Shown here: in pieces, positions 1 to 26,512 of the stretch | Layout of the letters: every line of letters begins with the position of its first letter | How positions within the stretch are numbered: position 1 is the first letter of the stretch | Virus record (IMG/VR): IMGVR_UViG_2698536335_000001 | Coordinates: 1 to 26,512 of that record | Strand: one strand, 5' to 3' | Source: a virus | Taxonomy: Duplodnaviria > Heunggongvirae > Uroviricota > Caudoviricetes | Length of the DNA stretch: 26,512 bases | The notes under the pieces: model-generated | Told to the model about the DNA's origin: nothing | What the model saw: only the letters and a program-made list of their open reading frames with translations | The model's database searches: none | Translations under genes and position numbers: made by a program

Positions 1-52
1 AGCGGAGCAGGAAGGACATCTGATGGAAATGGAAGCCACGCAAGCACCTTAA
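1..52 (+). CDS. 3-prime end of an unidentified ORF that begins upstream of the window (last 16 codons, ...AEQEGHLMEMEATQAP)
   Basis: Frame open from the window edge to TAA at 50-52; ordinary GC content, unlike the AT-rich block that follows; too short to identify. Confidence 0.2.
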   Translation, partial: AEQEGHLMEMEATQAP

Positions 53-80
53 AATCACCATCATACACTAAATCAGTAAG

Positions 81-110
81 TTGGCAGCATTACCTAGTTT
101 GTGTTATAAT
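81..110 (+). promoter_or_regulatory. sigma70-like promoter: TTGGCA (81-86), 18-bp spacer, TATAAT (105-110) with TGT extended -10
   Basis: Read directly: ttggcagcattacctagtttgtgttataat, 45 bp upstream of the ATG at 155. Confidence 0.5.
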
Positions 111-154
111 ATGCATATCACAATCGAATTAAATTTATAATAAAGAGGCTTGCA

Positions 155-334
155 ATGAATAAAATGGTGAGTAATATTATCATTTCTTTTATTTTATTTG
201 TTACTATAGTGGTGTTATTGTTTTTTATTCTTGAGATAAAAGATTTAATTATCAATTACTATGTCTTTTTATTAATACCTGCATTATGCGTACTGGCTGC
301 ATTCAAGATTATTAAGGAAAGAGTAAATGTTTGA
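155..334 (+). CDS. small hydrophobic membrane peptide, 59 aa (MNKMVSNIIISFILFVTIVVLLFFILEIKDLIINYYVFLLIPALCVLAAFKIIKERVNV); absent from the ORF track
   Basis: ATG at 155 preceded by AAGAGG (143-148); two hydrophobic helices; TGA at 332-334 overlaps the ATG (327) of the next gene. Confidence 0.45.
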   Translation: MNKMVSNIIISFILFVTIVVLLFFILEIKDLIINYYVFLLIPALCVLAAFKIIKERVNV

Positions 335-1409
335 AACATATTTAACGTATAACACAATTCTTTTGTGTGGCGTATTAATATCATCAATCATTTGTTTTAT
401 TAATAGTGGTAAAGGCGTGGTTTACTTGCTATTATTTATGGCCCTTTTTATACCTGCCGCCATTCGGTACGGAGTTGGTTTAGATTTCTTTAATTATGTT
501 GATATTTTTAACAACCCAGAATATTACCAAGGCCAAATAGAAATAGGATTTTATTTAATTGTAAAGATTCTATCAACCACTGGATTTGGGTATCAAGCAT
601 TATTTGTATTATGCTCAGCGTTAACTGTAATCTTCTTTATGCTTTCAATAGAAAGAGATTCAGCATGGGCTTCTGTATTGATTTTCATATGCACTCTTTA
701 CCTGTCATCCTATTGTTTGTTAAGACAAGCTTTAGCGGTTAGTATTCTGATGTATAGTTGTAGACTATGGATTAATGATAAAAAATTAAATTCTATTATC
801 ATTATGCTGATTGCATGCTCAATGCATTACTCTGCCATACTTTTTGCTCCTTTATTGATAGCGTCCAGTGTATTCAGGCTTACTACGCTTCGTACATTAT
901 TTATAATGGGGTTTATTTCTATATTTGTTTTTGCGCTTCATGGTGTTGATTTGATATTTAATAATGAAATGTTTTTAAATTCAAAATATGGCTCATATGT
1001 TTCTTCTGGTTTCAATAAAGAAACTCAAATCGGAACCGGAGTTGGGGTTATAATACAAATATTAATTCCTGTATCCGTTGCTTTAATGGCGAATAGAATT
1101 TTAGAAATCAATAATAGATACAACATTGTGATATTCACAACGACTGCATTTTTTGCATCTTATCTACTTGCGACTCAAGTATATATATTTGGAAGAATGG
1201 CAGATGTTTTCTCTTTTTCTTTGGTTTTTGCTGCGCCTATTCTTCTTAGGTCAGCAAAAAGCAATATATCAAAGATAGTTTTTGTTGGTATGATTTGTCT
1301 TTACGTTCCTGTCATGCAGGCCACAATAGCAAATAATAACTTTAAAGCCAACGAACTTTCTGGTTCTGGGCTTGGGATATCTCCTTATAAAACTGTTTTT
1401 GATAAATAG
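327..1409 (+). CDS. polytopic membrane protein, EpsG/Wzy-like polysaccharide (O-antigen) polymerase candidate
   Basis: 360 aa with about ten hydrophobic segments; RYGVGLDFFNY resembles the EpsG-family R-x-x-G-x-D-x-x-x-Y signature (from memory); AT-rich codon usage; AAGGA RBS at 314-318. Confidence 0.65.
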   Translation: MFETYLTYNTILLCGVLISSIICFINSGKGVVYLLLFMALFIPAAIRYGVGLDFFNYVDIFNNPEYYQGQIEIGFYLIVKILSTTGFGYQALFVLCSALTVIFFMLSIERDSAWASVLIFICTLYLSSYCLLRQALAVSILMYSCRLWINDKKLNSIIIMLIACSMHYSAILFAPLLIASSVFRLTTLRTLFIMGFISIFVFALHGVDLIFNNEMFLNSKYGSYVSSGFNKETQIGTGVGVIIQILIPVSVALMANRILEINNRYNIVIFTTTAFFASYLLATQVYIFGRMADVFSFSLVFAAPILLRSAKSNISKIVFVGMICLYVPVMQATIANNNFKANELSGSGLGISPYKTVFDK

Positions 1410-1410
1410 T

Positions 1411-1455
1411 ATATGATGAAATAAAAATACCCACGGAATTATAGAGTGGGTATTT
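1411..1455. terminator. hairpin terminator shared by the convergent genes 327-1409 (+) and 1461-3725 (-)
   Basis: 10-bp stem aaatacccac (1425-1434) / gtgggtattt (1446-1455), 11-nt loop; T-rich run on the minus-strand side (1411-1424). Confidence 0.55.
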
Positions 1456-1460
1456 CAAAA

Positions 1461-3725
1461 TCAGATCCTCTGAGTACCAGCAAGAATGACATCAAAAGCA
1501 GCGTAGCTTAACGTTGCCGGGTTTATGACTGCCCCTGATGCATCCTTAACTTTTATAATCACTGAAGTACCCCCATCCAAGACGGCCATGTATGAGTGTA
1601 TTGTGTCAACTGTAGGGCTCGCTATTACGTGGGTTTTAGTATACCAGTTCTTCTTTATTGGTATCCTGATGCAAGGGACTGCTGTATCAATAACTGGTGT
1701 TCCAAACACACTACTTCCATATGATGTAGATAACACGCCTGCCGTGAAAGTGAAACTGCACAGATCCATTCCAACAGGATTTACTTGTGAAGAGTTGCTT
1801 CCATAAGCGCTTCCTGCACCGACAGATTTAAAGTTGGTTACAGCTTCAGGGTTTCTAAGTGTTAGAATGTGAGGAACGCTTGTAGTATCCTCTTCTCTTA
1901 GCATTGCTATAGCTGGCACAGCCGAATCATTCATTAATGCCATACCCTGCGCTTCTTCTCCATATACAACGCTCCAAAAATCAACTAATTCCCCAGTGTA
2001 TTTGAACACATATATACCGTTATCGGAAAGGAAGTGGATAAATCCACCGTGCGCAACCATACCTTGAGGATTTCCATCAAATGAAGCGACAGGATACTCA
2101 AAGGAACTAATTAGTTGCTTGGAATTAATATCAATAATTGAGAAAAATTCATTTGGTGAACCAACTTTCCCAGTTGCAAGAACAAGCAAATCATGCTCAT
2201 TATCGATGCTGATGGTTGCTCCCATGCCGTACTGAGTTAAATCCCATGTTTCTGTAATTGATTTTCCATCAGTAGCAAGGATGTAAACTTCAGCATCAAA
2301 TTCTGAACCACCAGAGCTTACATATACTCTACCATCTAATTTACGCCATGCAGCGGAACTTGCATGTTTTAAAGGCAGTGTAACCTGACCATATGAGTTA
2401 TCAACGCTACCGTCTCTTTCATATCTAAACACTTGTCCGTTAACACCACCAATATCATATCCAACTATGAATTTTCCAATGGAGAAATCATACGCTAATC
2501 CTTGTGGTCTTTTTTGAGTACCAGTTGTTGGGACGGAAGTGATAGTAAATTCATAAAATCTTCTAAAAACATCGTTATCACCAAACGCCCCCCCTCTTCC
2601 TGGTGCAAGAATGCTATTTGCTCTTGGGTTGCTGTAATTTCCAGCCATTATAACTTTAGCACCCGAAACAGAAGAAATACCGCTAGTTCCGTCTGGTACA
2701 TATATGACACCCGAGGCAAGCATTGTTGGACCAGAAAGCGTTAATGGAAGTGAATATTTTTTTGATGCTGACAGCGCAGATTCTATAGCGTGAGTATCAT
2801 CATCTATACCATTTCTTTTTGCTCCGAAAAACTCAGGAGCTACATCATTGCACTCTCTCTTCCATCTATTACCACCAGATGTAACTATTGTTACGCCGTC
2901 ATCATCAATAGTTGTTGAATCAGTATTGTCGTAATAAAAGTAACCACCTCCAGTACCAGATCCTAATGTATGCTCTAAAACAAATATTCTTTGCTGTGTA
3001 TTTGTTGGTTCTATATTGCGTAAATTAGAAATGGAAGCACAATTGCCAATAAGTTTTAAGCCATCACTTGCTGCTAGCTGAATCATTACATCGGATGCAG
3101 ATCCAGACTGTGGAAGGACCATAATAGGATTACCATTGTCATCCATCGCTACCACTTTGTTTTTACGATTCTCAGCATCAGGCAAACTTGGTATTGGCTC
3201 AGGCGTTCTAAGAGTACGACCTAGATTTGTATTAGCAAGTTTATCGACATAATTTTTAGTCGCTGCATCCTGAGGGCGCGAAGGATCACGCAGGTTTCTG
3301 ATGTAGTTGTTAATAGCGTCATAATAATTCGCCACAAAAGATGGCTTACGAAGAGCAAGTGAAAACCAACTTCTTACCTGCTGGATCAGCATCGTTAGCT
3401 TATCAAACGCGTCCTCGTGCACCTCAGCAAAAAACTTACCCTGGTTTCTAAGATCTGTTTCCTGAGTAACCGGTAGTTCTCGCAATATGGAAATCTGATA
3501 ACCATTAGCCAGTGCCTTCGACAGAATTACATTGCCACCGTTATACCCTCCCGCACCAGTGACTGTGTAATCAGTATCAAGATCCAGCACAGTGATATTC
3601 TCGTCAAGGTCAATCACCTGCACTACTAAATCAGATTTATTGAAAACCCTAAAGGTATAAGGGAATGATGTCGTAACGCCGTTACCGGTGTATTCGTTGT
3701 GGTTAACTTCGGTTGAGACCGTCAT
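1461..3725 (-). CDS. tailspike / tail fibre protein, 754 aa
   Basis: N-terminal ~150 aa resemble the T7 gp17-type tail-attachment domain (by recall); long Gly/Ser/Thr/Asn-rich C-terminal part typical of beta-helical receptor-binding domains; GGAGA RBS; last gene of the virion operon. Confidence 0.8.
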   Translation of the reverse strand: MTVSTEVNHNEYTGNGVTTSFPYTFRVFNKSDLVVQVIDLDENITVLDLDTDYTVTGAGGYNGGNVILSKALANGYQISILRELPVTQETDLRNQGKFFAEVHEDAFDKLTMLIQQVRSWFSLALRKPSFVANYYDAINNYIRNLRDPSRPQDAATKNYVDKLANTNLGRTLRTPEPIPSLPDAENRKNKVVAMDDNGNPIMVLPQSGSASDVMIQLAASDGLKLIGNCASISNLRNIEPTNTQQRIFVLEHTLGSGTGGGYFYYDNTDSTTIDDDGVTIVTSGGNRWKRECNDVAPEFFGAKRNGIDDDTHAIESALSASKKYSLPLTLSGPTMLASGVIYVPDGTSGISSVSGAKVIMAGNYSNPRANSILAPGRGGAFGDNDVFRRFYEFTITSVPTTGTQKRPQGLAYDFSIGKFIVGYDIGGVNGQVFRYERDGSVDNSYGQVTLPLKHASSAAWRKLDGRVYVSSGGSEFDAEVYILATDGKSITETWDLTQYGMGATISIDNEHDLLVLATGKVGSPNEFFSIIDINSKQLISSFEYPVASFDGNPQGMVAHGGFIHFLSDNGIYVFKYTGELVDFWSVVYGEEAQGMALMNDSAVPAIAMLREEDTTSVPHILTLRNPEAVTNFKSVGAGSAYGSNSSQVNPVGMDLCSFTFTAGVLSTSYGSSVFGTPVIDTAVPCIRIPIKKNWYTKTHVIASPTVDTIHSYMAVLDGGTSVIIKVKDASGAVINPATLSYAAFDVILAGTQRI

Positions 3726-3778
3726 GTTAAATCTCCAGATAGTCGCAGCACCCGTTGCGCCGCATATCCGATTATTCT

Positions 3779-3845
3779 ATTACCTGAAAAACCATATATG
3801 GATAGGTAGACCATGAATACAAACAGATATTACCTTTCAGGTAAT
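3779..3845. promoter_or_regulatory. pair of inverted 11-mers ATTACCTGAAA (3779-3789) and TTTCAGGTAAT (3835-3845); the second is part of the 17-bp palindrome ATTACCTTTCAGGTAAT (3829-3845)
   Basis: Read directly in the intergenic region upstream of the tailspike gene; the same 17-mer recurs at 20444-20460. Confidence 0.35.
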
Positions 3846-3881
3846 TTGCAAAACGTGCTGGATAGCAAACAAATTATTTGA

Positions 3882-3901
3882 TACTGTATAAATATACAGT
3901 T
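3882..3901 (+). promoter_or_regulatory. LexA (SOS) box TACTGTATAAATATACAGTT
   Basis: CTGT (3884-3887), 8-nt AT-rich spacer, ACAG (3896-3899); 18 of 20 positions match the E. coli consensus TACTGTATATATATACAGTA; 20 bp upstream of the ATG at 3921. Confidence 0.7.
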
Positions 3902-3920
3902 ATTGCATGGAGAAGATAAG

Positions 3921-4178
3921 ATGCAGCAGTATCACTATCCACTGGAAGACGGATTTACCGAAAGGATTCACACGCCGGGAGGCGTCAGGTCACTGGTGGA
4001 GGGATCGCACTTGATGAAATTACTCCGGGATCTCGATAAGGATGGATTTAATGTCGATGGCCCACTTGCCGAACTGACTGCACTGATTAACTACGTCACC
4101 AGCTCACAGATGTCTATGCAGGATCTGCAAACACATCTCGACTATTGTGCCAAACAATTACGAAAACAAATCACATAA
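3921..4178 (+). CDS. SOS-regulated hypothetical protein, 85 aa, acidic (MQQYHYPLEDGFTERIHTPGG...)
   Basis: ATG at 3921 with GGAGA RBS (3909-3913); the track start at 3903 is a TTG extension; LexA box immediately upstream; convergent with the virion operon. Confidence 0.6.
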   Translation: MQQYHYPLEDGFTERIHTPGGVRSLVEGSHLMKLLRDLDKDGFNVDGPLAELTALINYVTSSQMSMQDLQTHLDYCAKQLRKQIT

Positions 4179-4200
4179 AGAAAAGGCCGCGAAAGCGGCC
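4171..4200 (-). terminator. rho-independent terminator ending the minus-strand ejection-protein transcript
   Basis: ggccgc-gaaa-gcggcc hairpin (4185-4200) followed on the minus strand by TTTTCTTTAT (4171-4184). Confidence 0.55.
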
Positions 4201-4220
4201 TGTGACATGTCACGCTCACG

Positions 4221-4361
4221 TTATGACAAGCCTATGTACCCTGCTACACCAGATAATATCAAAATAACTGCAACAGCAAATTCGCCATCGTCAATGATAC
4301 ATTTACGGTTCATAACGCCAAGTGCAACAAGCGCAAACACAACAAGAATAAAAGCAATCAT
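4221..4361 (-). CDS. small hydrophobic protein, 46 aa (MIAFILVVFALVALGVMNRKCIIDDGEFAVAVILILSGVAGYIGLS); absent from the ORF track
   Basis: ATG at 4361 preceded by AAGGA, directly after the TAA of the upstream gene; two hydrophobic segments; followed 20 nt later by the terminator at 4171-4200. Confidence 0.35.
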   Translation of the reverse strand: MIAFILVVFALVALGVMNRKCIIDDGEFAVAVILILSGVAGYIGLS

Positions 4362-4370
4362 TTCTCATCC

Positions 4371-6845
4371 TTATTGCGGAGTGACATCCTGTGGTCGCCA
4401 CCAGTATGTCTGGTTAAACTCTTTCTTCGAACGTTGCTCCATTTTATGCAAATAACCTGGTGAAAAATACTCCTGCATCTGGTTAAAGATCATGTGATCG
4501 AGAGCCGCCTTTAAGTACCAGAGATTCGCACCTGGCATCAGACCTTTCCCCAGCTTAACCAGATCACCACCAGTCTGCTCATTCTTCCCTTCCACAGCAT
4601 TTAACGGTATACCCTGAGCAATCTTCACTACGTCATCAACCAGACCAGCTACCGGGCCAAGCATCGACGCCAGCGCGCCGCTTCCGTACCTAGTGTGATC
4701 TGACAATAAAAAGTCACCGTAAAGGCCAAGACCACCACCTTTCAGTAGAGCACCAAGCCAAAATTTAGCAGCATCTTCTCCTGTCATCTCGCGAGGATTA
4801 CGACCAGACGCAAGGTCGTTAAGTTGCTGCGACAAAGCGCCAAGAATGGTCGTACTGGCAATAAACGTCGCAATATATGCCGCACGCCCACCAGCAGACG
4901 GCATACCCATAGCGCGTGACCAGTGACGCATAACAACCGAGATAGGGAACGATTTAAACAGGAAAACACTTCTCGTTAATTCACCTTTCCATGTTCCACG
5001 CTGAATACCAGAACCGGTTATCAGTTGCTCACGTGCTCCCGGTGTAATAACAGCCATATCAATTTCTTCAGTTACGGCACCGAGCAGTTTACGCATTGCC
5101 TCAAATTTCACGCGTTCAGGTTCACCAAGATGTTTAACTGCTGAATCAGGGATACGCATAATGCTTTCCGGTGTCAGCATCGTATTATTACCGTTCCCCC
5201 AGTCCTCCTGTTGCGCCAGCTTCCATACGCTCCAGTCTGTGTCAGTAATCCCTTTGCTTTTCAGGATACGAAAATCAGAGTCATCGAGGCTACGAAGGTC
5301 TGGTGTCCGTGACACTACTTCTCCCAGGCTTCCCATCATGGTTACGCCATAGGCGCGCTTGTGCGCATCTGACCATGCTGTAAGCCCACTGGCACGCATT
5401 ACCGCCGTTGCCGCCCAACGAGACACTGACGGCCCCATATTATCCATCGCCCATCGGTTAACGCTGCCAAGTAGAGATTCCATCGCCAGACCAGCGCGGC
5501 GCGCCCGCGCAAGTTCTGTACGGTTCGTTGGGTCCATAGCTTCAAGCTGGTTGCGGAATAACTGGTTCATTGGAAGGTTGGTAACCTTCGCAGACAGATA
5601 CATGGTTCCAAGATCAGAGAACGATGACAGCAACGCGGATCCGAGTCTGCTGGCAACCAGCCAGTTGCGGATATTGTCAGACCATCGCGCGATGTGCGGA
5701 TTCGCTACAGGCTGTGTCTTTCCGGAAATAAAGTTGTACAGATTCTCTGTGTTGTTCGCCAGCCGCTCGACTTTACCGGTTTTACTCGGGTTAGCTGTTG
5801 CCGTTTCTGCCTTCACCTGATCAAGAAGAGAGCGGAAAACATGATCGGGGTTTGGGCCATATGTTTCCACCAGTGCAATATCTTTACTGATACCTTCCAG
5901 GTGACCGACCATGATTTCCCATAGAGAGCGATCGCCATAAAGTTGCTGATATTGCAGATAGGAATCTGCATCTTTGAAATGTATCTGTCGTGATGCATTA
6001 CCACGGTTAGCACGTGCGCCGGAAATTCGCATTCCGGTATCAGTAAGCTTATTCAGCCCACCAGTAGCGATCGTGTTATAAGCCTCTCCAAGAAATGCAG
6101 ACAACTCAGCATCGTTCATCAGTTGTCCATCGGCTCGGGTATAATATTTGCGATCCAGCTTACCTATAACATCGCTAACCCACTTATCCTTTGATACCGC
6201 CCCAACCTTTTCCATAGAATGATGTTGAGGGATCCCCCAGTTTTCGAGATAGCCAATGTCCCCACCAGCATCATTAAACCGGCGGCGCAGTAGCTCTGTC
6301 ACTTCTCTCCACGCCTTAGCACCTTTTCTTGCTTTAGCATTGCCCGTATTTTGCCCTCGCATTTCATATACCAGGTCACGCACGCCAGCTTCATCTTCAA
6401 ACAGGCCAAAAAAGCGAGGATCAACTGCTTCAAATGCCTCCTGCAATTGACTCAATGCATAATCACGAGTGGCTTTTGTTCTGGACTCAACAGAGAGGAA
6501 ATTCGATTTACCGTCTGCATTAAAAGCAATAGTACGGTTAAGAGCGCCAAGTTTCCCATCAGCCCCTTGATAGCTATTGATAAATTTATCCAATCTCTGA
6601 CGTGCGGCTATAGTGAGGGCCACACGACGTTTCTTTAATGCCGCTTCTCGCTGTAATTCTTCAGATGCCAATTGTGCTGCACGATATAGCCGCTCTGATT
6701 CGGAAAGTTGTCTCCACGACATCGGGTCATCACGAGCAATGGAGCGCATATTTCGATAAATGCGGTCTTCAATGTTCTGTATTTCTCGCGCCGTTAACGT
6801 GCGCTGCGCCGCCTGCTGGACCGCTTGTATACATTCCTGTCTCAT
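4371..6845 (-). CDS. internal virion / ejection protein (T7 gp16-position), 824 aa
   Basis: Large protein in the position between tail tubular genes and tail fibre, as in T7-like gene order; RBS present. Confidence 0.75.
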   Translation of the reverse strand: MRQECIQAVQQAAQRTLTAREIQNIEDRIYRNMRSIARDDPMSWRQLSESERLYRAAQLASEELQREAALKKRRVALTIAARQRLDKFINSYQGADGKLGALNRTIAFNADGKSNFLSVESRTKATRDYALSQLQEAFEAVDPRFFGLFEDEAGVRDLVYEMRGQNTGNAKARKGAKAWREVTELLRRRFNDAGGDIGYLENWGIPQHHSMEKVGAVSKDKWVSDVIGKLDRKYYTRADGQLMNDAELSAFLGEAYNTIATGGLNKLTDTGMRISGARANRGNASRQIHFKDADSYLQYQQLYGDRSLWEIMVGHLEGISKDIALVETYGPNPDHVFRSLLDQVKAETATANPSKTGKVERLANNTENLYNFISGKTQPVANPHIARWSDNIRNWLVASRLGSALLSSFSDLGTMYLSAKVTNLPMNQLFRNQLEAMDPTNRTELARARRAGLAMESLLGSVNRWAMDNMGPSVSRWAATAVMRASGLTAWSDAHKRAYGVTMMGSLGEVVSRTPDLRSLDDSDFRILKSKGITDTDWSVWKLAQQEDWGNGNNTMLTPESIMRIPDSAVKHLGEPERVKFEAMRKLLGAVTEEIDMAVITPGAREQLITGSGIQRGTWKGELTRSVFLFKSFPISVVMRHWSRAMGMPSAGGRAAYIATFIASTTILGALSQQLNDLASGRNPREMTGEDAAKFWLGALLKGGGLGLYGDFLLSDHTRYGSGALASMLGPVAGLVDDVVKIAQGIPLNAVEGKNEQTGGDLVKLGKGLMPGANLWYLKAALDHMIFNQMQEYFSPGYLHKMEQRSKKEFNQTYWWRPQDVTPQ

Positions 6846-6850
6846 TTAAT

Positions 6851-8653
6851 TTAACCTCTCAAGAAACACGCCACAGCGACATCAAACAGGCTGGAATCCT
6901 GTATTGCCTGCTCACTTTCCCTGTTCGCTTCATCCAGTACTTCACGCGCGCTGCGCGATTGTGGATTACCATCATCATCCAGCACGGTGATTATCATGTC
7001 AGGTGATTCAAGTAGCGAGTCTTCAGCTATGCGCAGATCAATATCTCCTGCCTGATCCGCCATCATTTTTTGTTCTGCCTGTTGCAATATTTTATCAGGC
7101 TCAAAAGGAGCTACTTCGTCTGGCGTCCTGACCTCTGCTGTTTTATAGAATGAAACAGCCTGAGCATTAAGTTCACTTTCTGCCTGCTGTCTCCGAGCCA
7201 GTTCTGCTCGAGCTTCAAAAAACTGACCGCCAGGCTCATGCGGTGCCAACGCGTTACGAGAAAATTCCAGGCGTTCTTGTGCCTGCCGGATTCGTTGGTC
7301 AATATCGCGAAGTCTGGCCTGTTTATCTGATCGAGCACGAGACAAAGCTTTACCGCTACCGGTTGGCTCTTCTGCAAGAATTTGTGCACGCTGTTCAGTG
7401 AGATTTTCAATAATTCGTTGGCTATTAGCGATTTCAGACTGGTAAACCTGTCTATCTCCACGCGGCAAAAGCTGCGCGGCCTGTTCTTCAAGCAACCGAT
7501 TTTCTATAGCGCGCGCCGTTACTCCATCATCTACAGATGACAGAGCCTCATTAACTGCCTGAGACAGCAGACTCTTGCGCCTAGGAATTTCACTGAAAGA
7601 TGCAGACTCAACAATGCTGGCAACGTCTACAGGTCTCCCCTGGCTAACATCAGACATAGCTTTTCGCAGAGCCTGAATGTGAGAATTGCGCGAAAGCACG
7701 TTGATCGGCACGCCGGGCGCAATATCAATTTCAGCATGATGAGCGGCATTCGCCGCCAGTGCAGCATCGATATCAACTGGTGAAAAATTTGGTGCGTTTG
7801 TAGACTCGCCGCGAGAGTTAATAAATCTGCCGACACCACCAAACGCCACCCCAAGAACAGCATCAATAGCAATTGCCTGTCGATCCAACACATCATACTG
7901 GTTAGCCATTTCGCTATAGCCACCATCACGAAGCGTTTTTGCAGTAAGCCCACGCTGTGCCATACCGAACGCAATATTTGTACCTGCGGCATAGGCAATA
8001 TCTGGCGTTGCACGTACTGCTGTTGCTGCGGCGCGTCGCACTGAACTCTCACCAGTCCGCGCAAGCTGAGCCGCCACACCTTCCGCCAGCGCACCACCAG
8101 CACGTAACCCGAGGCTCATAGGGATCAGTGTTCCGGCACCAGCAGTAATGCCCTGCACTAATCCCGCTTCCTGCGCCGTCCTGAAATCAACACCCTGTGC
8201 TGTCAGCCGTTCAAACTCAGAAAAACCCTGTAGCGAAGTTACCGCCGCTGCACCTCCGACAGGACCACCGAGCGTTGTACCGACAACAGCCTGCCCGCCC
8301 ATATCGAACAACCCATAAAGAACCTGCCCGGCGGTTCCGGTTGTCGCGGCATCAGGCGTCAGCCGCTTAACCTGCTGCTCTGCTAGTTTTCTCTGCTCGG
8401 CAATGTATGAAACTGAAGTATCATTGAGCGAGGTGTTTTCGTTAATAAACTGAGCAATCGGGGATACGATTTTATCCATCCCTGCCCATAGCAACTGATC
8501 TGGCTTTGCCACCAGCCCGGAGTACAAACCAGACAATGCCGCTCCTACAGCATTGTCGAAAAAACCAACATCGCTGTTAAAGCCCGCTGGATTTGATGCT
8601 GCTTCGTCAAGTTGCTGATTCTGGTTTACTGGATTAAGGCCAAAGTAACTCAT
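6851..8653 (-). CDS. internal virion protein, Gly/Ala-rich N-terminal half, coiled-coil-like C-terminal half, 600 aa
   Basis: Composition and position in the ejection-protein block; start overlaps the stop of the upstream gene. Confidence 0.75.
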   Translation of the reverse strand: MSYFGLNPVNQNQQLDEAASNPAGFNSDVGFFDNAVGAALSGLYSGLVAKPDQLLWAGMDKIVSPIAQFINENTSLNDTSVSYIAEQRKLAEQQVKRLTPDAATTGTAGQVLYGLFDMGGQAVVGTTLGGPVGGAAAVTSLQGFSEFERLTAQGVDFRTAQEAGLVQGITAGAGTLIPMSLGLRAGGALAEGVAAQLARTGESSVRRAAATAVRATPDIAYAAGTNIAFGMAQRGLTAKTLRDGGYSEMANQYDVLDRQAIAIDAVLGVAFGGVGRFINSRGESTNAPNFSPVDIDAALAANAAHHAEIDIAPGVPINVLSRNSHIQALRKAMSDVSQGRPVDVASIVESASFSEIPRRKSLLSQAVNEALSSVDDGVTARAIENRLLEEQAAQLLPRGDRQVYQSEIANSQRIIENLTEQRAQILAEEPTGSGKALSRARSDKQARLRDIDQRIRQAQERLEFSRNALAPHEPGGQFFEARAELARRQQAESELNAQAVSFYKTAEVRTPDEVAPFEPDKILQQAEQKMMADQAGDIDLRIAEDSLLESPDMIITVLDDDGNPQSRSAREVLDEANRESEQAIQDSSLFDVAVACFLRG

Positions 8654-11163
8654 TGCGGAATATCTCCGGAGAATCTCTGACGCTTCTGTGTCAGATCAAG
8701 AACAACAGGAGAACCATCATCTTTCAGCAGATAACCAGTACCAAGTTTCACCAGGTACTGACTATCGCCGTAACTTTGCAAACCATACTGACCAGGCGGT
8801 GTTTTTATCCCGGTGCCGACAACTTGTTCATTCCAAGCCTGATTAACCTGCTTATCGAATTGCTCTGCAGACATTCCCCACGGCAAAAGGACATTCCCCA
8901 TTCCGTTATAGTCATGCACGCCACCTGTAGCTACGTTAACAGCCTGTTTCCAGATATCAGTGTCAATTTCGCCTGATACCACGCCTTTTTTCGCCATCAC
9001 ACCAGCGTAATAGTCCTTTGCGATCTCGTATGCCATTGATGCCCCCTGAGCATCACCAGCAAATGCATCCTTCACCATGTCAGAAAACTCAAGGCGAAGA
9101 TCAGCATCTTTAGGCATCGGAATACCTTTCGCATCATCAGTACCTTTACGAGCCGCCGCGCCAGCAAGAATTGTCTGCGCAGCGGTTTCAGGAGACACGG
9201 AAACATCCGGATTAAACCAGTTTTTTTCTGCCAAAATACCACCAGGCTTGTCCATCAGTATCCCGGCAACGGCAGCAGATGGAGCGTTGGCACTGATCTG
9301 CTGTAGTGCTGACATATACACCTGCCCACCACCAGTGCTCTGCCTGATGGTATCGAGATATGCTGCCTGTTGGGAAACTGGAGCATCACGAAAGAAAACA
9401 CCGATCTGATTGGCCTCGTCTTTGGAAAAGAACGTCAGTGGAGTGCCATATGACTTAGCAAGGTCACTGACCTGAGCGGCACGCAAGGCAACGCTCTGTC
9501 CAAAGTTATCCTTATTGCTCATGTCGATAGGCTTTGCCTGTCCGGAGGAAAGAGAGAACTGCACAGGATCCGACTGCCGCTGCTTTATCACCTGATTTGC
9601 AGCCGAAACAACGTTGTCATAAAGAGCTGCGCGTGCCGCATACCCCTCCCCTGTATCACCAGTATCCGGGCGTAATTGCTCAACATATTCTGTAATGCTG
9701 CTTGTCGGCATGTTGCGGAAAGAGCCTATATACTGTCCGGCGATCTGCGTATTTCTGAACTCGGTATATCGCAGGTTTCCTTCTCTGACGCCATAAGCTG
9801 CAATAAAATCATCCTCACCAGGTGGGTTAGGAAATTCAACGCCACGCATATACGCAGCCGTCGCATCGCGAACCTTGCTGTCAATTATCGTTTTATATTC
9901 AGCCTGCTGCTGCCGACGCAGTTGATCCGCCTGTCGCATAAAACTTGCCTGAGCCTCAGGAGATGCCGCATCGAATGCTGCATTACCGGTATAGCGTTTG
10001 GTGTTGGTTGGAATTGTTGATAAACCAAGTGCTGCACTAACACCAGCAGTTAACTGCTGATCACTGTATGGCTGACTACCGTTCTCATGATGGATAATGG
10101 CTGCACAAAGCGCCTTCAGGGTATCAGGATTTGATGCATCGAGAGGCTCATCAGCAGAAACGCCAAGTTGTTCGCACACTGCTTTGATATACGACATAGT
10201 GTCATTTTTATCAGTAGGCGGTGCCCAGCGATTAATTATCTCGCTGACGGTATCGATACCCTGCCGCTGATACGACATCAGGTTACGCCCTAATGCACGA
10301 ATCCCGTGCTCAGGTGTTTCGAATTTAGCAAATCGACCATCATCACCGGTCTGGCCTACCCACGGATTAGTTTTGCTGTATTCGAGATTTCCTGGGTTAT
10401 TGTTGCGTATGCCACGGGCACGCTCGGAAGAGTCACTATCTGCTACAGCACGGCGAGCTCCAGCAGCAGTATCACTTAACTCGCCATTACTTTGGATGAA
10501 TGCGGTCGCATTGTTTGCCGACCACTGGGACAATGCGGCATCAGCAACCTTCTCTTTAAACTCGATTTTCTTGGCCTGGATTTGCTCGTCGCTCCAGCCA
10601 TGCGCAATGCCATAATCCTCAATTTGCTGGAAAGTTTGCTTATTAGCCAATACGTATGCGGCGTTGTCGCCATACAATGCTGCGGCATTTTTACCATTGT
10701 TCAGCAGCGTCGCCTGAAACTGGCCTTCTTCGTAGGCATTTATTTGCCCTATCTCGTGCCGCCCGGCCTGCGTAGTGAACTGAATGCGCTGCTGCTGCGC
10801 CTGCTGCATGAAAGCATTACGAGCCTGTTCATCCGGCAGCGACATAGCCAGTTGCTCGACCTGAGCATCAAACTGCTGCGTATACTCCTGACCTTTTCCA
10901 ATAGCATTTTTCCCTTTCAGGTTAAGCAAACCTGTTTCAGGGTTATTCAGCAGATCGCTGCTTATCTGGCTTAAGCTAAGAGAAGCATCCTGAGCCATAG
11001 CAACATTCGCACGCTGTTTTGCCTGCGCAATAATACCTGCATATTGCTCTGCAACATCGCCAAGTACATCACCGACATTTGGTGTCTGAAACGATGAGAA
11101 TCCCTGCGTCGAAATCCCTCTGCTCTGAACCTGACGGCCCGATGTTGTTGGTACAACTGGCAT
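8650..11163 (-). CDS. internal virion / ejection protein, 837 aa
   Basis: Position and size; contains the segment GIRNNNPGNLEYSKTNPWVGQTGDDGRFAKFETPEHGIRALGRNL, which I cannot assign. Confidence 0.75.
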   Translation of the reverse strand: MPVVPTTSGRQVQSRGISTQGFSSFQTPNVGDVLGDVAEQYAGIIAQAKQRANVAMAQDASLSLSQISSDLLNNPETGLLNLKGKNAIGKGQEYTQQFDAQVEQLAMSLPDEQARNAFMQQAQQQRIQFTTQAGRHEIGQINAYEEGQFQATLLNNGKNAAALYGDNAAYVLANKQTFQQIEDYGIAHGWSDEQIQAKKIEFKEKVADAALSQWSANNATAFIQSNGELSDTAAGARRAVADSDSSERARGIRNNNPGNLEYSKTNPWVGQTGDDGRFAKFETPEHGIRALGRNLMSYQRQGIDTVSEIINRWAPPTDKNDTMSYIKAVCEQLGVSADEPLDASNPDTLKALCAAIIHHENGSQPYSDQQLTAGVSAALGLSTIPTNTKRYTGNAAFDAASPEAQASFMRQADQLRRQQQAEYKTIIDSKVRDATAAYMRGVEFPNPPGEDDFIAAYGVREGNLRYTEFRNTQIAGQYIGSFRNMPTSSITEYVEQLRPDTGDTGEGYAARAALYDNVVSAANQVIKQRQSDPVQFSLSSGQAKPIDMSNKDNFGQSVALRAAQVSDLAKSYGTPLTFFSKDEANQIGVFFRDAPVSQQAAYLDTIRQSTGGGQVYMSALQQISANAPSAAVAGILMDKPGGILAEKNWFNPDVSVSPETAAQTILAGAAARKGTDDAKGIPMPKDADLRLEFSDMVKDAFAGDAQGASMAYEIAKDYYAGVMAKKGVVSGEIDTDIWKQAVNVATGGVHDYNGMGNVLLPWGMSAEQFDKQVNQAWNEQVVGTGIKTPPGQYGLQSYGDSQYLVKLGTGYLLKDDGSPVVLDLTQKRQRFSGDIPQ

Positions 11164-11175
11164 CTTATTATCCCC

Positions 11176-11715
11176 TTATCGACCGGTTGGAGTGCCAACA
11201 GCAGCAGAAATCGGCGCAGCCTTCTGAGAGAACGGGCTCCACGTTCCGCCGCCCATCTGGTATGCACCGTATGCTTTTAGTGGTGCCGTTAACAAAGTGC
11301 TGGTCATCGATGATTTAGCAGCCGACTGAGCAGCAGCCCCCTGTGCCTGAGCATTCATTCCCTGAACCTGATACCCATATGCCTCACGCTGAGCATTATT
11401 CACTGTCGTTAACGCATCAAGAGTGCCGAACTGAGCATTATCCGCAAAAACGTCAAGAGCTGTTCCGCTACTTAATTCCGCACCGGTAGCCCCCATAGTG
11501 GCCGCCGCAGTGCCTGAGCGTTGACGCATTTCACGACGACGCTGATCCGCTTCAATATTCCCACGATTGATTGAATCCTGTGCCTGAGCTTCAGCAATTT
11601 CAGCATTCCGATCAGCTATGGCTGACTGGTATTTTGCCTGCTTGCTCTGGCTGTACATTGACGCGGCTGTGGATGCCACTGTGACGGCAACCAAAGCGAT
11701 GGCTGGGTTACACAT
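11176..11715 (-). CDS. internal virion protein with N-terminal transmembrane helix (T7 gp14-position), 179 aa
   Basis: N-terminal hydrophobic segment AIALVAVTVASTAASMY; Ala/Gln-rich; GGAGAG RBS. Confidence 0.7.
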   Translation of the reverse strand: MCNPAIALVAVTVASTAASMYSQSKQAKYQSAIADRNAEIAEAQAQDSINRGNIEADQRRREMRQRSGTAAATMGATGAELSSGTALDVFADNAQFGTLDALTTVNNAQREAYGYQVQGMNAQAQGAAAQSAAKSSMTSTLLTAPLKAYGAYQMGGGTWSPFSQKAAPISAAVGTPTGR

Positions 11716-12179
11716 TATTTTCTCTCCATGTGAAATCTGTGGAAATTAAGACCAAGAGCACCATAAGGCGCGGCTTCTTCAAGCCTGAATCCAAGCCAGT
11801 GCAGCCATGCTTTGGCAACATGGTTTCGCTCGTCGACGTAGTTTTCCAGGCGCGGATAAACTGCCAGCATCTGCTGCAATACAGGGCGGCAGTGGCGAAG
11901 AAATGTCTTCTGATATTTTTCAATACGGCTGGTTCCTACCAGCCAGGGTGTACCATTGCCACCGATCATTGACGCCGGAGATACACCAAACATGGTTACC
12001 AGTTCTCCGTTCGCGAACCCTGACCAAGCCATAGTAGCAGTGCGAAGACCAACACGCAGCGCATCTTCGGTAGTCATCAGCGATACCGCATACAGTTCGT
12101 CAATATCAGCCTGACGAACATCCGGCAAAATCATCTGAAGATGCTCTTCGGTAGCGGGAATAATTTGAACGTCGATCAT
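11715..12179 (-). CDS. hypothetical virion-associated protein (T7 gp13-position), 154 aa
   Basis: ATG overlaps the upstream TGA (TGATG), indicating coupled translation within the operon. Confidence 0.7.
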   Translation of the reverse strand: MIDVQIIPATEEHLQMILPDVRQADIDELYAVSLMTTEDALRVGLRTATMAWSGFANGELVTMFGVSPASMIGGNGTPWLVGTSRIEKYQKTFLRHCRPVLQQMLAVYPRLENYVDERNHVAKAWLHWLGFRLEEAAPYGALGLNFHRFHMERK

Positions 12180-13495
12180 CAGAATCCCCCAACAGTAAGG
12201 CGAGGAATAACGGCAAGAACAGACAGCGGCAACGGGTCAAGCTGACGGATTTTTACACGTCCGTTTTTGCCCCAGTTACTGTCCAGTTTCACTTCTACTT
12301 TTCCGGTAGCATCATCAACAGGATCATCGTAGAACTCGAATTCACGCTGTGGATATTCGTACCATTTACCGCCAGGCGTAGTCGCCCAGATGCCGCGGCT
12401 GGCATTAACAACCAGAGTAACGGAGGGGATCACCTGTTTTTTGTCCAGCAGCGTTTCCTGTCCGTTAATGTTGATATCCAGTGTTTCGAATTCAGCAGTT
12501 ATTGGCAGGCCGATGTGCACTACAGCCCCCGGAGATTCCAGTGTGACGGCACCTCCGGAAACAACTTTCTGTGGCTCAACATTCGCATCAGAAAGAATGT
12601 TTACGGTCTGTCCTTCAAGATGAGACAGGCCTCCAAATGTCCGGCGCGCCATCTGCCAGTTCGTGGTGGCCGTATTCCTGAGGGATGGCGGGACGTTCCT
12701 GTTGGCACGAACCACTACAGCGGTATTGCTGGTTACAGAAATAATGTCGCAACGTAATTCTTTTGACACTTCATCGCCAGTATCAGGATCAGTTCCGGCA
12801 TAAGGGAACTGTAGTTGCGCGCCGACATCACTACTGGTGAAGTACGCACCACCAGAAACACTGATTGTATATTCCGCGCGATAATCCCATTCACCAGAAC
12901 CACCAGTGATGATCATCGTTCTGTCAGACGTATTTCTTCCATCATAGCTAAGGCCAGAATCAACAAAGAAAGCATCTTCATCGCTGGTAAATAAACGGCT
13001 GGACAGCCGCTCGATGTATCTCACTGTTTGCCCGTTAACGGTTCGGTTAACGACGAAATACACCGCATCTTCATTGCCTTCGCTGATACTGCATGTGCTT
13101 TCATATTTTCCGGTACTGGATTGTGGTGCCCATGCAAAAACCTGCTGATCACGCAAATAGGTCATCACCAGTAATTTACCGTCATCACGAATGCAGAAGG
13201 CGCTGGAGTAAGGGACAATAGAGAAGCACCAGTCAACAATGCTGTGCTTCTGAAAAAGATGATTGGCAAGGATGGTCAGGTCGTTCCCCTGATAGCCGTC
13301 AACATCGAATGAGTAGGCCAGATCACGGACAACACTGCCTTTCTCCTGGACGAACAGAGCAATATTCGCCACGGCAATTGGTGGGACATTGCTCGAGCCA
13401 TTTGATCCCTGAGAGCTGAATGCAAATGATGATGGGGTTAATACTTTGTTCTGGTCGCCGGTGATGACGTACTCACCTCCAGAAGTCAGCGCCAC
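12179..13495 (-). CDS. tail tubular protein B-like (nozzle), C-terminal portion; GTG start or frameshifted continuation of 13486-14649
   Basis: No ATG for the first ~110 codons, no clear RBS, begins 10 nt before the stop of the upstream ORF in another frame; position as T7 gp12. Confidence 0.65.
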   Translation of the reverse strand: MALTSGGEYVITGDQNKVLTPSSFAFSSQGSNGSSNVPPIAVANIALFVQEKGSVVRDLAYSFDVDGYQGNDLTILANHLFQKHSIVDWCFSIVPYSSAFCIRDDGKLLVMTYLRDQQVFAWAPQSSTGKYESTCSISEGNEDAVYFVVNRTVNGQTVRYIERLSSRLFTSDEDAFFVDSGLSYDGRNTSDRTMIITGGSGEWDYRAEYTISVSGGAYFTSSDVGAQLQFPYAGTDPDTGDEVSKELRCDIISVTSNTAVVVRANRNVPPSLRNTATTNWQMARRTFGGLSHLEGQTVNILSDANVEPQKVVSGGAVTLESPGAVVHIGLPITAEFETLDININGQETLLDKKQVIPSVTLVVNASRGIWATTPGGKWYEYPQREFEFYDDPVDDATGKVEVKLDSNWGKNGRVKIRQLDPLPLSVLAVIPRLTVGGF

Positions 13496-14649
13496 CAGCG
13501 AACCAACATCATCAGGTGGCGGATCTCATTAACCTGACGCCCGGCATAGGTGTAGATAATTCTGTCGTCATCCTGCGTAGGATTGCTTTTGCCAAAATCC
13601 TTATAATCCCCAGTACGGCTGGCCCAGATAGTCTGAGGGAACGCAGTCGATGCGGCGAAGTAAAGACGTTGTTGATAATAAACAACAGTGCCAGGATAAC
13701 CGTTAATACTGTTCCAGGCATATTTAGCCCATTTATAGCTGGCATTATCCTCGCCAACTACCTGCGAAGGGATATAGGAAATCACCTCGGCAGTTGCAGT
13801 AGTTCCATTTGCAGCAGAGATACGGGCAATGCCAAAACCACTGTGCAGATATTCCCACTCAATGCCAGTATCATCATCACCGGATCCGCCCCAGCCATCC
13901 CATGATGTGCCTTCTGTATGCGAAGGGCGCAAAGTACCTGTTTTGCCTGCTGTAACGGCGCGATAGTAGTTACTGTCTGCACGGCGAATATCGCCAATCG
14001 ACGTACTCTTACTGGTTTCCCATACCGGCACTGAATCCACTGCAGGCTGTTCCAGATAGAACAATTTGCCTACCTGCTCCGCGCCAAAAATAGAGGCGCT
14101 TGCCGTTAACGTAATTGTCCCGGTGCTGGCGCTGGCATAAACCGTCACTGACTCGTCAATATTGATATCTTCAAATGGCCCGTTCTTCGTTACCACATCA
14201 ACCAGTTGCCAGTTGTCATGCGCATAGCGGCGCAACTCTTTCGGCGGGTATGCCGGGTGAACCAGCGTAAGCACGTCGGCGCTTTGCGTGAATTTAATTC
14301 GGAACAGATCGGCTTCAGTATATGGCGTGGCAATTTCATAAATAACATTGCTGCTGTTCAGCACCAACGCACCATCTTTGATAACGCGCATGTACTGGTG
14401 TCCGAACTCCAGAGCATAAGTCTGAACCGTCGAGAACTGGAACGGGATCAGACGGCATTTCCGATTTGGGTATTTGGCGGCACCGACAAAACGCGTACCA
14501 GGTCGATTCTCAACGCCGCCATACTGCCGCACGATAAAGTTATCGCACTTGCGCAAAGCCACCTGGTACTTCGCCATGTCGATACGACCGTACAACGACG
14601 GTCCAATCTCACCACCGGCAAAGCTGGGCTGGATCCAACTGATAGCCAT
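13486..14649 (-). CDS. tail tubular protein B-like (nozzle), N-terminal portion
   Basis: ATG overlaps the stop of the gp11-like gene (ATGA); combined length with 12179-13495 is about 825 aa, close to T7 gp12. Confidence 0.65.
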   Translation of the reverse strand: MAISWIQPSFAGGEIGPSLYGRIDMAKYQVALRKCDNFIVRQYGGVENRPGTRFVGAAKYPNRKCRLIPFQFSTVQTYALEFGHQYMRVIKDGALVLNSSNVIYEIATPYTEADLFRIKFTQSADVLTLVHPAYPPKELRRYAHDNWQLVDVVTKNGPFEDINIDESVTVYASASTGTITLTASASIFGAEQVGKLFYLEQPAVDSVPVWETSKSTSIGDIRRADSNYYRAVTAGKTGTLRPSHTEGTSWDGWGGSGDDDTGIEWEYLHSGFGIARISAANGTTATAEVISYIPSQVVGEDNASYKWAKYAWNSINGYPGTVVYYQQRLYFAASTAFPQTIWASRTGDYKDFGKSNPTQDDDRIIYTYAGRQVNEIRHLMMLVRWWR

Positions 14650-15254
14650 CAGGACAACCTCGCAATGGTAAACTCGTCAACCGGTGGCTGTGGTTCCTGT
14701 GATTCATTCTGGCTATGCGAGCCAGCACTAAGAATCACGCGATTGTACATATTGAGGGCAAACGTACCGAGGTCTGCATTCCCAGTCAGCGCCATGTTAA
14801 TAGCTGCCGCAAGACGCCAGGCCAACGCCTCCATAAAAATGGCATCAAACATGTTCACATCTGTAACGCGAGAGACATACTTGAGCCATGCCTGAGGCTG
14901 GTCTGTGTAGATCAACTTTCCTGTTCCGTTGGTGTCTACACCTACTTCGTACTGAACGCGCATTGCTGCTGTTGGATTGCGTACACCAGGAAGCATAATT
15001 TCAGTAATGCGCAGACAATCGGACGGGTACTGATACGCATATTCCCAGTCAGGCGGTGGATTGCTAGTATCTGCAAGCGCCACGCGTTTGGTAGCAAAGT
15101 TCCAGTCAAAATCAGAAAGCACAGCATCACGGCAGGCCTCAAAGTGCAGCGAACATTCCCCCGCTTCCTTGCTGGCTTCCGTCAGGCTGTTAATGCTGCG
15201 GCTGTTGCCAATATTGGACAGCGCACAATTGCAGATCTCTACTACAGAGGCCAT
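14649..15254 (-). CDS. tail tubular protein A-like (adaptor/gatekeeper, T7 gp11-position), 201 aa
   Basis: Size and position after the head genes; N- and C-terminal regions resemble T7 gp11 as far as I recall it. Confidence 0.6.
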   Translation of the reverse strand: MASVVEICNCALSNIGNSRSINSLTEASKEAGECSLHFEACRDAVLSDFDWNFATKRVALADTSNPPPDWEYAYQYPSDCLRITEIMLPGVRNPTAAMRVQYEVGVDTNGTGKLIYTDQPQAWLKYVSRVTDVNMFDAIFMEALAWRLAAAINMALTGNADLGTFALNMYNRVILSAGSHSQNESQEPQPPVDEFTIARLS

Positions 15255-15577
15255 TACTCACCCCCATTGCCGTACAGGGTTTCAGCCGCTGACTTTTCTA
15301 CATCCCCGGAAACAGGAGCGATCGCCATATCAGTGATCTGCAGATCGGCGCTGCGATTAACACCATCGTCAGTTTCTCTGGCAGACAGGCCTCGAATAAC
15401 AGCCTTTGCAGTTATCATCACTTCTGTTCCGACGCCCTGAGGTTGCGCCTTCAGCTTATTCAATGTGTCGTTATTAAGAGTGATGCACAGCCCCCACGGG
15501 TATTCATCGCGAGTTCTGGTTTCTCCGCTCTCATCCTGGTAGCTGTCAGTGCCGGTTTTGAGGTTTACGAGTTCCAT
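15254..15577 (-). CDS. hypothetical head/tail-associated protein, ~107 aa
   Basis: ATG at 15577 with AGGAG RBS; the track start at 15583 is a GTG extension. Confidence 0.6.
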   Translation of the reverse strand: MELVNLKTGTDSYQDESGETRTRDEYPWGLCITLNNDTLNKLKAQPQGVGTEVMITAKAVIRGLSARETDDGVNRSADLQITDMAIAPVSGDVEKSAAETLYGNGGE

Positions 15578-15584
15578 ATACACT

Positions 15585-15611
15585 CCTGCAATAAAGGGGC
15601 CGAAGCCCCTT
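15585..15611 (-). terminator. intra-operon hairpin (possible attenuator)
   Basis: aaggggc-cgaa-gcccctt hairpin (15594-15611) followed on the minus strand by TTTATT, between the stop at 15628 and the next start at 15577. Confidence 0.4.
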
Positions 15612-15627
15612 GTCTGATCCGCGAGGC

Positions 15628-15963
15628 TTACACGCCCAGTTCTTTACGCTTATCTGCGATCTTCTCGCGGAGCGTTTCGGCTTTGGCGTTATGGTGTGGC
15701 TTCTCGTTAAAGAGCAATTCGTACTCTTCACGGAGCTTATCCAGTTCACCATCATCTGACACATCGTTGATGATTTTGGTGCTGGTTGCTGCCATTGACA
15801 CCTTTCCTGCAACTTTTGCTTTTGCCTGTCTGGCTGCATCGTTAACAGGTTCCAGTGCGCTACCAGGCTCACCTTCGTATTCGATTTCTACCCCCTCCGG
15901 CCACAGTGTGTTATGGATATGAGAGAGGCGCAGAACGCGGTATCTTGGTTTCTCACCTGACAT
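15628..15963 (-). CDS. hypothetical structural protein, ~111 aa
   Basis: ATG at 15963 with AAGGTGA RBS; the track start at 15972 is a GTG extension. Confidence 0.6.
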   Translation of the reverse strand: MSGEKPRYRVLRLSHIHNTLWPEGVEIEYEGEPGSALEPVNDAARQAKAKVAGKVSMAATSTKIINDVSDDGELDKLREEYELLFNEKPHHNAKAETLREKIADKRKELGV

Positions 15964-15973
15964 CGATATCACC

Positions 15974-16411
15974 TTAACCAGTTACTTTTGAGCGGATCGG
16001 GTACGGCGTATTGGCATCAACATCAAGACTGATACCCGCAGTGAATTCGCCAGCCGTTAGTGGGCCAGTTGCGACGGAGTAGTTAACACGCAGATATCGC
16101 TGAACACCGGCAGGCACCTTTGCAGAAACAACTCGTTTACCTGCTGTCAGGGCGGTCTTTGCCAGTGCACCACTATCATAAATAGTGGTCCATGAGCTGT
16201 TATCCTCACTCGTCTGCAACTGGATGTTTACAGTTGCATCACCGCTTGCTGCGGCGGCTGTGTTAACCAGCGCCCAAAACTCAAGCGGGTAACCCACGCC
16301 GATATCACGACGTTTTCCGTCAATTGGACCGAGATCGATTACGTCAGTAGAAGCGGCGGTATTCGTAACCGCCTGAGCTTCGGAGAACATCAACAGTTTG
16401 TCGGTGATCAT
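15974..16411 (-). CDS. hypothetical structural protein (possible capsid decoration or minor capsid protein), 145 aa
   Basis: Immediately downstream of the major capsid gene; GGAGA RBS; Ala/Thr/Gly-rich. Confidence 0.6.
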   Translation of the reverse strand: MITDKLLMFSEAQAVTNTAASTDVIDLGPIDGKRRDIGVGYPLEFWALVNTAAAASGDATVNIQLQTSEDNSSWTTIYDSGALAKTALTAGKRVVSAKVPAGVQRYLRVNYSVATGPLTAGEFTAGISLDVDANTPYPIRSKVTG

Positions 16412-16462
16412 CTTCTTTCTCCATTAGTGGGCCTGTTGCGACCCACAGGTTAATAACAGGCG

Positions 16463-17455
16463 TTACACCACGCGGGCTTCTGTTTCCAGAAGCGCATCAG
16501 TTTCACGGATTGGTACACCACGGAATGACGTCCACCACTCGCCTTCAGTCTCTTTTACGCTAATCGCCAGAGATGTTTTCTCCAGAGACTGCAAATCAAG
16601 AGCCTGGCCTACAGTGCGGTTCATGTAGAACACCGGGCGACCCATGCCACGGTTTGGAATGCGATGCAGTGCTTTAACCATCAACTTCGCAATATTTGCG
16701 GCAGAGGAAGGTTCTGAAAGATTGCTGACATCGATGTTTGCAATGCGAACAACATAACGCCAGTCACGCAGAGCAAGTCCGTTATCCCATTTGTAATGGG
16801 TGCGATAGCCTTCGTACTTGCCGCCATTAGCATCTTCCAGTGTCACCTGGCCTTTATCTTCCATCTGGATGCCAGCCTTCTGCCCTTTCGGGAAGATGCC
16901 ATGCACGGTGTTTTCGCCCCACACCACTAACCAGATTGAGGTGTTATCTGTACCCGTGCCACCAGCATCAATGATGTTCTGAGCATTACCCGCAGACAGG
17001 CTGGAATAGCGGGAGGACAGTCCCATAAACTGCTGAGGGTTAACGCTGGAATCACCATAAAACAGCGTCTGCGCCATCTGCTGATTCATCGCTTCAATAA
17101 ATGCGCGGTCTTCAGACAGGCGGAATTCGGCGGTATTGCCGTTCAGATCAGCCAGTGACTTATCGACTTCAGCATAGGTTTCCAACATGCCAACGGAATC
17201 GGTGACCTGCACTGTGGTTGATTTGCTTGGTTGTACGCCATAGTTCAACAAACGCCAGGTAGCTGAAGGTAAACCAGAACGAATGGTGGTTCGGTGTCCG
17301 GTAGGAAGGTTCCCTTCGACAAAAGGCATATCCTGAAGGATCGGGTTAGTTTGACCGAGAAGCTCGATAATCTTATCGACTTTCCCGTTTGGATCGACGC
17401 GCTTACCCCAGTCAGCCAGCGTTAGCGCAGTTAAGCCTTTAACAGTCATTGTCAT
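16463..17455 (-). CDS. major capsid protein, 330 aa
   Basis: Follows the scaffold gene in the canonical portal-scaffold-capsid order; size typical of HK97-fold capsid proteins; real start may be the second ATG at 17449. Confidence 0.8.
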   Translation of the reverse strand: MTMTVKGLTALTLADWGKRVDPNGKVDKIIELLGQTNPILQDMPFVEGNLPTGHRTTIRSGLPSATWRLLNYGVQPSKSTTVQVTDSVGMLETYAEVDKSLADLNGNTAEFRLSEDRAFIEAMNQQMAQTLFYGDSSVNPQQFMGLSSRYSSLSAGNAQNIIDAGGTGTDNTSIWLVVWGENTVHGIFPKGQKAGIQMEDKGQVTLEDANGGKYEGYRTHYKWDNGLALRDWRYVVRIANIDVSNLSEPSSAANIAKLMVKALHRIPNRGMGRPVFYMNRTVGQALDLQSLEKTSLAISVKETEGEWWTSFRGVPIRETDALLETEARVV

Positions 17456-17463
17456 TTCCTCTC

Positions 17464-18159
17464 TTATTTGCCATAGAGCACTTCGGCCGCACTACGCTGG
17501 CCTTCATTACCACCGGTGACCATGCCATCTTCAGACATCGCCTTTCCGATTTTCACGAACGTTTTGACCAGATCAGGGTGATTACCCAGCCCGGTGGTGT
17601 TCAGATATTCTTTGAGTTCAGGTGTCCCGAACTGGTCAAGCGCACGCTGTGCGGCGCTAAGGTTAGAAATCAACTTGTCGCCACCGATTTCTTTGTCAGC
17701 TTTTACATCCGCAGCCCACTGCTCGGTTGTTTTCTGCCAGGCTTCTGCCTGGCGCTGCTGAACACCTGCCAGAATCTTCGGATAAGCATCAACCAGCTTT
17801 TGCGCTTGCTCGTTGGTCAGGTTAAGTTCTCGCGCCACCGGCTCGAATTCCTTCAACGCTTCTGTATCCAGCTCTACGCCTTCGGCAGCCTGAAACTCGT
17901 ACTTCTCAGGCGCACCCTCTGGTTTATCGCCGCCCTTTTTTTCATCCTGCTTATCGTTTTCAGGCTTTTTGTCATCAGCAGGTTTATCGACATCAGCAAC
18001 AGGTTGTGGCTTATCGCCTTCCTGTTGTGATGGATCACCAACTGGAGCAGGGTTATCACCTGCAGGCGCTGACGGTTCTGACGCAGCCGGAGCTGCTCCA
18101 CCATCGACTGGTTGCTCATTGCAAAGACGGCTATACAGCAAACGCTCAAATAAATTCAT
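17464..18159 (-). CDS. scaffolding protein, ~231 aa
   Basis: Highly acidic, Pro/Ala/Glu/Lys-rich and alpha-helical; between portal and capsid genes; ATG at 18159 with AGGAG RBS (track start 18165 is GTG). Confidence 0.7.
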   Translation of the reverse strand: MNLFERLLYSRLCNEQPVDGGAAPAASEPSAPAGDNPAPVGDPSQQEGDKPQPVADVDKPADDKKPENDKQDEKKGGDKPEGAPEKYEFQAAEGVELDTEALKEFEPVARELNLTNEQAQKLVDAYPKILAGVQQRQAEAWQKTTEQWAADVKADKEIGGDKLISNLSAAQRALDQFGTPELKEYLNTTGLGNHPDLVKTFVKIGKAMSEDGMVTGGNEGQRSAAEVLYGK

Positions 18160-18161
18160 GA

Positions 18162-18458
18162 TCACTCCTGTTCACTGGCCTCTTTGGCCATCTTCAAATA
18201 CTGTTCAGGGCAATGCGCCATAACGCGCTGAAACAGTTCCAGCGCCAGATTGCGTTGCCCCTCATTAAATGCCATTGCCATAGCGTCCATCGGTGAGATA
18301 GCGGAAAACACACGGCCTTTCTCCAGCACCGACCAGACAACGCGACGCCCCTGTTCACTGCTCATGACAAAGCGAATGTCATCAATTTCACGCTGTGCCA
18401 TGTCACGTTGCTTACGGGCGTTTTCTTCTTTCAGTTGATCGTCTTCGTAATCTGTCAT
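18162..18458 (-). CDS. hypothetical head-morphogenesis protein, 98 aa
   Basis: Start overlaps the portal stop by 4 nt; charged helical protein. Confidence 0.55.
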   Translation of the reverse strand: MTDYEDDQLKEENARKQRDMAQREIDDIRFVMSSEQGRRVVWSVLEKGRVFSAISPMDAMAMAFNEGQRNLALELFQRVMAHCPEQYLKMAKEASEQE

Positions 18459-20134
18459 TGTGATTGCCCACCCTGACCACTAACTGCATTCGCCATAGCT
18501 GACAACACACTCGGATCCGAAGTTTTAGCTTCGCTTAGCGTCTTGGCCCCCTGTGCCGCCGCCATCCCCATCGCCATCATTTGTTGCTGCTGTTGTTGCT
18601 GTGCCCGTTGCTGGCGAGCCTGCTCAACCTGTTCCTGCGGAACAATGACGGTTGGAGACACTCCGGACATATCAGCGAATGCATCGATCGCCTGATCAAC
18701 GTTGAGTTTGTCGAGAGCTTCTGGTTTCGCTTGCGCAAGTTGACCAATGAAGTTAACCGTGGACGCCAGACTGGACAGGCCGATAGACTTCTGCGCCTGA
18801 GCCATGACGGAAATGTATTCGACCTTCAGGGGCATGCCTTCCATCGCGTCAGGCGGTGGCGGCAGCATGTTTTTACGCACCATCATCGAGAAAGCGCGGT
18901 CAATGAGAGGATTAAGACATTCGTCGTTCAGACGCTCCAGAACCGGCCCCAACATCAGAAGTTTTTCTTCTTTCATTTCGATCACCGCTTCAACAGGCAT
19001 CGAGCGGGTATTGATGTTCTGCAACATCATGAACAGATCGACAAAGTAGGCGCTGTTAATGATTTGACGAGTGTCCTGAATGTCTGCCACCAAATCTGCT
19101 GTACTGGGGTTAACCAGATAAGCAGGCCTGAAGCCATCCTGACCAGTAATCTGATCGATATACGTGATGTCGCCAGGAAGAAGGGAGGCGCGCTGATTCT
19201 TGAGGGAAGTCGGAGCAACCATCGGCGGATTGGTGGCTTTATCAATCAACTGCGACTTGCGCTTCTGGAGAAGCTGCAATGCCTTAACAGGTCCAAGCGC
19301 CAGCATACCCGGGCATGATGATCCATAAACATCTTCGCCGTTAACTTCCCAGCGCGGAGCCATAATTGGAAACTCATCGAATCCGGACTCACGCAACAAC
19401 TTGTCGTTATCGCCACCAACCTCGTAATAAACCGATTTGAATGGCTTGTTCTTGCTATCCAGCTTCGATGTGTCGCGGTCAATATTCGGGTAAACCGAAT
19501 GCATCACTTCAATCCACTTCTCGTAGGTGCCGCTTTCCCACATGCTTTTTACGGATTCGCTGACGTTATTTAGCCCGAACTCCTGAACAAGCTGACGAAC
19601 AGTCATAGAGAACTTGCGAAAACAGGTGTCCACACTGCCACGAGGTGAGTTAGCCAGGTAGTAACTACCAATCGGGAATGGCATTGTGCGAATGATGTCC
19701 TCGTCATCCTCCAGTACCGCCATTGCACCGGTGCTGTATGTGCCGAGGCTTCCGTATAACTGCGGAAGAGACTGGTAGAGATTCGACTTATTGAACATAT
19801 CGTTCATGCGGTTCTGCACCGCCTCAAGCCACAACTTAACAGGGCCATAATCCATCATTTCAGGATCTGGCGTAGCCAGGCGAAACCACGGACGGGCGGG
19901 GCTTGTGATGCCTGACATCATGCCGCTGGCGAGAGTGCGCGCCGCCATAGTCCCGGTCGAATCAATAATGCGTGTATTGCGTCGATCGTTACGGTTGACC
20001 TCAGAAGTCAGAAAGCGGGAACCACGCGGGTTGATGTAATCACTCAACTCGCGCCAGTGCGGCTCGAACGACTGACGCTCGCTTTCAAGTTGTGCGAACT
20101 GTTTGTTCAATCGCTCTTTAGTTGTTTCCGCCAT
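18455..20134 (-). CDS. portal (head-to-tail connector) protein, 559 aa
   Basis: Size and position between terminase and scaffold; GGAG RBS. Confidence 0.8.
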   Translation of the reverse strand: MAETTKERLNKQFAQLESERQSFEPHWRELSDYINPRGSRFLTSEVNRNDRRNTRIIDSTGTMAARTLASGMMSGITSPARPWFRLATPDPEMMDYGPVKLWLEAVQNRMNDMFNKSNLYQSLPQLYGSLGTYSTGAMAVLEDDEDIIRTMPFPIGSYYLANSPRGSVDTCFRKFSMTVRQLVQEFGLNNVSESVKSMWESGTYEKWIEVMHSVYPNIDRDTSKLDSKNKPFKSVYYEVGGDNDKLLRESGFDEFPIMAPRWEVNGEDVYGSSCPGMLALGPVKALQLLQKRKSQLIDKATNPPMVAPTSLKNQRASLLPGDITYIDQITGQDGFRPAYLVNPSTADLVADIQDTRQIINSAYFVDLFMMLQNINTRSMPVEAVIEMKEEKLLMLGPVLERLNDECLNPLIDRAFSMMVRKNMLPPPPDAMEGMPLKVEYISVMAQAQKSIGLSSLASTVNFIGQLAQAKPEALDKLNVDQAIDAFADMSGVSPTVIVPQEQVEQARQQRAQQQQQQQMMAMGMAAAQGAKTLSEAKTSDPSVLSAMANAVSGQGGQSQ

Positions 20135-20148
20135 TTCAATGACTCCGG

Positions 20149-20355
20149 TTACTGACCAAGCAGCGTTTTACCGCTGGTATTAGCGGTTGATGTGTCGCCC
20201 TGAGAACCGGTAAGCAGCGTAGAACTACGACCAGCAGCAGCGCGACGGCGACGTGTTTCTTCGTCGCGGGCATCAACAACGGCGGCATCCTGCTCCTGTG
20301 GTGCTGCCTGAACTTCTGGTGTTGCAGGCACTGATGGTGAGCTACCCATGCACAT
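20149..20355 (-). CDS. small Ser/Thr/Ala-rich hypothetical protein, 68 aa
   Basis: Shares an almost identical 16-nt translation-initiation sequence with the portal gene; chosen over the overlapping alternative frame 20136-20375. Confidence 0.4.
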   Translation of the reverse strand: MCMGSSPSVPATPEVQAAPQEQDAAVVDARDEETRRRRAAAGRSSTLLTGSQGDTSTANTSGKTLLGQ

Positions 20356-20423
20356 ATCAATGACTCCGTACGCAATTAAATTATTACCAATTTAACCACA
20401 TATGATTTATTTATCGTAGATAG

Positions 20424-20461
20424 TTGACATTTAACGCACAAATTATTACCTTTCAGGTAAC
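20424..20461 (+). promoter_or_regulatory. candidate promoter (TTGACA at 20424-20429, 17-bp spacer, TACCTT) overlapped by the 17-bp motif at 20444-20460
   Basis: Perfect -35 hexamer read directly; the -10 is weak; the 17-mer TATTACCTTTCAGGTAA is identical to the copy at 3828-3844. Confidence 0.3.
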
Positions 20462-20782
20462 CAAAGAGTTCATTCCGGTTACTAACCTGACTGGCTTGTC
20501 GTTAAATTGAACAGGTGGAGTGAGCTTTTATTTTGAGCAGTACGGCGTATGGCACATGCGCCGATAGCGGTCTGGATACGTTTAAGGGGCACCCTCCCTT
20601 GCTCGGGCAAACGAACCAGGTAGCCGGAATGTGCAAGTCGAGCGGTTTTATTCCGCGCACGGGGATTCACCATCCCGGCGATTCGGTGTGACGCCTCGGA
20701 AGAGACGAGGGTACAACGATGAGAGCATTTATGGAGCCGCGACAAAGTGTGGCGCCTTAACAGGCTAAGTGCTCTCAGCGTT

Positions 20783-20859
20783 GTGGCATTAGCTCAGTTG
20801 GACAGAGCAACCGCCTTCTAAGCGGTTGGTCGCAGGTTCGAATCCTGCATGCCACGCCA
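20783..20859 (+). tRNA. tRNA-Arg, anticodon TCT (reads AGA), 77 nt with encoded CCA
   Basis: Hand-folded cloverleaf: acceptor GTGGCAT/ATGCCAC, D arm GCTC/GAGC, anticodon stem ACCGC/GCGGT with loop CTTCTAA, T arm GCAGG-TTCGAAT-CCTGC; similar to but distinct from E. coli argU as I recall it. Confidence 0.9.
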
Positions 20860-20902
20860 GAATCACGCCTAAGGACCGTGATGCCAGAAGTTCCAGGGGC
20901 TT

Positions 20903-20945
20903 GGCGGTGATGGTTTCCCTTGAAGGACTATCACCGCCCTTTTTA
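20903..20945 (+). terminator. hairpin plus T-run downstream of the tRNA
   Basis: 9-bp stem ggcggtgat (20903-20911) / atcaccgcc (20930-20938) followed by CTTTTT. Confidence 0.5.
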
Positions 20946-21022
20946 CAGCAGGACGCCATTGCGATGACTTCATGCTGTAAACCAGTACAGCCACGGAAGG
21001 CATAACTCATTGCTTCCAGTTC

Positions 21023-21046
21023 GCCCGGTTCGCCGGGCATTTTTTT
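21023..21046 (+). terminator. GC-rich hairpin with seven T residues, abutting the RBS of the gene at 21063
   Basis: gcccgg-ttcg-ccgggc (21023-21038), A, then TTTTTTT (21040-21046); AAGGTGA RBS follows at 21047-21053. Confidence 0.6.
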
Positions 21047-21062
21047 AAGGTGAGATTAGACT

Positions 21063-21434
21063 ATGAGTGACAAAGACATTGAATCTGAAATTCAGGCTAA
21101 AGGTTTAGCCGCGCCGCGCGTTACGCCAGACCATATCGAGAGCATTATTGCTCAGGAGGCATATTTCACAGCAGAAGATGGTTCCTTTGGCGTAGCCATA
21201 AAAGCGAAACATACTGGCGGAGAGGTAAACTACCAGCCGCACGAATCACTTTCTCTGCTGACGTTCTGCGTCCTGGTGCTGCGCAACGGCTTCACCGTCA
21301 CCGGAGAGAGCGCCTGTGCAAGCCCGGAAAACTTTGATGCAGAAATTGGTCGGAAGATTGCCCGACAGAATGCTGTAAACAAAATCTGGATGCTTGAAGG
21401 TTACTTGCTGAAGCAGAAGTTAAGCGAGCAATAA
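21063..21434 (+). CDS. moron-encoded hypothetical protein, 123 aa; possibly N4 gp49 / Sf6 gene 66 family
   Basis: Strong RBS; segment LRNGFTVTGESACASPENFDAEIGRKIARQNA resembles the conserved core of that family as I recall it; opposite strand to the virion operon. Confidence 0.6.
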   Translation: MSDKDIESEIQAKGLAAPRVTPDHIESIIAQEAYFTAEDGSFGVAIKAKHTGGEVNYQPHESLSLLTFCVLVLRNGFTVTGESACASPENFDAEIGRKIARQNAVNKIWMLEGYLLKQKLSEQ

Positions 21435-21454
21435 CACCGTGACATATCACAAAC

Positions 21455-21481
21455 AGCCAGCCTATGAGCTGGCTTTGTTTT
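21455..21481 (+). terminator. hairpin plus T-rich tail after the moron gene
   Basis: agccagc-ctatga-gctggct (21455-21474) followed by TTGTTTT. Confidence 0.5.
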
Positions 21482-21524
21482 ATCCTCATCAGAGGATATC
21501 AACAACATTATCCCCTCAAGCGGA

Positions 21525-23000
21525 TTAAGCATAGGGATCGTAATCTGTGATGGCCTTGCCTTGCTGGTTCTGCTGCCCGGGAATTCGCAGACGCTTAGAC
21601 ACAGGGAACGCAAACGTCAGCAGTAGCGCATCGCCTTTACCCGGAGAACGCCCAAGCCGCTCTTTGATATCTTCCTTCGGTTCGATAACGATTTTACCGT
21701 CCACTCGAACTTTGTACTCTGCCGCCGACAGGTCGTCCGCTGTTTCCTGGTCATCCAGCATGCCGCCCAGCCTCAGCCATGTCTTACATGAGTTGAACAT
21801 CTCCCCACGCTTGTTAAGCATCTGCGGGTCAGTGGACGCACCGCCGAACGGAACAAGTTGCCATGTACGTCCCCAGCCATCACCGATTGACTTCAAACCG
21901 GTTCCGTAACCGAAGTCGATGAACACCGCGTCAGCCTGGTACTGGTCTTCAAAGTCAGCGATACGCTTCGCCATAATCAGATCGTCGGTGGTCTTGTTGC
22001 CGGTCCACAGCACCTTACTGTGCAGCCCCTGCCGCAGGTATATCACCGCGTCATCAACACCGGAGTATGCAGGGTCAACGCCGATTATCACCGGAGCATG
22101 TGCCACCTGCGCAGCAGTTACCACCCGTTTCATTGCCTCGTCAGTAAGACCGGTAGGGATAAACTGCAATTCAGATGCATCAGGGAATATGCCGCGCACA
22201 CGGATTTTAACGAAGTCGCTGTCTTCCCCGTAGTCATCAACCCATTTCTGCAACTGCTGTTTGTTAGTGCCTTCCACCGTCCGGCTGTCAATCTGCGCAG
22301 TTTTCCAGCGGTGTTTATACTTGCGGAAACATTCACGGAATCGCCCGGTATTACGCGTAGGGTTTCCGAACGCCACCCAAATAATCTCAGTGTCTTCGTC
22401 CGTAAGCGCACCCTCGGCAACTTCCCACACCAGATCCGCAATGTTCGACGCTTCATCAAACACCACGATGATGCGTTTGCGCTCGTTGTGTAGTCCGGCG
22501 AATGCCTCAGTGTTGTGCTCAGACCAGGGGATTGCGTCAGCCCGCCACCGCTTGTCGTGCCCAGGATCATTGCTGTACATCGCGGTAGCGGTACAGGTAA
22601 ACCAGTCTTTCGTGATAGCAAGGTTCGACCACTTGATAATTTCCGGCCAAGTCTTCGTTCGTAGCTGGTTGTCGGTGTTGGCGGTCACCACGACCTTACA
22701 ATCCTCGCAAGTGGACATGCCCCAGTTGATCAGCATTGAGATGAATGCGGATTTACCAATACCGTGACCAGAAGCACGTGCCAGCATAAGCGGCTGATAT
22801 CGCGTCTCTGGATTCTGCAGGTGATCACGTATCTCTCGGAACGCATCGGCCTGCCACTGACGTGGACCGGTGGCATGTGCCAGTTCAGTACCCTCTTCCC
22901 CCCACGGGAACGCATAGAGGGCATAGCCAAGCGGATCGTGAGTGAACCCTGCAATATCCTCGATTAACTGCTCTTCAGGAGATAACACTGTATCTGTCAC
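21525..23000 (-). CDS. terminase large subunit, 491 aa
   Basis: Walker A-like ASGHGIGKS and Walker B-like IIVVFDEAS in the N-terminal ATPase region, acidic nuclease-like C-terminal half; start overlaps the small-subunit stop. Confidence 0.85.
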   Translation of the reverse strand: MTDTVLSPEEQLIEDIAGFTHDPLGYALYAFPWGEEGTELAHATGPRQWQADAFREIRDHLQNPETRYQPLMLARASGHGIGKSAFISMLINWGMSTCEDCKVVVTANTDNQLRTKTWPEIIKWSNLAITKDWFTCTATAMYSNDPGHDKRWRADAIPWSEHNTEAFAGLHNERKRIIVVFDEASNIADLVWEVAEGALTDEDTEIIWVAFGNPTRNTGRFRECFRKYKHRWKTAQIDSRTVEGTNKQQLQKWVDDYGEDSDFVKIRVRGIFPDASELQFIPTGLTDEAMKRVVTAAQVAHAPVIIGVDPAYSGVDDAVIYLRQGLHSKVLWTGNKTTDDLIMAKRIADFEDQYQADAVFIDFGYGTGLKSIGDGWGRTWQLVPFGGASTDPQMLNKRGEMFNSCKTWLRLGGMLDDQETADDLSAAEYKVRVDGKIVIEPKEDIKERLGRSPGKGDALLLTFAFPVSKRLRIPGQQNQQGKAITDYDPYA

Positions 23001-23593
23001 TGATTACCATCCTGACGTTCTTTGAGTCGCTTCCTGGCTGCTGCTATGCGATCAGCAATTGTCACATTCACATTAACATCCAGGCGTTCTTTGAATGCGT
23101 TGACGTCGACGTGCTTACCAATCAGTTCGAGGTTCTTCACCTTGTCAGGCCATTTAATTTTTTTGAGGATTGTCTCTATCGAATCCTCGTTCATGTTCAT
23201 GATGGTCGATGACAGATCAAAGCCGCTAAGCGTAGTGCGCCAGATTTTCGGCCACTCGCGGATTGGCTTAAGGCTCCCATCGTCGTTGAGGATGTCGATC
23301 ACGTCCATCTGGTCGATCTCCACCAGGCGCATGAGAACGTAATCAGCACTGACGCGCATTCGTTTGTTGCGCTCCTCCATCAACTCGGCAATCCGTTTTT
23401 GAATGCGTTCATCGCGCATCATGACACTGGCTTTAACTGCCGCTGTATTTGGGGAGAATCCTGCATTAATCGCTGCCTGAGTCTGGTTTTCAGGCGTTTT
23501 GATGTATGACTGGCAATAAGCCTCCTGCATTGCTGTTAGTGGCTTAAATTGCGTTGATTTGCGTTTATAGGTTTTAGGTTCAGCAGGCATCAT
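22997..23593 (-). CDS. terminase small subunit, ~198 aa
   Basis: Immediately upstream of and overlapping the large subunit; helix-rich basic protein; ATG at 23593 (track start 23671 is a TTG extension running through a terminator and tandem repeat). Confidence 0.65.
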   Translation of the reverse strand: MMPAEPKTYKRKSTQFKPLTAMQEAYCQSYIKTPENQTQAAINAGFSPNTAAVKASVMMRDERIQKRIAELMEERNKRMRVSADYVLMRLVEIDQMDVIDILNDDGSLKPIREWPKIWRTTLSGFDLSSTIMNMNEDSIETILKKIKWPDKVKNLELIGKHVDVNAFKERLDVNVNVTIADRIAAARKRLKERQDGNQ

Positions 23594-23596
23594 AAC

Positions 23597-23632
23597 CACC
23601 GTGGTAATAGTTACCGTTGTGGTAATAGTACC
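23597..23632. repeat. tandem direct repeat, two copies of ~18 bp, core GTGGTAATAGT at 23601-23611 and 23619-23629
   Basis: Read directly: accgtggtaatagttaccgttgtggtaatagtacc, between the terminator and the terminase small-subunit start. Confidence 0.5.
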
Positions 23633-23662
23633 ATGCAAAATAAAGCCGCCATAGTTGGCGGC
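23631..23662 (-). terminator. rho-independent terminator upstream of the terminase genes
   Basis: gccgcca-tagt-tggcggc (23645-23662) followed on the minus strand by TTTATTTTG; 6 nt after the stop of gene 23668-23901. Confidence 0.6.
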
Positions 23663-23667
23663 AGTAT

Positions 23668-23901
23668 TCAAAGTCCATCAAATTCATCGTAAAAACTCTC
23701 GTCAAGATACCCTTCCCATTTACCGCGAATGAAAATTACATCCTCGCCGCAAGGGTGCTGACTGTCGATAACTATATCCCTCCTGGCGCAACCATACTTA
23801 TGCATGAGAAATTTAACCTCTTTCGGAAAATTTGCTGAATTATCTCTCATATCTTCAAGGTCGTAGCGTATTTTTGGCATAACACCTTCGTGACATGTCA
23901 C
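23668..23901 (-). CDS. hypothetical protein, 70-77 aa
   Basis: GTG at 23901 overlaps the upstream TGA (GTGA) or ATG at 23880; no recognisable motif. Confidence 0.5.
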   Translation of the reverse strand: MTCHEGVMPKIRYDLEDMRDNSANFPKEVKFLMHKYGCARRDIVIDSQHPCGEDVIFIRGKWEGYLDESFYDEFDGL

Positions 23902-24245
23902 ACTATTAATTTCGTTTCATGCCAGCCTTTAGTCACCCAGCATTGCGAGTCACCATTACACGGGCATGAATTAACGGGAACTCTCTCGCCGCACTTACCG
24001 CAAAGTTTTCTGCTGATCGATTTTATACGCCCGCGCACACGTGCATCATCCTGGCGGATCAGCAGCGCGATGTACTCGGCCATTTCATAGGGATCGCGAC
24101 CAGGGCGCCGGGCGGCGCAGTTCCGCGCCAGCATTTCCTGCTCCTGCTTATCCAGCATCAGTTCAATTTTGCGCTCACCGGCGGCGGACTGCCGAGCGCG
24201 CTGCGCGGCTTTGCGTTCTGCGGGGGATTTAGCCACGAATCGCAC
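23898..24245 (-). CDS. hypothetical protein with C-terminal Cys-rich zinc-ribbon-like motif (CGKCGERVPVNSCPCNGDSQC); start uncertain
   Basis: Basic N-terminal half, five Cys in 21 residues near the C-terminus; track start is GTG. Confidence 0.5.
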   Translation of the reverse strand: MRFVAKSPAERKAAQRARQSAAGERKIELMLDKQEQEMLARNCAARRPGRDPYEMAEYIALLIRQDDARVRGRIKSISRKLCGKCGERVPVNSCPCNGDSQCWVTKGWHETKLIV

Positions 24246-24351
24246 TCCACGCCAGATTGATTAATGACTCCCAGGCAATATAAACCCGGATACCAGCAGC
24301 CAGGCCGAAACCAATCACCATGGCATAAAGCAGAGCGTTGCACTTGTTCAT
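24229..24351 (-). CDS. small hydrophobic protein, 40 aa (MNKCNALLYAMVIGFGLAAGIRVYIAWESLINLAWSAIRG); absent from the ORF track
   Basis: ATG shares a base with the upstream TGA (TGATG) and is preceded by AGGAGG; one hydrophobic helix; overlaps the uncertain start of 23898-24245. Confidence 0.3.
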   Translation of the reverse strand: MNKCNALLYAMVIGFGLAAGIRVYIAWESLINLAWSAIRG

Positions 24352-25085
24352 CACTTCACCTCCTGCGGCGGTTCCGGTAGCGGCATCCAGTGAGTTGCTT
24401 GCTCAATACCATTACCCGGCTTAATCGTTGCATCTCCGCGCCGAAAGGTGCTTCCGGTATAGCGTGCGGAGCATATTAGCGGTTCAACCAGAGAGCTATC
24501 GAAATTCACCGAAATAAGCACGTTCTGGCCCTTTTCAGGCATTCGATCACTACAGCTTATCCAACTATCCGGAGTTCCCGGAGAGTTGCCATTTACATCG
24601 AAGTTTGGCTCTGCGTCCTGAACCAAGAGGATGTAACCATTCTTGGCTGTATCAAGTTCTAACGCTTCGGTGACGGTGCCGAAATAGCGATTACCTAAAT
24701 CAGCATCACAAGTGCTTATATCAATGGAAACTTCCATGCCTTCGATTAATTCTGGCAAGTTGTAAGTTTGGCTTACAGGTTGGCTACCCTGAAGCATGGC
24801 GGCGCGGTGACACCAGATAATCCAGCCAAGCGCCATATCCCATGCCATGTATTCTCTATCGCCATTTTTTGCCCTACGGCGATCTACAGATTCCCCGAAA
24901 CGCTTCTCCATAAATAATTCATAGGCTGCTCGTTCATCCGATACTGCTGCCAGTGATGCCAGTGCAATTTTTAATGCGGTAAGCATGTTGTTTTGATCTT
25001 CATCGAGTCCGAACGGTATTTCATCCCGTGCTGACTCAATGCTGGTAATCGTGTTCTGTAACCATTCTTTGGTAAGAGTATTCAT
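24351..25085 (-). CDS. nin-region-type protein with DUF551-like C-terminus (…HWMPLPEPPQEVK), 244 aa
   Basis: C-terminal W-x-P-L-P-E-P-P motif recalled from DUF551 proteins of lambdoid phages; N-terminal ~15 aa shared with gene 25281-25748. Confidence 0.65.
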   Translation of the reverse strand: MNTLTKEWLQNTITSIESARDEIPFGLDEDQNNMLTALKIALASLAAVSDERAAYELFMEKRFGESVDRRRAKNGDREYMAWDMALGWIIWCHRAAMLQGSQPVSQTYNLPELIEGMEVSIDISTCDADLGNRYFGTVTEALELDTAKNGYILLVQDAEPNFDVNGNSPGTPDSWISCSDRMPEKGQNVLISVNFDSSLVEPLICSARYTGSTFRRGDATIKPGNGIEQATHWMPLPEPPQEVK

Positions 25086-25087
25086 AA

Positions 25088-25279
25088 CTATTTCACCTTA
25101 ATCTCAACATTTCGCAGCTTTAGCTCTACTGGCAAGTCTGACTTTCCTGTTAATGCTAATGCGAGATTTTCAGGAGTAATGAGAGCTGTTATTGTTTTCC
25201 CCATCGCCAGACGAATAATCATTCGTATCTCGCGATCGTCACATGCTCCCGGTCGAACAATTGATATTTGTCCGTTCAT
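25088..25279 (-). CDS. hypothetical protein, 63 aa
   Basis: ATG at 25279 with AAAGGAGAG RBS, one nt after the upstream stop; track start 25300 is a TTG extension. Confidence 0.5.
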   Translation of the reverse strand: MNGQISIVRPGACDDREIRMIIRLAMGKTITALITPENLALALTGKSDLPVELKLRNVEIKVK

Positions 25280-25280
25280 C

Positions 25281-25748
25281 TCACTCTCCTTTGATGCCAA
25301 TGTTTACAGCCTGACAAGCCTCTTTGAGCACCCAGTCAACAGCGTCTTTCCATGCTCCGGTTTCGACTGGCGGATTTTCACTCTTAACCTGTTCATAGAA
25401 GCGCACCGCTTTAATCAATCCTTCGGGTGTCAGTGGCACAGGCTGGGCCGTGAATAACGCCTGAATTTCATAGTTCGGCCTGTCGTTGCAATTCTCTTTT
25501 GTCGGTACATATTTCCAGTCACCAACCCACGGCTTCTCCTGAAAGTTCGTAACGCCTTTTCTCACGTAGCGATATCGCCATGTCACCGGTTCGGCTTCCA
25601 GCGATACCAGCGCGACTTTAAATGCGGTAAGTACGTTTTTAACCACATCGATTTTAAATACTATTTCATCACATACAAACGATTTATCGTCTACTACCGT
25701 TTCAATTCCGGTAATCGTGTTTTGTAGCCATTTGGTTAATTCAGCCAT
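25281..25748 (-). CDS. hypothetical protein, paralogous N-terminus to 24351-25085, 155 aa
   Basis: MAELTKWLQNTITGIE versus MNTLTKEWLQNTITSIE at the N-termini; C-terminal parts differ. Confidence 0.65.
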   Translation of the reverse strand: MAELTKWLQNTITGIETVVDDKSFVCDEIVFKIDVVKNVLTAFKVALVSLEAEPVTWRYRYVRKGVTNFQEKPWVGDWKYVPTKENCNDRPNYEIQALFTAQPVPLTPEGLIKAVRFYEQVKSENPPVETGAWKDAVDWVLKEACQAVNIGIKGE

Positions 25749-25894
25749 TTTTCATTACCGCCCTTTCGGGCGGTCTCCTGATGTTCTGAGGGTGCAGGAA
25801 TCCCTCCGGTTAAGGATTAAATTTTATTTACAGAACTGAATTTAATTATTCAGATATACGTATCTGTAACCTTACGAACCTACTCACTGGATGC
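25749..25894. promoter_or_regulatory. AT-rich intergenic region with inverted repeats: CTGAAT-N6-ATTCAG (25836-25853) and hairpin ccgccc-tttc-gggcgg (25758-25773)
   Basis: Read directly; lies between the methyltransferase stop and the start of the next minus-strand gene. Confidence 0.3.
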
Positions 25895-26368
25895 CTATTT
25901 CATAAAAATAATCCAGTGGGTTTTATCGTTTTTTCCTGTTCGTTGACCGATAACAGGTTTTCTGTCGGTCAGTACCAATATCTGGCGAACAGGTATTTGC
26001 GTTTCATTCCATTTAAAAATCAGAACTCCGGATGGACGCAACACACGAAAGGCTTCTTTAAATCCCTGCCGCAAATCATCACGCCAGGTATCTTTATTCA
26101 GCCGTCCATATTTCTTTCCCATCCAGGCGTTATCACCAACACGCTCAAGATGCGGAGGGTCGAATATAACCATCGAAAAAGATGCGTCTGCAAATGGTAG
26201 TGCACGAAAATCAGCTATCAGATCAGGACTGATAATCAGGCGTCGTCCATCACACAATGTGTGCTCTTCCTTTCTGATATCGCTAAATATCGCCCGGTCG
26301 TCATTCTTATCGAACCAGAACATGCGACTGCCACAGCACATGTCGAGGATTGCTGCATGTCCAGTCAC
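25895..26368 (-). CDS. small phage-type DNA methyltransferase (Dam-like N6-adenine class), ~157 aa
   Basis: Motif I-like ILDMCCGS followed by the catalytic-type VIFDPPH (DPPY-like) motif; GTG start at 26368 with AAAGGAGG RBS; the track ATG at 26401 has no RBS. Confidence 0.65.
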   Translation of the reverse strand: MTGHAAILDMCCGSRMFWFDKNDDRAIFSDIRKEEHTLCDGRRLIISPDLIADFRALPFADASFSMVIFDPPHLERVGDNAWMGKKYGRLNKDTWRDDLRQGFKEAFRVLRPSGVLIFKWNETQIPVRQILVLTDRKPVIGQRTGKNDKTHWIIFMK

Positions 26369-26512
26369 TGGCTGCCTCCTTTGCGAAGCCGTTCCGCCCA
26401 TTCTTCAAGGGATTTCTCTGCATATTCACCGGACAGGCCATCAATCGGATGCGATTCATTAGCTAACTCTTCTTTTGCTGACAGAATCATGCGTGTAACG
26501 TCGAAAACTTCA
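26365..26512 (-). CDS. 3-prime end of a hypothetical ORF continuing beyond the window (…ELANESHPIDGLSGEYAEKSLEEWAERLRKGGSQ)
   Basis: Open frame from the window edge to TGA at 26365-26367, overlapping the methyltransferase GTG start. Confidence 0.4.
   Translation of the reverse strand, partial: EVFDVTRMILSAKEELANESHPIDGLSGEYAEKSLEEWAERLRKGGSQ

Follow-up and report, generated by a model that had tools for sequence, protein, structure and literature searches.

What kind of protein ends the virion gene block of an epsilon15/phiV10-like prophage in O118-type Shiga-toxin Escherichia coli, and which receptor does it read, given that its gene converges on one for an O-antigen polymerase-like protein? 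A preliminary description of the window (the whole stretch of DNA analysed, 26,512 nt) had answered that the product is a tailspike with what looks like a T7 gp17-type attachment module and a C-terminus that is likely variable and of the receptor-binding or beta-helical depolymerase kind. The answer that we consider probable, taken as a whole, is that it serves a temperate podovirus of the epsilon15/phiV10 kind as the receptor-binding protein in the tailspike position, that it carries a head of the type known from staphylococcal phage phi11, a beta-propeller, and that this head recognises the O118/O151 O-antigen and is accompanied by a serotype-conversion cassette.

Prophage setting and N-terminal architecture of the tailspike

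The tailspike gene is a single 754-codon frame on the minus strand of the window (Table 1) and was confirmed as genuine rather than a chance reading frame. The window is 99.9% identical to E. coli 2013C-4538, where the product (WP_249926414.1) is labelled only 'hypothetical protein'. Gene order in NZ_CP027582 runs from portal and capsid through a T7 gp14-family core protein and large structural proteins to the tailspike, EpsG, IS1, holins and endolysin, with the tailspike gene ending the block of virion and ejection-protein genes of the epsilon15-like prophage, ahead of conversion and lysis genes. The prophage is inserted beside guaA, and the guaA-yfgI site is empty in E. coli 2014C-3050. A frameshifted IS1 transposase CDS (11343-12039 of locus L001, NZ_CP027582) adjoins the cassette, reaching window position 39, and one prophage structural gene carries a 1-bp deletion; both may mean that the prophage is no longer fully functional here. 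The total count of promoter-like sites in the region is not above shuffle expectation.

Table 1. Positions in the window of the tailspike gene, its predicted domains and the neighbouring elements
Feature	Position	Strand	Remarks
Tailspike / receptor-binding protein gene	1461..3725	-	754 aa; ATG start; stop codon 1461-1463
Residues 1-211: epsilon15 gp20 / phiV10-type virion-attachment adaptor and linker	3093..3725	-	PHROG tail matches; phiV10/epsilon15 identity
Residues 212-295: small beta domain, start of the shared mobile module	2841..3092	-	Precomputed Pfam PF27114 'Phage_tail_beta'
Residues 296-388: neck with pectate-lyase-cap-like motif (FGAKRNGIDDDTHAIESAL), then low-pLDDT segment	2562..2840	-	Sub-cutoff PF12708
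Residues 389-629: predicted five-bladed beta-propeller ('platform')	1839..2561	-	AF2 model
Residues 630-754: end of short connecting helix (about 626-633) and C-terminal beta-sandwich ('tower'-like)	1464..1838	-	
Wzy-like paralogue of O-antigen polymerases (EpsG family), converging on the tailspike gene	327..1409	+	Pfam EpsG, E = 5.6e-47
59-aa ORF, two hydrophobic helices, unannotated	155..334	+	8-nt overlap with EpsG start
Promoter-like site TTGGCA-18-TG-TATAAT, 11/12	81..110	+	Upstream of small ORF and EpsG; consensus match only
IS1 element end, between conversion cassette and phage lysis genes	1..39	.	NZ_CP027582 annotation

Residues 1 to about 230 are 75-80% identical to the tailspikes of epsilon15, SPN1S and PAS61 (matches spanning 1-227/233), and the phiV10 tail fibre is 72.8% identical over residues 1-326, where the match stops. 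PHROG tail families cover the first 160-350 residues only (phrog_1640, E = 1e-155). A conserved N-terminal adaptor is present, as had been proposed, but it is longer than the suggested ~150 residues, extending to ~211-230 and, in the phiV10 match, to 326. The assignment of this module to the T7 gp17 type did not hold: the T7 tail fibre N-terminal family PF03906 matches residues 10-56 only, below threshold (12.3 bits, cutoff 25.2; E = 0.14), and the adaptor is of the epsilon15 gp20/phiV10 type. Residues 1 to about 211, common to epsilon15 and phiV10, would dock the protein to the tail.

The likeness to epsilon15 gp20 and the phiV10 tail fibre comprises the adaptor (73-80% identical), a place in the genome that follows the virion structural and ejection genes, and a serotype-conversion gene beside the spike, before the lysis genes; epsilon15 encodes an O-polymerase system and phiV10 an O-acetyltransferase. 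The similarity ends at residue ~230 (epsilon15) or ~326 (phiV10, whose spike is of the beta-helix kind). Several epsilon15-like relatives bear a right-handed beta-helix annotation, whereas here the protein continues with a predicted five-bladed propeller and a beta-sandwich. In alignments, identity with relatives bearing P22-type and PF18668-type N-termini begins at D212. The PF27114-type beta domain that starts there (residues 212-295, model pLDDT 70-85) matches residues 7-121 of the CBA120-type TSP2 (5w6p) and tail fibre 6w4q, and residues 212 to about 330 would form a neck that is found also on beta-helix tailspikes.

Predicted fold and ancestry of the head

Several features of the protein would fit a right-handed parallel, pectate-lyase-like beta-helix over residues ~160-754. 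The beta-helix family PF12708 matches residues 300-352 (E = 0.002), where the motif FGAKRNGxDDDTxAI resembles those that usually cap beta-helix tailspikes. The phiV10 tail fibre has the N-terminal 326 residues in common with this protein, and PF12708 is present in the nearest partial relatives. Gly, Ser, Thr and Asn together make up 33% of residues 160-754, compared with 29% of residues 1-210; the richness in these residues to which the preliminary description had pointed is thus a mild enrichment, and it is not diagnostic of any fold. The PF12708 match, however, lies below the family cutoff (18.3 bits against 27) and covers positions 7-48 of the 213-position profile only, leaving some 50 residues of cap-like sequence as the only trace of a beta-helix.

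The predicted structure gives a different fold. An AF2 model of residues 205-754, computed as a monomer from a shallow alignment and of low confidence at residues 294-384 and in parts of the tower (pLDDT below 50 at model residues 124-163), places 20 beta-strands with pLDDT above 90 in residues 389-629, followed by a helix at 626-633 and by beta-strands to residue 753. The predicted order of the strands, which is an order only and not a pairing, comprises one strand at 389-394, four complete blades opening at QG, HA, GA and QG, and three last strands; such an order would fit a phi11-type closure, in which blade 5 is made up of the initial N-terminal strand and the final three. In Foldseek searches against the PDB, the best five matches were phi11 Gp45 and the 80alpha baseplate receptor-binding protein (E = 4e-10 to 2e-8), with sequence identities of 10-14% to these staphylococcal structures, and the top structural neighbours are five-bladed propellers, in agreement with 20 predicted strands arranged as five antiparallel blades of four.

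Profile comparison leads to the same relatives. An hhalign alignment of the 59-sequence family of the head with 20 staphylococcal Gp45 homologues was significant over 214 columns (Prob 93.5%, E = 2.2e-7), with the post-propeller helix region aligning to phi11 residues ~422-440; significance depends on the Gp45 family profile, the single-sequence comparison with phi11 Gp45 being not significant (Prob 2.5%). The Pfam family PF21311 (Phage_RBD_prop) does not match the tailspike, and four of the 59 family members match it weakly (best E = 0.0016, below cutoff), so that the profile result indicates homology to Gp45 receptor-binding proteins at the superfamily level and not membership of PF21311. 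The 81 homologues found with HMMER belong to the propeller family, and several match propeller Pfam families weakly. A PDB profile search with the family alignment returned nothing meaningful (best E = 0.15, an NHL repeat). Residues 330-754 found no tblastn match among 50,697 phage records even at E ≤ 10, and the head is therefore not represented among sequenced isolated phages; neither the tailspike nor EpsG nor the short homologues fall into an NCBIfam family, and a scan of GTDB species-representative genomes yielded no confirmed relative of the head family.

The structure prediction that had been put forward as a check for a pectate-lyase-like beta-helix thus gives a five-bladed propeller with phi11 Gp45 neighbours, and the beta-helix reading of residues ~160-754 is contradicted by the AF2, Foldseek and hhalign results; with the head also unmatched in the phage records and its HMMER homologues in the propeller family, we regard it as extremely improbable.

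Residues ~389-754 would instead form a receptor-binding head of the type seen in phi11 Gp45, the 80alpha receptor-binding protein and P68 gp17, made of a predicted five-bladed platform, a short helix and an all-beta tower; by analogy with its homologues, the tailspike would be a homotrimer. It differs from these staphylococcal proteins in its Gram-negative host and apparent O-antigen target, in having an epsilon15-type adaptor and an enterobacterial tailspike neck where they have an N-terminal triple alpha-helical coiled-coil stem that fixes them to a siphovirus baseplate or a podovirus collar, in a shorter propeller (~240 residues, compared with ~300) and in a tower of ~120 residues, about one subdomain, where phi11 and P68 have two.

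Linkage of the head to a Wzy-like cassette and to O118/O151

The EpsG-family gene lies 51 bp from the tailspike gene, bearing out the earlier claim of a tailspike convergent with an O-antigen gene. Its product aligns along its whole length with the O118/O151 Wzy encoded in the same genome, at 37% identity (E = 1e-77), and its tblastn search against the 50,697 phage records gave no match. The GC content is 0.32 for EpsG and 0.24 for the small ORF before it. The tailspike head, EpsG and the small ORF occur together in four phage backbones; in all four contexts EpsG and the small ORF are adjacent, and the latter, which encodes 56-60 residues with two helices, precedes and overlaps EpsG. Equivalents of the small ORF at the same position in the other three loci (L002, L004 and L007) retain this architecture at 24-52% identity, and head and polymerase have diverged in step, heads of 88% identity having neighbouring EpsG proteins of 82% identity and a head of 39% identity an EpsG of 44%. 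This last, distant cassette (L007) has no counterpart in complete E. coli genomes. The contexts of P0013, P0017 and P0019, which are too short or are lytic-type phage contigs, are uninformative on wzy linkage.

The same C-terminal module (81-88% identity) is carried in other prophages on P22-type (PF09008) and TSP1/Gp66-type (PF18668) N-termini. The division of the protein into a conserved adaptor and an exchangeable receptor-recognition part, as originally suggested, is borne out by the occurrence of one module on three kinds of N-terminus. The P22-type prophage tailspikes of E. coli and Salmonella (WP_000129925.1 of strain 5735; clusters P0003-P0005) are 81-83% identical over residues 212-754 and also have the convergent EpsG gene and small ORF, but bear the P22 head-binding adaptor PF09008 and belong to an argW/intS integration site. 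A published survey (PMC10370184) describes a prophage tailspike cluster that E. coli O118/O151 has in common with Salmonella O47, and the P22-type tailspikes with the same head are probably the members of this SpikeHunter cluster; the SpikeHunter paper assumed beta-helix tailspikes and names neither a propeller nor a wzy gene (PMC10370184).

Of 5426 complete E. coli genomes, six contain head-module DNA, and the head, EpsG and the small ORF occupy the identical set of six, all with the O118/O151 O-antigen cluster. The O118/O151 wzx-wzy region is found in 11 of the 5426 genomes, all six head carriers included, giving a hypergeometric probability of 1.3e-17 in a calculation that ignores phylogeny. 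The carriers span at least two phage backbones and integration sites, being either large STEC chromosomes in which the prophage is epsilon15-like and sits at guaA or chromosomes of 4.7-4.9 Mb with P22-like remnants at argW; the third and fourth backbones come from a metagenome and other assemblies. Four of the six, the P22-type carriers, have a common integration site at argW/intS, and the genome association could be partly clonal. Together, the linkage in four backbones and the confinement to the same O118/O151 genomes lend good support to the proposal that tailspike and polymerase form a pair of receptor recognition and receptor modification.

The restriction to O118/O151 might also reflect host ancestry or a co-travelling wzy, with the head binding not O-antigen but, for instance, the LPS core or a protein of the outer membrane, and the small number of carrier genomes, four of which may be related by virtue of their common argW/intS site, would suit this explanation. 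It is countered by the differences among carriers in backbone, site (guaA versus argW) and chromosome type, by the further two backbones and by close relatives of the head in Salmonella enterica. Tight linkage to a paralogue of the host Wzy, moreover, is sensible only if the O-antigen matters to the phage, and the homologous staphylococcal domains bind a glycopolymer. We therefore hold a non-O-antigen target to be very unlikely.

Recognition of O-antigen by a head that travels as one cassette with a convergent operon, whose products are a Wzy paralogue and a small membrane protein with two helices, would account for the pairing as follows. In a lysogen, the operon would change how O-units are joined, which would alter the phage's own receptor, resulting in superinfection exclusion, and the serotype. 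A second, prophage-borne polytopic membrane polymerase of the Wzy type, outside the O-antigen cluster, is shared with Pseudomonas phage D3 (Iap and Wzy-beta), Salmonella epsilon15 (beta-polymerase and inhibitor) and an Acinetobacter K127 phage. As in the polymerase switches of the D3/epsilon15 type, a tiny hydrophobic ORF precedes the Wzy-type gene, making the cassette a candidate for such a switch and the small ORF a candidate partner or inhibitor protein of the cassette. The cassette differs in its tie to one particular tailspike head, by physical linkage as well as in evolution; no such tie has been described for D3. For the difference between O118 and O151, Liu et al. (PMC7685785) left possible both a point mutation in Wzy and an inhibitor with a second wzy, a system that they explicitly proposed. 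The point-mutation account is weakened by a survey from 2026, in which 358 of 359 genomes had the 'O151' wzy allele, and the cassette described here is a concrete candidate for the account invoking a second wzy plus inhibitor.

The conserved pocket and its proposed ligand

The propeller contains a set of near-invariant polar residues, Q408, D424, H454, Y468, D508, N509, Q554 and E591. Among 54 homologues at most 41% identical to the tailspike, Q408, H454 and E591 are conserved in 100%, Q554 in 98% and D424 in 93%. The hhalign alignment pairs Q408, H454, S456, Q554 and E591 of the tailspike with Q165, H209, T211, Q330 and E387 of phi11, respectively; position 456 is mostly Ala in relatives. Three of these phi11 residues, Q165, T211 and Q330, are the polar lining of a GlcNAc cavity that was modelled only, ligand soaking having failed (PMC4901313), and all three have counterparts here (Q408, S456 and Q554). 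The putative polar pocket of the propeller, for which H454, R461, N509 and E591 are conserved as well, aligns with the phi11 cavity proposed for the GlcNAc of ribitol-phosphate wall teichoic acid. A non-enzymatic fibre devoid of polysaccharide-binding features, the outcome that the preliminary description had set against its own reading, is likewise not what the analysis gives: the domain is predicted to fold into a globular propeller, and its conserved polar pocket is the homologue of the proposed GlcNAc site.

The conserved residues could also belong to a domain that processes O-antigen catalytically, whether by glycosidase or lyase action or, as a metal-dependent phosphodiesterase, by attack on the ribitol-phosphate linkage; this would make the tailspike a genuine depolymerase with a propeller in place of a beta-helix as its scaffold. 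Podoviruses that infect smooth enterobacteria normally need an enzymatically active spike, and those of the epsilon15 and P22 types normally carry one. The invariant D/H/D/E set would fit a catalytic or metal site, and the retention of Q408, D424, H454, D508, N509, Q554 and E591 in 85-100% of the 54 distant homologues, which include secreted bacterial proteins of ~250 residues, is typical of an active or metal site. Among depolymerases of Klebsiella prophages, 18% have a predicted propeller depolymerase domain (PMC12491483). By structure and by profile, however, the head is matched best by the phi11, 80alpha and P68 receptor-binding proteins, and the phi11 and P68 structure papers describe receptor-binding platforms with no enzymatic activity reported (PMC4901313, PMC6795507). 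Most of the conserved residues (Q, H, R, N, Q and E) are common to the staphylococcal binders, the GH43, endosialidase and lyase Pfam families are absent from the 25 families most often matched (E ≤ 0.1, all family members), and the PDB sequence-profile search yields no enzyme. We consider a catalytic propeller a substantial possibility, at clearly less than even chances.

As a binding site, the pocket most likely recognises the O-antigen of O118/O151, and of Salmonella O47. P68 gp17 provides a precedent for a platform and tower on a podovirus, and it binds beta-GlcNAc-bearing wall teichoic acid (PMC6795507). The O118 and O151 O-antigens contain ribitol-5-phosphate (FEMS review, PMC7685785), and the linkage that differs between them is, according to a further paper, the one between beta-GlcNAc and ribitol. 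We tentatively propose that the head may be a Gram-negative descendant of the staphylococcal teichoic-acid platform, reading the beta-GlcNAc-ribitol-phosphate junction, that is, the Wzy-made bond of O118/O151/O47, and that the small membrane protein and the Wzy paralogue might switch this junction between beta1->3 and beta1->2, which would make them both the suspected 'inhibitor and second wzy' behind the O118/O151 split and a superinfection-exclusion device.

To our knowledge, the general assumption about enterobacterial podoviruses is that their tailspikes are depolymerases of the beta-helix type. This assumption is built into tools such as SpikeHunter (PMC10370184), and the tailspike analysed here is predicted to have a phi11-type propeller head instead, documented in the literature searched only for phages of Gram-positive bacteria. 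The spike and the conversion genes, both of which in-silico serotyping leaves out of account, are relevant markers for O118 STEC typing and for phage-based detection or therapy, and the natural pair of a lysogen (2013C-4538) and a non-lysogen (2014C-3050) makes the O118/O151 question directly testable. Strain 12089 is a lysogen as well, and 2014C-3050 and 12867, of the same H16 lineage, lack the cassette. The O-antigen that the head apparently targets in E. coli is similar to ribitol-phosphate teichoic acid; if it is indeed the target, a glycopolymer-reading module would have crossed the Gram divide together with its ligand chemistry.

Modular organization of the tailspike and its prophage

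The initially described tailspike feature was confirmed and is encoded by a single long ORF, initiated by ATG, whose 754-aa product is labeled as a hypothetical protein in RefSeq. A prophage with 99.9% identity to the window was found between guaA and yfgI in E. coli 2013C-4538 and 12089, two strains described as O118:H16 Shiga-toxin producers (PMC13182975) that both harbor the O118/O151 O-antigen cluster. Its gene order is that of an epsilon15/phiV10-like podovirus, comprising integrase, early genes, terminase, portal, capsid, a core protein of the T7 gp14 family and large structural proteins, followed by the tailspike ORF, an EpsG-family gene, IS1, holins and endolysin. In the closely related O118:H16 STEC 2014C-3050, guaA is directly followed by yfgI (NZ_CP027472, 45563-47774), and this empty attachment site indicates that the prophage is polymorphic within the lineage. 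The window differs from the 2013C-4538 sequence (NZ_CP027582) by 10 SNPs over 16.4 kb, and itself carries a 1-bp deletion at ~13510 that divides an 823-aa virion structural gene and represents either a true inactivating frameshift (defective prophage) or a sequencing error.

Features of the tailspike and conversion cassette (window positions unless a record or tailspike residues are named)
Feature	Position	Strand	Description
IS1 element	1-39, extending upstream as 11343-12039 of the 2013C-4538 prophage (L001)		Frameshifted transposase; between conversion cassette and holin/endolysin genes; ~40 bp before the promoter-like site
Strong promoter-like site	81-110		Upstream of small ORF and EpsG
Small ORF	155..334	+	59 aa, unannotated; two hydrophobic helices; overlaps EpsG start by 8 nt
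EpsG-family gene	327..1409		Convergent with tailspike; EpsG E 5.6e-47
Tailspike ORF	1461..3725	-
91-aa ORF	3903-4178	+	Opposite strand, just upstream of tailspike; phrog_450 (unknown function) E 1e-47; weak match to C-terminus of anti-repressor PHROG
Divided virion structural gene	12179-13495, 13486-14649
tRNA-Arg (anticodon TCT)	20783-20859	+	Between terminase and portal genes
Small beta domain	Residues 212-295		Found too in CBA120-type TSP2 and other tail fibers; precomputed PF27114
FGAKxxGxDDDTxAI motif	Residues 296-352		Caps beta-helix tailspikes; below cutoff
Small ORF, P22-like prophage of strain 5735 (L002)	7925-8095
Small ORF, third backbone (L004)	11155-11337
Small ORF, siphovirus-type prophage (L007)	9121-9297

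Strong matches to PHROG tail, tail-fiber and tailspike families were restricted to the first 160-350 residues. In tblastn searches of 50,697 phage records, the phiV10 tail fiber aligned with residues 1-326 (72.8% identity) and the epsilon15, SPN1S and PAS61 spikes with residues 1-227/233 (75-80%), while no record spanned more than 51% of the tailspike. Residues 1-165 aligned with the structure solved for the N-terminus of Dpo31, a podovirus tailspike (E 9e-27). The Pfam T7 tail-fiber N-terminal model scored below threshold (E 0.14; 12.3 versus 25.2 bits). These matches establish a real and conserved adaptor, but one of the epsilon15 gp20 type, and give no support to the T7 gp17-type module proposed in the preliminary description.

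When residues 230-754 were searched against 5.8 billion proteins, the entire C-terminal part was common to only five clusters: the tailspike itself, one 675-aa protein whose N-terminus is of the TSP1/Gp66 type (88% identity) and three 655-aa proteins with a P22 head-binding domain (81-83%). The presence of the same C-terminal part, at 81-88% identity, on these two other types of N-terminus corroborates the modularity anticipated for this protein. In the alignment, the shared region starts at D212. Since phiV10 similarity is lost at about residue 326, the specificity-determining part would comprise roughly residues 330-754.

A predicted propeller head related to staphylococcal receptor-binding proteins

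Residues 330-754 produced zero tblastn matches in the phage collection (50,697 records), even at E <= 10. An exhaustive search with HMMER, covering 1.84 billion representatives, identified 81 relatives, most of them matching just residues ~405-610. Proteins of ~250 aa with a signal-peptide-like N-terminus are numerous among them, including Peribacillus glennii WP_117324157.1 (annotated as 'YncE family'), and others are tailspikes with PF18668 N-termini. Four homologs of the ~250-aa, signal-peptide-like type (P0026, P0029, P0038 and P0040) consist of the propeller alone, with all invariant polar residues present, and could be teichoic-acid-binding or -processing proteins. Weak matches to propeller families (Mal s 1-like, glutamine cyclotransferase, Phage_RBD_prop and SdiA-regulated) were obtained for some members. 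A more distant propeller-head spike (P0019; contig L016, 1-7217) adjoins a second PF18668 spike, and phages with several tailspikes therefore appear to use this head family as well. The same contig also holds Gp6-like and, faintly, baseplate-wedge-like genes.

AlphaFold2 modeling of residues 205-754, based on a 59-sequence alignment, placed 20 beta-strands in residues 389-629 (pLDDT >90), in an order compatible with five four-stranded blades starting at the motifs PQ408GLAY, KH454ASSAAW, MGATISID508N, NPQ554GMVAH and EE591AQGMAL; in this order, the strand that completes blade 5 would be the first one (389-394). Residues 626-633 form a helix, followed by a C-terminal beta-sandwich of moderate confidence, and residues 294-384 were modeled with low confidence. 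The head is thus predicted to be a propeller and not the depolymerase beta-helix originally envisaged, the sole pectate-lyase signal in the tailspike being the sub-cutoff motif region 296-352.

The phi11 Gp45 and 80alpha baseplate receptor-binding proteins were among the top five structural matches of the head model in the PDB (Foldseek). Gp45 is a trimer built of a stem, a 'platform' in the form of a five-bladed propeller, a short helix and a 'tower' of beta structure, and its propeller cavity, in which wall teichoic acid GlcNAc has been modeled, is lined by Q165, T211 and Q330, as well as M164 and M329 (PMC4901313). Podovirus P68 relies on the same platform and tower for its binding to beta-GlcNAc-glycosylated wall teichoic acid (PMC6795507). 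Single-sequence hhalign of the tailspike against Gp45 gave no significant match. Profile-profile comparison of the head family with 20 aligned staphylococcal Gp45 homologs yielded a probability of 93.5% (E 2.2e-7, 214 columns), running on through the post-propeller helix and pairing head residues Q408, H454, S456, R461, N509, Q554 and E591 with Gp45 residues Q165, H209, T211, R216, N271, Q330 and E387, respectively. Three residues (Q408, H454 and E591) are invariant across 54 homologs that share no more than 41% identity, and Q554 (98%), Y468 (96%), D424 (93%), D508 (92%) and N509 (85%) are highly conserved. The head is therefore classed as related to the Gp45 platform-tower module at the superfamily level, and not as a member of Pfam PF21311, because the PF21311 model did not reach threshold.

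Short-tailed phages infecting smooth hosts generally require an active spike. Together with an almost invariant D/H/D/N/E set that reaches into the secreted bacterial homologs and the presence of enzymes among the fold-space neighbors of the head, this would favor a propeller that is catalytic rather than binding only. The nearest homologs, however, are receptor-binding platforms for which the phi11 and P68 structure papers report no enzymatic activity (PMC4901313, PMC6795507), and most of the conserved head residues are shared with these homologs; we regard catalysis as conceivable but somewhat doubtful.

Association of the head with a ribitol phosphate O-antigen and a Wzy-type cassette

A scan of 5426 complete E. 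coli genomes detected head-module DNA in 6 and the wzx-LicD-wzy segment of the 2013C-4538 O-antigen cluster in 11, including 6/6 head carriers (hypergeometric p = 1.3e-17, a statistic that ignores relatedness). In two carriers, both STEC, the epsilon15-like prophage sits at guaA, and the other four, whose genomes are smaller, have P22-like prophages in a degraded state at argW/intS; the P22-type version has close relatives in Salmonella enterica. The SpikeHunter study, which presumes beta-helix spikes and mentions neither propeller nor wzy, reported a prophage tailspike cluster common to E. coli O118/O151 and Salmonella O47, whose antigens differ solely in the beta-GlcNAc-ribitol linkage (PMC10370184). 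O118 and O151 are the serogroups named as rib gene carriers with ribitol-5-phosphate (PMC7685785), and the 2013C-4538 cluster encodes a cytidylyltransferase/reductase and a LicD-family protein. Thus, in E. coli, this head, homologous to the domain with which staphylococcal phages engage GlcNAc-ribitol-phosphate teichoic acid, is restricted to strains that have a ribitol phosphate O-antigen and whose differing linkage is described as that of GlcNAc to ribitol. Its target is probably the O118/O151 O-antigen, and we infer that the head pocket reads the GlcNAc-ribitol junction.

The EpsG product shows full-length similarity to the O118/O151 Wzy encoded on the same chromosome (37% identity, E 1e-77), suggesting that it is a second Wzy-type polymerase located outside the O-antigen cluster. 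The small ORF, a possible Wzy inhibitor or partner, retains its position and architecture beside every related EpsG, with 24-52% identity among the four aligned instances. Both genes adjoin the head in every context examined, including the P22-like prophage of strain 5735, the third backbone (head 88%, EpsG 82% identical) and the siphovirus-type prophage, where only 39% identity in the head and 44% in EpsG indicate that the two have diverged together. Among the 5426 complete genomes, the cassette is confined to exactly the six carrying the head. This linkage substantiates the suggested pairing of receptor recognition with receptor modification, which, like modularity, stands from the preliminary description, whereas the beta-helix fold and the T7 label do not. 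GC content is 0.24 in the small ORF, 0.32 in EpsG, 0.36-0.45 in the spike and 0.50 in the remaining prophage. In H9Ecoli, IS1 shortens the tailspike to 254 aa and EpsG is intact (L014 9143-11935), which suggests that the conversion gene is kept after phage death. Extensive decay is seen in the argW/intS P22-like prophages that share this head and EpsG (L014 9143-11935; strain 5735, L002 6529-16620).

Implications for the O118/O151 difference

Taken together, the sequence and model evidence suggests that the feature unites three elements of known kinds, namely a tailspike adaptor of the epsilon15 type, a platform-tower head of the phi11 type and a phage-encoded Wzy module for conversion, a combination of which a literature search found no description. 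According to Liu et al., O118 and O151 share their O-unit and differ in polymerization linkage, beta1->3 versus beta1->2 (PMC7685785). In a 2026 survey of O118/O151 genomes serotyped in silico, the 'O151' wzy allele was present in 358/359 (PMC13182975), and the host Wzy of 2013C-4538 (L013 8834-9934) also carries A292, the so-called O151 allele, in spite of the strain's reported O118 serotype. The strains are therefore not separated by this substitution. The prophage cassette would constitute a concrete candidate for an explanation of the O118/O151 difference based on an inhibitor and a second wzy. The O118 label is borne by strains both with and without the cassette, and 2014C-3050 offers a natural control.

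Follow-up and report, generated by a model that had tools for sequence, protein, structure and literature searches.

An antirepressor gene, ant, behind a LexA box in an epsilon15/phiV10-like prophage of Escherichia coli

The 85-codon gene that lies antisense between the tailspike and the virion genes in a 26,512-nucleotide stretch of phage DNA, hereafter called the window, is by homology and gene order the ant gene of a Uetakevirus prophage, and the LexA/Ant/Rep system to which it belongs is already known. In this epsilon15/phiV10-like E. coli prophage, Ant relieved from repression by the SOS response very probably inactivates the repressor Rep and thereby induces the prophage. This reading builds on the LexA box upstream of the gene and its conservation, on Ant and Rep being orthologous to the crystallised pair of phage SPC32H, on the gene order, on a Rep lacking an S24 domain and on the co-occurrence of both proteins. 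For the E. coli pair, we infer by analogy with SPC32H that LexA binds the box, that the SOS response induces ant, and that Ant binds Rep and takes its tetramer apart. No new principle is involved, as the circuit and the Ant-Rep structure have been described for SPC32H in 2013 and 2016 (Kim & Ryu 2013, J Virol 87:11775; Kim et al. 2016, PNAS 113:E2480; PDB 5D50, 5D4Z).

The window represents a Uetakevirus prophage

Sequence comparison assigns the window to an epsilon15/phiV10-like (Uetakevirus) prophage of E. coli, related to the epsilon15/phiV10/SPN1S-like podophages. At the DNA level, the ant locus is 94-95% identical to the E. coli phages PAS61 and phiV10 and 79% identical to the Salmonella phages SPN1S, SPC32H and SPC32N. 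The E. coli strains 2013C-4538 and 12089 match a 495-bp query across ant with 100% identity, and this query was found in 544 of the 5,426 complete genomes of the species (about 10%); RefSeq labels the E. coli copy of the gene as 'hypothetical protein'. The prophages of these two strains, which are inserted between guaA and yfgI, match the window with 99.9% identity across 24.2-24.4 kb, and the two best E. coli matches differ from it by 15-17 substitutions and 1-2 indels over this length. Past approximately 24.4 kb (24402-26512), the window no longer matches its two near-identical relatives, save for short patches with 93-94% identity, and the early-gene region with its DUF551 and ead/Ea22-like genes is therefore mosaic.

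A search of the whole window against Rfam yielded a single match, a tRNA gene at 20783-20856 on the plus strand (73 bits) flanked by the portal operon and the terminase genes, which is a tRNA-Arg by annotation of the relatives and of SPC32H. The same search returned no match at the ant locus.

Moreover, we observed two irregularities in the window. Its first 39 nucleotides (1-39) lie inside a frameshifted IS1 located between the phage lysis cassette and an EpsG-family gene; the upstream part corresponds to positions 15618-16314 of locus L003. In addition, a deletion of one nucleotide at approximately 13510 (CAATCA to CATCA), seen in comparison with the two 99.9%-identical prophages, divides a virion gene of 823 aa into two open reading frames. 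Either this deletion truly inactivates the gene by a frameshift, or it reflects an error in the sequence data.

12179-13495 and 13486-14649, minus strand: the split virion-gene reading frames, of 438 aa and 387 aa

The 85-aa product is an orthologue of SPC32H Ant

3921-4178, plus strand: ant, 85-aa antirepressor, orthologue of SPC32H Ant (85 codons, stop codon at 4176-4178)

The antisense gene for an 85-aa protein that had been proposed in a preliminary description of the sequence was confirmed, with its ATG at position 3921 and its stop codon at 4176-4178. Its product matched one solved structure, chain E ('Anti-repressor protein') of PDB 5D50 (E = 2.6e-46, residues 2-85 aligned with residues 3-86), an entry that comprises SPC32H Ant in complex with 'Repressor'. 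Over the full length, 72 of 84 residues (86%) are identical between the two proteins, and the GenBank record of SPC32H names the gene 'ant: anti-repressor protein'. This identity, together with the structure 5D50, supports by homology the earlier suggestion that a small LexA-controlled antirepressor acts as the trigger of prophage induction, and the conservation of the gene order and of the LexA box across the genus lends it further weight.

Among the PHROGs, Ant belongs to phrog_450, which is labelled 'unknown function' (E = 2.6e-47). Homologues were found in 131 clusters of a large protein collection; most of them are labelled 'hypothetical' and a few 'Anti-repressor protein', and their named sources are Enterobacterales apart from two records that are likely mislabelled. 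An alignment of Ant from 8 phages of four host genera contains 42 invariant columns.

The Pfam search assigned Ant to no family. The sole signal, a sub-threshold similarity to DUF724 (17.8 bits versus a cut-off of 38.4) that is likewise given by SPC32H Ant, was judged to be due to chance. At E <= 0.01, Pfam revealed neither a DinI or Tum domain nor any other host-factor domain, and Bro-N, KilAC and ANT domains were likewise not found by Pfam. The product, which had been described as acidic, is mildly so, with a pI of 5.7 and 11 acidic (D+E) versus 8 basic (K+R) residues.

A conserved LexA box precedes ant

3882-3901, no strand: LexA (SOS) box TACTGTATAAATATACAGTT, 18 of 20 consensus positions

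The SOS box reported at 3882-3901 was borne out by our analysis. The sequence TACTGTATAAATATACAGTT deviates from the LexA consensus TACTGTATATATATACAGTA at two positions and ends 19 nucleotides upstream of the ant start codon (ATG at 3921). Within the 26.5-kb window it is the sole site with three or fewer mismatches to the consensus, and 100 dinucleotide-preserving shuffles of the window yielded no LexA-consensus match (0/100). Searched at the same threshold, the whole 40-kb prophage of a 99.9%-identical relative likewise contains no LexA site other than the ant box. Two other matches to CTGT-N8-ACAG in the window, at 16433 and 20975, have GC-rich centres and are far from the full consensus.

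Conservation was followed in an alignment of the tailspike-ant intergenic region from 12 phages of Escherichia, Salmonella, Enterobacter and Klebsiella. The position of the box is identical in all 12 phages, and its AT-rich centre varies freely. Both the CTGT and the ACAG arm are retained in 8 of the 9 non-Klebsiella phages, the exception being SPC32N (AAAG); in the three Klebsiella phages the left arm reads ATGT. The pattern of retained arms and a free centre is that of a site conserved as a LexA box, as judged from the alignment. SPC32N is a clear-plaque sibling of SPC32H, and within 1,254 bp of compared sequence only two bases distinguish these phages; one of the differences is the change from ACAG to AAAG in the LexA box. 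According to a published abstract, this box mutation reportedly renders Ant production constitutive in SPC32N.

The ant promoter may overlap the LexA box

3909-3913, plus strand: Shine-Dalgarno sequence GGAGA, 7 nucleotides 5' of the ATG
3878-3883, plus strand: TTGATA, the -35-like hexamer proposed beforehand, with TATTGC (3901-3906) as its -10 partner
3859-3864, plus strand: TGGATA, candidate -35 hexamer of the ant promoter, suggested by conservation, 17 bp upstream of TACTGT
3882-3887, plus strand: TACTGT, predicted -10 hexamer of the ant promoter, which doubles as the left arm of the LexA box

A GGAGA ribosome-binding site followed by an ATG downstream of the box was found as described, at 3909-3913 and 3921, and the GGAG of the Shine-Dalgarno sequence is unchanged in 12 of 12 aligned phages. 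The promoter proposed in the same description fared less well. Although its TTGATA hexamer is present, TATTGC fits only 3 of 6 positions of a -10 element and lacks the final T, the implied transcription start at approximately 3913 falls inside the Shine-Dalgarno sequence, and SPC32H has CTGTTA and GTTTGC at the corresponding positions. Moreover, a sigma-70 consensus scan of 3600-4500 indicated no promoter at the LexA box. The TTGATA-17-TATTGC assignment was therefore rejected.

As a better-conserved candidate, we suggest TGGATA-17-TACTGT. All 9 non-Klebsiella phages share the hexamer TGGATA unchanged despite its position outside the LexA box, and TACTGT, separated from it by a 17-bp spacer, contains T1, A2 and T6 of TATAAT; the promoter hexamers of ant are weak. 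Transcription from this promoter is predicted to start near 3894, which would keep the Shine-Dalgarno sequence in the mRNA, and LexA bound to the box would cover approximately -12 to +8, that is, the -10 hexamer and the start site.

Neighbouring genes and the downstream hairpin

1461-3725, minus strand: tailspike, 754 aa, divergent from ant (phrog_1640 tail protein, E = 1e-155, N-terminal part)
4221-4361, minus strand: putative membrane protein of 46 aa, whose gene closes the virion operon and is convergent with ant (phrog_7892)
4371-6845, minus strand: 824-aa virion structural protein, convergent with ant (phrog_684, E = 0)
4371-11163, minus strand: large virion proteins (Pfam/PHROGs)
327-1409, plus strand: EpsG-family O-antigen gene (Pfam, E = 5.6e-47)
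4184-4201, minus strand: GC-rich hairpin terminator between ant and the virion operon, with a T-run on the minus strand

The order tailspike (minus), ant (plus), 46-aa gene (minus) and 824-aa gene (minus) is common to the window, SPC32H, phiV10 and epsilon15. The tailspike occupies the position of tsp in SPC32H, and the records of SPC32H and phiV10 list the 46-aa gene as 'putative integral membrane protein'. Both the 46-aa gene (4221-4361) and the 824-aa gene (4371-6845) run towards ant, in agreement with the convergent orientation to virion genes noted before.

At the other side of the tailspike gene, an EpsG-family membrane protein fills the slot that the O-antigen acetylase occupies in SPC32H and phiV10, and this gene (327-1409) is probably a serotype-converting gene of the O-antigen polymerase type. 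The tailspike that is paired with it has a C-terminal part unlike those of the phiV10 and SPC32H tailspikes.

The hairpin downstream of ant (4184-4201) has a stem of 7 bp, of which 6 are GC pairs, and on the minus strand the stem is followed by TTTCTTTATG; its RNA fold has a free energy of -18.2 kcal/mol (z = -3.0). No T-run follows it 3' on the plus strand. In the epsilon15 record, the equivalent stem-loop is given as a rho-independent terminator on the same (minus) strand. The hairpin is thus first of all the element that ends the virion operon, and it may also stop ant transcripts. The insulation by hairpins proposed beforehand needs to be amended: the downstream structure is the terminator of the virion operon, as its minus-strand T-run indicates, and the supposed upstream hairpin (3829-3845) is an operator-like palindrome and no terminator. 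A perfect 12-bp palindrome, GTGACATGTCAC, is located at 4202-4213, flanked on one side by the terminator hairpin and on the other by the 46-aa gene's stop codon, and is retained in SPC32H (approximately 3817-3828 of its locus).

The partner repressor Rep

The rep gene is encoded outside the window, and we infer its presence in this genome from the near-identical relatives, by whose arrangement it would lie about 12-14 kb past the right end of the window. Both 99.9%-identical prophages encode a 194-aa HTH protein, WP_000836290.1, at the site that is syntenic with SPC32H rep. This protein is 42% identical to SPC32H Rep from end to end, matches chain A ('Repressor') of PDB 5D50 with E = 4e-42, and is 100% identical to the Rep of phiV10. 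When the Rep of the relatives was searched against Pfam, HTH domains were the only ones found (HTH_3/HTH_26 in addition to a YdaS-like N-terminal HTH), and there was no Peptidase_S24 (self-cleavage) domain. Judged by this domain content, Rep is putatively not cleavable by the RecA-dependent route.

In a collection of phage genomes, Ant occurs in 35 records and the Rep family in 36, with Rep being present in all 35 records that contain Ant. Between the E. coli and the Salmonella phages Ant is 82-86% identical, whereas Rep is only 42% identical. Considering this low conservation of Rep relative to the 86% of Ant, recognition of this particular Rep by this Ant is therefore assumed, on the grounds of co-occurrence.

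Rep-operator-like palindromes and a candidate tailspike promoter

3829-3845, no strand: perfect palindrome ATTACCTTTCAGGTAAT, putative Rep operator, in the ant/tailspike divergent region
3829-3845, 20445-20461, 23592-23608 and 23610-23626: ATTACC-N5-GGTAAT sites in the window
3774-3802, minus strand: candidate tailspike promoter, predicted, TCCATA (3802-3797), 17-bp spacer, TAGAAT (3779-3774)

The half-sites of the palindrome ATTACCTTTCAGGTAAT are invariant in the 12 aligned phages. The palindrome belongs to a dispersed family, ATTACC-N5-GGTAAT, with 4 matches in the window versus 0.84 expected, 18 versus 1.0 in SPC32H and 12 versus 1.5 in the E. coli relative. The sites are concentrated between rep and cro, on the downstream side of rep, and in front of the terminase, portal, tailspike, lysis and int units. 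In the epsilon15 record, the site equivalent to ATTACCTTTCAGGTAAT is annotated as a protein_bind feature, 'repressor'. In view of the over-representation and clustering of the family and of the epsilon15 annotation, ATTACCTTTCAGGTAAT is therefore most likely a Rep operator, which probably serves the divergent tailspike promoter, and the ATTACC-N5-GGTAAT sites are likely Rep operators spread over the genome. These sites are common to phages whose Reps are only 42% identical, and both Rep types seem to use the same half-sites.

The -10 hexamer of the candidate tailspike promoter is conserved across the phages as TAnAAT or TAAACT. The regions upstream of the tailspike gene (3786-3802, minus strand) and of the portal operon (20384-20402, minus strand) share an architecture in which a full operator, (A/G)TTACCTGAAAGGTAAT, is followed 30-40 nucleotides later by CATAT(A/G)TGGTT-N5-GGTAATA over the likely -10 hexamer. 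This block of a full site and a half-site may represent a common design of Rep-controlled late promoters.

Comparison with known antirepressor systems

The closest counterpart is Ant of SPC32H, a phage of the same genus, Uetakevirus. In both phages, the antirepressor is a protein of 85 or 86 aa (86% identical), the gene lies antisense between the tailspike and the virion genes, the LexA box and the start codon are equally far apart, and Rep (here that of the window's relatives) is a two-HTH protein of a non-cleavable family. In contrast to SPC32H, the host is E. coli, the integration site of the relatives is guaA, Rep is only 42% identical, and the centre of the box reads ATAAATAT rather than ATGTTTAT, which is closer to the consensus. 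Gp24 of phiV10 (96% identical) and gp19 of epsilon15 (82%) share the gene order and the LexA box. In phiV10, but not in the window, ant and the 46-aa gene are separated by an additional Bro-N 'anti-immunity' gene and a small ORF; the phiV10 tailspike is different, and phiV10 encodes oac where the window has EpsG.

An additional Bro-N 'anti-immunity/anti-repressor' gene just downstream of ant is found in phiV10 (4092-4676), Tyrion and a Klebsiella phage, and is missing from the window. Residues 150-180 of the phiV10 Bro-N protein p23 resemble residues 2-32 of Ant (14 of 31 identical, pairwise E = 1e-6), and the N-terminal motif of Ant-like proteins, YxxPLxxGxxxxIHxPxGVxxLxExSxLM, recurs at the C-terminus of Bro-N 'anti-immunity' proteins in phiV10-type phages. 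Likewise, the C-terminal 50 residues of phrog_1760 ('anti-repressor') align with residues 27-77 of Ant (E = 3e-7). The similarities of p23 and phrog_1760 hint at a Rep-binding module in common with Ant. The 'anti-repressor' of the ZX5 paper was considered as a small Ant and rejected, as it corresponds to the Bro-N protein ORF4.

The likeness to Gifsy and 186 prophages drawn in the preliminary description holds for the mechanism and fails for a sequence relationship, since Pfam detected no Tum/DinI, Bro-N or P22 Ant domain. Tum of phage 186 and the Gifsy/Fels-2 proteins GfoA and GfhA are described as products of small LexA-repressed genes that bind and inactivate a non-cleavable repressor (Shearwin 1998; Lemire 2011). 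The regulatory logic of ant is the same; unlike these antirepressors, Ant has no DinI/Tum-type domain according to Pfam and stems from a podovirus. Repressor inactivation by binding is also shared with P22 Ant and the Bro-N/KilAC antirepressors, which in contrast are much larger multidomain proteins; P22 ant is, in the available accounts, under the control of Mnt and Arc and not of LexA.

The proposed induction circuit and its alternatives

In a lysogen, host LexA would sit on the box at 3882-3901, and since this box overlaps the predicted ant promoter, ant would be silent. DNA damage would activate RecA and lead to the self-cleavage of LexA, upon whose loss ant would be transcribed and the 85-aa Ant made. 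Ant would then bind Rep, the two-HTH repressor without a self-cleavage domain, and split the DNA-binding Rep tetramer. Rep would thereby be released from the ATTACC-N5-GGTAAT operators, which would permit lytic gene expression. In SPC32H, tetramer disassembly is said, in a published abstract, to proceed through the C-terminal domain of the repressor.

The template for these steps is SPC32H, where Rep is described as binding DNA as a tetramer and an Ant tetramer as binding two Rep dimers, thus splitting the Rep tetramer; Ant is depicted as acting by a conformational trap and not by occlusion of the DNA-binding surface. According to reviews citing Kim & Ryu 2013, LexA represses ant in this phage, and after the SOS response Ant inactivates the lytic repressor by protein-protein contact. 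In line with a LexA-Ant-Rep circuit, a DNA-damaging microcin raises the induction of phiV10-type prophages of E. coli 21- to 47-fold.

We further considered whether the switch could be intact in a prophage that is itself defective, such that Ant derepresses a crippled element or works in trans on other Uetakevirus-type repressors. The 1-nt deletion at approximately 13510, which splits the 823-aa virion gene, and the frameshifted IS1 between the lysis cassette and the EpsG gene would be compatible with this, as would the much stronger conservation of Ant than of Rep across immunity types; given the frameshift and the IS1 remnant, Ant may therefore flip the switch without phage production. However, the deletion may stem from a sequencing error, given that the gene is intact in the relatives; both of these relatives also contain the same IS1, and other phiV10-type E. 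coli prophages are inducible. We regard a defective prophage as unlikely.

Far less probable still is a role of the protein as an SOS-timed host-manipulation factor, such as a DinI-like RecA modulator or a modifier of cell division or DNA repair, which would not act on the prophage repressor. This alternative had been raised in the preliminary description, and a strong LexA box, a location far from the immunity region and the absence of a Pfam family speak in its favour. Yet the protein is 86% identical to one crystallised on its phage repressor, Pfam revealed in it no domain of the DinI, Tum or another host-factor type at E <= 0.01, and Ant and Rep strictly co-occur in phage genomes; the suggestion is left without support.

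It is equally hard to believe that the LexA-like palindrome serves another protein, with ant being governed mainly by Rep through the adjacent ATTACC-N5-GGTAAT site: a perfect Rep-type palindrome does lie 37 bp upstream of the box, and a predicted -10 hexamer may coincide with the box's left arm, but the 18/20 match to the LexA consensus without a counterpart in the shuffled sequences, the conservation according to LexA rules, the single change in the ACAG arm that sets SPC32N apart from SPC32H, and the placement of the Rep-type site, whose centre precedes both candidate ant starts by some 55-75 bp, a spacing better suited to control of the tailspike promoter, all speak against it.

Implications

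Beyond the LexA/Ant/Rep circuit, Ant could be imagined as a portable inducer of divergent Reps that brings about the cross-induction of co-resident prophages, and the Bro-N proteins as second, LexA-independent antirepressors built around the same Rep-binding peptide; we put this forward as a tentative and rather doubtful extension, prompted by the high conservation of Ant relative to Rep, the operator half-sites common to both Rep types and the Ant-like motif in the Bro-N proteins. The practical gain of the analysis is one of annotation, as it assigns a function to a common E. coli gene that RefSeq labels 'hypothetical protein' and that occurs in roughly a tenth of the complete genomes of this species. 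Acting as proposed, Ant would explain how serotype-converting E. coli prophages of the phiV10 type, among them those found in O157 and other STEC lineages, can sense DNA damage with a repressor that does not cleave itself.

Follow-up and report, generated by a model that had tools for sequence, protein, structure and literature searches.

A gene for a predicted 46-residue membrane hairpin in an exchangeable slot between the internal virion protein D gene and a conserved palindrome of Uetakevirus prophages

Layout of the 3′ end of the ejection-protein operon

The window, which is the whole 26,512-nucleotide stretch of DNA analysed here, is assigned by its sequence identity to a prophage of the epsilon15/phiV10-like type, genus Uetakevirus. 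The region studied is 100% identical to a prophage of E. coli 2013C-4538 and 98% identical to phages phiV10, PAS61, and the O157 typing phages 9 and 10. Its identity to the SPN1S group of Salmonella phages is about 80%. The named phages and the SPN1S group all belong to Uetakevirus, the epsilon15-like temperate podoviruses. The last large gene in the late structural operon encodes a protein of 824 residues, which aligns end to end with gp17 of epsilon15 (E = 4e-109). [quoted passage not shown] Because the 824-residue protein matches gp17, ejection-protein operon is a fair name for this gene cluster. The operon is read from the minus strand, and its 3′ end contains the following features:

Positions 4371–6845, minus strand: gene of the 824-residue internal virion (ejection) protein D, identified as an open reading frame (ORF) and by homology to epsilon15 gp17
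Positions 4368–4372, minus strand: AAGGA ribosome-binding site, which overlaps the TAA of the 824-residue gene and lies 6 nt ahead of the ATG
Positions 4221–4361, minus strand: gene of a 46-residue two-helix membrane protein (cassette type A) with an ATG start; phiV10p21, WP_000559990.1, PHROG 7892
Positions 4202–4213: GTGACATGTCAC, a perfect palindrome of 12 bp that bounds the slot on the right, with exact copies in 17 loci
Positions 4175–4201, minus strand: Rho-independent terminator of the late structural transcript, with a stem at 4201–4184 and a T-tract at 4183–4175

The stop codon of the IVP-D gene is a TAA at 4373–4371 on the minus strand, and the start of the 46-codon ORF is separated from it by 9 nt. 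The minus strand between positions 4000 and 4600 contains ...CCGCAATAAGGATGAGAAATGATTGCT..., in which the arrangement described in the first-pass annotation, a TAA followed by AAGGA and by 46 codons that start with the ATG at 4361, is present in full. The terminator has a 7-bp stem with six G-C pairs, followed by TTTTCTTT. The fold of the 3′ region has a dG of -18.6 kcal/mol (z = -2.55). Relatives have the same terminator stem with varying loops, and a terminator is annotated here in the records of phiV10 and epsilon15. The stem at 4201–4184 and the T-tract to 4175 are located only downstream of the 46-codon ORF, so the layout places it within the transcript, as had been proposed.

The product of the ORF, MIAFILVVFALVALGVMNRKCIIDDGEFAVAVILILSGVAGYIGLS, has a GRAVY of 1.78. 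According to hydropathy, it is composed of two hydrophobic segments, residues 2–17 and 28–45, with NRKCIIDDGE between them. AlphaFold2, provided with an alignment of 30 sequences, predicts helices at residues 2–19 and 25–43 that form a helical hairpin with a mean pLDDT of 92. Both analyses agree with the earlier description of two hydrophobic segments separated by a short polar or charged loop. The protein ends with GVAGYIGLS, and there are no charged residues beyond E27. The GC content of the ORF is 38.3%, compared with 49–51% in the flanking genes; hydrophobic codon usage explains part of this low value.

A standard scan found no minus-strand promoter upstream of the 46-codon ORF. A relaxed sigma-70 scan of the 400 nt upstream in five relatives found none that is conserved, although consensus scans may miss a weak or atypical promoter. 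We also considered a promoter embedded in the 3′ end of the IVP-D gene and rejected it, as neither the relaxed scan nor the synonymous-site profile reveals anything conserved there; the profile has no conservation spike, and synonymous variation lies just under the average of the gene. Because of the 9-nt gap and the lack of a detected promoter, the simplest reading of the ORF is as the final cistron transcribed with the late structural genes. Its earlier assignment to the transcript of the ejection-protein operon thus agrees with the 9-nt gap, with the absence of a conserved sigma-70 promoter within 400 nt, and with the terminator downstream. Expression of the ORF in lysogens is unsupported, since no upstream promoter is conserved.

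The 46-codon frame is a gene under purifying selection

The first-pass annotation had listed the ORF as unannotated, which is incorrect: its product is WP_000559990.1 in the RefSeq record NZ_CP027582.1 of identical DNA. PhiV10p21 (YP_512275), 97.8% identical to the 46-residue protein, is annotated as a [quoted passage not shown]. The Salmonella counterpart is SPN1S_0020, and PHROG 7892, a family of unknown function, matches the protein over its full length (E = 5.5e-33, positions 1–46 of 46). PhiV10 gp21, SPN1S_0020, WP_000559990.1 and PHROG 7892 are of equal length, share 85–100% identity, and have the same position after the 824-residue gene and before the terminator. They do not differ in any of these respects and represent the same gene, a hypothetical protein already catalogued, the discovery of which is not news. 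The ORF is missing from the annotation of a few records, such as E2348/69 and SPNIS2. The literature searched does not mention PhiV10p21, SPN1S_0020, epsilon15p18, WP_000559990 or phrog_7892.

The family is small and confined to this phage context. It comprises 42 clusters at at least 74% identity among 5.8 billion proteins, and a profile run against 1.84 billion representatives matched five clusters only, two of which were checked and have the same phage context. The two most distant members, with 42–49% identity, lie within this context, and there are no occurrences on chromosomes outside prophages.

The first 9 kb contain 78 ORFs of at least 30 residues. Because ORFs of this kind are abundant, the 46-codon length is not significant by itself, and the support for a gene comes from conservation. 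Neither the length of the frame nor its position changes between phages and prophages from E. coli, Salmonella, Citrobacter, and Hafnia. The ribosome-binding site TAAGGATG is retained in six relatives of about 80% DNA identity, together with the spacing and the terminator stem. Pairwise dN/dS of the ORF is 0.14–0.36 at dS of 0.26–0.48, and 20 distinct alleles have 15, 8, and 30 variable sites at codon positions 1, 2, and 3, respectively. The most conserved parts of the protein are the polar loop NRKxIIxDGEF and the C-terminal GVAGYxG.

Loss of the frame in relatives had been named as the outcome that would speak against a gene. The frame is intact in most of them, with 25 of the 30 type-A copies among the IMG/VR loci retaining it. 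The remaining 5/30 are frameshifted and consist of a four-locus lineage with an altered C-terminus and one locus with a 1-nt deletion. IVP-D is intact in 4/4 of the frameshifted loci checked, and the gp19-like gene in 3/4. The 46-codon ORF is a genuine gene under purifying selection. The frequency of chance ORFs of such length and the five frameshifted copies would suit a non-functional filler of the stretch that separates the terminator from the last structural gene, a reading that is nevertheless scarcely credible in view of the dN/dS values and third-position bias, the conservation of frame, length, and ribosome-binding site over four host genera, and the retention of the same motif in members that are merely 42–49% identical.

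Interchangeable envelope-protein cassettes behind the IVP-D gene

The segment from the IVP-D stop codon to the genus-conserved palindrome GTGACATGTCAC and the terminator is an exchangeable slot. Its cassettes are as follows (TM, transmembrane):

Type A: 46-residue two-helix ORF
Type B: 57-residue two-helix hairpin ORF, followed by a 98-residue multi-TM protein (PHROG 3075)
Type C: 41-residue TM peptide, followed by a 126-residue lipoprotein with an LVGC lipobox (PHROG 3716)
Epsilon15 (type D): gp18 of 64 residues with two hydrophobic segments; its start overlaps the gp17 stop
Citrobacter werkmanii relative: 102-residue protein with a cleavable signal peptide and nothing else in the slot
Pectobacterium relative: 159-residue lipoprotein and nothing else in the slot
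Kluyvera relative: small ORF of type B and a different 92-residue protein with two TM segments

There are thus at least six interchangeable envelope-protein cassettes, and all the alternatives are targeted to the envelope. The 57-residue ORF of type B has a GTG or TTG start and is unannotated in the records examined. All cassettes start 8–20 nt past the IVP-D stop codon, and their GC content is 38–43%, compared with 49–53% in the flanking structural genes. Of the 316 complete genomes of E. coli in which this 3′ end of the IVP-D gene occurs, 60 contain type A, 216 type B, and 34 type C, so that about 98% of the Uetakevirus prophages of E. coli have the slot filled by one of the three types. The IMG/VR loci (n = 80) were selected by the C-terminal 209 residues of IVP-D being at least 98% identical to those of the window; 30 of them contain type A, 41 type B, and nine type C, and the slot is empty in 0/80. 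Cassette exchange occurs on a near-identical backbone.

Gp18 of epsilon15 and the 57-residue ORF of type B resemble the 46-codon ORF in being small, in encoding two hydrophobic segments, in their location right after IVP-D, and in preceding the same palindrome and terminator. However, they lack detectable homology to the 46-residue family, and none is detected among types A, B, and D in any pairing. Remote homology of the family to gp18 and to the 57-residue ORF was rejected at hhalign probabilities of 0.3% and 1.9%, respectively. Weak BLASTP matches obtained without composition correction are unreliable for TM peptides.

The palindrome delimits the slot on the right irrespective of the cassette, and its exact sequence was found at this place in 17/17 Uetakevirus loci compared. 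In the wider set, an exact or one-mismatch copy followed by the terminator ends the cassette in every Uetakevirus locus examined except that of Pectobacterium. The stop codon of the unrelated gp18 falls within the palindrome in epsilon15. There are three copies of the palindrome per genome, each beside a terminator.

BcepC6B and BPP-1, which are more distantly related, have the tail fibre gene directly behind that of IVP-D, with none between them. In the divergent podovirus L106, a family member sits behind a gene of a 92-residue protein with two TM segments, after a 54-nt spacer. The 46-codon gene is therefore a module of its own and not an appendage of IVP-D. The slot region, bracketed by the last ejection-protein gene and the tailspike gene, adjoins Ant/Bro-N antirepressor genes. 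The 46-residue protein lies outside the conserved virion and lysis machinery, and its gene is very probably a real accessory membrane-protein gene. The gene itself was annotated before; what is new is its exchangeable-slot context with the conserved palindrome boundary, neither of which is mentioned in the literature searched, a set to which the epsilon15 genome paper did not belong.

Possible functions and comparison with known systems

We tentatively suggest that the 46-residue hairpin may be an inner-membrane exclusion factor that blocks DNA entry by other phages. The ORF is a genuine late gene of an epsilon15/phiV10-like temperate podovirus, placed as the cistron that closes the internal-virion-protein operon and translated from the strong Shine-Dalgarno sequence that overlaps the IVP-D stop codon. 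The 46-residue helical hairpin would insert into the cytoplasmic membrane of the phage-carrying cell and hinder the inner-membrane step in the DNA delivery of incoming phages. The outcome would be superinfection exclusion, on the model of P22 SieA, T4 Imm, and HK97 gp15. We infer the membrane location, the time of action, and the exclusion function of the protein.

Of the phage accessory genes that act at the envelope and have been characterised, most keep other phages from adsorbing or from delivering their DNA. We favour exclusion because the slot is exchangeable, its products are exclusively envelope proteins, its GC content is low, its distribution is patchy, and it is located between ejection and tailspike genes beside antirepressor genes. 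The 46-codon ORF is positioned as sieA is in P22, with the last ejection-protein gene on one side and the tailspike gene on the other. As points against exclusion, the protein has no similarity to SieA (no BLASTP alignment at E <= 100), and no PADLOC defence model matches any of the cassette proteins. Unlike sieA, the ORF is co-directional with the late operon, and expression in lysogens, where exclusion pays most, is unsupported. Nothing indicates an arms race of the cassettes with the ejection protein, since IVP-D is nearly identical among carriers of different cassettes.

Less probably, the protein is directed at the host envelope rather than at phages, as a lysogenic-conversion or fitness factor. 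The hairpin would then modulate a host inner-membrane transporter, sensor kinase, or protease; many small membrane proteins of bacteria bind and modulate inner-membrane proteins. The evidence from cassette exchange fits such a factor as well as it fits exclusion. The polar loop NRKxIIxDGEF, as the most conserved part, suggests a specific binding partner, and the occurrence in four host genera with differing O-antigens would imply a target conserved among Enterobacteriaceae. However, the gene has no promoter of its own that we could find, which leaves lysogen expression unsupported, and the family is restricted to this phage context and absent from chromosomes outside prophages.

We further speculate, at a lower level of confidence, that the Uetakevirus slot is an undescribed hotspot of envelope-acting exclusion factors expressed by read-through of the late operon and not from a promoter of the prophage. 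With its two helices, the 46-residue hairpin would represent a minimal block to the inner-membrane DNA channel of the T7 gp16 type, and the palindrome, as it lies beside each late-operon terminator, would be part of the read-through control.

A serotype-specific inhibitor of O-antigen polymerase was considered and rejected. The conversion modules that accompany the 46-residue family are Oac, GtrABC, MBOAT, Acyl_transf_3, and EpsG, and its members also occur beside unrelated tailspikes; the family is thus independent of the conversion module and of the tailspike type. The ORF that adjoins the EpsG/Wzy-like gene in the window is a different one, at 155–334. Epsilon15 gp22 and D3 Iap are likewise small hydrophobic phage peptides of the inner membrane, and gp22 is annotated with two TM domains. 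However, their genes adjoin a phage O-antigen polymerase gene, which the 46-codon ORF does not.

The first-pass annotation had offered a holin-like peptide, a small virion component, and a membrane toxin as candidates, none of which is supported. The holin was rejected: the relatives have a separate full lysis cassette, situated past the genes of the tailspike and of conversion and composed of Phage_holin_8, Phage_holin_3_7, a GH19 endolysin, and Rz/Rz1; the hairpin lacks a charged C-terminal tail; and no Pfam or PHROG holin family matches it, the only matches being PHROG 7892 and, in Pfam, a sub-threshold DUF5367. It is improbable that the hairpin modulates lysis timing, as a late membrane peptide that tunes holin triggering in the manner of an antiholin or pro-holin or weakens the membrane late in infection. 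The layout is consistent with expression from the late operon, and the T7 holin gene is located after the tail-fibre gene. With two TM helices, class II holins and pinholins are small late membrane proteins like the 46-residue hairpin. Unlike class II holins, pinholins, and T7 gp17.5, however, the ORF stands outside the lysis cassette and encodes no charged C-terminal tail, and holin-family matches are lacking here as well. Two holin-family genes, an endolysin, and spanins are encoded elsewhere in every relative examined, and non-homologous cassettes, lipoproteins among them, take the same slot.

A virion component is disfavoured, since unrelated proteins occupy the slot beside an IVP-D that is at least 98% identical over its last 209 residues. 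Among these are Sec/Lol-exported lipoproteins and a secreted protein, which cannot be capsid cargo. Non-homologous replacement on so similar a backbone and the lipoprotein and secreted alternatives led us to disfavour a structural or ejected partner of IVP-D. A helper of the ejection apparatus is just as improbable as a role in lysis timing: the hairpin would either enter the capsid and leave it together with IVP-D, seeding the inner-membrane channel, or serve the producing cell as a chaperone or immunity factor against premature insertion of IVP-D into the membrane. Such a helper would suit the location directly after IVP-D in most of the Uetakeviruses examined, the ribosome-binding site that overlaps the stop codon and might couple translation, the absence of empty slots among the 80 loci, and the small hairpins that open the slot in epsilon15, type A, and type B. 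However, the C-terminus of IVP-D is at least 98% identical among carriers of non-homologous cassettes, and in the C. werkmanii and Pectobacterium relatives the slot holds only a secreted protein and a lipoprotein, respectively. The slot is empty in BcepC6B and BPP-1, the family member of L106 lies behind a different gene and a 54-nt spacer, and frameshifted copies are found next to intact IVP-D.

A membrane toxin is very unlikely. The hairpin resembles toxins in size and hydrophobicity, and Hok/TisB-type peptides are similarly small and hydrophobic, which would be compatible with a membrane-depolarising peptide of the type I toxin or abortive-infection kind. However, it has two helices instead of one, and its Shine-Dalgarno sequence is strong and unoccluded within the late operon. 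No antisense partner was found, as a promoter scan of the plus strand from 4150 to 4400, across the ORF, detected no site able to drive an antisense RNA, and no toxin family and no PADLOC or Pfam model was matched.

The swapped cassettes beside a near-identical ejection-protein gene constitute a natural swap experiment. Its pattern points to accessory functions at the cell envelope, possibly acting on phage DNA entry, in a group of phages used in O157 typing and Salmonella biocontrol. If the hairpin blocks injection, as the exclusion proposed above would require, it would provide a very small probe of the inner-membrane step in podovirus DNA delivery; otherwise it counts as another small phage membrane protein. 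Were the read-through hotspot real, no smaller injection inhibitor than the hairpin would be known, and it would help in studying how the ejectosomes of podoviruses cross the inner membrane.

HK97 gp15 is an example of the morons of lambdoid phages. Classic morons have their own promoter, which was not found for the 46-codon ORF. Like morons, the ORF intervenes as an additional gene between neighbours that directly adjoin each other in relatives, here BcepC6B and BPP-1, and it has a lower GC content and a factor-independent terminator downstream.

The gene of P22 SieA is located between gene 16 and the tailspike gene 9, beside ant, in convergent orientation and with its own promoter. SieA is larger, with 162–164 residues and three predicted TM segments, and is expressed in lysogens. 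The 46-residue protein has two helices, does not contain the motif FxRYPxEAxxFNK, and does not belong to the SieA family. Escape mutations from SieA are found in the ejection proteins gp16 and gp20 (PMC10883804). [quoted passage not shown]

Modules of the slot and the gene beyond its terminator

The slot between the stop codon of the internal virion (ejection) protein D (IVP-D) gene and the palindrome-terminator region houses envelope-protein genes that differ among the relatives of the window prophage.

L016-L019 about 2318-2491 and L005 2845-3018 (relative loci), minus strand: 57-aa two-helix ORF, first gene of cassette B
L102 3413-3691 and L106 4668-4946 (relative loci): 92-aa protein with two hydrophobic segments and a charged tail
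Window 3921-4178, plus strand: convergent 85-aa gene, homolog of epsilon15 gp19

Cassette B, found in 216 complete E. coli genomes, opens with the 57-aa ORF, which has a GTG or TTG start codon and an AAGGAAG ribosome-binding site. The RefSeq and phage records that were examined leave the ORF unannotated; it is intact in all 37 of the type-B IMG/VR loci in which an exact palindrome copy ends the slot. The 92-aa protein is another mobile module of the slot, and its architecture resembles that of a holin. It is common to the slot of a Kluyvera Uetakevirus and to the very divergent podovirus L106, where its gene is followed by a 45-aa member of the small-ORF family. The charged tail of the 92-aa protein reads ...SLW(I/L)KRKKLEE(E/K)KRI...

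In one Salmonella prophage (L007 5955-5975), a CAG-to-TAG change shortens IVP-D by six codons and leaves 28 nt between the early stop and the small ORF. The ribosome-binding site therefore need not overlap the stop codon.

Most relatives retain the epsilon15 gp19 homolog, a soluble protein of unassigned function, beyond the terminator. The genome of epsilon15 carries an annotated repressor-binding site between gp19 and the divergently oriented tailspike gene.

A palindrome present in three copies per genome

The window, phiV10, and epsilon15 each contain three copies of the 12-bp palindrome GTGACATGTCAC, exact or with one mismatch, at homologous positions. The chance expectation for an exact 12-mer is, as a rough estimate, 0.002 per window.

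Window 4202-4213, 21439-21450, and 23890-23901: palindrome copies
L020 (relative locus) positions 2262, 19493, and 39101: palindrome copies
Epsilon15 genome positions 2142, 19517, and 39612: palindrome copies

One site follows the cassette and precedes the late-operon terminator; another is terminator-adjacent, in the interval that separates terL from p03, a convergent gene. The remaining site lies upstream of terS, at or just past the stop codon of the gp49/p55-like "transcriptional regulator". In epsilon15 and phiV10, a rho-independent terminator is positioned within ~35 nt of every copy. The palindrome is not annotated in the records examined; it may be bound by a late regulator or act as a termination-modulating signal.

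The left end of the window

Window 1-39: frameshifted IS1 transposase pseudogene (as annotated in locus L002), adjoining the conversion module
Window 155-334, plus strand: 59-aa ORF with two hydrophobic segments, beginning MNKMVSNIIISFILF
Window 327-1409, plus strand: EpsG-family (Wzy-like polymerase) gene (Pfam E = 5.6e-47)

Since the IS1 pseudogene occupies the left end, the prophage is interrupted where its relatives have the holin/endolysin/spanin cassette. The end of the 59-aa ORF overlaps the start of the EpsG-family gene by 8 nt, and their GC contents are 24% and 32%, respectively. The 59-aa ORF is absent from the annotation of the RefSeq record of identical DNA; it has a homolog with 81% identity and weakly resembles epsilon15 gp22 (E = 3.5e-4 without composition correction). 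The two genes probably constitute a serotype-conversion pair, as they are arranged like those of epsilon15, in which gp22, an alpha-polymerase inhibitor with two transmembrane domains, is followed by the gp21 polymerase.

Follow-up and report, generated by a model that had tools for sequence, protein, structure and literature searches.

The tail nozzle (tubular tail B) gene in the 26,512-nt stretch of DNA analysed here (the window) is a broken copy of a member of its family and not a functional member: it lacks a single T as compared with all relatives, and this one-base deletion is, judged from the sequence, an ordinary inactivating mutation (less likely a sequencing error) and not a recoding signal. 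We regard it as most probable that the nozzle gene carries a real and recent mutation. The first-pass annotation had left three options for the two overlapping ORFs found here, i.e. a frameshift mutation or sequencing error, a recoding event, or a genuine two-gene arrangement; the first of these stands, as a 1-nt deletion against all relatives, whereas the other two fall.

Identity and neighbourhood of the nozzle gene

The window covers the structural module of a phiV10/epsilon15-like podovirus prophage (genus Uetakevirus) on a draft contig of E. coli, the markers of which are listed in Table 1. All genes in the nozzle part are on the minus strand, and the split gene lies 3' of the gene for the tubular tail A/adaptor protein and 5' of the genes for internal virion (ejection) proteins, i.e. 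in the synteny of a nozzle gene; further downstream a phrog_992/transglycosylase-like protein of 837 aa is encoded. The epsilon15 homologue of the adaptor, gp11, is annotated in its record as 'HHpred T7 tail tubular protein A'.

Megablast with the nozzle gene gave DNA identities of 97-98% to the Escherichia phages phiv142-3, TL-2011b, and phiV10 and of 77% to Salmonella phage epsilon15, and the query was covered to 100% by phiV10, phiv142-3, TL-2011b, and others, each relative spanning 2472 nt. The records of phiV10 and phiv142-3 each list a single CDS of 823 aa for this gene, and that of epsilon15 a single CDS of 825 aa (gp12). Both ORFs of the window represent the two halves of one profile, phrog_376 'tail protein' (Table 1). 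Moreover, the intact 823-aa E. coli homologue (P0017) aligns via its residues 2-822 with residues 9-828 of the 830-aa chain 8CK1_A, a 'Tail Nozzle' (E = 4e-216), and the alignment runs straight across the junction without interruption; a single chain thus extends over the junction, as shown by the match to the solved nozzle along its full length. The tail tubular B-like identity proposed in the first-pass annotation is borne out by this match and by the orthologue epsilon15 gp12, which is the tubular tail B (nozzle) homologue of its phage group in Table 2 of Hardies et al. (PMC4819975). As neither of the halves, nor the repaired protein, was assigned to a family by Pfam or NCBIfam, the identity rests on PHROGs, the PDB, and phage records.

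T7 gp12 (tail tubular protein B, the nozzle) has the same position in the gene order and belongs to the same size class as the nozzle of the window, and no T7 gp12 chain was matched by the nozzle protein in a phmmer search of PDB sequences (E <= 10). The epsilon15 and T7 groups have been linked by PSI-BLAST and HHpred via the central domain, T7 gp12 residues 354-556 (PMC4819975), and the remote relationship of the nozzle to T7 gp12 is taken from that study and not re-derived from the window.

Among the intact counterparts, phiV10 PhiV10p15 (YP_512269.1, 823 aa) resembles the window gene in position with 97.5% DNA identity, and WP_032277057.1, encoded by the prophage of E. coli 12089, is an orthologue in the same position within a module that is 99.92% identical over 24.4 kb. 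Both genes have 2472 nt in one frame, whereas in the window gene one T is missing at codon 380, which splits the gene. Epsilon15 gp12 (AAO06075.1/NP_848220) is an orthologue, 77% identical in DNA and equal in synteny, that has kept ATT GAT GTT GGT at the junction, but, unlike the window gene, it is a single gene of 825 codons, with a 6-nt insertion elsewhere in the gene. Likewise, PDB 8CK1 chain A is a full-length homologue in which the junction motif is conserved, yet, in contrast to the window, it is a single uninterrupted chain.

Two further PHROG families overlap the nozzle: phrog_20269 (374 positions, 'unknown function') covers its N-terminal part, and phrog_15566 (552 positions) extends from about residue 272 to the end. 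Split or truncated nozzle gene calls may have been the seed of these separate families.

Table 1. Split nozzle gene, its parts and its neighbours, in window coordinates
Feature	Position	Strand	Description and basis
Tail nozzle (tubular tail B) gene as a whole, disrupted	12179..14649	minus	2471 nt vs 2472 nt in intact relatives
Upstream ORF	13486-14649	minus	387 aa; ATG start; TGA at 13488-13486
Downstream ORF	12179-13495	minus	438 aa; GTG start at 13495-13493
Deletion site	13511..13512	minus	relatives A-T-T-G (ATT GAT = Ile-Asp), window A-T-G; MAFFT and BLAST
Native N-terminal part, codons 1-379 (ends ...RQVNEIRHL)	13513..14649	minus	translation vs P0017; phrog_376 positions 2-359 of 712
Out-of-frame tail of upstream ORF	13486..13512	minus	8 aberrant codons (MMLVRWWR) and TGA; translation vs intact IDVGSLVA
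Native C-terminal part, codons 381-823, -1 frame	12179..13510	minus	translation; phrog_376 positions 359-712 of 712
Upstream neighbour, tail tubular A/adaptor homologue (epsilon15 gp11, phiV10 p14), intact	14649..15254	minus	phrog_394 'tail protein'; length as in E. coli 12089
Downstream neighbours, homologues of epsilon15 gp13 and gp14 (internal virion proteins), both intact	11176..12179	minus	phrog_308, phrog_418; PF24072 T7_gp14
Module markers			portal PF12236; major capsid PF20911; capsid cement protein Bbp16; T7_gp14-like internal virion protein PF24072

The two ORFs and the missing base

The window does not encode the nozzle as one polypeptide of ~800 aa, but as 387 and 438 aa in two frames, adding up to 825 aa as compared to 823 aa in the intact gene. 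As read from the window sequence, the two ORFs overlap by 10 nt and the downstream ORF is one base back relative to the upstream ORF (-1 for the ribosome), with GTG and TGA located within 10 nt of each other (GTGGCGCTGA). In the translated downstream ORF the GTG precedes the first Met by 110 codons, and the 30 nt 5' of the GTG (GATCCGCCACCTGATGATGTTGGTTCGCTG) contain none of the Shine-Dalgarno motifs GGAG, GAGG, and AGGA. All this agrees with the first-pass annotation, i.e. the coordinates, the overlap, the phase, both the stop and the start codon, the lack of a ribosome-binding site and of an ATG for ~110 codons, and a total of about 825 aa, the size of a single nozzle protein, were all confirmed.

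The downstream frame is open from 13525 only, with an in-frame TGA at 13528-13526, and the frame change is thus confined to the 37 nt from 13525 to 13489. Within this interval relatives read CAC CTG ATT GAT GTT GGT, whereas the window reads CAC CTG ATG ATG TTG GT, i.e. one T of a TT doublet is gone at codon 380 of 823, the remaining T being window base 13511. An alignment of the window gene with those of phiV10, phiv142-3, and epsilon15 (MAFFT) contains exactly one window-private gap column, and a BLAST comparison with the E. coli 12089 prophage (99.92% identity) puts the gap at window 13511. The lesion at 13511/13512 falls within the interval 13486-13530 that had been flagged earlier.

Translation from 13525 gives DPPPD|DVGSLVALTSGGEYVITGDQ... 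and is the same as in the intact relatives from DVGSL on. Native coding picks up again at GAT (13510) in the -1 frame, where 443 native codons are found, and the GTG, i.e. Val386 of the intact protein, comes first among the start-type codons of this frame. In the alignment to the solved chain the junction sits in a strongly conserved protein motif, the best conserved one, which reads RQVNEIRHLIDVGSLVALTSG in the query and RQVNEIRHLIPLGSLLALTSG in 8CK1_A. Since the outgroups, epsilon15 and the 8CK1 protein, keep a continuous frame, the state of the window is derived. The gene thus shows the sequence pattern of a frameshifted pseudogene, namely a derived 1-nt deletion, here relative to phiV10, phiv142-3, epsilon15, and E. 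coli 12089, and a premature stop.

Distribution of the deleted allele and alternative readings

The deletion is private to this isolate. A 50-mer centred on the deletion and built in such a way that megablast seeds only across the junction had no match in 5426 complete E. coli genomes, whereas the T-restored 51-mer, which served as positive control, was found in 474 records from 471 complete E. coli genomes; the nozzle gene as such is carried by 521 of the 5426 genomes (~10%). The deleted junction had no exact-pattern match in IMG/VR or in the GTDB species representatives either. Among the best 80 IMG/VR loci all 80 encode the intact junction peptide NEIRHLIDVGSLVALTSG, and 78 contain the full 823-codon ORF, the other two having a nonsense mutation elsewhere. 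Only two assemblies contain the exact 387-aa product, i.e. an NCBI contig of 26512 nt (CTT09587.1), equal in length to the window, and the Logan assembly of run ERR134513.

Programmed -1 frameshifts are known from phage tail genes, e.g. lambda G/GT, where a conserved slippery heptamer is present and the two-frame layout is kept across relatives. The window resembles lambda G/GT in that tail ORFs overlap with the second one in the -1 frame, but the heptamer and the conserved layout are absent. Programmed -1 ribosomal frameshifting or transcriptional slippage could in principle join both ORFs into one nozzle, as the shift needed is indeed -1 and the halves sum to the right size; nevertheless, we give this reading virtually no credence. 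The final 60 nt of the upstream ORF, read in every phase, contain no slippery heptamer of the type X XXY YYZ, in line with the first-pass annotation, which had seen none in the overlap, and the permitted 37 nt contain neither such a heptamer nor a homopolymer run. The RNA downstream (106 nt) folds no better than shuffled sequences, with a minimum free energy of -26.4 kcal/mol vs a shuffle mean of -25.9 (z = -0.14). Moreover, the gene is in one frame in every relative, with 474 intact vs 0 deleted E. coli records and an intact junction in 80/80 of the best IMG/VR loci, which argues against a selected recoding signal. Recoding was thus rejected, there being no heptamer, no structure, and no conservation of the two-frame layout.

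The split nozzle might also work as two polypeptides, the 387-aa N-terminal one and a C-terminal one for which ribosomes would terminate at the TGA and reinitiate at the overlapping GTG. The geometry, i.e. GTG and TGA within 10 nt, is able to support translational coupling, and a functional split of tubular tail B has been documented once, for gp44 and gp40 of Pseudoalteromonas phage phiRIO-1 (PMC4819975). However, the break lies inside the most conserved motif of the nozzle, Ile380-Leu385 are lost and 8 foreign residues are gained, no Shine-Dalgarno motif precedes the GTG, and the layout is seen in no relative read at the DNA level, so that we consider a functional two-piece nozzle highly improbable. 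Although the nozzle of phiRIO-1 consists of two polypeptides, similar to the layout of the window, its halves are separate genes with a gene module between them, both products were seen in virions, and the authors found splits to be uncommon in their family alignments (PMC4819975). In the window, in contrast, we find a private 1-nt deletion in a conserved motif and a second half without translation signals, whereas in a natural split each half would have a start codon and a ribosome-binding site and relatives would share the layout. If the two-piece nozzle were real, tubular tail B would have been split a second time, independently of phiRIO-1, and the window would show this split as it arose.

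The first-pass annotation had suggested aligning both ORFs to intact homologues and had named homologues consisting of two separate genes with the same GTG overlap as the observation that would speak against a split single gene. In the alignment one protein spans the junction in phiV10, phiv142-3, epsilon15, and 8CK1_A, and no homologue with two such genes was found, as every one read at the DNA level is a single gene across the junction. A genuine two-gene arrangement was rejected on this ground.

The remaining alternative is a sequencing or consensus error, i.e. the gene of the isolate is intact and the T was lost in the reads or in the assembly. The deleted allele is recorded from one sample only and absent everywhere else we searched, and the rest of the prophage is undamaged, which would also be the picture if the sequence of an intact prophage contained an error. 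Among complete genomes, that of E. coli strain 12089 (CP159875) is the nearest; over 24.4 kb its prophage differs from the window by 17 substitutions (99.92% identity), and the nozzle deletion is the one indel inside this stretch, another gap being located at the edge where homology ends. Between the EpsG and the small terminase genes, both included, every other ORF is as long as its annotated counterpart in E. coli 12089. Both observations imply that the assembly is not prone to indel errors; a noisy assembly was rejected in view of the one internal indel in 24.4 kb. Moreover, the Logan contig of ERR134513 is 100% identical to the window over the 7164 nt compared, including the deletion, which is thus not a quirk of one assembler and should be present in the reads; both sources are assemblies, and the deposited contig may derive from the same run. 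A systematic read-level error would hit both assemblies if ERR134513 underlies the deposited one. Nevertheless, the identical sequence in two different assemblies, the location of the deletion in a TT doublet and not in a long homopolymer, and the lack of any other indel relative to such a close relative render an error unlikely.

Expected consequences for the prophage and further features of the window

In our preferred reading, the nozzle gene of a phiV10/epsilon15-like prophage has lost a T from CTG ATT GAT at codon 380 of 823 by a real mutation. In the window sequence, translation from the normal ATG yields 379 native residues followed by 8 wrong ones and terminates at the TGA, whereas the remaining 443 native codons are left in the -1 frame without a ribosome-binding site of their own. 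No full-length nozzle would be made, the tail would not be completed below the adaptor, and induced particles would be non-infectious. We infer this expected loss of infectivity from what the nozzle does in the tails of T7-like and epsilon15-like phages, as known in general and as described in PMC4819975.

When the ORFs are compared with those of the nearest prophage, no shared structural gene other than the nozzle gene is broken. As all other structural genes are intact, the lesion would be recent, and the deletion would be a first or early step of prophage decay. For the annotation this means that the 'phage protein' entries CTT09587.1 and CTT09552.1 are the halves of one nozzle gene, best labelled as a single frameshifted pseudogene. 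If the lesion is real, an otherwise intact phiV10-like prophage would be unable to build its tail, which bears on phage induction from this strain and on tallies of 'intact' prophages. No new mechanism is involved.

The protein databases hold a few other broken nozzle alleles, each disrupted at a different site, in keeping with a common prophage that is eroded by ordinary mutations. In two of them (P0011 and P0012) one A of an AAAA run is lost at GGC AAA AGC, about codon 354, and a 46-mer representing this A4-to-A3 allele was without match in the complete genomes. The frame is shifted after ...AASTAF in P0014 and after ...AFSSQ in P0015, and the two IMG/VR loci with nonsense mutations (L075 and L084, gene at 3001-5472 in each) carry W250* (TGG to TGA) and Q296* (CAG to TAG), respectively.

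A further record, P0018 (ESE15522.1, E. coli 908675; 88 contigs, the longest 5.07 Mb), is a protein of 438 aa with the same GTG start and a slightly different sequence. It corresponds to window 12179-13495 (-) and equals the C-terminal 438 aa of the intact gene in IMG/VR locus L047. With a 331-nt query on this L047 background no indel was found in the top 60 complete genomes, and P0018 may reflect either an upstream lesion or a mere gene-calling choice.

At its left end (window 1-39) the contig begins within the end of an IS1 copy. In E. coli 12089 the CDS of an IS1 transposase ends at the equivalent of window 39, between the lysis cassette and the EpsG gene, and the contig was probably broken at the IS1 repeat. 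The following gene at 327-1409 (+) encodes an EpsG-family membrane protein (PF14897, E = 5.6e-47) and is convergent with a gene for a 754-aa protein at 1461-3725 (-), located where a tailspike would be expected. Epsilon15 and phiV10 carry genes that modify the O-antigen, and, by analogy, the region of the EpsG-family gene may be a serotype-conversion module.

Homology to the prophage of E. coli 12089 ends at 24402, and window 24403-26512 contains only short patches of 93-94% identity, located in genes for DUF551 and ead/Ea22-like proteins; judged from this pattern, the early region has a mosaic boundary at 24402/24403. Between the portal and the terminase regions a gene for tRNA-Arg (anticodon TCT, reading the rare AGA codon) is located at 20783-20859 (+), i.e. 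on the strand opposite to the structural genes, and it is also annotated in E. coli 12089.

Follow-up and report, generated by a model that had tools for sequence, protein, structure and literature searches.

The portal gene of a phiV10-like prophage and the small gene just upstream of it, gp3, open with nearly the same ribosome-binding site, and the copy at portal is the derived one. On the minus strand, CGGAGTCATTGA[T/A]ATG lies in register on the adjacent start codons of a 68-aa ORF (gp3) and of portal. We consider it likely that this reflects a one-off copying of the gp3 initiation region onto portal in the ancestor of a single clade of phages, after which the two copies evolved independently. 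The stretch of DNA analyzed, called the window below, is 26,512 nucleotides of an IMG/VR virus record. The two 16-mers are best explained as Shine–Dalgarno (SD)-type initiation regions of two adjacent late genes in a phiV10-like Uetakevirus prophage of E. coli.

The locus and its genes

From 19800 to 21700, the window has 98.7% nucleotide identity to Escherichia phage phiV10 (NC_007804; Uetakevirus, epsilon15 group), and the same region also closely matches many E. coli prophages. The structural genes are on the minus strand. The features of the region are collected in Table 1.

Table 1. Features of the gp3–portal region, in window coordinates
Feature	Position	Strand	Content or support
Portal (head-to-tail connector) gene, 559 aa	18455..20134	-	PF12236, E 1.6e-187; phrog_332; PhiV10p07
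Portal translation-initiation region (copy 2, derived)	20132..20147	-	Reads cagtaaCCGGAGTCATTGAAATGgcggaa / cagtaaCCGGAGTCATTGAAATGgcg, the final ATG opening the portal ORF; CGGAG, 8-nt spacer TCATTGAA, ATG
gp3 homolog (PhiV10p06 / epsilon15p03 family), 68 aa	20149..20355	-	phrog_831
gp3 translation-initiation region (copy 1, putative donor type)	20353..20368	-	Reads gcgtaCGGAGTCATTGATATGtgcatg / gcgtaCGGAGTCATTGATATGtgc, the final ATG opening the 68-aa ORF; CGGAG (SD core GGAG), 8-nt spacer TCATTGAT, ATG
Conserved leader 5' of gp3	20369..20460	-	Aligned across 14 lineages; context for copy 1, outside the repeat
tRNA-Arg(UCU), single gene	20783-20859	Opposite to the structural genes	ARAGORN and Rfam

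Conservation and substitution pattern mark gp3 as a real, conserved and already annotated gene. The whole protein aligns to phrog_831 (E 2.4e-36, residues 1–68 on profile positions 3–70 of 70); a Pfam search matched no family at E ≤ 0.1. It is annotated in phiV10, epsilon15, Tyrion and SPN1S, with PhiV10p06 described as similar to epsilon15 gp3, and a protein database search with it returned 146 clusters, every one labelled "hypothetical protein". A homolog of 66–72 aa lies directly upstream of a PF12236 portal gene in all of the ~30 lineages examined, where gaps of 1–20 nt were accepted; the gap in the window is 14 nt. These lineages include the phages epsilon15, SPN1S, Tyrion, VB_ST_E15 and two Klebsiella phages, and prophages of Citrobacter, Kluyvera, Scandinavium, Superficieibacter, Pseudocitrobacter, Buttiauxella, Pseudescherichia, Erwinia, Rahnella, Providencia, Cronobacter, Morganella, Pectobacterium, Salmonella and other E. 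coli lineages. The pattern of change points to purifying selection at the protein level. In 12 gap-free sequences, variable columns number 17, 10 and 58 at codon positions 1, 2 and 3; pN/pS is 0.01–0.22; and among 80 near-identical IMG/VR relatives, the variation is nearly all synonymous. The sequence-only reading had taken the repeat as support for the reality of the 68-aa frame, and in this it was right. It had also proposed that both overlapping frames be checked for conservation. The 68-aa frame is conserved, and the overlapping 79-aa frame (20136-20375) was rejected as coding because it is interrupted in several relatives and because the third-position variation of gp3 falls on its second codon positions.

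Met1 and Cys2 of gp3 are invariant. The Cys codon switches between TGC and TGT; therefore, the amino acid is the selected feature. Other recurring elements are RRRRAAAG..STLLTG and a C-terminal GKTLLGQ (GKTLLG[QA] in the family). An AlphaFold2 model has one helix (residues 24–52) and disordered tails at low confidence (pLDDT 62), and a search of solved structures by sequence gave no significant match, the best having E 0.58. We found no description in the literature of the function of gp3 or of the repeat.

The repeated initiation region

The identity at 15 of 16 positions, with both copies sitting exactly at start codons as originally read, was confirmed by reading the minus strand and by pattern search. 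Allowing up to two mismatches, the pattern search of the window returns these two sites only, where 0.05 are expected, and repeat finding in the window lists the same pair of 16-mers (family D1). A 15/16 direct repeat is not rare per se in this DNA, since the window holds 11 such pairs against ~3.8 in Markov simulations (range 1–8). The gp3/portal pair stands above chance because it is in register on adjacent starts, because it ranks at the top of the 1485 pairs that can be formed from the 55 annotated phiV10 start regions (12 of 13 upstream bases identical), and because of the comparative evidence given below. The runner-up among those pairs, at 11/13, is accounted for by an extended Shine–Dalgarno sequence, AGGAGGTGAGT; in the gp3/portal pair, all but one of the 8 matching spacer bases are outside the SD.

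Each site consists of GGAG, an A/T-rich spacer of 8 nt and an ATG opening a conserved ORF, as is characteristic of an SD-type initiation region, and copy 2 occupies the 14-nt gap between the gp3 stop codon TAA and the portal ATG. Searches of the window and of the complete phiV10 genome gave neither an antisense partner nor an extra copy of GGAGTCATTGA; the single 10/11 sense-strand match lies within a tail gene. RNA folds of the sites were uninformative; each site is partly paired, there is no common motif, and the predicted accessibility of the two is not notably similar. The sequence GGT[C/T]AGTAACCGGA at 20474-20487 (repeat family D3) was considered as a third partial copy, a duplicated 3' end of gp3 at the edge of the variable region. 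It was rejected because phiV10 has GGTTAATAACCGGA there, the similarity stops, and other relatives lack it.

Distribution of the repeat and later change in its copies

Both initiation regions were tabulated in ~30 lineages and scored by identity over the 13 bases before ATG. The identity is 12/13 in the window and phiV10, 12/13 in Enterobacter phage Tyrion (ACGGAGTCATTGT[T/C]ATG), 11/13 in IMG/VR contig L104 and 7/13 in IMG/VR contig L105. In the 25 other lineages, found in Salmonella, Citrobacter, Klebsiella, Kluyvera, Rahnella, Cronobacter, Morganella, Pectobacterium and others, it is 2–6/13; there the two sites have at most the GGAG core in common, often in a different register, and in some of them the gap between gp3 and portal is only 1–3 nt, without a separate SD. 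A neighbor-joining tree built on the portal N-terminus places the genomes that carry the repeat (phiV10-like phages, Tyrion and two IMG/VR relatives) in one tight clade, with 96–100% identity within it and at most 84% to anything else. Since the extended repeat is confined to this one clade, a single origin is the simplest reading. The sequence-only reading had named, as a result that would count against it, relatives showing the repeat only once and no conserved small ORF. Outside the clade, the motif does occur only once, at gp3; the small ORF is conserved everywhere.

Within the clade, the copies change separately. L008/L144 have TCATGGAA at the portal site, unmirrored at gp3; L161 has TAATTGAT at gp3, unmirrored at portal; L051/L183 and L171 have the base before GGAG changed in one copy only. 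In L104 and L105, the portal SD has gone from GGAG to GGGG, again unmirrored at gp3, and L105 has diverged at both sites. No mutation mirrored between the copies was seen among the IMG/VR relatives. These sequences give no sign of continuing homogenization (concerted evolution), nor any sign that the copies need to be identical. In IMG/VR, exact-pattern scans detected no junction with gp3 deleted (leader, initiation region, then portal) and no tandem duplication of gp3; therefore, the repeats show no visible recombination activity. Between phiV10 and Tyrion, neither copy of the core GGAGTCATTG has changed, though synonymous sites of gp3 differ at pS = 0.57, and so the sequence may be under a degree of selective constraint. 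The sole position suggestive of co-evolution is -2, where phiV10 has A/A and Tyrion T/T. This could hint at a link between the copies, but the A/T of L105 contradicts it.

Direction and mechanism of copying

The repeated sequence belongs with the initiation regions of gp3. Spacers of the form YYATTG are found at gp3 in several lineages, and TCATTGA-like spacers are common at that site (epsilon15 CTATTGCT, L105 TTATTGAT, L086 TTAATGCT). In a separate E. coli lineage, L191/L192 (gp3 cluster P0044), gp3 has the sequence CGGAGTCATTGAAATG, which is the exact 16-mer of the portal site in the window; its portal site is an unrelated TAAGGGATCGTTATG. Portal sites outside the clade are of another type, ..GCAGAG (e.g., TAACGGAGTAGGCAGAGATG), arranged as TAA-CGGAG-TAGGCAGAG-ATG with a 9-nt spacer and the SD one base farther from ATG. 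The Pseudocitrobacter portal site is already CGGAGTC..TGAA; only eight spacer bases are not SD, and stepwise convergence, which would count against copying, is possible.

The 14-nt gap of the clade reads N-CGGAG-TCATTGAN. Relative to those portal sites, it has gained a base before CGGAG and lost one from the spacer, which is the register expected if the whole gap had been replaced by the 14 bases that precede the gp3 ATG. GGAGTCATTGA is a gp3-type initiation region. Since it is of that type, and since in another E. coli lineage the 16-mer is present at gp3 only, we regard gp3 as the donor and portal as the recipient.

The portal copy most likely came from one short-tract copying event. In the ancestor of phiV10 and Tyrion, the 13–14 bases that separate the gp3 stop codon from the portal ATG would have been overwritten by a copy of the bases preceding the gp3 ATG. 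The mechanism was probably template switching or short-patch recombination, which would have been primed by microhomology already common to both sites, with GTA(A)CGGAG at the 5' boundary and ATG at the 3' boundary. Afterwards, both copies would have evolved independently as ordinary ribosome-binding sites, and we presume that their identity has no function beyond that of a competent ribosome-binding site. A local duplication had been suggested from the sequence at the outset. Its local character holds, in that copying between neighboring sites best explains the repeat; the event would be a short-tract copy in the phiV10/Tyrion ancestor and not a recent duplication.

Alternative explanations

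That both spacers drifted to the same sequence, by independent convergence or chance and with no copying, seems to us unlikely. Both genes need a GGAG Shine–Dalgarno sequence and an unstructured A/T-rich spacer, the window has an excess of 15/16 direct repeats, an unrelated pair of phiV10 start regions reaches 11/13 through SD similarity alone, and portal spacers that contain ATTG turn up here and there in other lineages (Buttiauxella, CTTATTGA; Pseudescherichia, CGATTGCAG). However, the match in the gp3/portal pair is mainly outside the SD, and the probability of at least 8 matches at the 9 non-SD positions is ~1e-4 for any one given pair. The SD register is shifted by one base and a base is added after TAA, as replacement of the whole 14-nt gap predicts, and none of the 25 other lineages (0/25) shows anything alike. 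Somewhat less probable still is a functional shared element, in which the identity is kept for matched translation or for one translational regulator, e.g., to serve a 1:1 assembly of gp3 and portal. The constancy of GGAGTCATTG is in its favor, as is the fact that gp3 and portal are neighbors in every lineage. A further consideration is that T7 gp6.7, a core protein with the same invariant Met-Cys, binds the outside of the portal barrel through residues 2–15 in 12 copies (PMC11784390). Most lineages, however, including epsilon15, have unrelated initiation regions or a 3-nt gap, the sampled genomes tolerate single-copy mutations, L105 is down to 7/13, and the portal SD of L104 and L105 is weakened to GGGG. 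The lack of a third copy or antisense partner in phiV10 and the predicted accessibility of the two sites, which is not notably similar, also argue against it.

The sequence-only reading had offered another possibility, a recombination scar at the edge of a tRNA island. That a tRNA-containing variable segment, on inserting between terminase and gp3, left a scar or a target duplication has next to no probability as an explanation. Upstream there is a variable, moron-like segment with a tRNA-Arg, where insertions and deletions distinguish close relatives, but ARAGORN and Rfam find one tRNA-Arg(UCU) only, so that "island" is a misnomer. The repeats flank gp3 and not the variable segment. The part homologous to epsilon15 and Tyrion begins at window position 20460. 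Copy 1 is 92 nt into a leader block that all relatives conserve, and 415 nt separate it from the tRNA. An operator-like palindrome, TTACCTGAAAGGTAA, at 20446-20460 opens this leader; the leader contains the boxes TGTCAA and CTACGATAAATAA; and a hairpin-forming TTAAATT-GGTAAT-AATTTAA (20376-20395), present in the minimum-free-energy fold, ends just 5' of the gp3 SD. The palindrome TTACC-N5-GGTAA occurs eight times in phiV10, including on both sides of the repressor gene, and a sigma-70 promoter scan of the leader gave no consensus match. Lastly, the repeat and the tRNA-Arg are independent of each other. phiV10 has both, Tyrion has the repeat and no tRNA, SPN1S has the tRNA and no repeat, epsilon15 has neither, and L104 and L105, with the repeat at 11/13 and 7/13, have no tRNA. 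This uncorrelated distribution refutes the insertion scar.

Significance

Returning to a one-off copy from gp3 to portal, the repeat is best explained as an ordinary lineage-specific evolutionary leftover that is now drifting, and it matters little by itself. It does provide a clean, datable case in which a ribosome-binding site of ~13 nt was apparently copied to a neighboring gene in a phage lineage and then decayed, and it suggests that initiation regions are exchangeable as tiny modules. For annotation, the 68-aa ORF is confirmed as real and both start codons are fixed. The more useful by-product is gp3 itself, a ubiquitous, unannotated small protein always encoded before a T7-type portal in epsilon15-like phages.

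Comparison with known systems

In phiV10, the gene order around PhiV10p06 and PhiV10p07 is the same as in the window, with terminase, a variable segment with tRNA-Arg, gp3 and portal; the same two 16-mers are present and nothing material differs. In epsilon15, the portal initiation region between gp3 and gp4 is of another type (CGGAGTAGGCAGAG), and the repeat is absent.

T7 offers a parallel to the gene pair. We take T7 gp8 to belong to PF12236 (Bacteriophage head to tail connecting protein), like the portal here, and the RefSeq product name of T7 gp8 and of the phiV10 portal is identical, head-tail adaptor. T7 gp6.7 (PF17570, a small core/ejection protein) is 88 aa long versus 68 for gp3, and both are encoded upstream of a PF12236-type portal; three other genes lie between 6.7 and gene 8 in T7, unlike the directly adjacent gp3 and portal. 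Both proteins have an invariant Met1-Cys2 followed by a Pro/Lys-rich segment (MCFSPKIKTPK in T7 gp6.7, MCGFSKPKISTPP in Morganella gp3 and ..TPKIKTPP in Providencia gp3), and both are largely disordered with short helices. Homology between them was rejected. BLASTP of gp3 against T7 gp6.7 gave a non-significant E = 2; PF17570 had no match to the window gp3 at E ≤ 0.1 or to four diverse gp3 homologs at E ≤ 10, and T7 gp6.7 itself scores 98 bits against it; the PHROG families of the two differ; and hhalign aligned 10 N-terminal columns only (probability 2.3%, E 0.02), also non-significant. We do not claim membership of gp3 in the gp6.7 family. We treat the Met-Cys likeness as a resemblance only, and a similar mode of action as a hypothesis suggested by analogy. 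The fuller proposal would make gp3 the epsilon15-group counterpart of gp6.7, its Met-Cys loop clamping the portal barrel in 12 copies, and would also have the identical initiation regions fixed to equalize synthesis for 1:1 assembly. We find this combination very doubtful. A portal-bound core/ejection role for gp3 would, if true, supply a component now missing from the inventory of the epsilon15 virion.

A general mutational mechanism comparable to this case is the copying of short tracts between neighboring short homologies, by gene conversion or template switching. The tract here, unlike in such cases, is only ~8–14 nt, and the exact-pattern scans of IMG/VR turned up no intermediates or recombinant junctions, so the mechanism is one that we infer. 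The outcome is like that of short-tract conversion and template switching in that the derived site is a near-exact copy of a nearby donor, bounded by microhomology that would have existed beforehand.

An operator-like palindrome at the head of the gp3–portal leader

Escherichia phage phiV10 carries 8 copies of the palindrome TTACC-N5-GGTAA, whereas a 39-kb genome should hold about 0.04 copies of a site with 10 specified bases. Copies are found to either side of the repressor gene p40 and at the start of the leader of gp3 and portal. The palindrome looks like the operator of the prophage repressor, which would imply that the repressor directly controls a promoter of the structural genes. In epsilon15, a "repressor" site is annotated in the phage's record at the corresponding position.

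Between the operator-like site and the gp3 Shine–Dalgarno sequence, the leader hardly varies, even across lineages with saturated synonymous sites. A strong hairpin (TTAAATT-GGTAAT-AATTTAA) is formed by the final part of the leader; it reaches about 15 bp once extended in the minimum-free-energy fold and ends just ahead of the Shine–Dalgarno sequence. A promoter scan found no sigma-70 consensus promoter in the leader. Candidate roles for this stretch are a promoter, a 5' stabilizing hairpin or a regulator site.

Features of the gp3–portal locus and sites of the palindrome (window coordinates unless stated)
Feature	Position	Strand	Remarks
TTACC-N5-GGTAA, window	20446-20460, 3830-3844, 23611-23625		
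TTACC-N5-GGTAA, phiV10 (L103)	87, 3252, 20497, 31953, 32015, 32727, 35070, 35132		
Conserved leader elements	within 20369-20445	-	TGTCAA; CTACG.TAAATAA; TGGTTAAATTGGTAATAATTTAAT
tRNA-Arg(UCU), single	20783-20859	+	between terminase and gp3
Sf6 gene 66/N4 gp49-like gene	21063-21434	+	PF13876; between terminase and gp3

Neighboring arrangements

In Klebsiella phages (genomes L187, L186), Rahnella/Advenella lineages (L092-L094) and a Pectobacterium lineage (L200), only 1-3 nt separate the gp3 stop from the portal ATG, and portal has no Shine–Dalgarno sequence of its own. Such junctions suggest translational coupling of gp3 and portal as an alternative, perhaps common, arrangement within the family.

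The tRNA and the PF13876 gene lie on the strand opposite to the structural genes, and insertions and deletions in their segment distinguish close relatives; it is the variable, moron-like part of the locus. The tRNA also has matches in lambdoid and Stx phages, at 83-95% identity.

Elsewhere, two direct copies that agree at 18/19 positions lie 367 nt apart at 16057-16075 and 16424-16442; read from the minus strand, the repeat is GTCGCAAC[T/A]GGCCCACTAA. One copy is intergenic and immediately precedes the gene following the major capsid gene (a PhiV10p11 homolog), and the other falls within the coding sequence of that gene. This repeat may be due to chance.

Comparison with T7 gp6.7

No statistical homology was found between the gp3 family (the window frame at 20149-20355 and homologs P0010-P0115) and gp6.7 of T7 (L102, 565-831). 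In both families the N-terminal Met-Cys is invariant and a segment rich in Pro and Lys comes after it, and the Providencia homolog of gp3 matches gp6.7 literally in PKIKTP. Since homology is not statistically detectable, the N-terminal likeness may be convergent or may represent a very remote portal-barrel-binding motif.

What the first reader, a model, noticed from the sequence alone, without database searches (positions are those of the whole stretch)
20424..20461. Perfect -35 hexamer with the palindromic 17-mer over the -10 position
TTGACA at 20424-20429 is followed after 17 bp by TACCTT, which lies inside the same 17-mer found upstream of the tailspike gene. This is classical operator-over-promoter geometry, here facing the tRNA and moron on the plus strand. 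It implies the plus-strand island and the tailspike region answer to the same DNA-binding factor.
Basis: seen in the sequence. Interest (0 to 1): 0.45.

Follow-up and report, generated by a model that had tools for sequence, protein, structure and literature searches.

The report
Repressor-controlled promoter driving a phage RNA
This is a promoter of a phiV10/epsilon15-type temperate phage whose start region is covered by a binding site for the prophage repressor (an ordinary arrangement, with the site already annotated in epsilon15), but what it transcribes first is a conserved, apparently undescribed structured RNA, not just the tRNA and small gene.

Summary
TTGACA (20424-29), a 17-bp spacer and TACCTT (20447-52) lie where stated. 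The palindrome ATTACCTTTCAGGTAA(C/T) occurs at 20445-61 and 3829-45.

The window is a phiV10-like Uetakevirus. In the epsilon15 GenBank record the orthologous 17-mers are already annotated as repressor binding sites, so the shared factor is the SPC32H-type prophage repressor Rep. Its antirepressor Ant is encoded at 3921-4178 behind a LexA box.

Across 120 related phage contigs TTGAC(A/C)-N17-TACC(T/C)T keeps exact spacing while the spacer varies. Homology stops at the operator edge. This supports a plus-strand sigma-70 promoter with the operator over -14 to +3.

- At the tailspike locus the operator lies between two promoters, not over a -10.
- The promoter's most conserved cargo is a ~200-nt non-coding, structured RNA (20531-20734) with no Rfam match and compensatory changes at 17 of 33 pairs.
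- In lambdoid phages this RNA sits directly after cI and a PL-like promoter.
- tRNA-Arg(UCU) follows it. The PF13876 gene lies behind two terminator hairpins.

No transcript start or Rep binding data exist for this site.

The parts
20424..20429 (+). -35 hexamer TTGACA of the plus-strand promoter P(+)
   Evidence: Read. TTGAC is near-invariant (1 TTGGCA among 92 distinct sequences from 120 loci), while the 4 nt upstream and most of the spacer vary.
20447..20452 (+). -10 hexamer TACCTT (3 of 6 to consensus; keeps T-12, A-11, T-7), 17 bp after the -35
   Evidence: It is TACCTT or TACCCT in all relatives, and the T at -7 lies in the operator's otherwise variable centre yet is conserved.
20445..20461 (.). 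17-bp Rep operator ATTACCTTTCAGGTAAC (11 of 12 to ATTACC-N5-GGTAAT), covering about -14 to +3 of P(+)
   Evidence: The orthologous epsilon15 site 2931-2947 is annotated protein_bind 'repressor; lysogeny'. Homology to SPN1S, Tyrion and Klebsiella phages ends at its right edge.
20531..20734 (+). Conserved non-coding structured RNA candidate, the first product of P(+), starting about 70 nt after the inferred transcript start
   Evidence: Covariance-model hit of 161.9 bits, E=1.4e-46. Not coding, because distances between conserved blocks vary in all mod-3 classes. 95.6% of cells are paired and 17 of 33 pairs have compensatory changes against 6.8 in shuffles. No Rfam match.
20783..20859 (+). tRNA-Arg (anticodon UCU)
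   Evidence: ARAGORN and Rfam tRNA at 73.3 bits. A tRNA is present on the plus strand about 315-325 nt after the operator in most tRNA-bearing loci, 62 of 114 related islands in all. AGA codons run at 7.1 per 1000 in window genes and 23.8 per 1000 in the tailspike.
20903..20938 (+). Terminator-like hairpin T1 (14-bp stem, then CTTTTT) after the tRNA; its loop UUUCCCUUGAAGG resembles the loop of the RNA's variable hairpin
21023..21038 (+). Terminator-like hairpin T2 (GCCCGG-UUCG-CCGGGC followed by seven U) immediately before the ribosome-binding site of the small gene
   Evidence: epsilon15 has GCCCAC-UUCG-GUGGGC at the same place, a compensatory change, annotated there as a rho-independent terminator.
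21063..21434 (+). Small accessory gene (123 aa), Pfam Phage_gp49_66 (N4 Gp49 / Sf6 gene 66 family)
   Evidence: Pfam PF13876, E=2.4e-35. This slot holds other small genes in relatives, for example DUF2829.
21455..21474 (.). Bidirectional terminator between the island and terL
   Evidence: annotated as a terminator in phiV10.
20378..20406 (-). Candidate divergent late promoter for gp3-portal: ATCATA-N17-TAATTT, with spacer TGTGGTTAAATTGGTAA holding an operator half-site (ATTACC at 20383-20388 on the plus strand)
   Evidence: Its 23-bp core is identical in the 11 named relatives. The shared motif ATTACC-N5-AACC occurs only here and upstream of the tailspike, in both the window and epsilon15. Coordinates checked. 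Calling it a promoter is inference.
3829..3845 (.). Second Rep operator ATTACCTTTCAGGTAAT (12 of 12) in the tailspike-ant intergenic region
   Evidence: the orthologue of the epsilon15 site 19895-19911, annotated 'repressor'.
3859..3899 (+). Candidate ant promoter TGGATA-N17-TACTGT with a LexA box CTGTATAAATATACAG (3884-3899) over its -10
   Evidence: The hexamers and spacing are conserved in epsilon15. The CTGT-N8-ACAG consensus is from established knowledge.
3921..4178 (+). Antirepressor Ant
   Evidence: Matches the SPC32H anti-repressor, PDB 5d50 chain E, E=2.6e-46.
3774..3802 (-). Candidate tailspike promoter TCCATA-N17-TAGAAT, with the same spacer motif and half-site as the gp3 candidate
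   Evidence: epsilon15 has TTCATA-N17-TAGAAT (weight-matrix score 10.6).
23592..23626 (.). Two tandem operator-like sites (each 11 of 12, 18 bp apart) directly upstream of the likely terS start (ATGATG on the minus strand, first base at 23593)
   Evidence: The corresponding epsilon15 site 12-27 is annotated 'repressor'.

Best explanation
The feature is a sigma-70-type promoter firing rightward on the plus strand. Its parts are the -35 TTGACA, a 17-bp spacer and the -10 TACCTT, with an inferred start near 20458-20460.

A 17-bp operator for the phage's own lysogeny repressor covers its -10 and start region (about -14 to +3). That repressor is the SPC32H/epsilon15-type Rep.

**Proposed sequence of events**
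1. In a lysogen Rep sits on the operator and keeps RNA polymerase off.
2. After DNA damage LexA leaves the ant promoter (3859-3899).
3. Ant (3921-4178) takes Rep apart.
4. The promoter then fires as an early promoter, as it also would on fresh infection before Rep accumulates.

**The transcript**
- It first makes a ~200-nt structured RNA (20531-20734).
- It then makes tRNA-Arg(UCU), which suits the AGA-rich tail and tailspike genes.
- Only if two hairpin terminators are read through does it reach the PF13876 gene.

**Shown here**
- The sequence elements, their conservation and their exact spacing.
- Orthology to annotated repressor sites.
- The presence of Rep and Ant homologues.
- The conserved RNA and its covariation.

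**Inferred**
- That the promoter fires.
- That Rep binds this copy.
- The timing of expression.
- What the RNA does.
For: **Sequence and statistics**
- The coordinates are as stated.
- The palindrome is over-represented.
- The site ranks 5th of 264,770 positions in a sigma-70 weight-matrix scan.

**Conservation**
- In 11 named relatives and 120 IMG/VR contigs TTGAC(A/C)-N17-TACC(T/C)T has no indels and 35 different spacers.
- Conservation collapses right after GGTAA.
- BLAST homology to SPN1S, SPC32H, Tyrion and Klebsiella phages ends at window 20460-20463.

**Direction**
- Each of the 62 islands with a tRNA carries it on the plus strand.
- Annotated small genes in the islands of SPC32H, Tyrion and Klebsiella phages are on the plus strand too; BUCT554 and BUCT711 each also carry one annotated minus-strand hypothetical CDS.

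**Identity of the operator**
- The epsilon15 record annotates the orthologous 17-mers as repressor binding sites. Three further copies lie next to the repressor gene.
- phiV10 has about 12 such sites in front of nearly every operon.
- The early-left promoters of phiV10 and epsilon15 have the same style, TTGACA-N17-(A/G)ATTAT followed directly by the operator.

**The Rep-Ant switch**
- The window's Ant matches PDB 5d50_E at E=2.6e-46.
- phiV10 Rep matches 5d50_A at E=4e-42, with a conserved N-terminal helix-turn-helix region.
- Tetrameric Rep binding to palindromic sites and its disassembly by Ant are summarised in PMC9638917.

**The RNA as an early leader**
- The same RNA lies behind a cI-adjacent, PL-like promoter in lambdoid phages.
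Against: - The -10 is weak (3 of 6) and the consensus scan calls no promoter here.
- There are no transcript-start, RNA-seq or footprint data for this site in any phage that I could read. The three primary papers on epsilon15 and SPC32H are not held.
- The epsilon15 annotators marked the operator but no promoter.
- The operator also lies about 82 bp upstream of the gp3-portal operon, so it may serve that operon instead or as well.
- Two terminator-like hairpins stand between the tRNA and the PF13876 gene, so control of that gene by this promoter is uncertain.
- Part of the conservation could reflect shared descent of a short intergenic block rather than selection on a promoter.
Confidence: 0.72

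Rival explanations
1. The operator's main job is to hold down the divergent structural operon (gp3, portal and onward) on the minus strand. A Rep tetramer might bridge the full operator and the half-site inside the late-promoter spacer 62 bp away. The plus-strand TTGACA/TACCTT promoter would then be secondary or inactive.
For: - The annotated epsilon15 sites outside the immunity region lie upstream of same-strand operons, three of them structural: terS, gp3 and the tailspike.
- A second shared motif, ATTACC-N5-AACC(A/T)-(C/T)ATATG, occurs only between the operator and the gp3 and tailspike starts, 62 and 50 bp from the operator, in both the window and epsilon15. It overlaps weak sigma-70-like hexamers.
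- Rep is a tetramer with two DNA-binding pairs (PMC9638917).
Against: - It does not explain why TTGAC and its exact 17-bp distance to the operator are conserved while the spacer is free.
- It does not say what transcribes the plus-strand RNA and tRNA, for which no other conserved promoter is seen.
- The 62-bp and 50-bp spacings are not in the same helical phase.
- Half-site binding by Rep is untested.
- The two roles are not mutually exclusive.
Confidence: 0.15
2. The plus-strand promoter is real but constitutive. It would be a moron-type promoter active in the lysogen, with the palindrome too weak or too poorly placed for Rep to repress it.
For: - The last operator base is C rather than T (11 of 12).
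- tRNA and accessory-gene islands in prophages are often expressed in lysogens (general knowledge).
Against: - The half-sites TTACC and GGTAA are almost invariant at this site in 120 loci.
- They cover -14 to +3, a position from which a bound protein excludes polymerase (established principle).
- The orthologue in epsilon15 is a perfect 12 of 12 site.
Confidence: 0.07
3. The hexamers are a chance look-alike. The palindrome is only a shared boundary sequence at which phage modules recombine, with no transcriptional role here.
For: - Homology between phage lineages breaks exactly at the operator's right edge.
- The -10 is poor.
Against: - The site ranks 5th of 264,770 positions.
- The -35 and its spacing are conserved against a variable background.
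- The same 17-mer family flanks the repressor gene and is annotated as its binding site.
Confidence: 0.04

Closest known systems
Repressor (Rep) operators of epsilon15 / SPC32H-type Uetakevirus phages, with the Rep-Ant-LexA lytic switch
   Same: - The same 17-bp palindrome, ATTACC-N5-GGTAAT.
- The same two positions (upstream of gp3/portal and of the tailspike) are annotated 'repressor; lysogeny' in AY150271.2.
- Rep and Ant homologues match PDB 5d50.
- A LexA box lies in front of ant.
   Different: - The epsilon15 record annotates only the binding site. It gives no promoter, no direction and no target.
- phiV10-type records carry no operator annotation at all.
- Binding of Rep to this particular copy has not been shown in anything I could read.
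Lambda-type early promoter with overlapping operator (OL/PL)
   Same: - A strong -35 with the repressor site overlapping the -10 and start region.
- The phage's own early-left promoter has the same layout.
- In lambdoid relatives the same RNA follows the cI-adjacent, PL-like promoter.
   Different: - There is a single operator here rather than a cooperative triplet.
- It lies in the middle of the morphogenesis genes, between terL and portal.
- The repressor is not RecA-cleaved but is removed by an antirepressor (literature; details from memory of Kim & Ryu 2013).
HK022 put RNA (cis-acting antiterminator RNA just downstream of PL and PR)
   Same: - A structured RNA at the 5' end of a repressor-controlled early transcript (PMC9378689).
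- Terminator hairpins lie downstream in the window (T1, T2).
   Different: - There is no sequence similarity to the HK022 region spanning the immunity genes, 22-33 kb.
- It is about 200 nt with 5-7 helices, against about 70 nt with two stem-loops.
- No plus-strand intrinsic terminators were found after the RNA in three lambdoid contexts.
- Its activity is untested.
Mycobacteriophage L5 'stoperators' (repressor sites scattered through the genome; from memory)
   Same: One repressor has about a dozen sites in front of many operons across the genome.
   Different: These sites are palindromic and lie at or next to promoters. L5 stoperators are asymmetric, orientation-dependent sites inside transcription units.

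Membership tests
epsilon15/SPC32H-type Rep operator | 17-bp inverted repeat ATTACC-N5-GGTAAT | tested here: met
   20445-20461 matches 11 of 12 arm positions and 3829-3845 matches 12 of 12.
epsilon15/SPC32H-type Rep operator | Orthologous position annotated as a repressor binding site in a related genome | tested here: met
   epsilon15 sites 2931-2947 and 19895-19911 are protein_bind 'repressor'. The alignment is shown.
epsilon15/SPC32H-type Rep operator | Several copies per genome, including a cluster next to the repressor gene | tested here: met
   There are four copies in the window. About 12 occur in phiV10 (98% identical to the tested 2.5-kb region, 19500-22000), including sites flanking rep. 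The rep region itself lies outside the window.
epsilon15/SPC32H-type Rep operator | Cognate Rep and Ant proteins encoded by the phage | tested here: met
   Ant in the window matches 5d50_E at E=2.6e-46. phiV10 Rep matches 5d50_A at E=4e-42.
epsilon15/SPC32H-type Rep operator | Physical binding of Rep to this site | not testable with these tools
   Needs a gel-shift or footprint assay. The primary papers are not held.
Sigma-70 promoter | -35 and -10 hexamers at 16-18 bp spacing | tested here: inconclusive
   The -35 matches 6 of 6, the spacer is 17 bp, and the -10 matches only 3 of 6 but keeps A-11 and T-7. The site ranks 5th of 264,770 by weight matrix yet fails the stricter consensus scan.
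Sigma-70 promoter | Hexamers and spacing conserved while the spacer sequence drifts | tested here: met
   120 loci, no indels, 35 distinct spacers.
Sigma-70 promoter | Mapped transcript start | not testable with these tools
   No transcript data are available.
Moron (self-contained promoter-gene-terminator unit expressed from the prophage) | Own promoter directly upstream of the gene, and expression in the lysogen | tested here: inconclusive
   No promoter-like site was found between the tRNA and the gene. Two terminator hairpins precede the gene. The only conserved upstream promoter is overlapped by the repressor site. Expression itself was not measured.
HK022 put-type antiterminator RNA | Lies just downstream of a repressor-controlled early promoter | tested here: met
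   This holds in the window (about 70 nt after the inferred start) and in lambdoid contexts (30-40 nt after TTGACC/A-N17/18-TACATT).
HK022 put-type antiterminator RNA | Sequence or structure similarity to put (about 70 nt, two stem-loops) | tested here: not met
   nhmmer finds nothing in HK022 positions 22-33 kb. This RNA has 193 model positions and seven helices.
HK022 put-type antiterminator RNA | Promotes read-through of downstream terminators | not testable with these tools
   T1 and T2 exist in the window, but no plus-strand terminators were found in three lambdoid contexts.
Any Rfam family (for the RNA at 20531-20734) | Covariance-model match | tested here: not met
   Only the tRNA is found at E<=1 in 20300-21600. 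Nothing reaches gathering score in 8 other loci that carry the RNA.

The most novel reading that the evidence does not exclude
The real cargo of this repressor-controlled promoter may be a new, widespread class of phage leader RNA.

**What supports it**
- It is about 200 nt long, with five to seven helices and a conserved UCCUUG-type loop.
- It occurs once per genome in all 99 phage sequences searched.
- It sits at the 5' end of early transcripts in Uetakeviruses, HK97-like lambdoid phages, Stx2-converting phages and a P1-like phage.

**What it might do**
- It may act in cis on RNA polymerase, as put does, to carry transcription through the terminator hairpins before the accessory gene.
- Alternatively it may act in trans on ribosome-binding sites through its anti-Shine-Dalgarno-like loop.
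Probability: 0.25. Interest if true: 0.7.

Novelty: new member of a known kind. Interest (0 to 1): 0.42.

Why it matters
**The promoter-operator pair.** On its own it is routine. It adds a direction and a target to a repressor site that epsilon15 annotators had already marked, and it extends that annotation to phiV10-type coliphages of O157 and other E. coli.

**One Rep-Ant-LexA switch appears to gate three things.** Rep-type operators sit at this island's promoter, in the tailspike-ant intergenic region, and in front of nearly every operon of phiV10. The island's tRNA-Arg(UCU) decodes AGA, and 18 of the window's 51 AGA codons are in the tailspike gene.

**The RNA is the more valuable by-product.** It is a conserved structured RNA that is absent from Rfam and from the literature I could search. 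It is always placed right behind a repressor-controlled early promoter, including next to cI in Stx2-converting prophages. If it proves functional, it would be a new regulatory element of temperate enterobacterial phages, with an obvious experimental handle.

Tried and rejected
- **Primary papers.** I tried to read Kropinski 2007 (PMC2698709), Kim & Ryu 2013 (PMC3807360) and Kim et al. 2016 (PMC4983836). None is held. Statements about Rep and Ant rest on PMC9638917, PDB matches and memory.
- **Minus-strand promoter over the operator.** A -10-like TAATAA or TAATAT exists there, but the -35 region would fall in the unconserved DNA right of the operator. Rejected.
- **Alternative -10 (AATTAT) for P(+).** It lies only 11 bp from the -35. 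Rejected.
- **Short ORF after the operator in Klebsiella and BUCT554 phages.** It is 14-24 aa and not conserved. Rejected.
- **Coding potential of 20531-20734.** Distances between conserved blocks vary in all mod-3 classes and no frame is open in all sequences. Rejected.
- **Rfam.** No family matches.
- **Genome-contig scan with a 14-mer.** It was swamped by chance matches. Only Kosakonia sacchari (L136) is a real hit. This was a wasted scan.
- **Similarity to HK022 put.** None found.
- **Identity with sRNA-17 of E. coli K1.** That RNA is also 193 nt and lies in a mEp460-like prophage, but its published sequence is unrelated.
- **Literature search for the RNA and operator sequences as strings.** Only unrelated primer matches came back.
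- **Intrinsic terminators after the RNA in lambdoid contexts.** None on the plus strand, so the antitermination idea gains no support there.

Full report
**1. The observation**

The sequence is as described. TTGACA is at 20424-20429, the 17-nt spacer at 20430-20446, and TACCTT at 20447-20452. TACCTT lies inside ATTACCTTTCAGGTAAC (20445-20461).

The 15-nt core TTACCTTTCAGGTAA recurs exactly at 3830-3844, in the intergenic region upstream of the 754-aa tailspike ORF (1461-3725, minus strand). Shuffles give a mean of 0.04 matches, and none of 100 reaches the observed count.

A simple sigma-70 weight matrix ranks the site 5th of 264,770 positions in the window. The -10 is weak, with only T-12, A-11 and T-7 matching. 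For that reason the tool's stricter consensus scan reports no promoter here.

**2. What the window is**

The tested 2.5-kb region (19500-22000) is 98% identical to Escherichia phage phiV10 (Uetakevirus, the epsilon15 group). The structural genes run on the minus strand:
- terS and terL (21525-23000)
- a 68-aa gp3 homologue (20149-20355)
- portal (18455-20134)
- further genes down to the tailspike

Between terL and gp3 lies a plus-strand island holding tRNA-Arg(UCU) (20783-20859) and a 123-aa Phage_gp49_66 protein (PF13876).

**3. The palindrome is a known repressor operator**

The epsilon15 GenBank record annotates 17-bp protein_bind features, 'repressor; lysogeny', at seven places:
- the two orthologous positions, 2931-2947 upstream of gp3/portal and 19895-19911 upstream of the tailspike
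- three copies beside the repressor gene
- one before terS
- one before a RuvC-like gene

The consensus is ATTACC-N5-GGTAAT. The window holds four sites with at least 11 of 12 matches, at 3829, 20445, and a tandem pair at 23592 and 23610 just upstream of the likely terS start. phiV10 holds about 12, in front of nearly every operon.

The repressor is of the SPC32H Rep type. phiV10 p40 matches PDB 5d50 chain A at E=4e-42. The window ORF 3921-4178 matches the SPC32H antirepressor, 5d50 chain E, at E=2.6e-46.

According to PMC9638917, Rep binds palindromic sites as a tetramer and Ant breaks the tetramer. A LexA box, CTGTATAAATATACAG (3884-3899), lies over the -10 of a conserved ant promoter candidate, TGGATA-N17-TACTGT. 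This fits the LexA-controlled antirepressor switch that I recall from Kim & Ryu 2013, a paper I could not read.

**4. Is there a plus-strand promoter?**

Comparative evidence says yes.
- In 11 named relatives and 120 IMG/VR contigs retrieved with a neighbouring invariant block, TTGAC(A/C) stands exactly 17 bp before TACC(T/C)T. One locus has TTGGCA. There are no indels.
- The four bases upstream and most of the spacer vary, with 35 distinct spacers among 92 distinct sequences.
- The T at -7 lies in the operator's otherwise variable centre and is conserved.
- Conservation falls to background immediately after GGTAA. BLAST homology to SPN1S, SPC32H, Tyrion and Klebsiella phages ends at window 20460-20463.
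- The promoter and operator therefore belong to the conserved block, and whatever lies downstream is exchangeable cargo.
- The island varies from 453 to 1706 bp. Each of the 62 (of 114) islands with a tRNA-Arg(UCU) carries it on the plus strand, usually about 315-325 nt after the operator.
- The early-left promoters of phiV10 and epsilon15 have the same design, TTGACA-N17-(A/G)ATTAT followed directly by an operator.
- With TACCTT as the -10, the operator spans about -14 to +3.

**5.

*The tailspike locus.* There the operator is not over a -10. It sits between the ant promoter candidate (operator centre about -57) and a tailspike promoter candidate on the minus strand, TCCATA-N17-TAGAAT at 3802 to 3774 (operator centre about -70).

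*A second shared motif.* ATTACC-N5-AACC(A/T)-(C/T)ATATG occurs only upstream of gp3 (20383) and of the tailspike (3779), in both the window and epsilon15.
- Read on the structural strand, it forms the spacer of weak sigma-70-like promoters. These are ATCATA-N17-TAATTT for gp3, and TCCATA or TTCATA-N17-TAGAAT for the tailspike.
- It contains an operator half-site.
- The full operator lies 62 and 50 bp away respectively.
- Whether Rep bridges the two is speculation. It is the basis of my main rival explanation.

**6. What the promoter transcribes**

Nearly all islands (110 of 114) share a ~190-200-nt element that starts 20-70 nt after the inferred transcript start.

It is not coding. Distances between its invariant blocks take all values mod 3, and no reading frame is open throughout.

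*Structure.*
- RNAalifold on 28 diverse copies gives seven helices.
- A covariance model built from them finds exactly one copy in each of 99 phage sequences. The window copy is 20531-20734 at 161.9 bits.
- On the resulting 94 distinct sequences, 95.6% of cells pair and 17 of 33 pairs show changes on both sides. Shuffles give 6.8 +/- 1.4, and 0 of 500 reach the observed value. Slid controls pair at 48% or less.
- That alignment is fitted to the model, so it leans towards the structure.
- A variable hairpin that MAFFT misaligns covaries plainly: CGGGG:CCCCG, UGGC:GCCA, CAGGG:CCCUG, GAGU:ACUU, GAGAG:CUCUC, UGGA:UCCA and GAUG:CAUC. It carries a conserved (U)UCCUUG loop.

*No known family.* Rfam 15 has no match. 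A text search for the conserved sequence strings found nothing relevant.

**7. The same RNA in other phages**

Sampling by the RNA rather than by the promoter gave 64 new contigs. Of these, 52 have no Rep-type operator within 700 nt upstream.
- In those contigs the RNA lies directly after a lambda-type cI gene (HTH plus peptidase S24). That gene is divergent from P22-type cro and cII.
- A terminator follows cI, then a sigma-70 promoter, TTGACC/A-N17/18-TACATT.
- That promoter is flanked by the host phage's own operator-like repeats, for example GGTAAC-N5-GTACA in three copies.
- The same layout is seen in mEp390 and in Stx2-converting phage Stx2a_1447. Full or partial copies occur in mEp460, Stx2c phages, the P1-like phage D6 and Klebsiella myoviruses.

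In every context examined the RNA leads a transcript from a promoter that is, or looks, repressor-controlled. This independently supports reading P(+) as an early, Rep-gated promoter.

The position is the one occupied by nutL in lambda and putL in HK022 (PMC9378689). However:
- there is no sequence similarity to HK022;
- the RNA is about three times larger than put;
- no plus-strand terminators follow it in three lambdoid contexts.

Its function remains unknown.

**8. The rest of the island**

- After the tRNA comes hairpin T1 (20903-20938, followed by CTTTTT). Its loop, UUUCCCUUGAAGG, echoes the RNA's variable-hairpin loop.
- epsilon15 looks like a deletion between these two similar motifs. 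It has lost the 3' part of the RNA and the tRNA (the model scores only 41 bits in epsilon15).
- T2 (21023-21038, a UUCG tetraloop followed by seven U) abuts the ribosome-binding site of the PF13876 gene. It covaries with epsilon15 (GCCCGG:CCGGGC against GCCCAC:GUGGGC).
- No promoter-like site lies between the tRNA and the gene.
- The gene would therefore depend on read-through from P(+). Calling it a lysogen-expressed moron is doubtful.

*Codon use.* AGA codons run at 7.1 per 1000 in the window's genes. Of the 51 AGA codons, 18 are in the tailspike gene (23.8 per 1000), while the head and packaging genes have none. The tRNA would matter mainly for tail and tailspike synthesis during lytic growth.

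**9. Verdict**

The element is an ordinary repressor-over-promoter arrangement that belongs to an operator family already annotated in epsilon15. I classify it as a new member of a known kind, new only in its assigned direction and target.

My best explanation is a Rep-repressed early promoter (confidence about 0.72). It rests on sequence conservation and orthology, not on transcript or binding data.

The most interesting outcome is the conserved structured RNA behind it, which I could not find described anywhere.

Noticed in passing
window 20531-20734 (+); also L257 6419-6604, L317 (mEp390) 3002-3187, L320 (Stx2a_1447) 2413-2615, L136 (Kosakonia sacchari) 3316-3492 (-): A conserved ~200-nt structured, non-coding RNA occurs once in each phage sequence searched. 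It has no Rfam match. It always lies just downstream of an early promoter that is, or looks, repressor-controlled (a strong sigma-70 promoter with no operator identified in Kosakonia), and in lambdoid phages directly after cI.
   Followed up: yes
window 20376-20406 and 3774-3803 (structural strand is minus): A shared motif, ATTACC-N5-AACC(A/T)-(C/T)ATATG, occurs only upstream of gp3 and of the tailspike, in both the window and epsilon15. It forms the spacer of weak sigma-70-like promoter candidates and contains an operator half-site 62 and 50 bp from the full operator.
   Followed up: partly
window 3859-3899 and 3921-4178 (+): A perfect LexA box, CTGTATAAATATACAG, lies over the -10 of a conserved promoter candidate in front of an 85-aa ORF. 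That ORF matches the SPC32H antirepressor (PDB 5d50_E).
   Followed up: partly
window 23592-23626: Two tandem operator-like sites, 18 bp apart, abut an ATGATG start. The 224-aa terS ORF (annotated this way in phiV10) would contain both operators, so the true terS start is probably the downstream ATG at 23593.
   Followed up: partly
window 20903-20938 and 21023-21038 (+); L003 (epsilon15) 2559-2720: Two terminator-like hairpins stand between the tRNA and the PF13876 gene. T1's loop repeats the RNA's UUCCCUUG loop motif. epsilon15 appears to have lost the RNA's 3' part and the tRNA by a deletion between these two similar motifs.
   Followed up: partly
window genes overall; tailspike 1461-3725 (-): AGA codons are concentrated in the tailspike (18 of the window's 51) and the tail genes. 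Head, portal and terminase genes have none. This matches the phage-borne tRNA-Arg(UCU).
   Followed up: yes
window 327-1409 (+): A 360-aa EpsG-family (Wzy-like) membrane protein lies downstream of the tailspike in an AT-rich stretch that holds three of the window's four strongest promoter-like sites. phiV10 has an O-acetyltransferase at this position, so this phage carries a different serotype-conversion module.
   Followed up: no
L001 (phiV10) 2790-3041 (-), equivalent to window 20789-21040: The phiV10 record annotates a hypothetical CDS (PhiV10p04) antisense to the tRNA-Arg gene and does not annotate the tRNA. The CDS is probably spurious.
   Followed up: no
L136 (Kosakonia sacchari) 3493-3760 (-): Here a strong promoter (TTGACA-N18-TATATT) and a 33-aa hydrophobic ORF precede the RNA, a context different from both the Uetakevirus and the lambdoid ones.
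   Followed up: no
L257 6605-7400; L253 (flipped) 5330-5759: In lambdoid contexts 400-800 nt without a convincing ORF follow the RNA before the next gene. There may be more non-coding function there.
   Followed up: no

Follow-up and report, generated by a model that had tools for sequence, protein, structure and literature searches.

A tRNA-Arg(UCU) gene of a Uetakevirus-type prophage adjoins a conserved structured leader RNA

The ileZ-argN-argO genes of Stx phage 933W and the tRNA cluster of T4, which contains a tRNA-Arg with a UCU anticodon, decode codons that are rare in Escherichia coli; they are found in late or dedicated tRNA clusters, and the classical explanation for them is codon compensation. 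Among structured RNAs, the Rfam families GOLLD and ROOL occur in prophages and recurrently adjoin tRNA genes, and the C4 antisense RNA of P1 and P7 (RF01695) is released by RNase P through a tRNA-like mimic of the acceptor stem and CCA end. The put RNAs of HK022 are cis-acting antiterminators encoded 3' of early promoters; likewise structured, they open a repressor-controlled early transcript that continues into terminators and promoterless genes. Here, we analysed 26,512 nucleotides of viral DNA (the window; positions 1 to 26,512 of IMG/VR record IMGVR_UViG_2698536335_000001) that carry a tRNA-Arg(UCU) gene. Unlike the tRNA genes of 933W and T4, it is a single gene that lies opposite to the late operon and 3' of an apparently repressor-controlled promoter-like site, and it is fused to a leader RNA. 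The usual codon-compensation account fails to discriminate for this tRNA, and what could matter is its setting, namely a covariation-backed and unannotated leader found in one third of E. coli genomes. If functional, this leader would be a new class of phage RNA and would offer a concrete account of how temperate phages gain and express single tRNAs. We put at about one half the probability that the locus encodes a functional phage tRNA-Arg(UCU) as the 3' module of a repressor-controlled leader-RNA transcription unit.

The tRNA-Arg gene and its prophage setting

ARAGORN called a tRNA-Arg with anticodon tct on the plus strand, its ends at exactly 20783 and 20859, and the gene scored 73.3 bits (E = 1.6e-14) with Rfam RF00005, for which the gathering score is 29. 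The initial annotation had described it as an intact tRNA with its own terminator, located between the terminase and portal genes on the opposite strand. This description was borne out: TerL (21525-23000) and the portal gene (18455-20134) are both on the minus strand, and a terminator-like hairpin with a T-run (20903-20944) lies 3' of the tRNA, which shares the terminase-portal gap with a gp3-like ORF and a Gp49_66-family ORF. Compared position by position with host argU (tRNA-Arg4, UCU), 64 of 77 nucleotides are identical. Ten of the 13 differences form five compensatory stem pairs changed on both sides, three in the acceptor stem and two in the anticodon stem, and the others are two variable-loop bases and one D-loop base. 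The two tRNAs have the same anticodon loop (CUUCUAA), D-arm, T-arm, A20 and G73. E. coli ArgRS uses A20, C35, U36 and A/G73 as identity elements, and the phage tRNA retains all of them, with G at position 73. Salmonella and Klebsiella homologues are identical at 72-73 of 77 positions, have wobble-compatible stem changes only and carry A73; the tRNA is 100% identical in phiV10 and the O157 typing phages, and the SPC32H copy matches at 73 of 77 positions. The compensatory changes relative to argU, together with the wobble-only changes among phage homologues, indicate purifying selection on the tRNA structure. The tRNA appears to be an accessory gene of phiV10/SPN1S-type Uetakevirus phages that has diverged from argU and kept its folding and arginylation features. 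Whereas argU stands alone by an integrase gene, the phage tRNA is embedded in a long structured precursor.

A phage-borne tRNA-Arg(UCU) is by itself routine. The same gene, with no real difference, is already annotated in GenBank or RefSeq records of the relatives O157 typing phages 9 and 10, SPC32H, SPN9TCW, phiv142-3 and ZX5, the last of which is described as having 'one tRNA' (PMC9782041). The phiV10 RefSeq record omits the tRNA and has an antisense ORF, PhiV10p04, annotated over it instead.

The prophage is of the phiV10/epsilon15 type (Uetakevirus) and is integrated at guaA. Many integrases target tRNA genes, argU included, and the DLP12 integrase gene adjoins argU, so that the phage tRNA might be read as an integration-site remnant or as an attachment site. 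This reading is effectively refuted and was rejected: the prophage ends at yfgI and guaA, the integrase is ~15 kb off, the attachment sites are ~15 kb and 23 kb from the tRNA, and the tRNA is complete and internal, has an acceptor stem unlike that of argU and is found in free virion genomes. Its earlier classification as cargo is therefore upheld. The attP site is reported to lie close to the integrase, at the 3' end of guaA (PMC9782041). The same tRNA occupies the same slot in free phage genomes, among them those of phiV10, SPC32H, a Klebsiella phage and O157 typing phages 9 and 10, and the syntenic slot is common to all tRNA-bearing relatives. All 25 IMG/VR contigs with the tRNA at the leader junction are of the Uetakevirus type.

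Leader RNA, operator-like palindrome and terminators

The tRNA is preceded by a structured leader RNA of ~240 nt. The predicted order of the unit is a promoter-like site with operator, leader RNA, tRNA, trailer hairpin, two terminators and a variable ORF (Table 1).

Table 1 Features of the window discussed in the text; promoter and operator assignments are predictions.
Feature	Position	Strand	Remarks
Tailspike gene	1461..3725	-	18 AGA among 29 Arg codons; 41% GC
gp3-like ORF	20149-20355	-	68 aa
Promoter-like site	20424..20452	+	-35 TTGACA (20424-20429), 17-nt spacer, weak -10 TACCTT (20447-20452)
Palindrome TTACCTTTCAGGTAA, probable operator	20446..20460		overlaps -10 and predicted start site
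Leader RNA core ('scaffold')	20526..20719	+	covariance model R1: 154 bits, E = 1e-45
Hairpin P1	20543-20563	+	within leader core
Invariant 19-mer GGTAGCCGGAATGTGCAAG	20619-20637	+	within leader core
GAAGAG-loop hairpin P4	20694-20710	+	within leader core
Long helix P5	20714..20783	+	20714-20729 pairs with 20767-20783; apical loop length variable
tRNA-Arg, anticodon UCU	20783..20859	+	77 nt, CCA end encoded; ARAGORN and Rfam
Trailer hairpin	20862..20882	+	ATCACG, 9-nt loop, CGTGAT; read from sequence
Intrinsic terminator T1	20903..20946	+	14-bp stem then CTTTTT; terminator scan
Terminator-like hairpin T2	21023..21046	+	GCCCGG-TTCG-CCGGGC then ATTTTTTT
Phage_gp49_66-family accessory ORF (PF13876)	21063..21434	+	Pfam E = 2.4e-35
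Bidirectional terminator-like hairpin	21455..21481		between Gp49_66 ORF and TerL end

In the alignment, 97.7% of the cells of the leader structure are paired, compared with 90.0 +/- 0.6 in shuffles (0/500), and 13 pairs covary, compared with 8.1 in shuffles (0/500); slid registers are 30-44% paired. Helix P5, whose last pair uses nucleotide G1 of the tRNA, comprises 16 pairs, five of them changed on both sides, with 97% of cells paired among 19 sequences. Both the MFE and the centroid fold of the 421-nt precursor contain this helix; the precursor has a folding z-score of -4.3. Because invariant G-U pairs occur, the leader is assigned to the plus strand. The register of the 5' scaffold helices differs between the 19-sequence and the 34-sequence alignment, and the detailed 5' fold of the scaffold is therefore uncertain.

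When the window, mEp460 and 12 other loci were searched with Rfam 15, at the gathering score and at E <= 10, the tRNA alone matched and the leader gave no match. A literature search for the literal 19-mer returned irrelevant matches only, and the leader RNA is not mentioned in the records and papers on Uetakevirus relatives that we examined; several phage records carry spurious 'hypothetical protein' annotations over it. The leader differs from GOLLD and ROOL in having no Rfam match and in being much smaller and confined to Enterobacterales. Its position, just 3' of a putative early promoter and 5' of terminators and promoterless genes, is like that of put. However, blastn against HK022 putL and putR gave chance-level matches only, a search of the HK022 immunity region with model R1 gave no match, put is about 70 nt long compared with ~180-240 nt for the leader, and the leader is single in each phage, whereas put has PL and PR copies. 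The prophage Pas sRNAs of a 2026 bioRxiv preprint are located beside structural genes, and there is no evident identity between them and the leader.

The promoter-like site is the predicted start of the leader-tRNA transcript. Its -35 hexamer and the palindrome containing the -10 hexamer are kept in the E. coli, Salmonella and Klebsiella relatives and in epsilon15, while the spacer varies. An equivalent site (TAGACC, 18 nt, TACCTT and the same palindrome) faces an Ant-like ORF at 3830-3844. Since a strict sigma-70 scan of 20100-21600 called no promoter and the -10 hexamer is weak (3/6), we infer the promoter from this conservation and from its overlap with the operator. The palindrome occurs four times in the window, compared with 0.47 expected, and 13 times in the prophage region of strain 12089, compared with 1.0 expected, with pairs flanking the repressor gene on both sides. 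The homologous site is labelled 'repressor' in the epsilon15 RefSeq record, and the prophage repressor is 42% identical to SPC32H Rep. These data suggest that the palindrome is a probable operator of the prophage repressor.

On the 3' side, the trailer hairpin shows a compensatory change from G-C to A-U in locus L035 and a variable position in its loop, and the same trailer lies 3' of many non-tRNA modules in other phages. An 'outer stem' between 20672-20692 of the leader and 20862-20882 of the trailer was predicted from three sequences and a single-sequence fold; this pairing did not exceed shuffles in RNAduplex over 47 family members, and the local trailer hairpin fits the variation in the tRNA-bearing subset at least as well. 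Terminator T1 is kept in relatives, and similar terminators lie 3' of the modules in lambdoid phages. T2 is conserved too, and SPC32H and epsilon15 show a compensatory change in it (GCCCAC/GTGGGC). Its T-run ends at 21046, 16 nt 5' of the ATG at 21063, which leaves no space for a promoter of the Gp49_66 ORF's own 3' of T2. The slot of this ORF is variable, with a Tad2-like protein in the Klebsiella phage, an unrelated ORF in SPC32H and nothing in phiv142-3, and no relatedness was found when the ORFs 3' of the tRNA in different relatives were compared with one another. The hairpin at the far end of the Gp49_66 ORF is annotated in phiV10 as a putative rho-independent terminator.

We propose that the leader-tRNA unit would be off in the lysogen and that, upon induction or infection, it would be transcribed opposite to the late-gene direction. 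The predicted transcript would begin near 20459-20461 and end at T1, a precursor of about 485 nt, and might also leave a stable leader fragment of 240-320 nt. RNase P would then cleave at the junction of helix P5 and tRNA G1, and the 3' end of the tRNA would be trimmed back to the encoded CCA. It is not obvious that a helix extending to tRNA position -1 would serve RNase P well as a substrate. Early expression of this kind, which apparent direct repressor control would imply, would also suit a role in counter-defence, in which early tRNAs or tRNA-like modules replace or act as decoys for tRNAs hit by anticodon nucleases of the host or of competitors, such as colicin D, which cuts tRNA-Arg. The adjacent slot of the Klebsiella relative holds a gene of the Thoeris anti-defence (Tad2-like) type, and at least one article puts forward such a role for phage tRNAs (PMC10264068). 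However, the anticodon loop is that of argU, with no escape mutation seen, and epsilon15 lacks the tRNA. Nor are we aware of an E. coli phage-defence nuclease that targets tRNA-Arg(UCU) specifically, which counts against this role, and we regard it as improbable.

Distribution of the leader and its 3' modules

The leader is present in 34% of complete E. coli genomes, compared with about 9% that have the tRNA. It is found in Uetakeviruses, lambdoid prophages and P1, probably also in P1-type plasmids, and is restricted to Enterobacterales. Among 117 unique leader elements, 28 have the tRNA and 89 do not; where a true tRNA is at the junction, it is Arg(UCU) in every case, and 11 contigs with Uetakevirus context have another module in the slot. 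The junction (..GTT followed directly by GTGG..), the scaffold and a similar terminator recur in lambdoid phages, where the same trailer is often present too and the slot holds a non-tRNA module of 110-135 nt or is empty. The non-tRNA modules are closed by a GTGG(TG)/(CA)CCAC stem and end in an AAC or ACCA tail, and in both features they resemble C4. No C4 or isrK Rfam match fell on the leader element; the only such matches, in locus L050, lay on the opposite strand at a distance of ~2 kb.

The leader also recurs in a similar regulatory position. In lambdoid phages it lies 3' of the promoter at the lambda-PL position, and in phage Ayreon it begins just 3' of an annotated promoter adjoining cI. 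In P1, the scaffold begins at the 3' end of trnI, within the ban operon, which we take to be C1-repressed. In mEp460, cdtI and Ayreon there is one scaffold copy per locus, and a search over about 3 kb of the PR side found no second. The leader is thus, or is inferred to be, 3' of a repressor-controlled promoter in three unrelated phage types, on the evidence of the operator in Uetakeviruses, the position by cI in Ayreon and the presumed control of the ban operon in P1.

This position bears on lysogenic conversion, that is, on the idea that the prophage expresses the tRNA and thereby aids host translation of AGA-rich acquired genes. These would include the O-antigen gene EpsG (32% GC), in which AGA and AGG make up 8 of 10 Arg codons, and the unit is moron-like in opposing the late operon and having its own terminators. 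Yet the sole plausible promoter is overlapped by the repressor operator, the lambdoid leader sits at an early-left promoter that the repressor would keep off in the lysogen, and the P1 leader falls under the presumed C1 control. We hold lysogenic conversion to be a poor explanation of the locus.

The distribution itself bears on what the leader is for. With some reserve, we consider that the tRNA-Arg may be one of several interchangeable tRNA-shaped modules and that the early-made leader RNA itself may be the functional unit. It could act as a cis-acting antiterminator, as an RNase P-dependent platform for the maturation of sRNAs or tRNAs, or as an early RNA for anti-defence or host takeover; the real tRNA of the Uetakeviruses would, on this view, be one that they captured into this leader RNA. 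A stricter form, in which the leader depends on a tRNA-shaped module being present at the fixed junction and decoding by the tRNA-Arg is incidental or secondary, would have the module serve, for example, as a handle for RNase P processing, as an element for stability or for the 3' end, or as a contributor to the activity of the RNA itself. The same scaffold and junction carrying non-tRNA modules or nothing in lambdoid phages, the preponderance of elements without the tRNA, the Uetakevirus contigs with another module, the P1 scaffold starting at trnI and the far wider occurrence of the leader than of the tRNA all fit this form. However, the decoding features are kept across E. coli, Salmonella and Klebsiella phages although a purely structural handle would need none of them, and the constant Arg(UCU) identity of the true tRNAs suggests selection on identity, so that we find the stricter form doubtful. 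The favoured reading is that of a functional tRNA as the 3' module of the leader unit.

Codon usage and the decoding question

The initial annotation had proposed that the tRNA supplies late-gene decoding and had called for a comparison of AGA and AGG use in the prophage and its host. Per 1000 codons, the prophage has 7.0 AGA and 3.4 AGG, compared with 1.27 and 0.77 in 94 flanking host genes, a ~5-fold enrichment (OR 5.2, p = 3e-28), so that the cognate codons are commoner in phage than in host, as codon compensation demands. While the enrichment stood, the late-gene specificity did not, because early genes (AGA 6.2, AGG 4.3 per 1000) are enriched equally with late genes (6.9, 2.4). The codons are not concentrated in late or highly expressed genes: the genes for major capsid, protease, cement, portal, TerL and TerS (2,144 codons) contain 0 AGA and only 3 AGG. 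The head and packaging genes are the most abundantly needed, yet they are AGA-free. AGA richness instead follows low GC, the AGA-richest genes being the low-GC modules tailspike and EpsG, and much of the AGA/AGG excess is in the low-GC tailspike and O-antigen genes. The tailspike gene, with a tandem AGA-AGA at codons 388-389, is the main potential client of the tRNA.

Comparable phages that lack the tRNA do not use these codons less than phages that bear it. Lambda, without the tRNA, has 9.7 AGA and 4.9 AGG per 1000, above the prophage, and AGA/AGG use does not differ between epsilon15, without the tRNA, and SPC32H, with it (p = 0.20). The prophage does exceed epsilon15 (OR 1.6, p = 0.007), a difference driven by the tailspike. 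Among Uetakevirus-type contigs, of which sampled flanks only were counted, AGA stands at 4.5 per 1000 with another module and at 3.2 with the tRNA. Since the enrichment is not late-specific, is present without the tRNA and tracks low GC, the codon match is real but generic, and the explanation by rare-codon supply is weakly supported.

Because epsilon15 is a viable natural variant without the tRNA, the tRNA can be dispensed with in one host at least. Under the favoured reading, the extra tRNA would bring a modest gain in AGA decoding capacity and a weak one for AGG, and the main gainers would be the tailspike, which is low in GC and rich in AGA, along with the tail proteins, the ejection proteins and the genes for lysis and replication; since close relatives live without the tRNA, such a benefit would be conditional. 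As to individual genes, the earlier count of three AGA and two AGG codons in the ORF at 12179-13495 was right, and the gene at 15628-15963 does contain AGA, with two such codons where one had been reported. Rather than a whole gene, the ORF at 12179-13495 represents the C-terminal half of a tail gene of 823 codons; relative to strain 12089, this gene is split in the window by a 1-nt deletion near 13511.

The tRNA-Arg gene and its position in the prophage

The window is part of a phiV10/epsilon15-type (Uetakevirus) prophage, and over 20300-21500 it shares about 99% identity with phiV10 and with O157 typing phages 9 and 10. ARAGORN reported a single tRNA, a tRNA-Arg with anticodon tct and an encoded CCA end, which the Rfam tRNA model scored at 73.3 bits (E = 1.6e-14). 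As the initial annotation had described, the gene is intact, is followed by a terminator-like hairpin of its own (T1), and lies between the terminase and portal genes on the strand opposite to both, in a gap of 1.4 kb. E. coli strain 12089 carries a 99.9% identical complete prophage, inserted between yfgI and guaA with the integrase adjoining guaA. These boundaries make the tRNA internal to the prophage, at a distance of about 15 kb from the end with the integrase and 23 kb from the opposite end, and the gene was also found in free phage genomes. An attachment-site remnant was excluded on both grounds, and the tRNA is cargo, as the initial annotation had claimed.

The tRNA gene itself is confirmed and was already known: it is annotated in KP869107, KP869108, SPC32H, SPN9TCW and phiv142-3 and by PGAP in RefSeq genomes, and the ZX5 paper gives "one tRNA" and adds no comment (PMC9782041). 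The phiV10 RefSeq record misses it and has an antisense ORF, PhiV10p04, which corresponds to a window ORF (see table). Among 5,426 complete E. coli genomes, about 505 records hold a copy at 95% identity or more; in records without a copy, host argU comes closest, with 86%.

Features of the window and of related loci
Feature	Position	Strand	Remark
TTACC-N5-GGTAA	3830-3844		upstream of tailspike/ant unit
Portal gene	18455-20134	-	
gp3-like ORF	20149-20355	-	68 aa; in tRNA gap
-35 hexamer TTGACA	20424-20429	+	gap alignment
TTACC-N5-GGTAA, palindrome TTACCTTTCAGGTAA	20446-20460		overlaps promoter-like site; upstream of gp3/tRNA unit
-10-like TACCTT	20447-20452	+	gap alignment; spacer to -35 17 nt, variable
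ORF over RNA	20482-20745	-	
Leader RNA, covariance-model copy	20526-20719	+	
Invariant 19-mer GGTAGCCGGAATGTGCAAG	20619-20637		
Helix P5	20714-20729 with 20767-20783		
tRNA-Arg(UCU)	20783-20859	+	
ORF over RNA	20789-21040	-	PhiV10p04 in phiV10
T1, strong terminator-like hairpin and T-run	20903-20944	+	terminator scan
T2, second terminator-like hairpin	21023-21046	+	terminator scan
Phage_gp49_66-family ORF	21063-21434	+	in tRNA gap; occupant of slot 3' of tRNA
Large terminase (TerL)	21525-23000	-	
TTACC-N5-GGTAA, two copies	23593-23607, 23611-23625		upstream of TerS unit
Tad2-like (Thoeris anti-defence) domain	L006 3197-3718		slot occupant, Klebsiella phage ST512-KPC3phi13.3
Unrelated ORF	L005 3253-3669		slot occupant, SPC32H
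Nothing			slot in phiv142-3
ORF over RNA, mEp460	L012 1882-2250		
ORF over RNA, Ayreon	L136 3000-3119		

The phage tRNA is identical to K-12 argU at 64 of 77 positions, and 10 of the 13 differences make up five stem pairs altered on both sides, in the acceptor stem (2-71, 4-69, 6-67) and the anticodon stem (29-41, 30-40). No change from argU was seen in the anticodon loop (CUUCUAA), in the D arm or T arm, or at A20, C35, U36 and G73. Homologues in the same slot of Salmonella phage SPC32H (73/77 identical) and Klebsiella phage phi13.3 (72/77) show only wobble-compatible stem changes and have A at position 73. Judged from these substitutions, the pattern is as expected for a tRNA maintained by selection.

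Arginine codon usage

With PGAP gene coordinates used throughout, the whole prophage (11,678 codons) contains 7.02 AGA and 3.43 AGG per 1000, or 17.8% of Arg codons, versus 1.27 and 0.77 (3.6%) in 94 genes sampled from the host DNA on either side (32,326 codons). The excess over host genes on which the initial annotation had built its reading is thus present (odds ratio 5.2, p = 3e-28), and the three AGA and two AGG codons ascribed to ORF 12179-13495 were confirmed; gene 15628-15963 does contain AGA, twice instead of once. The proposal that the phage brings its own decoder for late genes retained the enrichment and lost the late-gene specificity, early genes (AGA 6.2, AGG 4.3 per 1000) being similar to late genes (6.9, 2.4). 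Genes whose products are required most abundantly (major capsid, protease, cement, portal, gp3, gp5, TerL and TerS; 2,144 codons) contain no AGA and only three AGG. AGA codons cluster in two genes, those for the tailspike and for EpsG (O-antigen); of the 29 Arg codons in the tailspike gene 18 are AGA, two of them in tandem (codons 388-389). The codon is common, too, in tail and ejection proteins, an Rz-like gene and replication genes. Since tailspike (41% GC) and EpsG (32%) are low-GC modules, part of the AGA excess is compositional.

Lambda, in whose genome no tRNA was found, exceeds the prophage values (AGA 9.67, AGG 4.94 per 1000). Epsilon15, the type member of the genus, is missing about 330 bp relative to the window, and tRNA-Arg was not found in it, so at least one viable phage can do without the tRNA. 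Its usage (4.38, 4.06) did not differ from that of tRNA-bearing SPC32H (5.57, 4.07; p = 0.20) and is below that of the prophage (OR 1.6, p = 0.007). Among Uetakevirus-type contigs of IMG/VR, in sampled flanks only and with ORF-based gene calls, the 11 with something else in the tRNA slot had 4.5 AGA per 1000 versus 3.2 in the 25 with the tRNA; tRNA-less contigs were not poorer. The lack of late specificity, the low GC, lambda, epsilon15 and these contigs all weaken the meaning of the enrichment. The codon match is compatible with codon supply, which is partly supported, yet does not discriminate; a conditional benefit for the AGA-rich tailspike is plausible.

A conserved leader RNA with a fixed junction

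What is new is the leader RNA of which the tRNA forms part: it is conserved and unannotated, and it lifts the interest of the locus beyond that of an ordinary phage tRNA. About 240 nt (about 20526-20783), from a promoter-like site to the tRNA, are conserved together with the tRNA in Uetakeviruses; they recur with about 83% matches in unrelated lambdoid phages (mEp460, cdtI, Stx2c-converting phages, Ayreon, 2H10) and in part in phage P1. An invariant 19-mer occurs in at least 120 IMG/VR contigs and in 24 species-representative genomes, all Enterobacterales save two MAG contigs binned to Bacillota. These two (L147, L159; binned as Oscillospiraceae and Bacillota) match the enterobacterial 19-mer exactly and probably derive from enterobacterial phages, assigned to the wrong bin. 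A blastn search located the element in 1,840 of the 5,426 complete E. coli genomes (1,920 chromosomal and 554 plasmid places), and RefSeq annotation at it was "none" in 39 of 40 sampled rows. No Rfam 15 family matched it, even at E <= 10, and no description was found in a literature search of limited coverage.

A 19-sequence alignment gave a consensus of 45 pairs in seven helices, with 97.7% paired cells versus 90.0 +/- 0.6 in shuffles (0/500 as high) and 13 pairs changed on both sides versus 8.1 (0/500); when registers were slid, pairing fell to 30-44%. As judged from invariant G-U pairs, the RNA is encoded on the + strand, like the tRNA. An alignment of 34 sequences confirmed the hairpins and re-registered one 5' helix to TC[C/T]G with C[G/A]GG (C-G in 22 sequences and U-A in 12, with no broken pair), a shift that makes details of the 5' domain uncertain. 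A covariance model built from the latter alignment found exactly one copy each, at 147-169 bits, in seven genomes (window, SPC32H, mEp460, cdtI, an Stx2c phage, Ayreon and phage P1), a 20-bit remnant in epsilon15, and no match in lambda and the HK022 immunity region. The fold of the predicted 421-nt precursor is much stronger than those of shuffles (z = -4.3), with helices P1, P4 and P5, the tRNA anticodon and T arms and T1 in both MFE and centroid folds. Hypothetical proteins have been annotated on ORFs over the tRNA or leader in phiV10 (PhiV10p04), mEp460 (gp37) and Ayreon (gp37); the RNA covariation, together with the inconsistent strands of these ORFs, makes it probable that they are spurious.

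The long helix P5 extends to G1 of the tRNA. Lambdoid phages lose homology 4 nt inside the tRNA (GTGG) and regain it at a similar terminator, where the trailer AATCACGCCTNAGGACCGTGAT is often shared. A tRNA stands at this junction in 28 of 117 unique elements, always tRNA-Arg(UCU) and always in Uetakevirus contexts, and is absent from the other 89 and from all 24 species-representative copies. Other occupants are 110-135-nt multi-arm RNAs with a closing stem GTGG(TG)...(CA)CCAC followed by AAC or ACCA, tRNA-like only in outline; in some elements the slot is empty. In the main alternative, clearly less probable than the reading favored below, the leader would itself be the functional unit and need a tRNA-shaped module, with decoding secondary. 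That the anticodon loop and identity elements are kept and Arg(UCU) is used exclusively speaks against a purely structural role. For the leader, a part in processing or maturation would fit the fixed junction and tRNA-like modules, and a put-like antiterminator would fit the leader position and downstream terminators; neither sequence homology to put nor a second copy near PR was found.

In phage P1 the element starts at the extreme 3' end of trnI, extends to ban, and has neither helix P5 nor a module (L013 1847-2215). Its leader segment CACCATCCTGG has its complement in CCAGGATGG(A)GTG, which covers the ban ribosome-binding site, with a duplex of -30 kcal/mol versus -21.6 for shuffles; this pairing hints at translational control of ban. 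In an IMG/VR lambdoid contig (L050), adjacent isrK and C4 antisense RNA genes (6466-6654, +) lie about 2 kb from the element on the other strand.

Probable repressor operators and proposed expression of the tRNA unit

When the gap was aligned across E. coli, Salmonella and Klebsiella phages and epsilon15, a conserved block with the promoter-like site appeared immediately upstream of the gp3-like ORF. The epsilon15 RefSeq record labels the palindrome homologous to the one overlapping this site a repressor binding site. TTACC-N5-GGTAA occurs four times in the window (0.47 expected) and 13 times in the strain 12089 prophage region (1.0 expected), as pairs flanking the repressor gene on both sides and, single or double, upstream of the lysis, tailspike/ant, gp3/tRNA, TerS and DUF1064 units. 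The prophage repressor, 42% identical to SPC32H Rep, appears to bind directly before late operons, and the tRNA unit would be repressed in the lysogen and on at induction. Because the -10 hexamer is weak and a generic promoter scan did not report the site at 20424-20452, we only infer repressor-controlled expression. The element appears to lie downstream of a prophage-repressor-controlled promoter in all three phage types, on differing bases: the overlapping operator in Uetakeviruses, an annotated promoter beside cI at the lambda PL position in Ayreon, and location within the ban operon, which is under C1 repressor control, in phage P1.

We favor, with a probability of about one half, a functional but accessory tRNA: induction would yield a repressor-controlled leader transcript with the tRNA as its 3' module, RNase P and 3' trimming would release it, and the released tRNA would bring a modest, conditional gain in AGA decoding. 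Roles of the tRNA in counter-defence or in lysogenic conversion lack direct support, and we regard each as improbable.

Downstream, only 16 nt separate the end of the T2 T-run from the Gp49_66 ATG, so this ORF must rely on read-through from the tRNA-unit promoter. The slot 3' of the tRNA is variable and holds unrelated accessory genes in different relatives. Between T1 and T2 there is a weak LexA-like box (CTGTAAACCAGTACAG, 20975-20990), which SPC32H and epsilon15 do not share and which probably matches by coincidence. Opposite the tailspike gene, a perfect LexA box (CTGTATAAATATACAG, 3884-3899) stands before an 85-aa ORF (3921-4178, +), where SPC32H has its anti-repressor gene ant; this suggests SOS-controlled anti-repression as in that phage.

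The gp12-like tail gene, one 823-codon CDS in strain 12089, is split in the window (12179-14649, -) into overlapping ORFs 13486-14649 and 12179-13495 by one A missing near 13511, reflecting either a defective prophage or a sequencing error. The EpsG-family gene (327-1409, +) adjoins the tailspike gene as a serotype-conversion module, and a frameshifted IS1, which by the strain 12089 annotation ends just inside the window start (1-39), separates this module from the lysis genes.

Follow-up and report, generated by a model that had tools for sequence, protein, structure and literature searches.

Morons were reportedly described in the lambdoid phages HK97 and HK022 by Juhala, Hendrix, and colleagues. 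The classic moron comes with a promoter of its own, is in many cases active in the prophage, and has a differing base composition. Terminators can also lie within operons: the T1 terminator of rpsU-dnaG-rpoD and the terminator of rplL-rpoB are internal and attenuating, and the PR'-6S RNA-tR' segment of lambda works with Q. For antitermination, precedents are the put RNAs of HK022 and N/nut and Q of lambda. The Rep-Ant-LexA switch of Salmonella phage SPC32H (PDB 5D50) is said to have been described by Kim and Ryu in 2013 and 2016.

Acb4 is a small, tetrameric sponge whose four pockets, located at interfaces, hold 3'3'-cGAMP and, for members from Gram-negative phages, c-di-AMP. The protein resembles double-stranded-RNA-binding domains, and Acb4 anti-CBASS sponges serve the phage during lytic growth (PMC11722364). 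All eight Acb4 homologues that were assayed bound 3'3'-cGAMP, and Table S3 of the same work lists phiV10 Q287B5, along with epsilon15, Sf6, and N4 proteins, as Acb4 homologues (PMC11722364). For the Acb4 of N4, c-di-AMP binding was measured at 111 nM, and the protein sets off the PanDA guard system. An anti-signaling (anti-defense) hotspot is known as well, in N4-like phages (bioRxiv 10.64898/2026.06.04.730250).

The stretch of DNA analyzed here (the window; 26,512 nucleotides) is that of a phiV10/epsilon15-like temperate podophage, a Uetakevirus, with its late genes on the minus strand. Between the large terminase gene and gp3/portal, as these are arranged in phiV10/epsilon15-like phages, lies a plus-strand island that is antisense to the late operon. 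The reading we favor, and hold to be reasonably probable, is that the island carries an Acb4 sponge in a single-gene slot, promoterless, expressed by read-through of two terminators (T1 and T2), and repressed by Rep in the lysogen.

A 123-Residue Member of the Acb4 Family

The gene in the slot (21063-21434, plus strand) encodes a 123-residue homologue of PhiV10p03. A profile search of this protein, proposed in a sequence-only reading of the same DNA, gives a full-length match to Pfam PF13876, the Acb4 family (E 2.4e-35; 121.3 bits, where the cut-off is 27; the alignment spans positions 1 to 82 of the 82 in the model), while the profile run against PDB sequences finds Acb4 itself, 9E4W (E 3.4e-6). 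The AF2 monomer model (pLDDT 83.7) has the Acb4 fold, in which helices flank a sheet of three strands and the C terminus forms a long helix. In a Foldseek search of the PDB with this model, only thirteen chains fall below E 0.2, all from 9E4W (E 7e-4 to 3e-3, probability 1.0, target TM 0.61-0.71), and the next match has an E of 0.2. By sequence, profile, and fold, the protein is thus a member of the Acb4 family. It is 45% identical to the Acb4 of N4, about 22 to 24% identical to that of SPO1, and differs from phiV10 Q287B5 at two positions (121 of 123 residues identical). An insert at residues 38-61 is hypervariable. The ratio dN/dS is 0.05 to 0.21 for the gene and 0.02 to 0.10 for the C-terminal domain; the gene is under purifying selection and in use.

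What would such a protein do? By analogy with its assayed relatives, it is predicted to bind cyclic dinucleotides and to be an anti-CBASS sponge, one that would sequester the alarm signals so that the CBASS effector is never switched on. Residues of the SPO1 pocket were mapped in the phmmer register shifted by one to the numbering of the SPO1 paper (residue + 29), the shift being our own deduction. In that register, F48, F62, and I66 of SPO1 Acb4 correspond to F77, F91, and I95 and are conserved, N63, a backbone contact, becomes D92, and K36, E49, Y57, and T70 become L65, T78, A86, and I99. Since these last four are replaced, the ligand specificity may differ from that of SPO1 Acb4.

The Cargo Slot and Its Borders

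As reconstructed from the sequence, the unit would run in the order TTGACA-N17-TACCTT with a Rep operator, a leader in which tRNA-Arg may be present or absent, T1, a conserved spacer about 80 nt long, T2, AAGGTGA and ATG, the cargo, a palindrome, and a last terminator, T3. The tRNA-Arg (anticodon TCT; 20783-20859, plus strand), found by ARAGORN and scoring 73.3 bits with the Rfam tRNA model, is an optional leader insert, absent from epsilon15 and E15, which retain the rest of the unit. Directly after it comes T1 (20903-20944, plus strand), a 14-bp hairpin at 20903-20938 followed by CTTTTT. At -22.8 kcal/mol (z = -3.6 versus shuffles), it is stronger than the T2 and T3 hairpins. Across relatives, 6 of its 14 pairs have changed on both sides, and two relatives carry an unrelated terminator at the same place.

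T2 (21023-21046, plus strand) has the features of an intrinsic (rho-independent) terminator: GCCCGG-TTCG-CCGGGC at 21023-21038, giving six G-C pairs and a UUCG loop, then an A and a run of seven T's (21040-21046). Its energy is -12.7 kcal/mol (z = -2.6 versus shuffles), and the epsilon15 record annotates it as a rho-independent terminator. Pairing is found in 98.1% of cells, and two of the six pairs have changed on both sides in 17 of 43 relatives, the change being GG/CC to AC/GU; there is also one U-G variant, and in one relative the loop is inverted. In these 43 relatives, then, the pairing of both upstream hairpins has been kept by compensatory changes. The Shine-Dalgarno sequence AAGGTGA (21047-21053, plus strand) abuts the T run with zero bases between, and the ATG stands 9 nt further on.

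On the far side of the gene, a palindrome, GTGACATATCAC (21439-21450), forms the right border of the slot. It adjoins the last terminator and is kept in all relatives read. Two further copies of it occur in the window, at 4202 and 23890. T3 (21455-21481, plus strand) consists of a hairpin at 21455-21474 followed by TTTGTTTT (-13.5 kcal/mol; z = -4.0). T3 points at the end of the large terminase gene. Read on the minus strand, it has a weak U-tract, and its tail there, GTTTGTGA, also satisfies loose terminator criteria; the phiV10 record annotates this hairpin as a terminator after the large terminase gene. Altogether, 20100-21700 contains six terminator-like sites, compared with 1.4 +/- 1.2 in shuffles. 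The sequence-only reading had described the gene as boxed in by hairpins, and the hairpins, the seven T's, AAGGTGA, and the ATG at 21063 all lie exactly where it placed them; T1 adds a third hairpin within the range it covered. Its statement that the hairpins have U-tracts only on the plus strand is correct for T1 and T2 but only mostly so for T3, given the minus-strand tail GTTTGTGA.

How general is this arrangement? The slot was surveyed in 92 related viral contigs and elements. The search key was the 15-mer CGCCATTGCGATGAC, which makes this 15-mer invariant by design in loci L012-L131; the eight relatives that BLAST found all contain it too. The T run after the T2 hairpin is exactly seven long in 81 of the 92, and in 64 AAGGTGA follows right behind it, upstream of unrelated genes. 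A Shine-Dalgarno sequence and ATG stand directly behind the T run in 72 elements, and the reading frames they open fall into nine clusters. At this same ATG position are found Acb4 (38 contigs), a Tad2-like protein (PF11195, E 3e-24), and a protein with the Acb2/Tad1 hairpin domain (PF24729, E 4e-17), as well as several unknown families (phrog_4846, phrog_18493, and singletons). In phiv142-3 and three other contigs, only a deletion remnant of eight codons is left. The insertion thus lies between genes that are adjacent in relatives, and parts of the slot match 787 of 5,426 complete E. coli genomes. With TL-2011b and many E. coli prophages, homology ends at the last T of T2. In 20 relatives, what begins directly behind the T run is either a new promoter-like sequence or another module.

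Because the hairpin, T run, and AAGGTGA are conserved while the gene behind them varies, the hairpin at 21023-21038 is part of a conserved, noncoding upstream element common to all cargo variants and not private to the acb4 gene. T2 closes this unit and bounds the cargo slot on the left, as seen from the deletion remnants and from cargo that brings an operator-bearing promoter of its own immediately behind the T run. And because what follows the conserved junction varies among sponge families, unknowns, and a remnant, the slot is, judged by these sequence comparisons, an anti-signaling hotspot with a docking site conserved across the phage genus. The earlier view of an accessory gene was sound, in that the gene is swappable cargo whose exact place is taken in relatives by other genes or by none. 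No compositional oddity marks it, its GC of 0.49 being similar to that of the flanking genes (0.52 to 0.57) and of the window (0.48). The spacer and the minus-strand reading frame PhiV10p04 of the phiV10 annotation (21040-20789) were considered as coding and set aside, in view of loop lengths that differ by numbers not divisible by three and of the overlap with the tRNA.

Expression of the Cargo

As mentioned, the ribosome-binding site begins where the T run of T2 ends, which bears out the earlier remark that there is no room for a promoter between hairpin and ribosome-binding site. A promoter scan (rule, 4 of 6 matches per hexamer) found no sigma-70 match in 20100-21700. Of the candidates read by eye between T1 and the ATG (TTTACA-N17-TGACTT, TTGCGA-N17-CCAGTA, and CATAAC), each either misses bases that a -10 element needs or is not conserved. 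Without a promoter there, transcripts must arrive from upstream through the terminators. The sequence-only reading said as much and named a tRNA promoter as the source; the passage through terminators stands, but a tRNA promoter is not obvious, the best candidate lying 330 nt upstream of the tRNA. This candidate sigma-70 promoter (20424-20452, plus strand), read from the sequence, consists of TTGACA (20424-20429), a 17-bp spacer, and TACCTT (20447-20452). It is the only conserved upstream promoter-like site of the island: both hexamers and the distance between them persist in 52 of 74 relatives, and the spacer sequence varies. Its -10 hexamer is weak and puts it below the threshold of the scan, a point against the favored reading.

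Overlapping the -10 region and start site is an inverted repeat, ATTACC-N5-GGTAAC (20445-20461), a putative Rep operator. The epsilon15 annotation at this site reads "repressor, lysogeny." The motif [AT]TACC-N5-GGTA[AT] occurs 12 times in epsilon15, compared with about 0.6 occurrences of the core TACC-N5-GGTA in shuffles, and the copies cluster on both sides of the repressor gene. Since the operator is a palindrome, it could equally serve the minus-strand gp3/portal promoter, as the epsilon15 annotators seemingly read it, and this too counts against the favored reading.

Taken together, the favored reading would work as follows. Rep would hold the unit off in the lysogen. After infection, or after SOS induction acting from LexA through the antirepressor on Rep, the unit would be switched on early and later damped, probably by convergent late transcription. 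The cargo would be translated from the fraction of transcripts that pass T1 and T2, helped by the strong ribosome-binding site right behind the U run. Read-through as the route of expression, with the unit off in the lysogen, is the likely mechanism; like control by Rep, the timing, and nucleotide binding by the protein, it is inferred.

Where does this leave LexA? The sequence-only reading saw a lysogenic-conversion moron, low in the prophage and induced via a weak LexA site at 20975-20990, which we now regard as highly improbable. A CTGT-N8-ACAG core is indeed present there, and, as is usual for morons, the gene sits between terminators and varies from one relative to the next. Scored with a matrix built from 21 SOS boxes, however, the site (20973-20992) reaches 9.5 bits, below every real box in that matrix (the lowest is 14.9 bits) and fourth in the window, level with a noise tail of 10.2, 9.3, and 9.2 bits. 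Its ACAG is absent from epsilon15, E15, SPN1S, PAT1, Tyrion, and Kp4865-1, and the site is lost in the Salmonella, Klebsiella, and Enterobacter relatives. Its supposed half-site CTGTAAA forms the 3' arm of P1, the conserved RNA helix described below. On the noise-level score and the lack of conservation, LexA control of the island via 20973-20992 was set aside. Nor does the gene appear to serve the lysogen, as had been suggested, since its family is one of phage counter-defense that acts in lytic growth (PMC11722364) and the only conserved promoter is overlapped by the repressor operator motif. Conditional expression may still be linked to SOS, only indirectly: a canonical LexA box (3882-3901; 26.3 bits) lies upstream of the gene for an antirepressor, an Ant homologue matching PDB 5D50 chain E (E 2.6e-46), and this antirepressor would lift Rep repression of the island.

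Between T1 and T2, the conserved spacer contains a helix, P1 (20942-20981, plus strand), formed by TTTACAGC...GCTGTAAA with an apical stem-loop and supported by RNAalifold and pair counts. Its cells are 99.5% paired, with two compensatory pairs (G-C to A-U in 19 sequences). The noncoding sequence between the tail of T1 and the ATG, which takes in the spacer, has a K of 0.19 versus epsilon15, and the flanking genes have a dS of 1.0 to 1.8. It has thus evolved 5 to 10 times more slowly than the synonymous sites of its neighbors, and the element is under purifying selection. In epsilon15, a compensatory change is also seen in a hairpin of the leader, at about 20543-20561. A second spacer helix, P2 (GGAAG..CUUCC), is not claimed, as only 84% of its cells are paired and some clades replace it. 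No Rfam family matched the spacer or leader RNA. A RyhB mimic (RF00057) was considered and dropped, the match reaching 18.1 bits against a gathering score of 55 (E = 2.3) and the 12-mer shared with RyhB lying in a variable arm and missing in Klebsiella-type elements. Riboswitch-like attenuation was likewise dropped, because neither forcing T2 open nor folding the nascent RNA revealed a shared antiterminator helix in four divergent variants.

These features bear on two other accounts of expression. Passive leakage has a difficulty of its own: T1 and T2 both look efficient, and what leaks past the two might be very little mRNA, an odd fit with a stoichiometric sponge. In the first of the other accounts, active antitermination, a phage factor or the leader/spacer RNA in cis would make polymerase resist T1 and T2, and the cargo would be fully expressed at a set time. 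This account draws on the slow evolution of the stretch behind T1, on the compensatory changes in the spacer helix and leader hairpin, and on the late operon of this phage group, whose start also lies immediately behind a terminator and which has further terminators inside it, so that some antitermination system probably exists. We nevertheless judge it unlikely, as neither an Rfam family, nor a pairing that competes with T2 in the four divergent variants, nor an antiterminator protein was found, and the 20 relatives with a promoter-like sequence of their own or another module after T2 look as if T2 were simply effective. The other account makes the spacer either the gene of a small RNA or a stable product cut from the 3' end of the transcript, with the 21023-21038 hairpin and U7 as its Hfq-type terminator and the cargo on its leaky end; it can coexist with the favored reading. 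The strong conservation, the structured P1, and the almost invariant run of seven U's suit it, as does the weak likeness to the RyhB core followed by a terminator. Hfq-binding small RNAs reportedly need their U run (Otaka et al., in 2011). We would still bet against it: no promoter lies between T1 and the spacer, where TTTACA-N17-TGACTT lacks the key -11 A, and the RyhB likeness is far below the gathering score, its shared 12-mer missing from Klebsiella-type elements.

An alternative to the protein's proposed role should be weighed as well, namely that its dsRBD-like fold is used otherwise, for example in RNA binding, and that no nucleotide sponge is encoded here. The likeness of Acb4 to double-stranded-RNA-binding domains and the replacement of several SPO1 ligand-contact residues lend it some color. 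It is nonetheless quite improbable, given that the eight assayed homologues and the N4 Acb4, 45% identical to our protein, all bind cyclic dinucleotides and that Tad2-like and Acb2/Tad1-like sponges occupy the same slot in relatives.

What the Slot Offers and How It Compares

The gene itself is one more predicted Acb4 sponge, from a family whose published list already includes the phiV10 copy. The cargo slot, in turn, can be delimited to the exact base in temperate phages and prophages of enterobacteria that form a common group, and in it three known sponge families alternate with at least six uncharacterized small proteins, which become candidate inhibitors of CBASS, Thoeris, or related systems. 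Promoterless counter-defense genes behind two terminators raise the question of sponge dose and timing, which arises because the guard systems Panoptes and PanDA punish sponge expression. The analysis also exposes a strongly conserved, noncoding RNA element in the region between T1 and T2. A bolder and tentative proposal, on which we would not count, is that the spacer (20939-21022) is an undescribed regulatory RNA, either a cis antiterminator or an Hfq-type small RNA, that gates read-through into a genus-wide dock for genes against immune signaling. If so, the unknown families at the dock (phrog_4846, phrog_18493, and the singletons) would be new counter-defense proteins.

Compared with SPO1 Acb4 (9E4W; PF13876, "Phage_gp49_66") and N4 gp49, the protein is alike in its full-length match, predicted fold, small size, and phage origin; in the shifted register, the stacking and hydrophobic pocket residues F48, F62, and I66 also correspond. 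It differs from SPO1 Acb4 in that, in this register, the guanine-reading K36 and E49 are replaced, in its hypervariable insert, and in being carried by a temperate podophage. The window shares with the SPC32H Rep-Ant-LexA switch an Ant homologue behind a canonical LexA box and, at the island, the same operator motif, but here the island would be controlled only indirectly, and the switch lies outside 20903-21481.

Like the morons of lambdoid phages, the cargo is an extra gene, variable in content, that separates two genes which are neighbors in relatives and is followed by a terminator. Unlike them, it has no promoter of its own in the promoter scan, is probably repressed in the lysogen, and has a GC near that of its flanks, so that neither the own promoter nor the unlike base composition of a moron is found. 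The rpsU-dnaG-rpoD T1, rplL-rpoB, and lambda PR'-6S RNA-tR' arrangements likewise place a gene right behind an intrinsic terminator, with its dose set by read-through or antitermination; here, in contrast, the terminators are in tandem, the spacer is conserved and structured, and the downstream gene is exchangeable. The hotspot of N4-like phages, and anti-CRISPR and anti-defense islands generally, resemble the slot in having a fixed position at which close relatives carry different sponges (Acb4, Tad2, and others) along with unknowns. The slot differs from that hotspot in usually holding a single gene, in lying antisense to the late operon of temperate Uetakeviruses, in having mostly promoterless cargo, and in its base-exact borders, the T run on the left and the palindrome and terminator on the right. 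In sum, the gene family is known, and the slot adds one more case to a type of hotspot that is known as well.

An antisense island with a gene bounded by terminators

An island lies in the 1.17 kb that separate the large terminase gene (21525-23000) from gp3 (20149-20355). Its features are all plus-strand and run antisense to the late operon; both flanking genes, like those for the small terminase and the portal (18455-20134), lie on the minus strand. Over 20400-21600, the sequence shares 98% identity with those of Escherichia phage phiV10 and O157 typing phages 9 and 10, and Salmonella phage epsilon15 (genus Uetakevirus) is a relative; an E. coli chromosome carries a near-identical copy (99.8%). 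The gene for tRNA-Arg(TCT) (plus strand, 20783-20859) is directly followed by the hairpin of terminator T1 (20903-20938), which runs into CTTTTT and is stronger than that of terminator T2 (GCCCGG-TTCG-CCGGGC, 21023-21038). After an A and seven T residues (21040-21046), the ribosome-binding sequence AAGGTGA (21047-53) abuts the T run and precedes an open reading frame of 123 amino acids (aa) (21063-21434, ATG at 21063). The last terminator, T3, has its hairpin at 21455-21474 and the tail TTTGTTTT; the authors of the phiV10 record annotate this hairpin as a terminator after the large terminase gene. Folding energies of T1, T2, and T3 are -22.8, -12.7, and -13.5 kcal/mol (z = -3.6, -2.6, and -4.0), and 6 terminator-like sites occur within 1.6 kb versus 1.4 expected. 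Every feature that the sequence-only reading had placed is present at its stated position. Its claim that U-tracts occur only on the plus strand holds for the upstream hairpins but only mostly for the third, which passes loose terminator criteria on the minus strand as well.

Several other observations concern the surroundings. The tRNA segment (~20580-20915) is an insert of ~330 nt that is missing in epsilon15 and E15; it has a short direct repeat (TCCCTTG...) on its flanks and brings the left arm of T1 with it, and lambdoid phages (2H10, cdtI, mEp460) match its portion at 20542-20789 with 83% identity. PhiV10p04, a gene annotated in phiV10 (83 aa; phrog_4647), runs antisense over the tRNA, T1, and T2 (minus strand, 20789-21040) and is probably no gene, since indel lengths in relatives are not divisible by three. 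Just upstream of gp3, ~60 nt (20362-20420, CTCCGTACGCAATTAAATTATTACCAATTTAACCACATATGATTTATTTA) are near-invariant genus-wide while synonymous divergence of the genes is saturated; a late-strand control region or a 5' UTR is a possible explanation. Finally, a tandem pair of operator-like sites, ATAACCACCGTGGTAAT and GTTACCGTTGTGGTAAT (23592-23626, late strand), separates a terminator from the beginning of the small terminase gene. The late operon, too, is thus placed immediately after a terminator, a hint of an antitermination system.

A predicted Acb4 sponge

What does the boxed-in gene encode? Its product matches the full Pfam model PF13876 (Phage_gp49_66; E 2.4e-35) and hits PDB 9E4W, "anti-CBASS 4 (Acb4)," at E 0.007 from the single sequence and 3.4e-6 from a profile of 58 homologues. 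When an AlphaFold2 model (pLDDT 83.7, pTM 0.73) was used for a structure search of the PDB, only 9E4W chains matched (E 7e-4, probability 1.0, target TM 0.61-0.71; next E 0.2). Acb4 of SPO1 is a tetrameric 3'3'-cGAMP sponge and its family is PF13876 (Chang et al., PMC11722364). In that study, 8 of 8 purified homologues bound 3'3'-cGAMP, those of phages with Gram-negative hosts bound 3'3'-c-di-AMP too, and none bound c-di-GMP; its Table S3 includes phiV10 Q287B5, from which the protein described here differs at 2 of 123 residues, and the epsilon15, Sf6, and N4 proteins. The PanDA guard system is triggered by N4 Acb4, a protein that is 45% identical across 108 residues to the one described here and that binds c-di-AMP at 111 nM. 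Judged from sequence, the gene is thus a member of a known family and a predicted Acb4 sponge, located in a newly seen hotspot of a known kind.

Residues were mapped to SPO1 Acb4 by moving the search-alignment register one residue to the paper's numbering, a shift that we infer. In this register, the stacking and hydrophobic contacts F48, F62, and I66 are retained as F77, F91, and I95, while the guanine-reading K36 and E49, plus Y57 and T70, are not, so base preference may differ from that of SPO1 Acb4. Purifying selection acts on the gene (dN/dS 0.05-0.21 overall, 0.02-0.10 over residues 62-123). Among relatives, both the sequence and the length of residues 38-61 (21174-21245) are hypervariable (dN ~0.4-1.0), with both ends of the protein nearly fixed; the variable stretch may be a surface loop that experiences diversifying pressure.

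The upstream element and its probable control

The non-coding element ahead of the gene was aligned across 43 distinct elements. In T2, 98% of cells are paired and two pairs are altered on both sides (GG/CC to AC/GU, 17 sequences); in T1, six pairs are altered on both sides, and two contigs have an unrelated terminator instead. P1, a conserved helix in the spacer between T1 and T2 (20942-20981), has 99.5% of cells paired and two compensatory pairs. The covariation score is 0.192; shuffles give 0.120, with none of 500 attaining 0.192, and sliding the partners gives at most 0.089. Most changes divide two or three clades and hence reflect few independent events. Measured from the tail of T1 up to the ATG, spacer included, the non-coding divergence from epsilon15 is K = 0.19, set against dS of 1.0-1.8 for the genes of the large terminase, gp3, and the portal; by this comparison, the element is under selection well past what a hairpin alone needs. 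No conserved alternative pairing competing with T2 was found across four divergent variants. An Rfam search of the element returned no family at threshold, the best match being RyhB-like (RF00057; 20992-21046, 18.1 bits, E = 2.3). It rests on the RyhB-core 12-mer ATTGCTTCCAGT just 5' of the terminator and is probably due to chance, as the 12-mer is missing in Klebsiella-type elements. In single relatives, a hairpin loop is inverted with its stem retained (T1 in contig L100; T2 in L078, TTCG to CGAA), which looks like the footprint of template switching at palindromes.

How is the gene transcribed? A sigma-70 promoter scan of 20100-21700 gave no match, including between the hairpin and the ATG, in keeping with the proposal of a promoterless gene that depends on read-through or antitermination. 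The only conserved plus-strand promoter-like site is TTGACA (20424-29)-N17-TACCTT (20447-52), whose hexamers and spacing persist in 52 of 74 relatives despite a variable sequence between the hexamers. It is overlapped by ATTACC-N5-GGTAAC (20445-61), the counterpart of which is annotated as a repressor-binding site in the epsilon15 record; epsilon15 has 12 copies of [AT]TACC-N5-GGTA[AT] (core ~0.6 in shuffles), clustered on both sides of its repressor gene. In a second plus-strand island (3726-4370), flanked by the tailspike gene and the upstream late gene, a canonical LexA box (TACTGTATAAATATACAGTT, 3882-3901, 26.3 bits) neighbors a perfect operator copy (ATTACCTTTCAGGTAAT, 3829-3845). The box precedes an 85-aa gene (3921-4178) for an SPC32H-type antirepressor (PDB 5D50 chain E, E 2.6e-46), followed by a terminator and the palindrome GTGACATGTCAC (4202-4213).

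The promoter-like site, the repressor motif, and the LexA box with its antirepressor point to a likely control logic of repressor (Rep) and antirepressor (Ant). Because the operator is palindromic, a minus-strand promoter for gp3 is a possible target too, and possibly the one controlled instead. Under Rep/Ant control of the island, Rep would silence it in the lysogen, and infection, or LexA cleavage followed by Ant, would release it. The tRNA would then be made early, as would the gene behind T2 via read-through, and convergent late transcription would probably damp the island later.

Conditional expression, as first proposed, was judged right, but the LexA route and the benefit to the lysogen were not. 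CTGT-N8-ACAG occurs three times in the window versus 0.4 expected, including the putative LexA site at 20975-20990, but the 20-mer around it (20973-20992) scores 9.5 bits, below every real box in a matrix of 21 SOS boxes and level with chance hits. Its ACAG is gone in Salmonella, Klebsiella, and Enterobacter relatives, and its CTGTAAA is the 3' arm of P1; the site was rejected. As for a lysogen benefit, the protein belongs to the Acb4 family and the island carries a repressor-operator motif and would be silenced by Rep in the lysogen.

An exchangeable slot across the genus

BLAST relatives, and then ~96 viral contigs collected via a 15-base key from the spacer, confirm the terminator-boxed arrangement and generalize it to a genus-wide slot. 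Exactly seven T residues make up the run in 81 of the 92 elements having one, AAGGTGA is the next seven bases in 64, and a ribosome-binding sequence and ATG directly follow in 72, the ATG lying 11-16 nt past the run. Homology to TL-2011b and many E. coli prophages ends at the last T of T2, and the right border is equally fixed, consisting of the palindrome GTGAC-NN-GTCAC and the last terminator. By these alignments, the T2 hairpin is a property of the slot, not of the gene. GTGAC-(AT|TA)-GTCAC itself stands at three module borders (4202-4213, 21439-21450, and 23890-23901), beside terminators or a start codon. If a single mismatch is tolerated, it has 8 matches versus 3.0 +/- 1.7 expected; its possible roles are marking a recombination boundary and binding a protein.

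The 67 reading frames of at least 25 aa behind the ATG fall into nine clusters: Acb4 variants (38 contigs), a ~140-aa family (phrog_4846; 13), a ~143-aa family (phrog_18493; 6), Tad2-like proteins (PF11195, E 3e-24; 5), an Acb2/Tad1-hairpin protein (PF24729, E 4e-17; 1), and four singletons. Four contigs retain only an 8-codon remnant behind an intact hairpin and ribosome-binding sequence. In 20 others, different sequence follows the T run, in most cases with a new promoter-like site and its own operator, such as ATGACC-N17-TATAAT over TTACC-N5-GGTAT ahead of a gene for a 201-aa membrane protein. Uncharacterized small proteins encoded right behind the T run (contigs L022, L010, L076, L103, L095, L104, and L009) are candidate new counter-defense proteins. 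In phrog_9467, the N-terminal part is matched by the 88-aa L076 protein and the C-terminal part by Acb4, suggesting that fusions of the L076 domain to Acb4 exist.

With unrelated cargo (Acb4, Tad2-like, Acb2/Tad1-type, and others) at one site, the locus is an anti-signaling hotspot. It is the same kind of locus as the anti-signaling hotspot of N4-like phages (bioRxiv 10.64898/2026.06.04.730250), but here the slot is found in temperate podophages and usually holds a single gene.

Follow-up and report, generated by a model that had tools for sequence, protein, structure and literature searches.

Two adjacent 17-bp palindromes, designated O1 and O2, are located between the early-right operon and the small terminase gene terS in the DNA analysed here (26,512 nt in total, referred to as the window). 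Judging from their sequence, it is likely that they form a pair of operators for the lysogeny repressor Rep, and that Rep bound over a candidate promoter and the Shine-Dalgarno (SD) sequence keeps the terminase silent until the antirepressor Ant acts. Their motif is identical to that of the operators at the repressor gene and is conserved in relatives, homologues of Rep and Ant are encoded, and the region is non-coding. The feature is thus real but ordinary: the orthologous site is already annotated in phage epsilon15, and what was perceived as a tandem repeat is explained without a new mechanism.

Genomic context of the tandem repeat

The window is an epsilon15/phiV10-like (Uetakevirus) E. 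coli prophage whose late genes are encoded on the minus strand. A search with 1.1 kb of sequence surrounding the feature matched phiV10, TL-2011b, EC.W1-9, Tyrion, VB_ST_E15 and Klebsiella relatives, as well as 702 E. coli records; the match to one of these E. coli genomes was 99.9% over 1101 bases. In this E. coli genome (L105) the prophage is integrated beside guaA. The repressor gene lies outside the window; it and the early half of the prophage were read from L105, which is referred to below as the matching prophage.

In the region of interest, the early-right operon gives way to the terS-terL packaging operon. The terS gene (22997..23590, minus strand) encodes a small terminase of 197 aa (MPAEPK...; Pfam Terminase_2, E 1.4e-29), and the ORF located 3' of it encodes the large terminase. 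On the upstream side, the last gene before the terminator is a small accessory ORF of the phrog_1541 family (23668..23880, minus strand; E 2.9e-39), which encodes 70 aa from the ATG at 23880, ends with the TGA at 23670..23668 and is annotated by PGAP as a CDS in the matching E. coli genome. It is a variable insert between the regulator gene, described further below, and terS: TL-2011b, phiV10, Tyrion and epsilon15 lack it or have a reduced form, while its position is taken by other ORFs in Klebsiella and in two further relatives (L007 and L009). An Rfam search of the whole window returned a tRNA-Arg only.

The 11-mer copies are halves of two palindromes

The sequence confirms an earlier observation, namely that two copies of an 11-mer in an 18-bp register precede terS. 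A repeat search detected two exact copies of GTGGTAATAGT after the hairpin, with a start-to-start spacing of 18. The first copy, tACTATTACCAC (plus-strand positions 23619-23629), is preceded by GCATGG and separated by AACGG from the second copy, tAACTATTACCAC (plus-strand positions 23601-23611). On the minus strand, the order after the T-tract of the terminator is GCATGG-TACTATTACCAC-AACGG-TAACTATTACCAC-GGTGGTT-ATG-ATG, with the two ATGs at 23593 and 23590.

Such a repeat alone is not evidence, since pairs of this kind arise by chance: in 52 of 300 simulated 26.5-kb sequences (17%; first-order Markov model) at least one exact 11-mer was repeated within 40 nt, and the window itself contains a second exact 11-mer pair at 8870/8890. 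We consider the repeat as real because it is conserved across genera and because it matches an operator weight matrix derived from other sites. The 11-mer copies correspond to the left halves, with flanks, of two adjacent 17-bp palindromes, which are predicted operators. O1 (23610..23626, minus strand; ATTACC-ACAAC-GGTAAC) holds the first copy and O2 (23592..23608, minus strand; ATTACC-ACGGT-GGTTAT) the second. The distance between them is 18 bp, centre to centre, and O2 shares bases with both the SD sequence GGTGG (23600..23596) and the first ATG. With a weight matrix built from the non-terS operators only, O1 scored 19.5 bits, the third best value in the window, while the maximum over 50 shuffles was 14.9 bits. 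O2 is weak; its 8.1 bits are the fourth best value in the window and fall within the range of the shuffles.

Predicted Rep operators elsewhere in the prophage

The motif TATTACC was found nine times in the window versus 2.1 expected, with intergenic pairs at 3.8, 20.4 and 23.6 kb, and ATTACC-N(3-8)-GGTAA was found at three intergenic loci (four strand-specific matches versus 0.06 expected). The best site in the window, ATTACC-TTTCA-GGTAAT at 3829..3845 (26.8 bits), is a predicted Rep operator; it occupies the gap from which the tailspike gene and ant diverge, and is accompanied by one more half-site at 3778-3784. A further predicted operator, ATTACC-TTTCA-GGTAAC at 20445..20461 (21.5 bits), is located in the gap that precedes the portal/structural operon, together with the extra half-site TATTACC at 20382-20388. 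The orthologues of both in epsilon15, at 19895-19911 and 2931-2947 respectively, are annotated repressor sites. Six instances of TTACY-N5-RGTAA, versus 0.07 expected, were counted in the 20-kb early half of the matching prophage, and each of them is intergenic. Predicted operators are located there at 11045 and 11107 on the PL side of the repressor gene, at 11819 on its PR side, and at 14150 and 14212 before the next rightward unit; the sixth is the site at terS. Altogether, at least nine intergenic loci of the prophage contain the motif, and they cluster at the repressor gene.

This distribution makes the repeats poor candidates for a packaging or late-activator site, since they are specific neither to the terminase nor to the late genes. 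It had been proposed that the small terminase itself may bind them. In such a case TerS would recognise the repeats to start packaging, comparable to the pacL boxes of SPP1 or the R sites of lambda cosB. The repeats are indeed directly upstream of a terS of the Terminase_2 family, and several phage records open within approximately 100 bp of the feature. However, the record starts vary between phages and look conventional rather than physical, and at least nine intergenic loci with the same palindrome, including those of the immunity region, are not packaging-specific. We give this explanation almost no credence, and a pac or terminase site was rejected as a candidate on the grounds that the motif is genome-wide and not unique to the packaging origin. 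Our search yielded no packaging-end data, and the papers on ZX5, on PAS61 and on the packaging of epsilon15 mention neither packaging ends nor the sites described here.

The components needed for the preferred reading, namely control by Rep, are present in the prophage. The repressor of the matching prophage (WP_000836290.1) aligns in full length with Rep of phage SPC32H (PDB 5D50_A, E 4e-42). The product of the gene at 3921..4178 (plus strand) matches chain E of PDB 5D50 ('Anti-repressor protein'; E 2.6e-46) and is an SPC32H-type antirepressor, Ant, and a perfect LexA box, TACTGTATAAATATACAGTT, was read from the sequence 5' of ant at 3882-3901. A 17-bp palindrome with an N5 spacer, copies of it on both sides of the repressor gene, and a cognate Rep and Ant are therefore found together. 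According to a paper that reviews the work on SPC32H (PMC9638917), SPC32H Rep acts as a tetramer on palindromic DNA sites, and one tetramer is enough for repression. The 18 bp between O1 and O2 are close to the 17 bp of the OR pairs mentioned below, and it is a reasonable inference that a single Rep tetramer may span both palindromes. The label repressor site is based on the GenBank annotation and on the genomic distribution of the motif, and from these we infer that Rep physically binds at O1 and O2. A Cro-like protein could share the ATTACC-N5-GGTAAT sites.

Conservation of O1 and O2 in relatives

The region was aligned across eight genera (E. coli, Enterobacter, Salmonella, Klebsiella, Pseudocitrobacter, 'Ca. 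Erwinia', Scandinavium, Superficieibacter, Pseudescherichia and Buttiauxella). The invariant bases are TG-TA-TATTAC...GTAA...TT...G-T-A...ATG, while the 5-nt spacers between TTACC and GGTAA are free to vary and indels of 1-2 nt occur between the units. This combination of variable spacers and indels with invariant halves argues for two palindromic protein sites. The consensus in the relatives is ATTACC-N5-GGTAA(C/T) for O1 and (A/T)TTAC(C/T)-N5-GGTAA(C/T) for O2, and the internal N5 of O2 is kept even where indels of 1-2 nt move O2 relative to O1. O1 scores between 16.5 and 28 bits in all relatives. At the position of O2, the second-best site was found in 10 of the 11 relatives, with 5-18 bits; it is lost in Klebsiella ST512-KPC3phi13.3.

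The close-relative set comprises 78 near-identical prophages with identical TerS. A scan of IMG/VR gave only TerS-identical loci, which are informative on microevolution and uninformative on diversity. Among the 78, the feature did not hold up as an exact repeat, the 11-mer pair being gone in 33, but it held up as palindrome half-sites, which are unchanged: substitutions are located in spacers and flanks, with none in TTACC/GGTAA of O1 or in TTACC of O2. A more distant prophage of Samsonia contains ATTACC-GCGCC-GGTAAT together with two further copies of GATTACC in a different arrangement.

The terminator upstream of O1

The earlier note also stated that a strong hairpin with a U-tract ends the upstream early operon. 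On this point the terminator scan, the RNA fold and the annotation of epsilon15 agree. The predicted intrinsic terminator (23637..23662, minus strand) consists of the stem GCCGCC (23662..23657) / GGCGGC (23650..23645) with the loop AACTAT, and the T-tract TTTATTTT at 23644..23637 is directly 3' of the stem. The scan reported a stem of 7 pairs, 6 of which are GC, with TTTATTTTGC after it, and the hairpin RNA folds with -16.2 kcal/mol (z = -4.4), a value equalled by none of 200 shuffles. A GC-rich stem, a short loop and an immediate U-tract are the sequence features of a rho-independent terminator. The hairpin is kept in 9 of 11 diverse relatives, and its orthologue in epsilon15 (39646-39672) is annotated as a rho-independent terminator in RefSeq. 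Based on these data, the early-right operon ends in a convincing predicted intrinsic terminator.

A candidate promoter overlapping O1

A scan of positions 20500-26512 for canonical -35/-10 promoters revealed nothing in the gap between the terminator and terS. The earlier statement that no sigma70 promoter fits there is therefore correct for promoters of the -35/-10 type, but it overlooks a conserved extended -10-like element, TGnTAsTAT. In the window this candidate is TGG-TACTAT (23625..23633, minus strand), and the last two bases of its hexamer are the first two of O1. The TG is positioned one base 5' of a hexamer with A2 and T6, as in an extended -10. TGnTA(C/G)TAT is invariant in the 11 relatives and in the 78 close relatives, and it is retained even in L007 and L009, in which a gene for a UmuD-like protein stands in place of the hairpin and all the sequence beyond is unrelated.

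A comparable arrangement is found at other promoters. PL of the matching prophage, TTGACA-17-AATCAT/TACC, has a perfect TTGACA, and its hexamer AATCAT shares its last two bases with the start of ATTACC; the promoter at 14.2 kb (TTGATT-17-TTTAAT/TACC) as well as a TATAAT/TACC site show the same register. The invariance of TGnTAsTAT, together with an operator register that it shares with the -10 hexamers at PL and at 14.2 kb, suggests that TGnTA(C/G)TAT abutting O1 is a candidate Rep-controlled extended -10 promoter. As a working promoter, TGGTACTAT is a candidate only. It would be a weak extended -10 over O1, with a transcription start inside O1 and a leader of approximately 25-30 nt containing GGTGG. 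There is no -35, and four of the six bases of the -10 hexamer match. Further, a CATATGTGGTT box is common to the portal, tailspike and lysis units, while terS is without it; this implies that terS may be expressed differently.

Based on these elements, the following scenario is proposed. The GC-rich hairpin and its U-tract would end early-right transcription, and a regulatory cassette would begin directly 3' of the hairpin, in the order TGG-TACTAT, O1, O2 and start codon. O1 and O2 would serve as adjacent operators for Rep, a palindrome-binding tetramer of the SPC32H/epsilon15 gp38 family. In the lysogen, Rep on O1/O2 would occlude the weak extended -10 promoter, the hexamer of which extends into O1, and would also cover the ribosome-binding-site region of terS at the DNA level, leaving the terminase silent. 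Upon SOS induction, the LexA-controlled Ant would strip Rep off all operators together, O1 and O2 included. Since Rep operators are placed immediately in front of the packaging, structural and tailspike units, a single antirepressor can release the entire lytic programme at the same time.

The main rival of this scenario dispenses with the promoter. Rep on O1/O2 could act as a roadblock, in a manner similar to a stoperator, which stops leakage through the terminator, and terS would then be expressed, once the prophage is induced, by read-through out of the early-right operon. The missing -35, the weak -10 and the lack of the CATATGTGGTT box that is found at other late units are in line with this possibility. 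The same applies to L007, L009 and a Klebsiella phage, in which the gene adjoining terS upstream has a Rep-independent LexA-box promoter; in L007 and L009, which are without the terminator hairpin, O1/O2 would be the sole barrier to such transcription. However, read-through does not account for the TGnTAsTAT element, with its invariance, its position outside the operator consensus and its PL-like -10 register, and a strong terminator just upstream would have to be overcome. To our knowledge, no antiterminator has been described for these phages. We consider the roadblock unlikely and prefer occlusion of a promoter by Rep. In applied terms, the cassette from 23592 to 23662 is a natural terminase control point for the engineering of reporter phages of the phiV10 or epsilon15 type.

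Start of TerS and structure of the leader RNA

The start codon of terS at 23590 is conserved in 14 relatives, and an alternative ATG is located 3 nt upstream, at 23593. In Tyrion, GGTGG is annotated as the ribosome-binding site, 5 nt before the conserved ATG, which is used as start; this short TerS is also the annotated form in TL-2011b, epsilon15 and SPC32H. A long TerS of 224 aa, starting at the TTG at 23671, is given by PGAP (WP_001090120.1) and for phiV10 and VB_ST_E15. In 6 of 14 relatives the frame of the resulting extension, GTITTTVTITTVV, is interrupted by stop codons or by 1-nt indels, whereas the motif is retained at the DNA level. In-frame stops were found 1-13 codons upstream in L007, L009, L011, L013 and L015, and an in-frame TAA in the Klebsiella phage; a coding function of GTITTTVTITTVV is ruled out by these stops and frameshifts. 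Moreover, the Terminase_2 domain begins only at residue 45 of the long TerS. The interrupted frame, the later onset of the Pfam domain and GGTGG at the conserved ATG substantiate the earlier suspicion that the N-terminal extension is an artefact. The 224-aa model of PGAP and phiV10 is probably 27 residues too long and reads through the terminator and the two operators.

A role of the repeats at the level of mRNA was also considered: by pairing within the terS leader they would make the SD sequence and the start codon inaccessible and so exert translational control. The 57-nt leader folds with -20.7 kcal/mol (z -4.1), and ACCAC pairs with the SD sequence GUGGU. However, tandem palindromes fold by construction, and RNAalifold on the 11 relatives retained the O1 palindrome only, with a covariation term of +0.14 and no compensatory changes in the long-range pairs. 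In addition, a transcription start inside O1 would leave the 5' arm out of the mRNA. In Rfam, the terS leader had no match. The leader structure is stable here but without covariation in the 11 relatives, and it was rejected as the primary explanation; that it governs terS is hardly conceivable.

The Cys-rich regulator and an associated palindrome

Upstream of the small accessory ORF, the gene at 23898..24245 (minus strand) encodes a Cys-rich protein of 112-115 aa belonging to phrog_536 'transcriptional regulator'. It was previously considered, together with late-gene activators in general, as a possible binder of the repeats. In this case the Cys-rich 115-aa protein, or another phage activator, would switch on the terminase operon from the repeats. 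The regulator gene ends the early operon just before the late genes in epsilon15-like and in Vibrio phages, and the candidate promoter is without a -35, as in activator-dependent promoters. Against this, O1 and O2 follow the -10-like element and reach over the SD sequence instead of being placed at -40 to -70, and the motif is not late-gene-specific, being present also at PL and PR. The gene of the Cys-rich protein travels with a different palindrome, GTGAC-NN-GTCAC, also in phage groups without ATTACC sites, and a P2-like Yersinia phage has this protein family alongside a regulator in the Ogr position. Activation from the repeats is thus highly improbable, and a late-activator site of the Ogr or Mu C type is disfavoured by its location and by the occurrence of the motif outside the late genes.

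The Cys-rich protein had no sequence match in Pfam, NCBIfam or PDB. Its AlphaFold model has a pLDDT of 65 and is confident only for the helices 30-43 and 52-76, with the Zn-ribbon part unmodelled. A Foldseek search of the model against PDB returned no significant match; the best weak matches include the ribbon-helix-helix antitoxin AtaR. Given the mediocre model and the lack of significant structure or sequence matches, a ribbon-helix-helix fold stays a guess. Matches to the regulator in Chlobot and ATCC 8739 are gene remnants in lambdoid prophages and were set aside as uninformative.

In the window, the palindrome GTGACATGTCAC (23890-23901) overlaps the stop codon of the Cys-rich gene. GTGAC-NN-GTCAC at or overlapping the stop codon of the regulator gene was also observed in epsilon15-like phages, in N15-like phages (phiKO2, PhiR46_1 and MStein-2023a), in the P2-like Yersinia phage and in the Vibrio phages VPHZ6 and 10N.237. 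In Vibrio phage K233, 226 nt separate it from the upstream regulator gene and 31 nt from the downstream terS. The regulators of the palindrome-bearing phages do not agree in their C-terminal residues. Epsilon15 contains exactly three copies versus 0.12 expected, all three at 3' ends of operons, and SPC32H has an additional copy with one mismatch at the end of the lysis operon. In the epsilon15-like phages the palindrome recurs by the terminators which end the terS-terL, structural and lysis operons, and in the window the hairpins at 4184-4200 and 21455-21474 have copies at a distance of 1-4 nt.

From this pairing, GTGAC-NN-GTCAC is probably the regulator's own site. It is tempting to speculate that the hairpin before terS belongs to a set of terminators at operon ends, each with this palindrome as partner, and that the regulator, bound to its palindrome, modulates termination at operon ends by roadblock or read-through, including at this hairpin, but we regard this as a doubtful proposal. 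If true, the regulator and its palindrome would supply the missing early-to-late timing device, on top of the control by Rep. The regulator-palindrome pairing is the only new lead of this analysis.

Comparison with known systems

The closest counterpart is epsilon15. In its record (NC_004775.2), palindromes at 12-27, 2931, 19895, 32479, 32554, 32616 and 35906 are annotated as 'protein_bind: repressor, lysogeny', this annotation being itself a prediction. The site at 12-27, 20 nt ahead of terS, is the orthologue of O1. Three of the annotated sites are beside the repressor gene, and others are located before gp3 and the tailspike units. As in the window, the early-right end of epsilon15 has a terminator followed by a 16-17-bp ATTACC-N5-GGTAAT site 20-35 nt before terS. 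The epsilon15 record lists one site before terS, while the second one, equivalent to O2 (29-45), is unannotated. The E. coli prophage differs by its right halves GGTAAC and GGTTAT and by the 70-aa ORF inserted upstream.

SPC32H, the member of the group that has been studied by experiment (Rep-Ant lysis/lysogeny switch; PDB 5D50/5D4Z), shares with the prophage full-length homologues of Rep and Ant, and it contains the same palindromes around rep and before terS. In epsilon15 and SPC32H, OR consists of two palindromes 17 bp apart; the OR sites of the E. coli prophage, in contrast, do not show this 17-bp distance.

In lambda, OR1-OR2 and OL1-OL2 are adjacent 17-bp palindromes which overlap a promoter and bind the repressor cooperatively, and O1/O2 resemble them as adjacent 17-bp palindromic operators over a candidate promoter. 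Lambda CI does not bind at the late genes, the control of which is indirect, through Q, whereas the predicted operators described here are directly before the packaging, structural and tailspike units. Moreover, induction would occur by an antirepressor and not by RecA-mediated cleavage.

Repeats at a terminase gene are also known from packaging origins: pacL of SPP1 and the R sites of lambda cosB are short repeats at the 5' end of the small-terminase gene (terS/Nu1). Those repeats are unique to the packaging origin, whereas the motif described here is genome-wide and concentrated at the immunity region.

Repressor sites spread over the genome, including the late regions, are reminiscent of mycobacteriophage L5, in which the scattered 'stoperators' of gp71 reportedly extend to late regions, so that genes beyond the immunity region are also silenced (Brown et al. 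1997). The L5 stoperators are asymmetric 13-mers, approximately 30 in number and orientation-dependent, which act on elongation. The sites in the prophage are, in contrast, palindromes, approximately ten per genome and mostly in promoter-like settings.

Start of the small terminase gene and its neighbours

The 224-aa reading of TerS, the small terminase (window 22997-23671, minus strand), is the model found in PGAP (WP_001090120.1), phiV10 and VB_ST_E15, and its TTG start overlaps the stop codon of the upstream ORF. Because this reading crosses the terminator and both predicted operators of the lysogeny repressor Rep, the true start probably lies 27 codons further downstream.

Between terS and the upstream gene for the Cys-rich regulator (phrog_536), the accessory genes differ from host to host. 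The window has a 70-aa phrog_1541 ORF in this slot, Klebsiella (L006 2855-3170) an 85-aa relative, and the Pseudocitrobacter and Erwinia prophages (L007 1036-1442; L009 1061-1441) a UmuD-like gene. In Klebsiella and in L007, the gene in this slot has a LexA box of its own. A consensus LexA box, TACTGTATAAATATACAGTT, precedes ant, the SPC32H-type antirepressor gene (together window 3882-4178, plus strand; 5D50_E match, E 2.6e-46), which is divergently oriented to the tailspike gene.

A palindrome accompanying the Cys-rich regulator gene

Across epsilon15-like, N15-like, P2-like and Vibrio phages, the phrog_536 gene is accompanied by the 12-bp palindrome GTGAC-NN-GTCAC, which usually overlaps its stop codon and is probably the binding site of the regulator. 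In epsilon15-like phages it recurs at operon 3' ends, beside terminator hairpins. Copies are located at 23890-23901, 21439-21450 and 4202-4213 in the window, at 2142, 19517 and 39612 in epsilon15, and at 2145, 19634, 26696 and 38629 in SPC32H; other phages carry it at L103 3824, L107 7292, L109 2746, L110 2763, L111 2758, L112 2827, and L102 3999 and 6714.

Rep operators, the associated box and operator spacing

The portal, tailspike and lysis units, as well as one or two early-right units, are preceded at a distance of 25-65 nt by the sense-strand box CATATGTGGTT: in the window at 20394-20404 and 3790-3800 (both minus strand), in epsilon15 at 2988, 24751 and 35953, and in the matching E. coli prophage (L105) at 14196 and 12227. 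A distal Rep operator lies about 40 nt before the box, and a proximal operator or GGTAATA half-site follows after 5 nt. The box may serve as an activator site or belong to a promoter; unlike these units, terS lacks it.

On the plus strand of the window, a TTGACA promoter-like site (20425-20430) is overlapped by a Rep operator. Between this operator and tRNA-Arg(TCT) at 20783-20859 are about 320 nt (20461-20782, plus strand) with neither a convincing ORF nor an Rfam match. A leader under Rep control is one possible role for this stretch ahead of the tRNA gene, a small RNA another.

Pairs of Rep operators or half-sites are repeatedly 62-63 bp, approximately six helical turns, apart (L105 11045/11107 and 14150/14212; epsilon15 32555/32617 and 35907/35969; window 20382/20445), which suggests that the repressor tetramer forms loops. 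In contrast to this spacing, the operators in OR of epsilon15 and SPC32H, and those at terS, are spaced by 17-18 bp.
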